Positions 1-44,639 are shown, counted from the whole stretch's first letter. The stretch: DNA of 44,639 nt, filler included, from Catajapyx aquilonaris (GCA_000934665.2; 2 parts of 2 records of this genome joined end to end with filler, not necessarily neighbours in it), one strand, 5' to 3'. The notes: generated from the letters alone by a model not told the origin. Made by a program: numbers and translations.

Positions 1-2571
1 AGCACGATAACCACTGTGAACGGATCTATAGCTACAGAGGCGAATACACAACGAGCCACCTGAATTAACAAGCGTTAGGAAATAATAACATTAGTTACAT
101 AGTGAAGCTGCGTAAAGAATAAACCTGCTGCCAACTAAATGACACTGATCGTTTCAGCCTGAAGCGCAAGTTAACCGTTTATTACAACAGTTTTTGAAAA
201 CATGTGGCACATAGATTTGGAAACCTCTTTTTTGGAACTAAAAATGCATGTTATTGCACAGAGCTTTCACCTATCTCTCGTTTACAAAATCGGCTACTCC
301 AGGTATAAATAATCAAGTTATTTGAGCTTTGAAATTAGTTACTTCTGTATCAAGAGGAAACTACACACTTCTTATTATTAAAATTCCTCCATGGTCTGCA
401 CACATGTTTCTAGAGCAACCCAGGTGTGTATCTATACACACAAAAAGTGGTCGAAAGCTTAGCAGGAATGATACTCTTTCTTTTTCTTTACCAGGGAATG
501 GGGAAGGGAGAGGGGAAAAGGGGTTTGTTGCCACTGCATTTACATTTCCTCCTTACACAGGGAGACGTCAGTTAAAATGCTGTTAAAAGTTACAAAGTAG
601 TTGCCATAAAAAAATAAAGAGGTACTGGAAAAAGAAGTGCCCAAAAATGCAACATGATTTTTTTGTTTGTTTATCTGAGAGAATTATAGTCATGGACTAG
701 AAACAGGAACGCTTTAAAGTATGAGTAGAAAAAAAGGGGACAACGATTCGGTCCAAGAGTGGTGCTCAAAATTGGTCATTTGTTGTGGTCACTGCGATTG
801 AGAAAAATATCTTGTTATTTTGAGTACCACAATTGTTAAAATATTCTCAGTGTAAAAACACAACACTATGTTTCAACTACTCATCTCTTCTAACACTACA
901 CAGAATGAGGAACGAAATTCATTAAAATAATACAGGAAACAAAACAAATTTTAACGCAAATAAACTTTCCCCATGCCAATAACCAATATCGTAGGTTTCA
1001 CCCAAAAAAATTAACATCCAACAAACTTTGAACAGAACAACATAGAATAAAACATTTTCTTTTGTCTTTTTGTCCAAAAAATTACTACTCAAAAATATAA
1101 CTGGGCAACAATGATATGACACATAACCTGTATTGGAACAATATCCTATCAGCCATTTACCTGATAGCAGTGGTTACAGGGGAAAATATTTGGACCAACT
1201 ATCCGGCCCTTGATCAAAATAGTTACAAACTAAAAAAGGAACAGTTATCTGTGACACTTTTTTTTTTTGTCCCAGTGTATTTCTTAAGTCGAAGCTGGGA
1301 GCCAATAATTTCAAAAATTATTACTCTACAGGTATGTTGGCCTTTTGTTGTGTCAAGCCACAATTCAATGCTGGGCTACTTATCGAGATTGCGTCACTCA
1401 CTTAAAAAATTCATCTCCGGGAACGGTTACACCAATAAATACTGTTTCGTACTGACCGCACCTTCTATCGAATAGTTTGTAACCACACTATTCAAGAGGG
1501 GTTCCATGCATACAGCTGGGTATCTCAACTAAATGTTAATCATTTCTCGGACATAGCCAGCTGTAAAATTAACTCCACAATTTGTACTAGAATTTAACGA
1601 TTGCCTCTACTGTTTTTTGGGTTGTTTTTCTTTTAACATTTGTTACTGCATGACTAACACACAGACATGCAAAGAGTTTGAAAAATTTCTGCCTTTTGAT
1701 TTTTGTTAACAACTCGCTTGCTTTGGCTCATTAATTATTTTTTTCCGCCAGTCCAACGTACACCCTAGGAGCTAAGTTTCCAACAATTGGCATTCCAACT
1801 ATGCTGTTTCCATGCTGCTCACACTTGCACATTACTAGAAAGCAATGCTTTGTGTTAAGAATAAACAAATCCTTTCAAAATTTCAGTCACATAAACTCTA
1901 CTGACAGAATACAATGATGAATTCGACCTTATTATTGCATTTCTGTGCTTTAAATTACAATGTGGCCCCTGAGTGTCATGCTTCAAATTATTCTTGGTAC
2001 TAACTGAACTTCTGCTCCCAAGTTATCAGCGACATTGCACATGGCATACATGTCATGTGTGACTTCATGATCTTTGCAACGTTTTGCATTCAAGTCCCAA
2101 GATCTTCACATTACACAAGATTTGATGTAGTGGAAAATGAACCTCTCAACAGCAGTAAATGCACTTGTTCAGTTTTCATTTCCAAACTACTGGAGGCTAC
2201 ACACTGTTGGTTTAGCACATGGCTATGAGGCAAATCTGTGGTAGCACAGACACAGACAACTTGCATTCTTCTAGCCCACATTTGTTCAGCCCATTTACTG
2301 TACCTTTCTCCCTCATAAAAACCCAAGCAAACCAGTGAAAACAGATACATACTGTTAGTTTCTGTTACATACACTATTGGCTGAAGTGCAAGTGAAAGCA
2401 GCATCACAGCCAATTTTCTCCAGACAGTGGAGGTGGCTCCACCCTGTCAGCTAAAGTTGAAATAGTGCATAGGTCCAAAACACCAGTTTTTTAAGCTTAG
2501 CATAGGCACTTTTCTGTCTAAAACCTGCCCCCCAAACCCAATAAAAGTTCCCACCACCCTCCAACTCTCCC

Positions 2572-4109
2572 TCACAGCATGCCAGCCAGTTTGTCCCTCA
2601 GGTAATCCTTGGCTGGTTCGTAATAGTCACGCCTAAGAGCCACCATTTCTGGCATCCTCCTGACTGCACTCAGCAGATCTGACTCTGATTCTAGCACCAC
2701 CACTAGAAGGCAGGAGAGGCTGAGGACCACAAATGCCAGTGCAGGTATGAAGACCCGTAGGACATTGAATCTCTTCTGCGATGGATTAGAAGAAGAGGAC
2801 ATTGGGGTGGGCGGTGCAGTTGAAGGAATGACCCCTGACCTAGAGGTTGCATGCACAGGGGTTTGTGTGGCACGAGTCAGTCCATACTGATGACCACCAG
2901 AATCTAACTGAGACTCAGATGATGAGTGCTTGTAGTAGTCCTGGTAATAGTAATCGTAGTTGGAAGGTCGGTGGGAGGGACCACCCATTGAAGGGTCGTA
3001 GCCACTTGCACCTTCTGCAACTGGAAATAAAATTAAAACGGAAAATTAGGGGGTCTTCACATGATAGCTCACAGTAACTTTTTTGTAACTACAAAAGATT
3101 TCTAGCCCTTGAGAGAATCATTCTCAAACTAATAAATTGTGTACAGAGTTTTTCGCCTCAAGTGACACCCATACTGAATGATGCTAAGAACACATCTAGA
3201 GAAAAATTAGAGTAATTTCCAACTTTGTTGAATTGCATGCTCTCCATGTTTAAAAATACTTGCATGTATCACAGAAAAATCAACCAAGATAACAATACAA
3301 GAAGTCAAGTATAAGAGACAAAGGATATGCAAAAAATACTCTTAATAATCCTAGGAAATCTTTCAAAATGTCTTTCTATGTAGCCTTGTAAACTCGCACA
3401 TATCACTTTCATATGTCAGTAAACTCACCAAGTTTCTCCAAGGAATTTAAAATGACAAACATAAGTGATACATCCTGCTGCAATTAGTACAGCTCCTATT
3501 CCATTCAAAATGACAATGCTTAACCCTGTACCGCGCATTGTGACTTGAGGGCAACAATTAATTTGCGCAGGCACTATAAGCTTCAACTTTGGTCCTGGAA
3601 ATCACAGTGTGGCTTGATGTCAGAGTTAGTTTGTCAGCTTCCGCTAGATGACAAGCAATGTCGAAAAATGACATGGTCAGGATATGGTATGAAGCGGAGA
3701 GAAGCCAAGGTCCTTGAAAATGGAGCAAAATTTGAATTTGCTGAAGCAGCAATTGTGTCTGGAGCTGATTAGATATAGGTGCAGAGTAGGGGAGACGGAG
3801 TGGCGCCACGGTAACGTGCGCGCCCACGGATGATAAGGTCCCGGGTTCGATCCCAACCCGGGGACACCCCCTTCATCTCGTGCAGAGTTCTGGGGTCGTC
3901 TCTGGCTTCGTCTCGGGTGGTATATCCACAGACTAAACCACCCGGGGGAGTTCACAAAACGACCAAGCACCGTTACTGCACTGCACTTGCACATCCCCTC
4001 CTGCCATCCTGCCCGTGGGCCCGGGCGCTTCGAATATGGCACCATGTATACTTCGTCGATTGAAATAAAGGTCCGTGCAAATACCCTCTGGGTGAGCACT
4101 AACCCAACA

Positions 4110-4163
<54 letters not shown>

Positions 4164-7100
4164 GGTGCAGATATTAAATATCCAATTACAAGTGTAAACT
4201 GCAAAGAGTAGCTTCTCGTTGCCATATGCGGCCATTCTAATTTTGCCAGCACAATTTCATCACAATTTTCTGGCAGCGCAGGCACAATATTGCTTGAGGT
4301 TTGAGTCCTAAGTCATTGTGCGCATTTTTATTCAAAAACGGTAACATGTACAGATATTACCATTACTACGTTTTTAAGGTCCGGCAATTACCCCCACCCC
4401 AAGCTGCACGTGACGGTGGAATGGTCGGGTTATGATCGCCTTTACTTTTCTGGCCCTCCTTGCGATATGGATGCCGTCTATATATCAGATCAAATTGTAA
4501 TTTCCGGACCGTCAAAACTTAGCACAGGTCATCTCTGCATGTGTTACCATTTTTGAATTAAAAAATACTCGCCATGACTTTTGACTCAATCCATGTAACT
4601 TCAAAGTCATTGGGTCAGAGATGACCAAAACAATAAAAACCATCCTTACGTCGCCTATGATGAGAAAAAGGTGTTCGAATTTTTCTTCTTCCCAAAATCC
4701 TACATGTGTGCAGTACAGGGTTAAAGTGATCACTGCCATCATCATTTGAGATGTGGATGTTGTACTATCAGTCCACCAAGAATTGTCGCAGCGGCAGCGC
4801 ACGAACTACAGTTACGAGCACTTTCGGGTGGAGAAGTCAATGGAGAAGTGCTCGTAGACTGTAGTTCGTGCGCTGCCGCTGCGACAATTCTTGGTGGACT
4901 GATAGCACCATATGCTTCATAATTTATCTCATAGCCAGACAAACAAAAATATCACATAGGCACAAGTCCTGTTGCCACCCAGAGGGGGTAGATGTGAGAG
5001 AGGAATTGTGTATCAGGATGTGCCTTTGCTTCTTCTCTCAGGTGTACTCAGAATCAGAAATACTGGTATCAACTGGATGTAGGAGTGCCTGCAACATTTC
5101 AACAAATGCGAGCTAAAATAAGAAACGTGGTACACGTTTTTTAAAAGTGTTACCTTTTCTTCTGTCCTGATAATTTTGATATGATTCAGAACAGCAGATT
5201 TCTAATACCTATGTAAACACGGCCAATGTGAAACTCTTCACAATGAACAGGACGACACCACAACAATGCATTTTTAGAGCGTAACAACACTACTGGTGCC
5301 AACAATGAGCAGCAGCTTTGGCAAAAACAGACAACATGCACACTTCATTTCTATTTGTCGCTCCCCCTCACAAATCTCACTACCCAATACTCTCAAAAAT
5401 TAATGCAAGAAGAATGTCATGGCCCATGATATGCCAATTCTAGAGGCTAGCAAATGGCATATTCCTGGACAGTTTTTGTCCAAATGACCATGACATTTGG
5501 GTAGTGAGGTGTGTGGCACCCTTTTCTTACCATCAGCTTCAACCTCTGGTGGGATGCTCTCTGCTCTGTCGAATATCTTGGCCCTGTGATCCCTGGTCCC
5601 ATCATCCTGCCTGCTACTCATCTCGTCTCCTACAGTCATAGTGCGGGTGGGCATCATCATGGCCCTCCGCATCACAGCTCCCCCATGCCTCTGATGCCGC
5701 AGCCTTGCACCCCCTCCCCCTCCCATATGCCATTCCATCTCCATGCTGCTTTCTGCTTCTGATTCGTTCATGGACATCCTAGCTTCTTCAGCTGAGTTTT
5801 ATTTGGGGCAGTTTTGTGTGTCGGTGAAGAGGTGGAGGGGGCATAAACAGCACATTTAACAACACGGACAGTGCATTAGTGGCATGCAACAATCTGGGAG
5901 GGGTAGATTTGCCAGCCACAGTGACATTGCCAATTTGCAGCATGGTTGAGTGGGTGTCGCAAAAGGATAGAAACTATTTCCCTTCTCCTCGAAACATGGT
6001 GTGATTTTTCACAACAGAAGGCCAATCATTCATAACAAGAATTTCTTAAAACACAGTAGTGTGAAGAGATCACATTAGTGTTGAGCCTGACACTCTCCTG
6101 TGACTTCAGTAGCCTGCAATGCCAACACCCTGTCATAATTTTTTCCAGTTTCATACTCATCATATTGTCCCAGTACACCTTCTTTGGACTGGGATGGGAT
6201 AAATGTATGATGGTAGTTCTGGACTGCCTGAAGTTTTGGCTTGACTATACTGTAAGAGCCCCGCTAATTTTTCAATTTGACTCAATGGCCCTTCCAGATA
6301 AATCCTGTAAAAGTCTACTTTAAAATATCATCAAATTAGCTGCCTGGTAATAATTACAATTGAATCTTTGTAGTAACCTTCCTTCCAAACAGCACCTTCT
6401 GATTCACACCATATTCCAGGGCAACCCACCCAACCAAGCATCAACAACAGCAGCTTTTTAAAAACACGTGGAACCTACACTGCAAAAATTGCACGATATT
6501 TGCCAACTAACTAACAATGGCACGAAATGACAGCTGGTGAGCTCACCTGCACTAGCGACAGACCTGCACCTATTGGTGGCAGCTCTCTCTGGATCCTCCA
6601 TGAGCGGCTCTAGCAGAGGAAGAGTGCTTTCAGGACAGTAAGGGGAGTTGAGAGGGATGTCTATCCCGTAGAGGATATCCTCATCGAAATGGCTGCTCTC
6701 GGGCAGAGGTACTGAGTGATTTGATCGAGGCAAGCTGTCATAACCTGGAAATGAGGAGATAATGTAGTTTACTGTGAACCTGAAGTACAGCATTATTCTC
6801 ATGAAACAATTTCCATTTGTGCATCATAAGTGCTATAATGTGGGATGCTACACAGCATCAAGGGAAACCAATTAGCAGAACTTAACTACTTCTGCAAACA
6901 TAAGTCATACCCCACAATTTGAGACTTCATTCCCTAGATTTACAACTCTTACAAGGATGATGTTAAATACCAGCACCATAACAAATTCCTAGTGCACCTC
7001 AGATATGTTCCAAGTGCCACCACAGGCATGCAAAGATTTAGAATTATCAAACAGCCTATTCCAAAATGGTCAACATAAAAATTTGATCCTTTCTTATCAA

Positions 7101-10100
7101 TGTGTTAGTCTGATATCTCCCTTCAAATAAAAATCCAGTTGTCTCCTCACCATCTGAAACAGGGGTCGAAGGAGTCGCAGGCACACTCTGTGACTTCCTA
7201 GGCATTCCTCCTCCAGATTTTGACTTTGAAGTTGTGAGGGGGTCATCAGAACGTGATGCTGCATCCTCCAAGAGTTCTTTCTCCACACGGCCCGAATAGC
7301 GAAATTTGGATCCCCACGAGAATATGCTGCCCCCAGTCACTATGGATGGTGCCTCAGAAGATGAATTCAACCTGAGAGAAGATGACAGCGTACAATTAAC
7401 ACAACTGAAACAATGTAGTACAGTACTTGGCCCTTGTGACATCAGCTAATATTCATAACCACATCAGATTTATTAACAGTCTTCACCTCCAACAAAGAGA
7501 ACTAAATAAATTGGAAAGTAGAAGTGCAGCATTGAAAAAAGAATTCGTTAAATAAAATAAGTGTGCCAACTGGAACCACACTTTGTGACTAGCTCTGTAT
7601 TCCAAAGAATGCGTGCCGTAGAAATCATGCAGAGTACAAACCTTTCTTGTGGAAAATAATTTCTCAACGTCTGTGACAAACTAACAAGAATTGAAAACCA
7701 TAAATCAAATTTGGCAACATTTTTCTGCCACCACAAAGACATTAAGGTGCTCACAATTCCAACAAGACCTCTCGTGGCACTTCCGAGACACCATTACTCA
7801 CGTGAAGAAGAGCCTCTGCTCAACAGCACATCTCCAGAGATGCTTGCAGGCGGCTCCTGTGGGGCACTTGAAGCCCACAGTGTGCTTCTTCTGTGTTAGC
7901 AGTTGCAAAAAGGAGGCCAAGAGAGAGAAAGAGATTACGGTAAGTTGGAGGGGGGCAGGGGGGAGGGTGGGATTTTTTGTGTCGTAGTGCAGCCTCTTGA
8001 AACAATCTGTTGCACATGCGCAGGCCTATATTCCATGGGTCGTACAATGCAATTGGTCACAACAAAAAGCAATCGCACTGATACTCTTTGATTGTTACAT
8101 ATTGACATTGTCACTCAGTGTATTTCAACATAGTGTTGTAACACGCACAAAAAAAGCACATACCCAAATAGTAGTTCAGGTGATAAGTGCAAGAATGCTG
8201 CAGGATGTGCCTGCCAATGTGCTACACTGTGTTTCTCTGTGATACAATTTGTGCACTGATACAGCCACAAACATCCATGATCGTAAGGAACAATTGAGGT
8301 TCACATTCTGTCACTCATTACTTCGCAAAAATACTTCACCATGTAACAAACATCACGCCCATTACATTATTCACCATCTGATATCTTAGTTTTACTTTGT
8401 ACAACAAATTTGGTTCCTGCAAGTCAGACTTTAATCCTGATAGCTTTGTGATACCTTCCCACTGTGCCTTTTGTGATGTTTTCAGCAAATTTTCAGTGAA
8501 TAGCAGGCAACATTGTTGCACTCAGCTCTCCTGAGTTGGGTTCAAACATTGTTACTGTCACATTTAACACTCAAGTGCAGTCAAATGTGCATCAACATGC
8601 TCCAACACACACGCGTCACTCACATAATGCACACGTCACATTGAATTTCCCCACCCAGCCCAAAAGAGTGAGTCACCTGCTCACCTTTGTCCTCGAATCC
8701 TGGGAGAGGGTAACAAAAAAAAGGCCTATAAGTCCACAACTACTCTACAGGGTCCGCAGACTTTCATTAGGCCCTTTTTTCCTCATACCCGACTTTAAAA
8801 AACTTGTTCAAACAATGTTTTAAGAGCAAAAAATGATGCAGTGTGAAAGCTAACACGTACCTCATTGAACACCAGGTGCACAATGAACATCTTTCCCTCG
8901 TAGTTGATCTTCTGGACGTCTGGCCACCTAAAATGGTGTGTCTTCCTGCTACCTTGGAATGTCAGGATCCCTTGGTGGTTGATTCCTAAGTAAAGTTGGT
9001 TTCCACGATGGTCCTGCCAAGGAATAAGATTGCAAAACTTCATTGAAAATGCAAAAGGTGGGTTAATGAGAAGCTAATCACATTTGTTAGGGTGTTATTA
9101 TGCACACTCACACTGGCCATCTTATCAACCTAACAAGGTTGATCACTGGTTCAAATTTTGTCAAGTCAATTTGACAAGATACCAATTTCAATTGTTAGAA
9201 GATATGGACTTCCTTCAGAGCTGATTGCCCAAGTTGCATCCATGTTTATGAGAATGGTGAAATTTACCTTAACTGGATGCGGATCCACACCATAGGTATC
9301 CATTAAGCATGCCTTGCGCAGGAAGTTCATCTCTGATATTCCAGGGGTTTGTCCTTTCAATTGGGCCTGATGTAGCTCTAAGATCTTCTCTTCAATTTTT
9401 GGCGTTTGTTTCAGAAGTAGTTTCATCTCTGCTACGTAATTACCAGCATGGAGAACAGGATTGTAGTCACCCAGTTCCGCTACAGGAAAGACACATTTTC
9501 AGTAAAAATTTGCTGCAACACATCCTACCTTACACAATTGTAATATTGTATGGTGAAGTATTATTAAACTGATAATAGCAGCTAACGATAGGCATTATAA
9601 GAATGCATCACAGCAAGCTTTATGATTCATTCAGTCCTTTTACATTCCAGGTGTTAATTAATGCTTGTCATATCAAAAATACTTTCTAGAAATTCCTCAG
9701 CCACTGCAATCGAGCCCTATTTCTTTTCATAGGTTTCACTAGATAAGCAGGGCCATATCGCCTTAAAGAGAATGGCATATGGCTTGTCAAGTGGGGGGCC
9801 AGAAGAGTCTCACCTTGGATGATGTAAGCGCAGAGGAGAGCAGCGTCATTCTGAGAGCAATACAGCCTTCCATGGAGCAGGTCCCGACGTAGTTGCAAAA
9901 ATATCTGGTACCGAGTAGTCTCTTCTTTTAACCTGAATGGGTCTGGTGGGTAGAACTTCACCCGGAAGCAGAATATAATTGGGTTCATCTCTGGCGATGG
10001 AAGGCAGCATAATTAGTCACCAACCTTAATATATCACAGCTTGCTAGTAGCTCACCTTTGACCTGTTTGATGACTGATCGCATCAAGTCCAACCAATGCT

Positions 10101-12137
10101 GAAAAAAAATAACCATGACAAATTGTTAAAGCTGAACTGGCAAGGAACCGGATCTTAAAACATTGCCCATCTATTTCAAGACAGCTTCTAACAGGCTTGA
10201 ATGATCCTTTCATAACCTGCCAGTGAGCTCAAGTAGAAACTGACCATCACATCCAATTGACTCCTTCGTTTAAGACAGCCAATGGCAATCACTTTTTCCG
10301 GTCAAGAAAAACTTCAAAGGGGATGAAACAGCTACACTCACCCTCTGTTTCCTGGCATCCACGTATCGTAGTCCAAAGTAATCCTTCTCAACCAGGTTCA
10401 ATTGCTTGCACACATACTCCAGCAGGAAATGCCCCTTGTGTTGGGTCTGTTAAAACAGTTAATTCCAATAATTATTATCTTCCTTCATGGCACAGGTATC
10501 ATGTCATAAAATTAAAGGTAAAAATCATACACAATCTAGGTTTTTTATATAAATTACCTCCTACGGTACTTGGGTGAACCAGCACTTTCTCAAGGACATA
10601 GCCATCTATTTCTGGGTCTTACCACTTTTCGATGAGAAAAAAATTACATAACAAATCTGGTGTGCACTACATCCTCTTCAGTACATCACAGTACCAGTAA
10701 TAACAACATGTGGCTCTGATAGGAAGCAGACAAGTTCAACCTTAACCTCTCAACATTATGCGCTGGTAATCTTCCCAAAATAAAAGCATCAGGTCAGACT
10801 TACTGACAAGTTAGCAGTAATATTACGTGCTCGCTTTCAGTGCAGATACCGTAACAAAAATTCCAACTAGATGTTACCTATATTATGCAATGCTCTGTCA
10901 AATAACAAAAGGGTTGGAAAAGAATGCCATGTTATGCAATACCTTCCAAGATCTAATTTCAGAACCGACATGTGAAACTGAGAAGGTACGTGGAGGTGGA
11001 TATGTGCGGAGGATATGAGCGGATTAAATGCCAGCTATCAAGCAGGTGTGACCATGTGTAAGACACAGATTGAGTCATTACCTCACATAATTTATGGCCG
11101 TACTCACAAGAGGAGCTCTGGATTTGTCAGAATTACCTCACCAGCACTACAAATGGTGAATGTCGTCACCATATATTGTTACACTGTACTCTTAATTATC
11201 CAGGTGCAGATTAGCCATGTTTTGGATTATCCGTGCATGCATCACCAAGAAACAAAATTTAAAATAAAAGTCGTAGTCCTTAAAAATGTCATAAGACTTT
11301 TTCTAGAAGACAAACTAAAAATCAATCGTATGTTTCATTATTTTGATTAAACCTTAGATAAAACAGCATGCACTCTGTACAACAGTTCATTACAAACCAA
11401 TGAATAGCTAATTTTTATGGTACCTAGGACCATTTTCCGATTATCCTGCGACACCAGTGCAGTCATTAGCCCGAATAATTGGGAGTACAGTGTATTCAGG
11501 TATGACTTCACTTACAGTGTGGCAATAACTGTTAACACTAATTTGAATGAAGTTCTCGCTTGGCAACTTTTCCCGGTGCGTTAGCGTGAAGGTAGTGATG
11601 CAACACTATTTGTCTTTAGAATCAATAGGAAACACATTGCTTGAAGGTCACTTAACTCATGAGACGTGACAGAACCGGACCCTAGTTCCTCGGCACATTC
11701 AATCGGTGGCATATTTCGCCCAATCAGCCTCATTTCTAAGCGCACCACAGCATAAACGTACGTGATTAACACATGTGCAGTATGACTAGTAATGTTGCTG
11801 TACGCATCACAATGAGCTTATTTGAAAATTAAATGCTGATCACACTGCAGGGCGTACGGAGTAAGAGAAGGAAAAGTTACACCCCTAGTCAGCTGAACTC
11901 TTTTTATTATATTCCAACAGGAAAAGCAGGGCATGACTTGCTTGTCTCATTGCTTGCAGGCACTACCATCTTCCCCACCCAATGAAGGATATTGGACTAG
12001 ACCCTGGAATTGTCCAGCGCATGACGTGTGTGTGTGTGTGTCCGTAGAGTAGAGCGAATAGAACGTACCTGGAAGTCGCACTGGACAACTTCTGTGTCGT
12101 CCAAGAGGCGAATGGTGCATTTGTACGTCTGGTTCAT
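2572..12137 (-). CDS. FRMD5: FERM domain-containing protein 5/3-like (FERM + FERM-adjacent + C-terminal transmembrane helix), 12 exons, ~663 aa
   Basis: Exons 12137-12069, 10446-10342, 10098-10056, 9990-9814, 9479-9268, 9013-8861, 8699-8685, 7890-7802, 7371-7151, 6744-6547, 5791-5531, 3020-2572; all GT-AG and phase-compatible, total 1992 nt. Band 4.1-family motifs [71 protein letters not shown]. The C-terminal hydrophobic helix followed by [11 protein letters not shown] resembles the FRMD3/FRMD5 tail. Confidence 0.88.
3524..4720. mobile_element. Non-autonomous piggyBac-like element (last FERM intron)
   Basis: TTAA at 3520-3523 and 4721-4724 flank imperfect TIRs CCCTGTACCGCGCA / TGTGCAGTACAGGG; no transposase ORF. 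Confidence 0.75.
3786..4159 (+). mobile_element. tRNA-derived SINE with (ATT)n tail, nested in the piggyBac-like element
   Basis: A-box-like TGGCGCCACGG (~3801), B-box GGTTCGATCCC (~3844), (ATT)n tail ~4109-4160, 12-bp TSD TATAGGTGCAGA at 3774-3785 and 4160-4171; second copy at 31324-31643. Confidence 0.85.
4765..4905. mobile_element. Short fold-back MITE
   Basis: Arms 4765-4823 and 4846-4905 are reverse complements except for a 1-nt indel; 22-nt loop; compatible with a TA TSD around TCAGTCC...GGACTGA. Confidence 0.75.
11182..11492. mobile_element. Tc1/mariner (pogo-like) MITE in FERM intron 1
   Basis: TA on both flanks; imperfect TIRs CACTGTACTCTTAATTAT / ATAATTGGGAGTACAGTG. Confidence 0.7.
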
Positions 12138-12420
12138 GGCTGCGTGCGAGAGAGGGAGAGAGAGAGAGAGAGAGAGGGGCTGGAGAGAGATCTGGCCGTG
12201 CACCGCCCGGCACCGCAAGGACCCGGCTTCCTCTTCTGCCCCTGTTCGTGTGAGGTGTAGGCAACAGAGGGAGGCGACGTTTGGTTGGGAGGCAGCCAGC
12301 AGACGACTCCCTCCTCCCCACCCACAGACGGACCCACTGCTTCTGCTCCACCCACACCCCTCCTCTTTCCCCTGCAGTCGAACGGATCCATCCAGATCGG
12401 GAAGGGTTCGGTCGACTCCG

Positions 12421-12473
12421 ACGGCCATTTCGGGGCACAGACGGCCATTTCGGGGCACAGACCGACATTTCGG
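12421..12473. repeat. 20-bp tandem repeat in the FERM 5' region
   Basis: ACGGCCATTTCGGGGCACAG twice exactly (12421-12460), then a degenerate third copy ACCGACATTTCGG. Confidence 0.85.
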
Positions 12474-12767
12474 AGCTGACCAGGCGGGATTATTCGAATA
12501 GGCGACAATGATGTCGGTAGGTGTCTAATTAGTCCTCCTAATTAATTGGCGACATGTGTCTAATTGGGGCCAAGTACTACTAATAGGATGAGTCCTGTCA
12601 GACGAGTGGAAGGGCCGATATTCCGCCAAGGGAGTCACCGGGCAATGAGGAGTCAAATGCAGTGAAGGTATGACCAGTGCACTTAGCCATAGAGGAAATT
12701 TTAATGTGAAATTAACTAACAGGCAGACGGAGGGCATCATGGGTCGTCGGATTACACTCCAGCAACA

Positions 12768-13820
12768 ATGAGTCAAGAGCAACGAGCTTCAAGCAATGTA
12801 AGTACCGCATATGAGAAGTGCTCCAACATCATATTCAGGTAGGCATAAACTTTTTAATGTATTTCGCATGTAAAAGGCAAAGCGACTTTTTGAGAAAGGG
12901 GGGGTTCTTATGTGCGAAAATAAACGAATGACGTTTTTACTTGAATGTGAGATATGCTTATATGCAGTCAAATGCAGGTAGGTGGCTTATTAATTTGTGG
13001 AGTAACTAAGCATATTAAAAAGGCATTATAATTATGCAGCAGGACAAGCCGGGACCCAGCAGAGCACCACCGCCACATCCAGTACTACTCAGGCACATGC
13101 AGACTGAACATGATCTCAGCAATTTTGTAAGGCTGAAAGAAATAATTTGTTGTGGTCCTGCTTACATGCGATGCACGTTGCATAATTATTTATTTATTAT
13201 TTATTTTATTTTTTATTACAGGAACCCCCGTCGCGGAAGAGGTCCAAGAATTACCAACTTCTTCGTTCTCCTAACGTTACTGTAAGTTACTTGCAACGGA
13301 AAAATAATTTCTCTAATTAATATTGATTTTTCTTACATTTTGGTATAATTAGATGAAAGAGCCACTTCTGCCGCATGTGAAGACGCCCAAAAATTACGTA
13401 AATATTCACTGTGACCATTACATGCATTAAAGATTTAAAGGCAAATTGCGCCTCTTGACTGAGACAGGTAATAACATCCGGTGTTATATTTTTATCCAGG
13501 GGCGAGAGGTAATGCCACCCAAGATAAAGCCAACTCCAAAGAGGAAGCTCAAAAATCTTTGGGTATGTGTACGGAAAAAAATACATATAGCCTTATAGAT
13601 TCTGATGTGAGTATGAATGTGACAATGTGCAGCAAGTATGGCTGTCAACTTGGAACTTGCGACATTAATTTTATCAGTACTATTCTCGGCTGATACCGAT
13701 ATCTGTGGTTCATATATGTGTAATAAATTGGTCTTTTTGTCCCCATGTGTACAGGAGGTGGATGAATCTGACAAGTTGCAGTATCGCCGTCGAGGATATT
13801 CTTCAAGGTTCATGGAGTAA
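12768..13820 (+). CDS. Small basic, proline-rich orphan protein, 6 exons, ~116 aa
   Basis: Exons 12768-12797, 13040-13126, 13222-13281, 13353-13397, 13500-13562, 13755-13820. All introns are GT-AG and phase 0 (donors GTAAGT, GTAAGG, GTAAGT, GTAAAT, GTATGT) and the frame is open to TAA. AATAAA at 13951-13956. No recognisable domain. Confidence 0.6.
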
Positions 13821-14634
13821 TTACGGCCGGAAGCAGCAGGTGCTCAAGGACCTTCGTTTTTAAAAATGCATTAATTTGCATTGCCAATGTTATGCATGAA
13901 GGAAAAGGAAGTAAGCCTCCCTTCGTCACTAGTAATTAACCACGTTGGTCAATAAAGCACTTTGTTGTTTACAGTGTGTACTTATTGTGACCCGAATAAT
14001 TATGGTCATATCATGAGTATGTATTTGAGAAATGCCTTTTGATTGATTGATGGTCGAGACGTAGAGTTCTCCACATTTTGGATAATCTCACTATCGCAGG
14101 CTGTGATAGCAGGCCAGCAGGGGTCAACACAACACCCCCCCGTACTCCCTTAGTACAACTATTTGGTACAACGTAAATGTATCAGAGCACCAGAATGTAA
14201 TACTGTAGGCCTACATGTGTGATCTGTGGTGGAAATGGTAGAGTCACTTCCCCTTGGTATTGTCTTTTGATTTGGTTTATCCGCCTGCTCCAGGCAGGCG
14301 ACAAGAAATTACATAAGACTCAGAGTGTACCTCTCCACGGAAATCTTTAGTAAAAGGCGAAAGATTTACACGAGGATTGAAGAGGAACCAGAGTATGAAA
14401 TTTGGCACCCAAAAGGTGCCCAGACATACCTGGACCTGGACATGCTCCAACCCCTCATCATCAGCAAATAATCATTGCAGAAATTTTAATCATGCACTAA
14501 TCGCAAATTCATTTATTTTTTATTCATCTACAATCATGTTTCTTCCCAGCTGTTATTTCGAAAGTTCGTAAATTTAAGTATGGAGGTGTAAACAATTGCA
14601 AACATGTTACATTACGAAAGGTTTGGAGTCCCCA

Positions 14635-14682
14635 CTACCAGATGGCGGGCCAGGCTTTGTGCTCCGGTCAGTAGGTGGCACT
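14635..14682 (+). promoter_or_regulatory. Pair of CTCF-like motifs upstream of spatacsin
   Basis: CTACCAGATGGCGG (14635-14648) and TCAGTAGGTGGCACT (14668-14682) resemble the CTCF core CCASYAGRKGGCRS; motif resemblance only. Confidence 0.3.
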
Positions 14683-14938
14683 GTGGCAGCCAATTCTGTA
14701 CCATAGATTTCTGCTCTAGTAGAGAGTCCGTAAGTGTAGGAAATAGTGCTACAATTAGCCACGTAGTGTCGCCCCATTCCTCTAATATTATATTTGTGAT
14801 TGATAACAGCGCCGACAAACGGATGATATGAAACAACGAAGTAGATTTGGCACGTGAACGTCTTGCATTTTCTAAAGTCTATGGTGATGGAATATCATGT
14901 GTCTGTTGATGGACTGATTGCCGCCTCTTTTTCCAGCG

Positions 14939-17900
14939 ATGGAAGCTGCTGGAGGGAGCGGGGACTCCAGGGATGCGGCCTGGCTGCTCTCCCAGGTCCA
15001 GGCTTCAGTAGGCCAGGAGGACATCGAGGCTGTTCAGGAACATTTGCAGCGGATACGTGAGGGTAAAGTAGCCAGAGCAAGAGCTTGCCAGAGGCATGTT
15101 TTAAAATTAATGTAACTTAATGGTTTGTCTCTGTGCAGATTTTTCAACTGATTGGACTGCGCTGTTAGCTGGACACAGCGATTCCCTGGACGATACGTCA
15201 GCTCTGGCCGTGGCCGCTCTTCGCTGTGTGCTGCAGGAAGCGAAACAGGGCAATTTAAATGCTGGTTTTTCAACCGAGTTACTGAGCAAGTCTGTCATAT
15301 TTTGCACCTCGCTTCTTCGAGTGCTTCACATAGTCCAGGACAAGAGGCCTCATACAGATCTTGCTCAGGACTTGGCTGTGGCTAAGATCAGGCATCGGTT
15401 GACCGCTGACTTTATATCAATTGCTTCTGAACTGAAGAGCTGTGGCAAGAAGCTCCACAACAGCAAAGACGAAGGGCACAATTCGCTGGCAATCTTACTG
15501 TCAGAGCCTCGGATTAAAGAGATATGGCAGCGCTGGTTAAGAATGAACATTGTAGAAGTTGTTAAAGAAGCTGTTGGAATGTCCCAAATGGCACTTTTGC
15601 ATAGCTTTCTGGTCTCGAAAGGCGATTGTGATTCTGAATCTGTTGCTTCAGAGGTGAATTCCATTGTCCACACTTGGGTAGAAGACATGGTGCGGATGAA
15701 CCAGATCGAGAGAGTCCATGAGGTGTATGAAAACATGGGGATAGAGCCATATGAACGATTAAGGCAAGAGATGCGGGACACGCAAGATGGAAGTGTTAGA
15801 CGAGTATTGGGGGATCACTTGCACAGCATGGGTAAACTTTCTGAGGATGAGCTAGAAGGCATGAAGATGATGGAGCGGATGCAAAGAATGTGTGGATATT
15901 TGCGAAGTGATGAGGAGGAGGAGGAGGAGGCAAAGCTGACCATGTTAACACTTCAAGATGTTTTGTGCTGGAGCAAGGAACACTGGAGGATGATTCTAGC
16001 AGAATTTGGTTTCTTGATGGAGGGTGAGGTTTTCTGTCAGAATTTTACAGAGGAAGATAAAAGAAAGTGGTCTCTAATTTAATGAAATAAGTTATAGCAT
16101 ACCGCTTGTGATGCTCTCATTGCAGATGTGGAGTTGCTTAGAGAGGTTCCAGCTGAAACAGCATGGGAATATCTGCTGGTCCATAATGAGATAATTCGAC
16201 TTGACGGATGGATAGAAGCACGTTTTGGCCCAGAATATCATGAATCAAATGCTTTTGATGCGGCTCTACATAAACTTGAGATCACCTCAGATATGATAGA
16301 TTCAGTTTTCGATGTGGACACATTGGATGTTACAAGGAATGCTGTTCTTTGTAATCTCTGTAGGTAAGATTCTTTCTTTGAAGTTGTGCATTACTTGCAT
16401 GTATTTTTGGCACAATATTAAACTCTAATGCAGTCAATTTCACATTTGAAAGAGGATATCATGTTTACCATTTCTGCAAAAGCAGATGAAAATTGAGGCT
16501 TACTCATGCTTGCACAGTTTTATGCACTGCTTTGCTTTATATTTTAGTTCTTAATCTTTAAAGTGTGTTGAAGTTTTGAATTTGTATCATTTCAGGCACT
16601 CTGTGTTCTGCTCCCGTGAGAGTCAGCATGTGAGCCTCATTTTGAGGCGACTTGTAAGCAGCTTTGACGTCACCCACGCACTCTCTGACAAGCTAGCAAT
16701 TCCTCCCGACCTTCATGACCGTTTGGTGGAATTCTATGTTGAAAATAACCTTCCAAAAGGTCTCTTGACTCATCTGGACCGCTTTCATAACCTTCCTGAC
16801 TCTTTATTGGAAAACGTGAAAGACAAGCAATGGTGGGTTCCACTTGTCCTGAATTTTTTTGCCTGGAAGCGAGGACATCACGATTCAAAGTCATTTGTCC
16901 GCCTGGTACGTCAAACAACCAAATCCTTGCTCGGACCTGAAACTAGTGAAGCAGATTACATGGAATCACATCCATTTGTGTCACTGGCACTTTCCATGGC
17001 CAAAGGTCAATCACCAAAAAACACCAAAATCCCAATTCTGTCCCGAGCAATATTTAGTTTGAACCCACAGCAACCACCATTGAGGATCTCAGTGTACGAT
17101 CTTCTTAAGGGCAAAAGTGCATTTGATGTCTCCAGAGTACTCAGGTGGCAGACTGCCGTGAGGAAGCCTGACAGCGTTGCACCAGAGCCACCTCACTTTG
17201 CATCCACTGCACTGGTTAAACAATATGGGCACAGAGAAGTTCTTGACTACATGTACTACTTGAAGCAAGGGAGGCCTAGTTATGCTGCTTCAAGGGCTAC
17301 CATTGACATAATTCAGAAGTACAAGAGTTTGCCTCGCCAAAGGTAAATATGGTTGTCTCTGGCTCTATTTCAGATGGAATCTCCCCTCGATTAATGCTGA
17401 AGTAGCCAAAAGCCACTTTTTACATGGAATTTTTATATTTTCAGTGTTAAAGAAGTGTGTCAAATGGCTCAAGGATTGGCAATGCAGCGCTATTATGACC
17501 ATGCCATTGCATCAGGTTGCATTTCTTTCCTGGAAATGATGGGCCAGAATTCACTGGCTGCTAGACTGAATGTACATGTTGCCAATCACATGTTGTCGTC
17601 AGGTGTGCCTCGAGATGAAATAGGTAGGCTGCACTAAAGTGGAAGTGTGGCATTTAATTACTACTTGGATATTTGATTAATAATTGCAATGGCTCATTCC
17701 AGATGGGCTTATGCGTGGCTTGGTTTTTAACCACTTGGACGCAGCTGCTGCCCTTCTCGACATGCTGGGACATACATTGACTGCACCAGAAGAGCTCACT
17801 TGTAGCACCTGCATTGAGTTTCTCCAAGTCATACACAAGTGGGGGCTGGCTGTCAGTTTTGCTCGACTCTATTCCCTCCCACTACCAGAACACCTGTTGA

Positions 17901-20900
17901 AATTTTTGGCGAAGAAGAACCAGTGGCTTGCACTTCTTTTGGTCCTGCACATATTCCAGTATCCAGTAGATCAGGTGAGAAATCATGCTGGATGGGCAAG
18001 TAATCATGTTTGCATTTGGTTGACTGGCCCACTTTCATCTGAGTGAACTGTGAGTTATTTTCGATGGTCCTTACCAGAGCTTTCGTTCTAGGCCTTTAAG
18101 GTTGTGAAGGAATTTTCTTCAAGTGAACTCCAGCAGCATTTTCACTATGCTTTCCTTCGTGTTCCTCCGCTTGCACAAGAAAGTGGGCTGATTGCACCAC
18201 CCAAGATGAAAACAAGGGACACCAGGCAGACACTGTACTCCAAAATTGGTGTCAAAGCAAAGGGAGATGTAAGTAGATGTGCTTTTATTGGCATCTCTCC
18301 TGCCCCCTGGACATGACCTATCGCAGTTGCCAATTATTTGTCTGCACAGTTCAGTAGTAATACTGTTATGCTTGTAACGACTGCTGTATAAGATCAAATT
18401 AGTTTGATGCGAATGTAAATTTTATTATTGACGATGTGCCATCAGGAGCAACTGCTTGTGAATCTTTAAAAATGCGTTTTTTTTTGCAGTTTTTATTTTG
18501 TAATATTGTCTTTTACCTCTTTGATGCAGGATTCTGGATCTGACGTCCCTAGTGAACTGGAATCTCGCTCACCTTCGAGTGCTGATAGTCCAAGTGATGA
18601 GTCACTTGAAGGGTCAGATATGCATGATGTCCATTACAGTGGGGGTGATTTCTACTCAGTTTTGTACTCATGCAACTTACTTCCGGAGCCTGGGAAGGCT
18701 CTTCTGGGCAATGCTGTATGCATGAAAAATCCAGTTTATGCAGTGATGGCCACTTTTTATGAGGTAATTAGCAGCTGAATGTCACTGGAACTGGCAAGCA
18801 CCACATTTTACTTCACAAATTTTAACAATGAATGATCTTCACTCAGGCTTGTTTACTTGTACAATACTCATTGATATTAATTTCCCTACTTTGGCAGAGC
18901 GTGACGGTCACATCTTGCTTCTGCACATGGTTGTACACATCATTGGTAGCTGAGGTTCAGGATAGTATTTCTTCTTCATACGAAGAAGCACTGAAGCACT
19001 ACTCATGGAGACCCGATGAGCTGGAGAGGCTGCTGAAGCAAGCCCTAATGAGTGGACATATTGCTACGATTGTAGATGGAATGCAGATATTTCTTACTGT
19101 GAGAACAATTAGGTTATGATGCTGTTTTAGTTATCTAAAACATGTAACACTTTCAGGACAGTCCGCTGTACTCATTAAGTTGCTTCTTGCTTGAATGCAT
19201 ATGGAAGCATGACTTTGATGCAGCAAAAGTTCACTTGAAGGCATTTCAAGCTGGTTGCCAGAATCTGAAGTTTATGGCAAGCTCATCAATTGAATCACAG
19301 CCTCTGCATGAACCCCACTGGGTAACATCAGTGTCTGTAAACCTCGTCCACTGCACATTATCGGAATGCTTGGTGTCATCATCACAGAAGCTTCATTTCC
19401 TGGACCTACTCTGTGAACTCTCATTCAACACTTTGCTGCCAGTTGAAGGTATTGCTTTTTTGTCTCTCAACTATCTTGTAAGTCGTTGACAACATTTTGT
19501 CCCTATTCATCCTTTTCGTGGTACTCTTTTGAAACATTTTGAAGTCAATATTATTTTGATGTTNTGATGTTTCAAGGCACATTGTAAGCAATGCTTGATT
19601 GGACATTTGTGGTAGAAGATTCTCATAAATTTTTAAATCTTGGCTGAGTGCAGAAGTGGTGCAACTAATTTTTCTCTTCTGTTTCTTGCAGCCCAAAGTG
19701 CAGATTGGTGTCACTTACGATCAATCCAGAGAATTCTGCTTGACTGCACCATCACTGTGGACTTTGAGTCACTCATATCCGGTGACTATGAATCTGAAGT
19801 AAATCGCATAGTGAGAGAACTTGTCTGGACAAAGTCATTTGCAACAGCCTTAGAACTGGCTACTCTAGCCCGGGTAGCCAAAGACTATATCTTGGTGGAG
19901 CAGATGAAGCTACGTTTTATTGATGAGAATGATCATCACCACCTCCAGACTGAGGACTCTCGAATAACTTTTTGGAGCGAGTGCCATAAGTTTGCAGAGG
20001 ATTCTGGATTGGCTCCAGATCAAGCAGTTTTGTTTTTCAAGGAACATGCTTCTTATGTGCACACCCAGAGAGAAAAGTTTCATGTACTACAGCTTGCGTG
20101 GAAGTGGATCAAGGTTGACCTACAAGGGTAGGTGCACTGAATTTTGACATATCAGCGATTCACAGATTGGAGCCAGAAATGCAAAGGTGTAGAAGAGTTG
20201 ACTGTACAGAATGACCCCACCCCGACTTCCATAAGTGGATTGTTCCACAATATTACGTAAAGGCTCAATTTACAACAGTTGTTGTGGACTGGCTGTATTG
20301 TACAGTAAAACTTCTATAAGTCGAATCTCCATGGGACTGGAAAAAAAACTTAGAGTTATAGAACATTCGAGTTAGAGAAGTTTGGCTTTTTTTTTGAGCA
20401 CATCACTCTATAAGGAAGCCTGCCTTTATATCCAGTGACAAAAGGTGTTCAAAACTTAAAAATAACTCACTATCTCACAATGTTCCTCATTGTTTTGTTG
20501 TAAAATAAATCTCCGATATGGACATTTGCCTACTCATCGATTCAAGGATTCAATTGTCACAATCGAGTCAAACACTTCTTTCGTTACGTCTGGTAGACGG
20601 AGATCAGGAAATTGAGCCTTTCTGTACATGTGGCCTACTCTCGACCCTTCGGCTGGGAAATGAGACAATTTTCCGTACTCGCCAACATGAACTTCGACTT
20701 AGGGAGACTGAAAATGCATTGATATCCCATCGTAAGGCCTTGCCTGCACTTCCAGTTATGGGGATCTTCGAGTTATAGAAATTCGTGTTAGGGAAGTCTA
20801 CTCCTATTATTTTACATTGTGACCAACCAAACTCATCACTTTCTTCGACTTATAGAGAACTTCAACTTAGGGAAGTTCGACTTATAGAAGTTTTACTGTA

Positions 20901-22251
20901 TATTAATTAGCAATTTTAACACACTGCAGTCACTTCATTATGCTTCATTAAAAGATGTTGCCGGGTGTTGCTATTAACCCTTCTGAAACTTTTTCATGGC
21001 AGTAGATTTTTTGTGTTCATACATATTATGTGGAACCAACATAAGCTCTGATTTGAATTGTTGAAAATTCACAATTTTTTTTTTTTTAAATCTGACTCCT
21101 GTCCTTGATGTGTGGCAGAGTTATGTACCATTGACACTGTACATTTCTAATAGCAAGTCAGTTTCTTCCTCATTTTAAAAAGCATTTATTGATACTGTTG
21201 TGATTTGACAGCTAACTGAGAAAATATTCAGCTTTTTATCCTCTTAAAATCTGAAATAATGATGCAATGACTAATGATCTGAAATGTTCACTGCAGAAGC
21301 AAAGAAGAGGATGCAGTGGAAGTGGACTTGTGGCGTTGCTTGCTGTGGGGAGAGATGGAGCAGAAATACGTTGGAGACTTGAAGATATTGCTTGGGGAGG
21401 GGGCTTTTCTCAAATCAGAAGTTGAAAAGGCTAGAGTAGCTGACATTTATCGCAAGACGCTTGATAATAAAGTGGAAGAAGAAGCACTGGAAAGAATAAT
21501 CGACTCCCTGCTCAAGTGTGGGAATGTTCTTACTGCCTGCAGGGTACAGCACATGTTTGGCCACCACAGCAGGGTATGGATTTTTATTCCTTGCATTAGC
21601 TTCACTGGGATAATTGAAACGTAACTTTTTTCTACATTTAAATTCGTATTGGAATGATGCTTTTTTCAGGAGGTGGAATTGATTCTTGGATGCATGTCAC
21701 TGGCTGAGGGCGAGATCCAAGTGGAAGAATTTTATCAGCGTCATCCGCATTTAAGCACTACTGGATCACTCTCAAGAGAGAGGAAATTTTCTGTGATTGG
21801 GACACGTAGTGCCCTGGCCATTGGTTGCAGAAGGATTCAGCGGAGCATTTCCATGTGTGAGACTTTCATAAGTCCTCGTCTTGAAAACAAGCGTGTTGTT
21901 GTTGCCTTAAGAGATGCTGTGGAGAGCCTTAACAGTGGGAATCTTTGTGGACAGAAGATACTGAACTGCTACAAGATAGGGGTCAGCTTGGGCATGGACT
22001 ATGAGGTGACAATTTTGAAGCGTTAAGTGTAACTTTTAGCTTCATTCCTTTTGATTATGAGAAGATATTACTCTTTTTGTAGGCTGTTGTCCGGTGCCTA
22101 GATCCATTTTCGCTTATGAGAAAAATCCTGAGGAATGAATCTTTGGACTCTCGTTATGATTTGGCACGTGGAATAGTAGTTTCAATGCTGATAAATCAGA
22201 GTGACCTGGCTGAATTCTTGTGTGGTGAGATTGTATCTGCTATCACCAAAG
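14939..22251 (+). CDS. SPG11: Spatacsin (SPG11), 3'-partial, 14 exons, ~1522 codons
   Basis: Exons 14939-15062, 15139-16023, 16126-16363, 16596-17342, 17445-17623, 17703-17974, 18092-18268, 18530-18763, 18898-19098, 19157-19448, 19692-20127, 21297-21573, 21670-22005, 22083-22251; GT-AG, phases consistent. PHFASTALVKQYGHREVLDYMYYLKQGRPSYA closely resembles a spatacsin-conserved block as I recall it. The C-terminal domain is absent because the gene runs into the gap; the start codon is tentative. Confidence 0.88.
20303..20898. mobile_element. Tc1/mariner (pogo/Tigger-like) MITE, copy 1
   Basis: TA TSD; TIR CAGTAAAACTTCTATAAGTCGAA at both ends; internal repeats of TTCGAGTTA(T/G)AG; colinear with 34903-35482. 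Confidence 0.88.
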
Positions 22252-22279
22252 GTACAGCTCTGTATTGCAATCGAGCACC

Positions 22280-22379
22280 NNNNNNNNNNNNNNNNNNNNN
22301 NNNNNNNNNNNNNNNNNNNNNNNTTAATTAATTAANNNNNNNNNNNNNNNNNNNNNNNNNNNNNNNNNNNNNNNNNNNN
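22280..22379. other. Artificial assembly spacer (contig join)
   Basis: 44 N + TTAATTAATTAA (22324-22335, stops in all six frames) + 44 N = 100 nt. Confidence 0.92.
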
Positions 22380-22929
22380 CCCCCCCCCCCTCCCCCCAAA
22401 ACGGTCAGGTGGTATATGGACGACCCCTTATTAGCCCTTTTGAGTATGGATAAGTCTGGTCGGTAAATAGATCTCAATCTATCGTACTCCAGAATAGCTG
22501 ACTCTGGAGCCTTGATGTTAGTAAAGGAGGCATTGATGAGATGCACTCCGTTGAGACTTGACCGCACGAGGAGACAGAGGAACCAATATCGATGAGTGCA
22601 TTAGTGAGACTCGGGCCTTGGCTCTTGTGTATGGTAATGGCATGCGCCACACAAATTGGGAATATTATTGTTCCCTGTACACATAGGCTCTATTGATGAC
22701 CTCGAATTTTGTATTTGTATTTGTTTGAAATGCAATGACTGCTTCAGTCAGATAGCTAGCGGTATGCAGGAGGGGGGAGGGGGGGAAGGGAGGGGGTGAG
22801 GAGATGAGAACGTGTGGAAGGCAGGAGGAGCACCAGCATAACTGGAATTTCCGTGGTAAAAAGTAATCCGTGGTAAAAATGCCGCATCTGGTAAAGCAGC
22901 AGCAGACTTCGTGAAAATAATTTTTTTGG

Positions 22930-23325
22930 AGCATTTAGACTCAAAAAAGTGCCGTTTTCAGATTTATTCTGATGTTTCGTTGAGAAGCTCTACCAGCATA
23001 CCAAATTTCAGAATCCTAGGACCACTGGAAATGCCGTATAATTTTGATGATCAGTCAGTCAGTCAGTCAGTGAGTGAGTGTCATATTTTGGCCGTTTTGG
23101 ACGTTTTTAGGATTTTTTAAGTCGGAAATGACAAGAGATATAAACATGGAAGTAAAGGAGTATTATTTTTAACCGATTTTTATCTACCCAAATTAAAATT
23201 TTGAAGCCATCTATGTTCACCAGTGCGAAGATTCGAGGGGGTCAAAATGACGTGAGTTGTGTCGGGTAAAGGTGGTCCGCCAGTGCGGCGAGAACTTGGC
23301 GGGGGCACGGCCGTGCCCCCTCCCC
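22930..23325. mobile_element. Probable non-autonomous Helitron/Helentron (DINE-like) remnant; boundaries approximate
   Basis: ACCAAATTTCAG...CTAGG motif, internal (TCAG)n/(TGAG)n microsatellite ~23050-23080 and a perfect 20-bp palindrome GGGGGCACGGCCGTGCCCCC at 23301-23320. Confidence 0.4.
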
Positions 23326-23454
23326 TAATTATACCTTTTGACATTTGGAAGCACAAGGGTAATCTTGAGTTATATAGAAAATGCAATAGTATTACGTTAT
23401 CAAAACCAATCATAATGCTCTAAATCAGCACTGCAACTGTTCCTCTTCTTCCAG

Positions 23455-26400
23455 GGATAGAGAAGAAAGGCGACGTGCTATGGAGACGGGCTGCCCACCA
23501 CCACCTCCACCCCATGGGATAGGAGGAGGAATGATGGGTGGAAATAGATCACTTCCTCCTCCAGTGCCCCACCATCAGCGGTCAGGATCAACCTCCTCTG
23601 CTAACGGGGATGTGTCGCGGTCAGAGGACAGCAGCCTCACCTTGCCCTTGGGTGGAGCTGCTGCTTCAGATGATGACCATCCAAGTTATGAGGAAGAGGA
23701 GGAGGATGGTGAAGGAAGAGAAGTTGTGGGGGCCACTCCACCTGGGTCCACTCCAGAGGATGAAGAAGAAGGGGCAGGTGGTGATGGGAGCAGCAGGAGG
23801 GTGGTGGTGACAAAGGTGGGCTTGAGGGGTCGGTTGGAAGAGGCAGAAAGGGGAAGGGTCCTGGCCCAGCAAGAAGTGGAAGAGACTCATGGACGCCTCT
23901 CTCTTGTTGAGAAGAAGTATCATAAGGCAAAGAGGATCATTCGTGAGTTCCAACAAAGGGAGAGGGACTTCCTGCAGAGGGAGGAGTTCCACCTACAGCA
24001 GCTTCAAGAGAAGGATGTCGAGTACAATGCACTGGTCAAAAGCCTGAAGGACCGGGTCAGTATATGCTTTTTCTCATGAAATTCTATGAAACTGCCTGGT
24101 TATTCATACAGTAACTTATCCAATGGTATAATGCTGGGTTGAGTGTAAGCCAGGTTAGTTTTTGTTTGCATCCTAAAAGTGAACGTATTGTTCTTCTAAC
24201 TTGCGTGTCCTAAAGTTAATTTTTTGAGCTGTGTACTGTAACTATTACTATTTGTCAAGTATATGTCAATCCAAGTTGAAAAAGTTGTCATCTCATCTTC
24301 AGGTCATCCAACTGGAGCAAGAGCTGGCTGAGACCCAAAAGAAAGCTGGACTTCCAGTGCATCTCCCCATGGACTCCTCTCCATCATCAACTTCACCTTG
24401 CCTTCCCAAACAGCACCCAACTCACTTATACCAAAGCCAACAGCCTCAGTACCAGCAGGTGCAGAGAAGGGGGCTACAGACTCCTCCTCCTCCACCAGTA
24501 CCCCCTCTCCTGCTGCTTTCCAGCAGGCTGGAAGCAGACCTGTCAGACACTGAGATATCAGATGCCAGTCCTGAGGAAGCCGAGAAGCAAGCCACTGTGG
24601 AAAGGAAGCTGCCTCCAGGGTCTGCCACTGGAGGTGGGGGAGGAAGTGGTGGGGGCCAGGTGAAGGAGGAGCTGGATGAAGCAGTGCCTCCACATGAACT
24701 TCTGGATGTATCTGCATGTAGAGCCAAAGCAGAGCTGGCAGGGAAAGGTGGGCTGGCAGGGAGACAGCTGCCCAATCTGAAGAAGAGTGGGAGTGGAGGA
24801 GGGGGAAAGGGGGGCCACAGCTCCGAAGGTAGCAGTTCAGATCGTGATGATGATGAAGGTCAGCCGAATACATGCCGATATATAATGCGTCAGAGATAGA
24901 GAGGAATGGTGATTCTCGAAGTGATGTTGGGAGGACAGGTTCAATGTTATGCTGATGCCTCATATGCTAACTAGGAATTTGATTGCTTTTATTTTTAAAA
25001 CTCCTCTTTAGGCATTTGGTTCAGGAAGGGCAAGTCTTTGTGAATGCTGCTTTACTTGCTGGTAAAAGTCCAGCTCTATTTAATGCTTCTAATGGGTTAC
25101 AGGAAAAGTTTCTCTACTGATTGTTACTTTATCTCAGCATTGAACTTTCAGACCCACAAATGAACAGTTAAAACTTAAGGTTGCAATTACCATTGTCATG
25201 TGAGCCATATTTACTCTCCAATCAGCATAAGTATTGAAGCTGTCTCAAGTTTCCACATACTGTACGTACACTATGGCCTCTAAAACATTCCTCTCGTTTG
25301 TTGCAGCATTCCCTCAAGAATGGACTGGGTGTCTATAAAGTACAAGGCAGTCTTGATCTCAAAATTCAATTGCTTTCATAACCAAAGAACATAGATGCTA
25401 GTAAAATGTAATCATAAAGAGAACCCTCCAGGTTTAATAACCTCACTGGAATGTGACAGAAGTTTAAAAACAAGGGAGGTGCCCAAGTGGACTAATTCCA
25501 TCACTCGCCAGACTTGTGTTCCCCCGACTGTAAATGTCTTCTGGTGATCAAGGTGTAGTTGGTCACCACATGAAGATCCCTGAAATGACAAGATCTGGTT
25601 GCAGCAGTGTGCAGACCAACAACACAAGTCTATTGGGTTCCTGGAATTGAGGGGAGGGTGTATGTGTTTCAGTGTAACTACTGTATTTGCAACAATATAT
25701 TAGAATAAACCTGGAGAGTTTTCTTCTTAGCAGTGATACTTGTGGCTTTGGTTATGGAGTTATTGTAGTCATGAGATTAATGGCGGGTTTCACCAAGTAG
25801 GTTATATTATATTATAAATCCGAGTTTCTTTTCGGAAAATACTTGCGTTTGATTGTTGACAACAACCAAAAGTAAGGATTTTCCGAAAAGAAACTCGGAT
25901 TTATAATATAACCAACTTCGTGAAACCAGCCATAAGAACGCATGTGGTAACCCCCAGTCACTTTTTCTTACATGCTTGTGTGGCCAAAAAAATAAGTTCC
26001 ATAACAAAAATTTGATGCTCTTGCAAAGTATCGTGAGAACCACCATTTTTCGTTCCTTGGCTTATTAGGTTTATTATGTAGTTCTATGTTAAAATACATA
26101 AAACCGTCACTCTGTAATAGTTTGACACGTTTTAAAGCACTTGTTAGTAGTTACTGGTGCATTCTGTTGCAAACAAAAAAGAGCTGGCGCTTCTTCTAGA
26201 CCAATAATTCCACAGCAAGGAAAAGACTCCATTTTTATGGCCTGGAGAAATTAATGTTGGTTTGCAAAATAACTGTAATTATTCTTACCAATTTCAGACA
26301 TTAAGGATGAATGGGATAATGATGTGACTAATCATCATTATTCCATAAATTCTTTAATTCTGAGTTTTTACAATGCAATCTACTTGGATCTTTATGAATC

Positions 26401-29400
26401 CTGAAATTTAAAAAAAAGAAATGTCAAGTTGATAATTTTGAAGGTTAAGAAGAGAAACAAAAGAGAGATTAACTATACTTGTAATGGGAAAGCTCAGTGC
26501 AAGTAATTATCTAACAACTAAGCATGCTGTACTGAAGAATTAATGGTGAAGTACTGGTGGTGCAAAAGCCATGGCAGCAAAAGAGTGAATCGAAGCGATG
26601 ATTGAGATGCGATGGTCTACATGATGTCACTGGCACTCTTTCTAAACCGGTTGGAGGGAGGGGAAAATAAATGGAATTACCTTTTTAAATTATTTAGAAC
26701 CAGTGACTCGGACAGATCATGTGGGTGACTATGAAAATATGTTCAAGATGAAGGAAGGAGTTCAGGGGTGTTCTTGAAGTGCCTATAAACATCACTTTAT
26801 TCCTAACTTAGCATATTATTGACAAATATTGCCTTACTAGTGCACCCGTAGCCAAAATTGGGAAAAACCTGCAATGAGGAAGACAATGGGAATGAAAAAA
26901 TTGAATGAGAGGGCTCGCGGAGTAACAACTAAGAAATAGTGTGTAGCTTGTCGTAAGACGGGGTTGAAAAATTTAGTGGCATTGAATCAATCAACATACT
27001 GTATACTTCTTGAATCGGAAATGAGAAACGTTTTCATAAAACCTCGCGATATACAACATTCTGTGTAAACACTCAGTTGTTGGAGAGCAATGTTCCGTGT
27101 TGAGCAGTAGGAGTAGTGAACACTTGACCTGACTTTGATTGCGAAACCGGGACAGTGCCACATACAGCTGGCCATGTGAGAAGACAGGTTCATCCAGGTA
27201 AATGCCCACGTGCTCAAAATTCTGGCCCTGCGACTAGTTGATCGTCGTGGCACAGGCTGGGATGACAAGAAACTGGCGGCGTTTGAGAACAAACGTCATA
27301 TTGATGTCACTGGGAGCTAAAGTAATTCGGGGCAAGAAAACGACATGACAGCGATTGCATTCCGACACTATTTCGGCAGCAATGAAATTAGCGTGGAGCC
27401 CAGTGATCAATAATCGACTGCCGTTGCCGAGTCCTTGTTTGGGATTTCTTAGCAACATCACCACGACTCCTTGTTTGAGAAACAACTTATGCGACGGCAT
27501 GCCTGAAGGAGTAAGCTCATGCAAAAACTCTGGGGCGGGGTGTGAGGATGTAAGGCATTGACCACTGACAGAAATGAAGCGACCCTACTCTCCACTGTGC
27601 AGTGAGCCACTGACCCACCCACCAAGCAACCCCCCCCCCCCCNTTGGGTGGAATTTTCGTCTCACTGCTCACGTCTCATTCATCAGTTCAATTCGCTCTT
27701 TTTCTGCCACAGCTTTTGCACCACCAGTACTTCATCATCAATGTCTGGCACTGTACCATATGCTTTAGGTCACCTGTCTGTGCCATGACACTAGTTTGGA
27801 CATCATACTATGGGTTTGGCAAATAGGCAGTACATGATGCCTTAACTTGCAGGCTTCAACCAATGGTCATGCAGAACACCATCTGAAGATGAGTGCCTAC
27901 ATGTAGGTGGCAGAAGGGGATCAGAAGGGTCTGCCACACTAGAGGATCCTCCATCCTCCTTGAGGAACACTGCCTCAGGATTGGTAATGCCTACCAACAA
28001 CCATCACCATCACCACCCACACCATACATCCCAGCAGCAACAGGTACACCCACAACATCCTCACCAGCGTGGCAATGTCCAGCAAGGTGTAGGAATGGGA
28101 GGAGTGAGTCGCACCCCGTCTCTTCCCCATCCCCATCCACCCTTGCAGCATCCCTACTCTCTCCCACATGTTCACCCGCAACACCCACACCCACAACCAC
28201 AACCTCGTGCACCATACCTCTCAAGCTTTGCGGACCCACGGATCCCAACTACAGGTGCTACTAGAAGCGCAGCACCAGTTGTGGTAGCAGCAAGACAGCG
28301 ACTCCCCCCAGCACAACAGTCTTTAGCAGAGCAGCTCAAGAGCGTTTTGGCTGAAAGAGAGAAGCAGGGAGGAAACAACCCCAACAGTCTTGGAGTTCCA
28401 ACAACTAGAGGTGGACATGGCTCCTCCCCTGTTAAAGGAGATGCATCTGGTGGCACAAGTCCATCTGCTTCTCTCTCTGGTTGCTCCTCCCCAGGGGTTG
28501 GAGGATCACTGGAAGTGTTGGGAGGTGGAGTAGGGACGGTTGTGCCCTCAGACAGAGGGGTGGTACCGCCTGAGTTCTCCTGTTCATCGTCAGCATCGTC
28601 AAGTGCAAGAGGGAGCAGGGAGGAATTGGCAGGGGGAGGAGGGAGTGGAACAGCAGCCTCTTCCCCAGGTGGAAACAACCCTGGTTTTCCCCCAGGTGGT
28701 GGGAATGGAGGTGGAGAGAGGAAGAGTCACCTATGGCAGAGCAGGCCTGTTCATGAGTGGCCCCGAGAGCAGGTCAGTGGCTGACTGCAGATGATTTATT
28801 TTTAACTTTGTGATTTTATTTTTTCATGCATAGTTGTAGATGTGTATATGGGTGATTCTCCAAAACCTTACCAATACCATGCCCCGGCATAATAACTCAA
28901 AAATGGCTTGACTGAGAGAGTTGATATTTTAAACATTTGTAGAAGCAGTTGACACCTAGCCATCCCCATGAAAACAAAGAAAAATATTAAATTAAGTTTT
29001 ACTGCAAAAAATGTCTAAGGGCCTAAAATCACTATTCTTGGCATGTCCCGATCTCATTTTAAAGCATGCTATATTTTCTTACAATTTTATCATTAGCATT
29101 AGACAAGTTTCAATACTATAATTAAATTGTACGTAGTTGAAGGTATAAAACAACATTTTTAAAACGATTTATTCATTTGACATGACCTTGCTGCATCACT
29201 CCAAAGTGTGTCCCGAGTTTTCATGTTACTCTCCTGGATCAGGATATTATTTTAAAATTTGCAGTGAAACAAAGGGATTTTTTACTCAGTTATTTGGCAA
29301 CACTGCTTCTCCATGACACCTTGATTTAACTACAGATTGATGTGCAAGGGGTACGTCTTCTAGTGGGTTAAAAAAATTAAGGCATTTTAAATTCAGTTAT

Positions 29401-32168
29401 GTGGCACATTTTGCATTCACACTCCTGGCTCATTTTTCTATGTCACAAAATAGCTTAAATGTTTTGAAATAACTGATTCCATGGCATGAAGGGATATCAT
29501 GAACCCACAGAAATTTTCAGAGTCAACGTTTGTTCTGGACCATGCTATTAATCCTAATGCATTCAAAGGCCATTCTTCTGGCTCCCAAACTCCCGGAAAT
29601 AATAAGTTCACACTCCTGGCTCATTTTTCTATATCACAAAATAGCTTAAATGTTTTGAAATAACTGTGATTCCATGGCATGAAGGGATGTCATGAACCCA
29701 CAGAAATTTTCAGAGTCAACGTTTGTTCTGGACCGTGATATTAATCCTATTGCATGCATAGGTCATTCTTCTGGCTCCCGAACTCCTGGAAATAATATTC
29801 ACTCTCCTGGCATTTTCTGTGCCAGGAGTTAGAGCGACTCGAGGGAGAGAGTCGTCAATGTCTGATGTCACTGTCGACTCCGATTGGCTACTCCTAGGCG
29901 TGTATCTGCTGAAGGATAGGCATGTATCCTACTTGCACAATGTGGCAACACTGCAAATGGAACATTACACTGTTGCGCGCAGTTAAAATTTTAACACAAA
30001 TTATCGTTCTTGAACAAGATGCGACTCGAAATTGTCCTTCATCAACTAGTGTCTGAAAAATTAATATTAAAATTCCGGCAGCTTTTTAGTGCCTACTGGG
30101 GTCATTTCAAGTGCAACAATATTCCAAATTCTCGACTTTTGAGCCCAGGTTTTCACTATTTTGGGGACAGATATTTAAAAACTGAGTTTCACTTTTTGAT
30201 ATAATAATATGAGGAACAACTTCCAATAAAAATAATTTCAGTTAACTGCAAAATCAATCCCGGAAGGTTTCACCCATTTGAGAATATGAGAGTTAGTTCC
30301 CCATATTTTTCCCTGCTTTGTGACCTCATATAGAGTAAGTGAGAATTTTCAAGATTTTTAAAACAAGTTTTGAAATTCATTAATTTTTGCTTTGAAAATG
30401 GTAAGTTTTTGGAGAATCACCCATATACTACTGTGAATTACAATGCTGGTTTGAAGTGGCTTATCAAGAGCAGTTTACTAGGTTATTGAGGTGATTTGGT
30501 TATTTAGATTGGCAAGGTATTAAAAGAAGGGGAGATCGAAAGTTGTGTACACAACTCATGGTAACCTAATGTTATTCAAGTGAGATAGGTTTCTGGACAT
30601 GGTGTGCAGATTGCATTGAAGAGATGCTAGGAAGTAAGAGGAAATCTGTATAATGCCAATTTTGCTTTTGACACTTAAGATTTTTTGTGTGCAAAAGATA
30701 CTATCAATAACAGTCATAGGAAATGTAAGTGAAATTGTTTGAGATAACATTGTGTTGATAGTACATAATAGTGTCTAACAGAAGAATGAAAGCTTGAATA
30801 ATAATGAAAGAGGTTGCAAAATCTTAGATATATCATTTGCGACTTTGTAATGTATAGTTTCATATTTTAAATGCTACTAAAATAAAACTGTTATATGTAA
30901 TGAAACTGATCGTTGCACATAGAGTACTAGTTGCACAAGGTGATATCCCTTCAATAAGGTATTACAATGGGAGCACCCTTTGTGTGTATTACTGGGGATC
31001 CGAGTGTGAAATTTTATGATGAGAACTCTTCGTTAATCTGACAAAAGGACGAATTCAACATTTCCTGATTTTACAGGAGAGCCAAAAGAAAAACCTGCAA
31101 ACTGCTACACAAATACATAGGATGGCCTTTTTATTTTCTGTTATAACTCTGACGCCACTTGTCCCATGGGTTCGCTGTTTTGTCAGAATGTGACCCAACA
31201 CTGTCTTGATGGTGCTGGTAGAGACCATAATCTGATTTTAGCAAAAATGTCAAATTCGTCCTTTTGTCAGATTAATAACGAACTACTGTATTATAAGTTT
31301 TCCATGAATTTATATTTACACTTAAGGGAGGTGAAGTGGTGCTGCAGTAACAAATGCGCCCACAGATGTTAAGGTCCCGGCGACACCCCCTTCATCTCGT
31401 GCAGAGTTCAAGGTCGCCTCTGGCTTCATCTCGGGTGGTATTTCCAATAGACTAAACCACCTGGGGGAGTTCACTAAAAATGGCCGCATTAGGACATTCC
31501 ACTGCACCTTGCACATCCCCTCCTGTCATCCTGCCTGTGGGCCCGGACATTTCAAGTGAATAGGCTCCAAATGTACCATCATCAAATAAAAGTCTGTGCG
31601 ATATGCCCCCAGGTGGGGGCGAAAGCACATTACCCCAGCAGCATTATATTTACACTTGCCATTGCCATCAGAAGTGCTTGATTAAAAAATTTTATATATT
31701 GAAATTTATTTACTATTCTGACATGCTTGGGTCTATGCTCAGGGGAATCAAGCCCAGAGTTGTCATGATGTAGCTTTTATTGTTATTTCCTCACCTCTCA
31801 GGGAATTTACGTAGTGTGTTACCTAAACTGTACCTGTACAGCATTTCTGTGGAATTAGAGTGTTCATGCAATGATCTGTTATGCATTTGTAGGTGTGGCA
31901 GTGGCTGGTGCAGGTAGGCCTGGAGAGTGTTGCGGGTGCCCTGTTGGCTGGAGGAGTTGGTGGGGCTGACCTGCTCCGCCTGGACTGGAAGGAGCTGAAG
32001 GCTATGGGGGTGAGCGCAGAAGATAAGACCCGACTCAAGAAGCGCCTCAAGGAACTGCGTTTGCAGGCAGAGAGAGAGAGAAAGCAGAGGGAAAGAGAGA
32101 GAAGGGACAGGGAGAGGATACAGAAGAAGGCTGAGAAGCTTGCAGAAAAGGCCTCCAAGAGGAAGTAG
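23455..32168 (+). CDS. Spn: Neurabin/spinophilin (PPP1R9 family), 5'-partial: coiled coil, low-complexity linker, SAM domain
   Basis: Exons 23455-24055, 24303-24858, 27853-28772, 31893-32168; GT-AG and in phase. Motifs LVEKKYHKAKRIIREFQQRE, YNALVKSLKDRVIQLEQEL, ELDEAVPPHELLDVSACRAKAELA.KGGLAGRQLP, QSLAEQLKSVLAERE, SAM domain (VHEWPREQVWQWL...LLRLDWKELKAMGV) and a charged tail. PDZ, PP1-binding and actin-binding exons are not seen in the window. Confidence 0.9.
25781..25932. mobile_element. Short fold-back MITE, PIF/Harbinger-like
   Basis: ~60-bp imperfect arms (TGGCGGGTTTCACCAAG...CGGAAAATACTT / AAGGATTTTCCG...GTGAAACCAGCCA); TAA on both flanks. Confidence 0.75.
26837..27545 (-). mobile_element. 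Helitron 3' fragment with frameshifted PIF1-like helicase C-terminus
   Basis: Segments LTPSGMPSHKLFLKQGVVVMLLRN..GLGNGSRL, VFLPRITLAPSD..FVLKRRQF..ATTIN and GIYLDEPVFSHGQLYVALSR across frames. The minus-strand end reads CCC...ACGGG-TGCA-CTAG|T at 26840-26836. Confidence 0.88.
28850..30422. mobile_element. 1.57-kb non-autonomous TIR DNA transposon
   Basis: TIRs GGGTGATTCTCCAAAACCTTACCA / TGGTAAGTTTTTGGAGAATCACCC; flanks TATAT...ATATA (AT or TA TSD); no ORF. Confidence 0.82.
29416..29811. repeat. ~191-bp tandem duplication inside the TIR element
   Basis: TTCACACTCCTGGCTCATTTTTCTA... starts at 29416 and 29607, with a short third start at 29798. Confidence 0.88.
31029..31282. mobile_element. 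MITE-like inverted-repeat element
   Basis: TTAATCTGACAAAAGGACGAATT(CA)ACATTT (~31033-31063) pairs with AAATGTCAAATTCGTCCTTTTGTCAGATTAA (~31246-31275); TSD unclear. Confidence 0.65.
31324..31643 (+). mobile_element. tRNA-derived SINE, diverged copy 2
   Basis: Colinear with 3786-4110; B-box segment absent; 14-bp TSD TTATATTTACACTT at 31310-31323 and 31644-31657. Confidence 0.85.
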
Positions 32169-34902
32169 TAATTAAACAGGATGGATTGACTCCCCTCTTT
32201 CCTATGTAATATCTCGAGTCCCCTTTGCACTCCCATGACCATGTGCCATTCGGACCCATCCATAGTCCGGAATTGCAGACGTAAAAGAAATAATAACTTT
32301 CTCCATTATGGAAATTCTCTGCCCACCAGCCATGATAGAAAATGGCAGCAGCCGCCACACTTAATTCCTACTCTGAACAGAAGAGCAAAAGGGTGCCTGT
32401 TCAGACAGTGCACACTGCTGCTTCATGGATGATCATATAATGACTGCTCCTTATCCAGTGAAAGAACTAGTTTTGTGATACAGCAAAAATGGGAGGATCG
32501 TCCTTCTGAGAACTAACTCAGGGTCGGTGACATAGCTGAAGTAAAATAAATCAGCTCGTCTTTATTTGATTGTGCAGTAGGTTTATTTGGTACAGTTCAA
32601 AACATTCTGCCAGAAAAAGTGTGGGTGTGCATACATGTGTGTGTGTGGGTTTTTAAAAATGTTCCATGCAGCTTGTTCATAACTGGACAAAGTAAGTTAC
32701 AGCACAATTAAATTGTGAAGGACAGTTTTCCTTTACCTCCGCCTCATCACACACCTTCCTCAAATCCTGAGAAGCCGAAATTTCCTCCTCTTGCTGTGAT
32801 ACAAAACAGATCCTGCCAGATTTGGAATGGCCAAAAGTAAAAGATTATCTATGGGGCATGGTGAACACATTTAGGACTGTATCATCTTTTCAGTTATCAG
32901 GCAGTCTGCTCAAATTGTCAGTAGTTGAAAATGAAGAATATAGAAGCAGTATATACAGTAAATTTGACAGTATATAAGAAATCATGACTATTTGATAGGT
33001 AATGTGTGTTAAAATCATGGCAAAATGCAAAGCTAGAGTTAGACTGTTTTCCATGACAAAAACTGTACAAGTTGAATTATTCTGCACTCAGTTCATGTGC
33101 TGATTGTACTAGAGGCACCCTAGACCAATCTGGTTGAACTGCACATGTAATTTTTTTGCTCTCTGCACTTTGCAGCATGTTTGCCCACTCCAGGGACTGA
33201 AACTGGCATTGTATTATTCTTACTATTATTTACTAATAATTGTGCTAGTGCTAGCCCCTTTTTATATACATAAACTGTTTTTAATCATTATTTAAAGCTG
33301 GTTGTGAGTACATCACCTTATTTATTTATTCTTTTGGACTTTGCTGTACAAGAATGTGGCAGTCATGCATTTGGTGGGTGGAGAGAGCCGCCAGGTATTA
33401 TTAGTTAGATTGTGTCGCACACAATGTTAGCTGTTATCATGCACACACACACACACCCACTCACTCACCCACTTATGTGGCATGCTGTGGAATGAAGTGT
33501 TGCACCCCCCAGATGGAGCTCACTCTCTCACATGCACTGGTGTTTAGTTGTTAACATTCCCATGCAGGTGGGCAGAGGATTTCCAAACAATTATGTATTA
33601 AGCCAACTTTGAAGATAAAGGACCTTGTTTCTTCCCTGACCCTGTTTTTTAAGCTCACTCCCTCATAATATGTGTCCTATTGACCCAGTTACTGATTGGT
33701 CTTTGTACATAATTTTTTTAAGGATTGAGTCCCTATGCCCTGTTATTTTATTTGTCTGTTTCCCATTTTTAAAATGTATGGTACGCTCACTCTCTTGGCA
33801 GCTAGACGCAAGTGAAACACACATCACGCATCCACAGTTCCACACACGTGTCCTACACACACATTGTTGTAGTTCGTTTCAATATGAAAAGGAGGTTCAG
33901 CAGTCGTATTTGAAATAGTATTTGCAATTAGCAGCTGTAGGACGTTGCAGTAAACAAACCGGCTTTGCCTGCACCCCTATTAACAGTATTGTAATTCCAG
34001 CTCAATGTCCTCAAAGAACCGTTCAAAGCCAGAGATGAACCGTATTTTTATACGATGCTAAATTTGGGCCATTTTCTCGGTAGACTGCATGTCTTAGGGC
34101 TTTTTGAATGGTGGTATAGCAACCATAGTGATGTCAGTCATATGAGTTGACATGGAAACGAACTGCCTCCCTCCCTCCCTCACTCTCTCCCTCTCTTTAT
34201 CTCCCCCCAATCAATTTTATTAATTGGTTTCCCATTGTGGGGTATGCTGCACCAATGGTGCACATACGGCAATGGATGTACCGGTACTGCATTTAGAGCT
34301 TCCCCTTCTCAAATCATTGAGAAACGAATATTCATTTCGGGACGTCATGAAAAAATCTCGCGCGAGACTCGTTTAATTTTGTACCTCGCTCGCTTCCTTC
34401 CTGTGCCACACGTAGGTTAGAGGTGTAAAGCATCACGAACACATGTTCGAGGCTTCACCAGCAATAAAGATGCGACCAAATTGTACACTTGAGTTAGGTT
34501 TGTGTGCTACCCATCTCTCATGATGTGATTGCACATGTCTCATGTGGCATGTGTGCAGTTATTACCAAGTGGTCATCTATTTTATAAACAAAAAGTATTT
34601 CGGGGTGCGAGAGAAAAAAGACTTGGTAACCCCCTTTTGACCCCATGTGACTCCCAAAACCCTTCTTTTAACCCCGGTGGTATCTCGATGCGTGTACTTG
34701 GAATGGAGGAGATGATGATGTGTTGTGCGTAACATAAATATTACATATATATAATTTCGTGTGTGCATTTTGATAGGTAAATAATTGTACCAATGTGATT
34801 TCGATCAAATAAATTGTGTCTCAATGTGTCTCGCAGACAAGATTATTTGCAGTTGCCCAGTCACTAACACCTTTTGATATACTCCTCATTTGCTTACAAC
34901 TA

Positions 34903-35482
34903 CAGTAAAACTTCTATAAGTCAAATCTCCATGGGACCGGAAAAAAACTTTGAGTTGTAGAAGATTCGAGTTAGAGAAGTTTAGATTTTTTAAAGCACAT
35001 AACTCATAGGGAAGCCTAACCTTTATATCCAGCGACGAAAGGTGTTCAAAACTTAAAAATAACTGTCACTGTCACAATTAGTACAATGTTCCTTGTTGTT
35101 TTGTTGTAAAAAAATCTCGGTTACGGGACATTTTTGCCTACTCTTAGATTCAAGGATTCAATTGTCACAATCGAGTCAAGCACTTCTTTCGGTACGTCAG
35201 GTAAACGGACATCAGGAAATTGAGCCTTTCTGTACATGTGGCTGTGTGGCCTTCGGCTGGGAAATGGGAAAATTTTCTGTACTTGCCAGCATGAACTACT
35301 AAGACTTAGGGAGACTGGAAATGCATTAATATCCCATCGTAAGGCACTTCGAGTTATGGAGAACTTCGAGTTAGGGAAGTTTATTTCATATTATTTTACA
35401 TTGTGACCAACCAAGCTCCTCATTTTCTTCTACTTATAGAGAACTTTGACTAAGGGAAGTTCGACTTATGGAAGTTTTACTG
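34903..35482. mobile_element. Tc1/mariner (pogo/Tigger-like) MITE, copy 2
   Basis: TA TSD, CAGTAAAACTTC TIRs, colinear with 20303-20898. Confidence 0.88.
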
Positions 35483-35869
35483 TAGTAGTCCACTAGGGCT
35501 TGGGAACCTTAATGGTTGGAAAGTCCAATAAACACCTGAAATGTAGTAGTCCACTTAATTAACTGTCAGGTGCTTTTATTGGCCACATCATTGTTGAGTA
35601 AGATTTGTAGTTCTTTCACTTCCATACTGTCCAGTTGTTATTGGCATTGTACTGTACAAGGGTGAATGTAATAAAACCCAACCAGTTAACTGTATGCGGA
35701 CATTGTTATGAATAGGTTCATGAACAAATCTGCCTAAAATCTGGACATGTCTCTTATACACTTCAGAAAATTTGACAGAAACACCAACCCTGCTCTACCC
35801 ACTAATTTTGGGCCCAACCACCATTAGAACAGGTGACAGCAGCACAGACGGCAGGAATCAAGATATGGG

Positions 35870-36075
35870 GTAGAGGGTGGTTGCAAGGTTTGGATGGGGA
35901 ATATCCCACTCACCCTACAGTCCTCATATGCCACTATGCAATTTCAAGGTGTTCTGGGAAAGAAGGCTAATGCCAGTGAGGCAGAGGTGGAGAGTGCTGT
36001 TACCATCATTTACTATACTATACTACACTATATTCTTCACGGCGTTGGTCCCATTAAGAGGTGGCCAGTGATGAC
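35870..36075 (+). mobile_element. Decayed mariner transposase C-terminal fragment
   Basis: RFGWGISHSPYSPHMPLCNFKVF resembles the mariner motif FGWE.LPHPPYSPDLAP.DF.LF; HGVGPIKRW in another frame resembles GI..L..RW. Confidence 0.62.
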
Positions 36076-36972
36076 CAAACACATGCATCTGGCCATCTCG
36101 TTTGACGGATACAATGAACCCTCTGGTGACATCATTTACTGCAGTGCTTTTTTTGCCAGGTGTATCATTGGACAGTTGCTCCAGCAATGAGACAGAATGT
36201 CTAAATGTTCCCTTGAATATACAATGTCATTTCCTGGTGTTTATTTTACCATCACCCTGATACATTATTACTGCACTTCAAAAGTGACATGTGGCACATA
36301 CAGTACACACATACAGTAATCTGGACTATAAGTAGGTACAATATACTTGCCCAACCTCAGTGTAGTTCGCCCACCCCCAAAAAGTGGGAGTGGTGGGGGT
36401 AATGAACAAAATGTGATACAATATCTCCATTAAGATAATCTGGACATTAGAATGGATAATTATGAATTGTAACATTGGAGTTAGGAGGACACGAAAGTTT
36501 AAGTTGATTTGACAGTTAGCAACTGAAATAAATATGATTACACCTTGGACAGTGTTTCCGTGGGATCTGGTAAATATTGATGTCACTACGTTTGTATGTT
36601 TACTTAGTAGGATATTAATTTCAAAAATGAACCTGAGGGGCCACACAAATCCGAAGACAGCATTAAAATTAATTACAAAAAATCAAACACGGAATTTTAA
36701 AATGTTTATCACGGCTTGCAGATGCTGATATAATCGTCTGATATAATTGACAACATGCGTCAAAAAGTTTTGATTCATTTGTGCCTGTATCTTTTGTACC
36801 ATTAATTCCACTTTTTCTCAATTTGTCTGAAATGTCACTTACAACATTATTCGGGGCAGCCCTTCATTTAGTGCTCATGATTCCCCTTTTATCTCCAAAG
36901 AAGTCTGGGTAATTTAAGGTGAAAATATCGCCATGGATTGTAACAGTAGGATCACATTGAAACATTCAGGTA

Positions 36973-37713
36973 CCTGTAATTCTTGGGCGTTTTCTTGCGG
37001 ACATATCCTGGTCTTCACTCAACTGGGAATGTCCTGCCACACGCTTCACTGCAAGGAAAATTAAGTCTTACAGGTGAAGTACAGCTAACTTGTAAGTATG
37101 ACTGCGAAAGTACCCTAACTCTCAGTATGTATATTAGCTCGTTTAGATGCTCTGTAGACATAATTATGAGAGCCTATACACCAAAGACCTTTTAATAAAA
37201 TCAAGTACTTTCGGAAGCTTACAGGCATCAGTATGTGCCTATTTAGGTAAAGTGCTGGGCTGGAAATTTGGTTAGCTACCTGCACTGATTCGTGTTCCTG
37301 GAGTAGGCATCATCTGCACGTTTGGCATGGTCCCTGTAGTTCTTAAGCGTTTTCTTGCTGGCATATCCTGGTCTTCACTCGACTTGGTGTTTCCTGCCGC
37401 ACGCTTCACTGCAAGAAAAATTAAGTGTTATGGATGAAGTACAGCTAAGTATGAAAGGAAAAATATCGAAACTCACAGTATGTAGGCTATACAAGTATTA
37501 TAGCTTATATAACTTAATGTGGATACTCAGTAGACATAATAATCAGAGGCTACATCAAAGACCTTTTAGACTATACTACATAGACTATCAAGTCCTTGAC
37601 CTGGAAGCTTACAGGCAGTATGTGACTATTTTAGTAAGGTGAACTGGAAATTTGGGTATACCTGCATATATTCGTGTTTCTGGAGTTGGCATCATCTGCA
37701 CTCCTGGCATGGT
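36973..37713. repeat. ~360-380-bp diverged tandem duplication spanning exon-intron-exon
   Basis: CCTGTAATTCTTGGGCGTTTTCTTG (36973) vs CCTGTAGTTCTTAAGCGTTTTCTTG (37333); both units end GGCATCATCTGCAC...TGGCATGGT (~37330 and ~37713). Confidence 0.85.
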
Positions 37714-38005
37714 TTCATTTGAAATACACGACTCGGTGTTGACACATACAAAGTCATTTGCACAAGTTATGCCTGATTGGGGATAAAGTTCCTTTCTGGT
37801 TGTGACAGGTCCTTCTGGCATGACCTCATTACCATCTGACATGGTCACATCTGAAAATAATGTTTATAATATATTATGTATTAGAACAAGACCAGACATA
37901 ACCATCATAATTCCAAATTGCAACCTTCATTTTTTACTACTCAAGTTGCTAAATGGTATTTACATGTGAAGCACCCCCTTCTCAGGGTTCTGAGCAACAC
38001 TCTGA

Positions 38006-38882
38006 CAAGGGAAGTGTCTGTAGGGCCATCGGCCAATCGGCCCGAAAATGACACTAGGGGTAAATCGCAGGCCAGAAATTCATTGGTGAAAGTAAAAAGT
38101 CGCATTAGCCAAGCGTTTTCGAGATATGGGCGACTATAGGTGCCCGGCAAACCTGCTCGGTGACAATGGGGCGGCAGAAGAAATTGTAAACAGTCTTCGT
38201 GGCTCAGTCGGTACCGCGTCCGCGTCATGATCCGAAGTCTCCGCGTTCAAGTCCGCGGGAAGCGACTTTTTCCCCCCCTTCCTCTCTCGTCTCGGAGCAT
38301 CGTTTTCTTTTTCTTTCTTCCCCAACACCGTTTATCACCGCATATCTTCCCTTTTGCAATCAACAGGAATAAATAAACAGCTTGCTGGGAAGTGCATTAC
38401 TTTTTTCTTTTCTTCTGCCGATGCTTACCTACTCTCTCCATGGCTTCATATTCGGAAAAATGAATAGTCACAAGCTCAGTAAATAATAACTTATTCGTGT
38501 CCCTTCGTAATTATGTGTTTACGATGTACACGCGTTCATTTATGGTTGCGGTTTCATTGAGCAGTTATTGCGAGTTGACAAGGACACAAATGAGAGAAGC
38601 GAAATATCAACTTCAACCTGTTTGCAGTGTTGCTAAACACCCGGGAAGGGCGAAAATTATAAATATGCTACCGACTGAGCCACGAAGACTGTTTATAATT
38701 TCTTCTGCCGAATGCGCCCCATTGTCACCGAGCAGGTTTGCCGGGCACCTATAGTCGCCCATATCTCGAAAACGCTTGGCTAATGCGACTTTTTACTTTC
38801 ACCAATGAATTTCTGGACTGCGATTTACCCCTAGTGTCATTTTCGGGCCGATTGGCCGATGGCCCTACAGACACTTCCCTTG
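38006..38882. mobile_element. Non-autonomous element with ~210-bp TIRs in the THAP gene intron
   Basis: 38006-~38213 and ~38669-38882 are near-perfect reverse complements (CAAGGGAAGTGTCTGTAGGGCC...); 3-bp TSD TGA at 38003-38005 and 38883-38885. Confidence 0.88.
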
Positions 38883-39984
38883 TGAGTTAATCTACAGTGG
38901 CTAGTGATATACATTTCAGCCCCTAAATATTGCCCTCATTTTGTTATGTATTTTAATGCCATTATTCAGATAATATCCAGACTCGTAGCTGCTCACATAA
39001 AATGTCAGTTCCAATTGAAATATATTACATATTTACTTATTACTTTCTTTGTACGTTGCGGAGAAACTACATGGAACAGCATTCTCTTTCAGCAGTTTCC
39101 TGATACCACTCGAAAACTTGATTGTTTCGGGTGAGAAGTGTAGCTCACAGAGCCTGTAGCTTCGATAGGAAGCAGTGGTCATAGGCAGGTCATCCCTTCC
39201 CGCGAGCCGGCACCACTCTTTGAAGAGCTGTGGCTCCTTCGGGAATTTAAAGAATGTGATTCCCGCTCTGCTTCGCGAACAGCAGTAGCGGGCGGCACAC
39301 AATAACCTGGTCATACCGGCGAAAAAACTCGATCCGAGGACAGACACAGAGAACAGATTACTACACCTGTGTATGTGTTTAATGGAACGTGAACAGAGGT
39401 TGTTGACCCCGGCCACCCCGGCAACCAGCAACAAATTACCCGCTACAGGGTGGCAAGCTGCGTCGAATATCAGTTTCGAGTCCAAAATTAGTGCCTTAAC
39501 CGCATACGACCTCATATTGGTCAGTTTTTAGATTTATAACTCTTAATTATGTGCCTCTTGATATTAAATCAACACAGTTTATTGAAATTCCTCTCGACAG
39601 CACTCGACGGTGCCGCCTAGTGGCGCCGCGTAGTGGTCGGTAGCCAAACACGTTGACTAAACAACTGGCCAAAAAGTGGCGACGCTTGGAAACCGTTTTT
39701 TCCACTCTTCCTAGTATTAAGCTCTTTGGACCGGCCCTGTAAGCACATACGCACTATTTAAATTTAATTACTGGTAATTTTATTCTTGCAGACAAAGTGT
39801 AAATAACAGTGAAGTAAATTTTTCTCTTTCAAAAATAGATGCCACATTTTGACAATTATGGGACATAATCGTCATCCACACTGTCGGTGTCACTGTTGCT
39901 AACAGGGTTGACACCATTGTTGATCATCTCTTCAGTCTCCGATTCCTCCGAATCCTCAACATCCTCACCACTCAACTCTGACGG

Positions 39985-40957
39985 CTAATACAGAGACTCA
40001 TCATCTTCAATCTCCTCGTCATTCTCATCATCATCAGTTTCATCATCATCAGTCTCCTCAGTTTCATCTTCTGAGTCTGTGAGACCCCTGAAGTAAAATG
40101 GATTCTGAGCTTCCATCACATTTTCCTGTGGAACACGCTCCCGCAGGGTCATGGCCAGAGGTGGAATAGGCTTTCGGACACTCTGACGTTTGTTGGTGAC
40201 CCTTCCAGGGTTCTTCACTTTTGCAGTCTTCTTCACTGCCTCCTTAACAGGAGCCTTCTTCCTACCTCCAGATGGTGCCTGTTTCGGCGTCTGACCTCTA
40301 ACCTTCAGCCTAGCTTGAAGCCTGCGAGCATGTCCAGACATGACCCGTTTGTCGTTCAGCATGTCAAACGCCCCACTCCTGCACAGCTCCTCATACAACG
40401 GCTGCAAATCATATAATTAGTGTCTGAACAGTGAACAGACAAGTTGCCAACAATAATTACCCCTTCAGGACCAGTAGGGACCACGAAGTATTCCGGGTGG
40501 GCTATTGCCTTCCGACGGTACGCCTCCACACTATTGGCAGGAAGTCGGTCCCATCTCTGTATCGATATGGCAATCCATTCATCAGGGTTGCCCTTCTTGA
40601 ACTCGGACGAAATAGTCTAACAATGAACATGTTGCCATAAGAACAATCCTAACAATGTAACAATGGATCGAACGATTTTTGAACACTTACAGGCCTGATA
40701 TCGGTGTAGTACAGGACGAACTCTGGTGTGATCGTATGACCCTTATGACAATTGGTCTCCCACACTGCCCTCTGCCTCTCAACCTTCTCTATGTTGACGT
40801 CAGCTTTCCTCTCCCAGTAAGTCCTCACATCCGGGTCCATATTCTTCCAACTGTTATTGGCCATTTTAGCCCCATCCACATCCTTCTCTCCGGTTCGAAG
40901 GGCACGAATGTCCAGCCTGTCCTTCAGCACAGCTTCGTACAAGGTAAATCCGTCCAT
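39985..40957 (-). CDS. Divergent tandem HMG-box protein with basic linker and acidic tail, 3 exons, ~279 aa (~322 aa if the TAG at 39985-39987 is read through)
   Basis: Exons 40957-40691, 40616-40461, 40401-39985 (phase 0, GT-AG, introns 74 and 59 nt). Box 1: FTLY...AKMANNSWKNMDPDVRTYWERKA. Box 2, formed across intron 1: FVLYYTDIRPTISSEF...IQRWDRLPANSVEAYRRKA. AATAAA on the minus strand at 39784-39779. Confidence 0.7.
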
Positions 40958-41389
40958 CTTATGTCCTCACAGACTTGGTGTACAGAAAGTAGAGCGTTAC
41001 AAATACACGTCTAAACTTGACTGATGCGAATGCCTGAATGAACTGTCAACAAACTAGTTGGCTTGACACTAACTTGACACTGATTGACCGGTTCACCTGG
41101 CAACCACCAAATTGTTACGGTAAAAATGGATATTTTCTCGGCCCATACATGCAATGTACAATACGCTCATAAGTAAAGACCGCGAGAGCTAAGCATATCC
41201 CACAGCTAAACACTATAAAGTGACCTTGCAACCTGTCTAGGGTAAACACCACCCTTCCTTTGTCACTCTCAACAAAATTGTATTTTCTTCTAGCCTGAGC
41301 AGCATCTAGCAACCTTCTGTGTTCCAGCAACCTCTCATTCTTCACATTAAGTCCGATGCTGTAGAATATATGATTCCAATAGTTCCAAT

Positions 41390-43151
41390 GGGGAAGTAGC
41401 CTTCATTTTGGAAACTACATAATAAATTCGCCCATTTTTTTGGATTTTTTTGGCATATTCCGTTTTAAGATATCAGTTTCAGTTCCGGAGTAATTGGGGT
41501 TTTTATGTAGGCTAATGGTGACGTCACTGTCAGCCTAGAAAATGTTGACGTCACGCGAAGTGAAATGAACGCAAAAATGGTGTTATAGAACGCGCCCCGT
41601 AATTGTTGTAAAATGCTTCGCTGTTGTTAGCAACCGTCCCATTCCGTGAGCAAGATAGCGGCCGGGGCGCGTATTTATTCCAGGCCGCTCCAGTCGCTTC
41701 TGGGCTGACAGTGGTGCCAAATGGTAGGAATTATCTCCCAGCTAACACAAATTGCTCCCAAGGATGTGCACAGGACGTCCAAACGTCCCAGCCGAACATC
41801 CCTGGTTCATCCCATTGTCATCCCAAATTTTTCTAGGGACGTCCCTGGGATGCCAAAATGTCACACGTTTCAATCTCCCATGGTCATCCACATGAGGTCC
41901 TCGTGGGGCCTACGCAGGACCCTCCTGGGATGTACCAGGGCCATCTCATGCATATCCCTCCTCGCCCTATAACCCCCCCCCCCCCTTCACGTCTCCCCCT
42001 TTCCATTCCACCCCCCGTCAAAAATCAAGATGTAATATAATTATATCTCTGCTGGTTAATTTAGATTCTGTTTATTACTCTTCTCATTACATTGATATGA
42101 TTATAAGTTATTTATACATCGGCATAATAAGTGCTGGAAGGAACATCACTTTGTCATCCACTAATATAAAGTCTGTTGCAATTAGATTGCAGGTGATGAT
42201 GAGTCTTTCGTTCGTCTCTCCTTCGCATGGTGTAGCCACCCTGCCATTGCTACTTCAATGTCTTTGTCACGTTTATCCCAATTCTAGTTGCATGCATCTT
42301 GACTGCATCTGAAAATGGCATACGAACATGTTGCTACAAAACCACATTGGTCAGTTTATATGCTTGTCCGCCGGTTGTATGTATCTTACCTTTTTTTTTA
42401 AAGGCAGTGGCGGCTGATTATTCCAGTCAATGGATTTGCTTATAAGAATAAGAGGCAGGACGACTCCGACGAGCATGAGATGCTTCCAGCCACTACGCCA
42501 TATCTTGCAGGCTTCGAAATGACGACTGCACTTGTAAACCTCCTCTTGCGCAATACCTCTTCACTCCCCCGCCCGCCCGCGCCCCTCTGAATGGATGGGG
42601 CCAATCCTCGCGCATAATTCCATCAGTGGGGAATCCCCTCTAGCGAACTAAAAAAACAGTGAAGTCCTGCCCATATCCTTGGGAGCTCCTGACAGTGAGG
42701 GCCATGATAAGTCCAACAGTTCACATCCCTGGGACATCCTATTTTGGACCCAAATGTCCGGGATGTTTCTGGGATGAATGGGACAAAAGTGGGACGTCCC
42801 TGGGATGTCTTGTGTTACCTGGGCTGTCACCCGAATTCGGCACATGAAGGCCCCCTTTCTCCACCTCGATGGCCTACAGCCGCCTTGCGAATGCTTTCCG
42901 TCGTGTCTGCGGTTAATTCAAAGTCAAATTCCTCATATCTCGCAGTCAACCAGGCATTTCAGTGTACCCTTTCGATTGGCACCACCCGGCTGCCCCGTTT
43001 TTCCCGCCAATTTTGAAGGCACTTTTAAATGTGCCGTAATTTATCCAGTAATGTCATTTTGATGCAACAAAGTGATGGAATGTATGTTTACAGGCATGGG
43101 CTAGCTAGTTATGAACAAAAATCCCAAATCCCAGACCAAGGCTACTTCCCC
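41390..43151. mobile_element. TIR DNA transposon (non-autonomous, AT TSD, possibly ISL2EU-like) inserted in the IR coding sequence
   Basis: TIRs GGGGAAGTAGCCTT / AAGGCTACTTCCCC; AT at 41388-41389 and 43152-43153; removal restores the IR frame. Confidence 0.85.
41737..42823. mobile_element. Non-autonomous EnSpm/CACTA-like (CCCAG-type) element nested in the previous element
   Basis: TIRs CCCAGCTAACACAA / TTGTGTTACCTGGG; 2-bp TSD CT (41735-41736, 42824-42825); many subterminal GGGAYGTCC-type repeats at both ends. Confidence 0.8.
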
Positions 43152-44639
43152 ATTGTCATAGTAGATAGTCCCTTTTAGAAGAACATCAGAGTAATAAATT
43201 AAAACAAAGTAATCATTAGATTTGAAAACTTTGCCCTGGCAATACGGATCTAACTTCTTCATAGCACGTTTTAGTGACAACGGGGTTTCCATGCAAACAC
43301 TGTCTTCAGTGGGGACATTTCTGAAGCACTGCTTCCCGGTTTCTACTGTTTCTATTCGCTTGTACGTGCTCTCGTAAATGTCATGCTCTTTGAACTCCAT
43401 GGGAGCAATCAGCACTAGATATAATTCTCGGGTCATTTTTATAGCAAACTCAGAATTTGCCAATTCTTTGAAATTTTTCGGGATCTCCTCCAATGGAGGG
43501 GTAGTTAGGAAAGTGTAGAGTTTGGCGCAATACACTGTTGTAATGATCATAGAAAAGTATATTATCCAAGTCATGGCCACAACCTTTGAGGCCGATGGAC
43601 CAGGAAATGGTGCGCTTTCTTCTAAGGTAACTTTTATAAGGTAATTTAGGTGAGCAAATAACGATCCAGGTTGTCCAGGACTGTCCTGGACAAACATTCC
43701 ATGATGAAGTTTAGCAATAATCACTAATGCTACACAGGACACGAACAATGAAGCAACAATCATGCTCCAAGTACCTGGAGTGAACGGATAAAGAGTGATG
43801 AGTGCGCTGATGTCTGGTCGTGGTGTCCGTGCCAAGAAGGTCACTTTGCTGTTGTGATACGGCGCCATTAGGTCACCCACTGCATTGATCATATCAATTA
43901 CTGGAAAACCTATGAAAAAATTCAGTTTTCCGTCGAGTACGTCTCGTACGTACAACCAGACCTAGTGCTGTCAAGTTGTCTAATAAGCCAGTCATGTCAA
44001 ATTCAGATTGATGCCAGGTGAAGTTGAGTGCTTTTCCGATAAAACACAACGGATTTTCTACTCTAGAAGTGTTACCGCAATTTTTTGAACTATCTTCATC
44101 GCTATATAGAGATTTCAATAACTTTCCATGCAGATTATTGGAAGTGTCCTTGAAAAGTTGTCGACACGAAATGTGAGAAATGTACGACGGTATTGCCACT
44201 GATTCGATAACTGTCATATACTGCCGCCTAGCGAGTAATTGTAGCAAGACTGCCTCCTAGCGGGAGGATGTAATAACACTCAGTCTGGAATAGAGAGCTA
44301 GTGCGACCAGACGTTGCTTGTTGTTCCTGTCCCCCAAACCCCGTACCTTGATACGTAACAGTGGCGACGAGAAGCGGAACGTGTACCCCCGGTTACACCG
44401 TGTTGTACTGCACTGTTGCAGTGCCCTGGAACCCGTTTTCCTGCACTGGAACCTGGTTGGTGGACCCTGTTAGCTAGGCCTAGCCACGTGGCGGTGGAAC
44501 AAAGGAACATTGTGAGTGTGCCAGACTGATTGTGAGACTTGATGTGCCGGTCAGGGGGGACAGCGTTGTGTGTCGGCATGGCGGCGGCATTGTTCGGTGC
44601 TATTGAGCATTTCGCACCGTCCCAACCTCAAGCTTGGAA

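Follow-up and report, generated by a model that had tools for sequence, protein, structure and literature searches.

Layout of the FRMD5-spatacsin interval

The window, by which we mean the whole stretch of Catajapyx aquilonaris DNA that was analysed (GCA_000934665.2; 44,639 nucleotides, two parts joined end to end with filler), contains a candidate six-exon gene with a slot of its own between the genes for FRMD5 and spatacsin (SPG11). Both flanking genes had been named in a preliminary description of this DNA, and both were identified here by protein matches. The FRMD5 gene lies upstream of the candidate on the minus strand and gives matches to FERM_M and FERM_C; a search with an exon of this gene found 35 matching database proteins, most of the named ones being FERM domain-containing protein 5. 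The best of these are 73 to 75% identical over the exon, and the best protein matches agree with an arthropod host. The candidate and FRMD5 are arranged head-to-head, with start codons 631 nt apart and a GC-rich stretch between them. On the downstream side, two spatacsin exons align with residues 1122-1224 (E 2.4e-9) and 1645-1762 (E 0.0058) of the human protein, and by our estimate some 555 codons precede the first of these stretches. The exon carrying the spatacsin start codon opens at a strong acceptor (14936/14937) and so needs an exon upstream; a plausible leader exon ends at a GTAAGT donor at 14730. Whether the leader is spliced or unspliced, in-frame stops lie upstream of ATG 14939, and with the 14730 donor one falls four codons before it. 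Fragments of Helitron-type helicases are also present in the window. No tRNA was found at the locus, and no second copy of it within 11800-14400.

Table 1. Features of the candidate locus and its surroundings (splice-site scores are those of the window-trained matrices)
Feature	Coordinates	Strand	Details
FRMD5, first coding exon	12069-12137	-	aligns with residues 6-32 of tick FRMD5, E 4e-12
Possible short 5'-leader intron (speculative)	12668-12726	+	AAG/GTATGA ... CTAACAG/GCAG; donor 7.1, acceptor 3.1
Upstream ORF	12739-12771	+	10 codons; ATG in strong context ATCATGG
Candidate coding exon 1	12768-12797	+	30 nt; start codon, context AACAATGA; donor GTAAGT at 12798
Candidate coding exon 2	13040-13126	+	87 nt, 29 aa; acceptor 4.7; donor GTAAGG, 5.6
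Candidate coding exon 3	13222-13281	+	60 nt; T-rich strong acceptor, 10.2; donor GTAAGT, 6.5
Candidate coding exon 4	13353-13397	+	45 nt; weak TAG acceptor, 1.6; donor GTAAAT, 7.9
Candidate coding exon 5	13500-13562	+	63 nt; acceptor 7.2; donor GTATGT, 8.1
Candidate coding exon 6	13755-13820	+	63 nt plus TAA stop, runs into 3' UTR; weak acceptor, 3.7
Candidate 3' UTR	13821-13980	+	AATAAA at 13951-13956; CA about 16 nt further; then GTGTGT-rich element
U5 snRNA gene, full-length	14281-14396	-	83 bits against a gathering score of 40 (Rfam)
Spatacsin (SPG11) gene	ORF from ATG 14939	+	two exons collinear with human spatacsin

The six-exon chain of the preliminary description was reproduced to the base on the plus strand. 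Joined, the exons form a 351-nt ORF from ATG to TAA that encodes 116 residues, and all six exon lengths (30 to 87 nt) are multiples of 3. The five introns (242, 95, 71, 102 and 192 nt) are all GT-AG and all in phase 0, and end, in order, in CAG, CAG, TAG, CAG and CAG. The first in-frame stop upstream of exon 1 is at 12717. The exon 1 donor (8.6) is the best donor within 12600-14000 and the exon 3 acceptor the top-scoring acceptor of the region; the exon 2 acceptor is a tandem CAGCAG of the NAGNAG type. As had been claimed, the locus escapes any ORF track, since the only entries for it in the stop-to-stop list are a frame of 88 aa that spans exon 2 and an unrelated one of 72 aa.

The poly(A) signal that had been noted after the stop is indeed there, 131 nt downstream of it, and is the only AATAAA or ATTAAA between the stop and 14300; a random point would have AATAAA plus a GU-rich element within 200 nt with a probability of about 0.056. 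A further AATAAA lies at 13722, inside an intron. At the other end, the putative leader holds several upstream ATGs, and the TGA of the 10-codon upstream ORF overlaps the main start codon (ATGA). The putative leader intron was picked by a segmentation blind to reading frame at penalties of 10 and 14. A scan of the plus strand of 12200-12800 with common promoter patterns found no TATA, Inr, DRE, Ohler-1-type, E-box or CCAAT pattern; a single TCT-type match lies at 12363, and we regard the promoter-motif result as weak evidence either way.

Tests of the exon chain

Given permissive GT and AG sites, our chain-finder can assemble open frames across nearly any sequence, here and elsewhere, and an open exon chain alone is no evidence of a gene. 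For this reason we tested the specific pattern that had been described and then features for which it had not been selected. A "longest open chain" statistic was dropped, because permissive sites yield longer alternative chains in the same region. The pattern search ran from ATG to stop and accepted only phase-0 junctions, donors matching GTAAGT at no fewer than five of six positions, YAG acceptors, introns of 50-400 nt, at least five introns and a coding sequence of at least 300 nt. Out of 1000 dinucleotide shuffles of 12601-14000, one contained the pattern, as did 3 of 224 natural 1.4-kb tiles (both strands), all three of which overlap this locus; the multiple-testing burden across the window is about 64 independent strand-tiles of 1.4 kb.

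Base composition gives a measure outside the chosen pattern. The candidate exons have 48.7% GC against 33.3% in the introns, compared with 45.3% against 35.9% in the spatacsin gene. Moved along the window, the same exon/intron mask attained this contrast at 3 of 5763 offsets, two of them being the true position to within 6 nt. The plus strand of the region has 11 donors that match GTAAGT at five or more of six positions. The window averages 4.9 per 1.4 kb, and 6 of 248 tile counts reach 11.

Codon usage was scored with a model that set 2669 codons from three further window genes against the introns of those genes, and splice sites with position weight matrices trained on 23 introns of three other window genes; both models are small, their training introns and codons having been inferred by our own crude chain-finder. 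A splice model retrained on its own output through repeated chain-finding was discarded, as it over-split long exons. The candidate scores +37.1 bits in frame, whereas the other two frames give -17.4 and -13.5 bits, and all six exons are positive in frame (exon 2 has a log-likelihood ratio of +8.8 bits and exon 6 of +7.4 bits). Chunks of 115 codons from real coding sequence score 28.8 +/- 11.1 (n = 21). Decoy chains that are free of stops and match the candidate in piece lengths score 5.3 +/- 9.1, with 0.055% of 20000 reaching the candidate's score, and GC-matched stop-free decoys score 16.9 +/- 6.6, with 0.09% of 2250 doing so.

Donor and acceptor matrices and codon log-odds were then combined, less 10 bits per intron, into a composite score. 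The described chain obtains 51.2, and the best chain, which shares its start codon and four internal exons, obtains 55.0. Neither the dinucleotide shuffles (0 of 400; maximum 45.0) nor the segment-wise shuffles, which preserve local composition (0 of 400; maximum 45.3), reached the composite score, and the minus strand of the candidate region gives only 28.9. Across the window, 19 collapsed loci score 45 or more. Judging by their coordinates, we take 13 to be evident coding exons on the correct strand and four to lie opposite coding or GC-rich 5' regions, in antisense; the last two are the candidate and a repeat-bearing locus at 36966-38228 on the minus strand. The composite score yields false positives antisense to real genes. 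Taken together, these results make chance assembly of the exon chain unlikely.

The gene structure has its weak points. All five donors match GTAAGT at a minimum of five of six positions, with scores of 5.6-8.6 against 2.5-9.7 in the training introns. Three of the five acceptors, however, are weak (4.7, 1.6 and 3.7), and that of exon 4 falls below the training range of 3.3-15.0, while the other two are strong. The frame-blind segmentation, which uses only the splice matrices and exon/intron composition, recovers three of the five introns exactly at its lowest penalty (13127-13221, 13282-13352 and 13398-13499, the second of these at that penalty), one at a penalty of 14 and none at 18 or 22, and it places introns 1 and 5 elsewhere; of the 16 introns of its own training gene, this procedure finds only 10. 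The architecture is also atypical for the genome: the neighbouring genes have 20 internal exons, and 19 of them are longer than those of the candidate (45-87 nt). Six of these 20 have a length divisible by 3, and the intron phases of the neighbouring genes are distributed 8/8/7. The all-phase-0 feature may partly be an effect of how such chains are searched for by eye.

The predicted protein and searches for relatives

The predicted product has 116 residues, a mass of 13.7 kDa, a pI of 10.3 and a GRAVY of -1.38. Proline (16), arginine (12), lysine (12) and serine (11) are its commonest residues, and it has no cysteine. No signal peptide, hydrophobic N-terminus or hydrophobic segment was found in it, which makes an intracellular disordered protein the natural interpretation. 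The preliminary description had proposed a disordered nuclear protein: the basic, proline-rich, hydrophilic composition fits the disorder, but the nuclear role rested on short motifs and is not supported. The motifs themselves (SPN, TPK twice, KRKL and RKRSK) are all present. We could not uphold the further suggestion of a CDK substrate or germline chromatin protein, which draws on motifs of three to five residues that are expected in a sequence rich in K, R, P and S, and which finds no family match. Full CDK sites read S/T-P-x-K/R, and an RxL docking motif has a hydrophobic residue after it. One of the three S/T-P sites (a TP site) has an arginine at +3, the other two have no basic residue there, and no hydrophobic residue follows next to KRKL; composition alone would lead one to expect motifs this short.

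A loose similarity among exons 3 to 5 had been taken to suggest exon duplication. In peptide shuffles, exon 3 against exon 4 gave p = 0.0125 and exon 4 against exon 5 gave p = 0.0415, which is marginal, and the remaining 13 of the 15 pairwise comparisons gave p values of 0.21 or more; with 15 comparisons made, the similarities are not significant after correction. Skipping of the internal exons in frame is arithmetically possible but not supported.

Searches for relatives were made with single exons, exon 2 being the one used against proteins. Exons 2, 3, 5 and 6 gave no Pfam match, even at E up to 10, and exon 2 with its intron-coded flanks gave no match in a word-index search of proteins of 75-2000 aa. 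The 88-aa frame over exon 2, compared with 1.84 billion representatives, had two matches, and we consider both spurious. One lies wholly within the intron-coded part, and the other runs from the last eight residues of exon 2 through the intron-coded part; their subjects, an Ig-repeat protein and a triple repeat, are internally repetitive, which inflates the summed scores. An FRMD5 exon served as a positive control. It shows that the protein collection does include arthropod proteomes, but its closest FRMD5 is only 73-75% identical; there is no close relative of the species in it, and the blank exon 2 search therefore says little. A short, fast-evolving disordered protein would go undetected with 29 residues in such a collection. 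The label of an orphan gene in the preliminary description gains neither support nor refutation from these single-exon searches.

Alternative explanations and comparison with known systems

We consider that the locus is a real, independent spliced gene for a basic, proline-rich, disordered protein of 116 residues, and assign to this reading, in which transcription, splicing and translation are inferred, a probability of roughly 0.6. The donors, the GC contrast, the frame-specific codon usage and the poly(A) signal make the candidate behave like a small protein-coding gene. Three other accounts of the same sequence have to be weighed against it. The exons might be spliced while the RNA is non-coding or its ORF yields no functional product, as with a promoter-upstream transcript diverging from FRMD5, a regulatory lncRNA or a set of translated uORFs. 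The head-to-head position, 631 nt from the FRMD5 start codon, invites this account, as do the several upstream ATGs, the uORF that overlaps the main start and the lack of any homologue or domain in the exon-level searches. According to a passage of PMC4697840, divergent transcription at bidirectional promoters gives rise to many antisense transcripts, and these mostly lack coding potential. However, the frame-specific codon usage matches that of real coding sequence and survives GC matching, and the ORF fills all four internal exons, each of a length divisible by 3, as is the case for 6 of 20 in the neighbouring genes. We also rejected a snoRNA host gene: an Rfam search of 12200-14700 at E up to 5 placed no snoRNA or other family in the candidate introns, and a motif scan of the five introns returned no C/D-box and no H/ACA-box candidates, so the locus is not a usual host gene of this kind. 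On balance, a non-coding or non-functional transcript seems unlikely.

An account that we hold to be a little less plausible makes the exons part of something larger or older, namely alternative 5' leader exons of spatacsin, in which case the ORF would be a long uORF, or else a piece of another gene copied to this place, for instance by a Helitron, or a pseudogene. It draws on the strong acceptor at which the spatacsin start exon begins, on the short stretch of only about 555 codons ahead of the match to human residues 1122-1224, on the Helitron-type helicase fragments in the window and on the ability of a greedy chain-finder to link the candidate to downstream exons. Yet exon 6 ends in a stop that is followed by a canonical poly(A) site, the U5 snRNA gene sits between candidate and spatacsin on the opposite strand, and spatacsin has a good leader exon of its own (donor 14730), which together disfavour the leader reading; moreover, splicing exon 5 straight to the acceptor at 14937 would not keep the spatacsin frame, and no second copy occurs within 11800-14400. 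That the locus is non-functional intergenic DNA, with an open chain assembled from fortuitous GT and AG sites, we judge very improbable. Such chains are possible almost anywhere with permissive sites, three acceptors are weak, and the burden of about 64 independent strand-tiles has to be carried; against this stand a pattern p of about 0.001 per tile, a composite score reached in 0 of 800 shuffles, a correctly placed poly(A) signal, and p values of about 0.001 for codon usage and about 0.0005 for GC contrast that are largely independent of the pattern and composite tests.

If the locus is the small protein-coding gene that we prefer, it would be transcribed, probably from the GC-rich region that it has in common with FRMD5 in head-to-head arrangement, and its RNA would be polyadenylated about 20 nt past the AATAAA at 13951. 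Translation of the main ORF would have to get past the 10-codon uORF, through leaky scanning or reinitiation, and the product is expected to be disordered and intracellular and to have no domain. We would only tentatively suggest that its activity depends on charge and short linear motifs; it might, for instance, bind nucleic acid or acidic nuclear partners and be regulated by phosphorylation. More speculative by far is an origin as a lineage-specific arthropod gene, born by divergent transcription from the FRMD5 promoter and grown by tandem duplication of a proline/lysine module of about 15-20 codons into a row of symmetric phase-0 mini-exons, with the modules skipped combinatorially in frame to give a set of disordered intracellular microproteins; this we regard as a long shot.

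A real gene here would have been missed by both ORF-based and homology-based annotation, because it has no exon longer than 29 codons and no known domain, and it would offer a concrete case of small disordered-protein genes hidden in short arthropod intergenic intervals. For now, the evidence makes the locus a good candidate for annotation, not a mechanistic discovery, and its general interest is modest.

Several known systems resemble the candidate in part. snoRNA host genes and similar spliced non-coding RNAs have many tiny exons and introns of 70-250 nt. The candidate likewise has many very short exons and introns in this size range, but unlike these it has a continuous ORF with codon bias of the coding type. 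Histone H1 tails and sperm basic proteins are rich in lysine and proline and carry motifs of the S/T-P-K-K type. The predicted product likewise is rich in K, R, P and S and has TPK motifs and a pI above 10, a likeness that is compositional only; unlike H1, it has no globular H1 domain, and exons 2, 3, 5 and 6 have no Pfam match.

The micro-exon genes (MEGs) of Schistosoma, as described in PMC10526429, encode secreted proteins and have exons of 3-81 bp and introns of up to 5 kb. The candidate is similar in its short coding exons in multiples of 3 and its small disordered product, but differs from that description in having no signal peptide, introns of 71-242 nt and an arthropod host, and the likeness is one of architecture only. 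Were the origin by divergent transcription and module duplication true, the gene would parallel the schistosome genes, but with short introns and intracellular products.

Closer parallels may be drawn with taxonomically restricted small genes. Sections of PMC4697840 discuss orphan and de novo genes beside existing promoters, citing Wu & Sharp 2013 and Almada et al. 2013, and report no enrichment of de novo genes at bidirectional promoters (20% v 29.81%). The codon usage of the candidate equals that of the old genes in the window, which is untypical for very young genes. As in the taxonomically restricted genes described in those sections of PMC4697840, however, the unit is short, has several exons and faces an older gene head-to-head, the presumed start is followed by strong U1-type 5' splice sites, and the product is short, disordered and basic and has no recognisable homologue or domain. 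If real, the candidate would lend itself well to studying whether genes of this kind are born next to existing promoters.

The spatacsin-like gene and the U5 snRNA gene

Two parts of human spatacsin, residues 1122-1224 and 1645-1762, are matched by exons of the spatacsin (SPG11)-like gene, which extends into the masked N stretches at 22280-22379. Its open reading frame appears to start at ATG 14939, which places only ~555 codons before the first human-aligned stretch, so that the N-terminal part is either far shorter than that of the human protein or too divergent to be seen. Pfam analysis of 12 exon frames of the gene gave no significant match. The U5 snRNA gene, located upstream of the spatacsin-like gene, covers model positions 1-117 of 117 of its Rfam family and contains the conserved loop I sequence. 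It is arranged tail-to-tail with the candidate, the putative six-exon gene for a 116-aa product, whose poly(A) site lies ~300 nt away.

Features located in the window
Feature	Position	Strand	Basis or remark
Upstream ORF, 10 codons	12739-12771	+	Strong start context; TGA overlaps the candidate's ATG (ATGA)
U5 spliceosomal snRNA gene, full-length	14281-14396	-	Rfam RF00020, 83 bits (gathering score 40)
Spatacsin (SPG11)-like gene	14939-22290	+	Exons align to human spatacsin
Helitron-type (Pif1-like) helicase-like fragment	22474-22689	-	Judged by eye only
Helitron-type (Pif1-like) helicase-like fragment	27234-27584	-	Pif1 2B domain, E 2.7e-13
Repeat-bearing locus	36966-38228 (repeats at 36969-37713)	-	~360-380-nt unit, three copies

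Repeats and further genes

The copies of the unit in the repeat-bearing locus are 74-86% identical and bear exon-like pieces whose T-rich CAG acceptors are nearly the same. When joined, these pieces form an open chain in which two ~43-residue peptide modules resemble each other, and the composite gene score (splice PWMs plus codon log-odds, minus 10 bits per intron) is 60.4; the locus may represent either a further gene missing from annotation or an artefact of the repeats. Elsewhere, frames 3837-4211 (+) and 31335-31559 (+) of the ORF list have a similar peptide stretch in common, which points to two copies, within the window, of a dispersed repeat or a piece of a transposon. Three further genes are present, at 39033-41402 (-), 43101-44627 (-) and 23390-32168 (+): one with a THAP domain (E 3.3e-16), one ionotropic-receptor-like (Lig_chan, E 2.2e-8) and one encoding a low-complexity protein with a SAM domain at its end.

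Signals in and around the candidate

A GC-rich stretch separates the candidate from the first coding exon of FRMD5, with which it is head-to-head. Within this stretch, a 20-nt unit is found in three tandem copies (12420-12479). Directly downstream (12512-12565), a motif that contains GTGTCTAATT occurs twice, with several TAATTA-like cores; both the tandem repeats and the GTGTCTAATT-containing motifs may be regulatory elements. Intron 5 of the candidate contains a second AATAAA at 13722 (+), with a GU-rich downstream element, which could yield a shorter isoform ending after exon 5. At the start of the candidate, the upstream ORF meets the main ATG through its own stop codon, an arrangement typical of reinitiation or leaky-scanning control.
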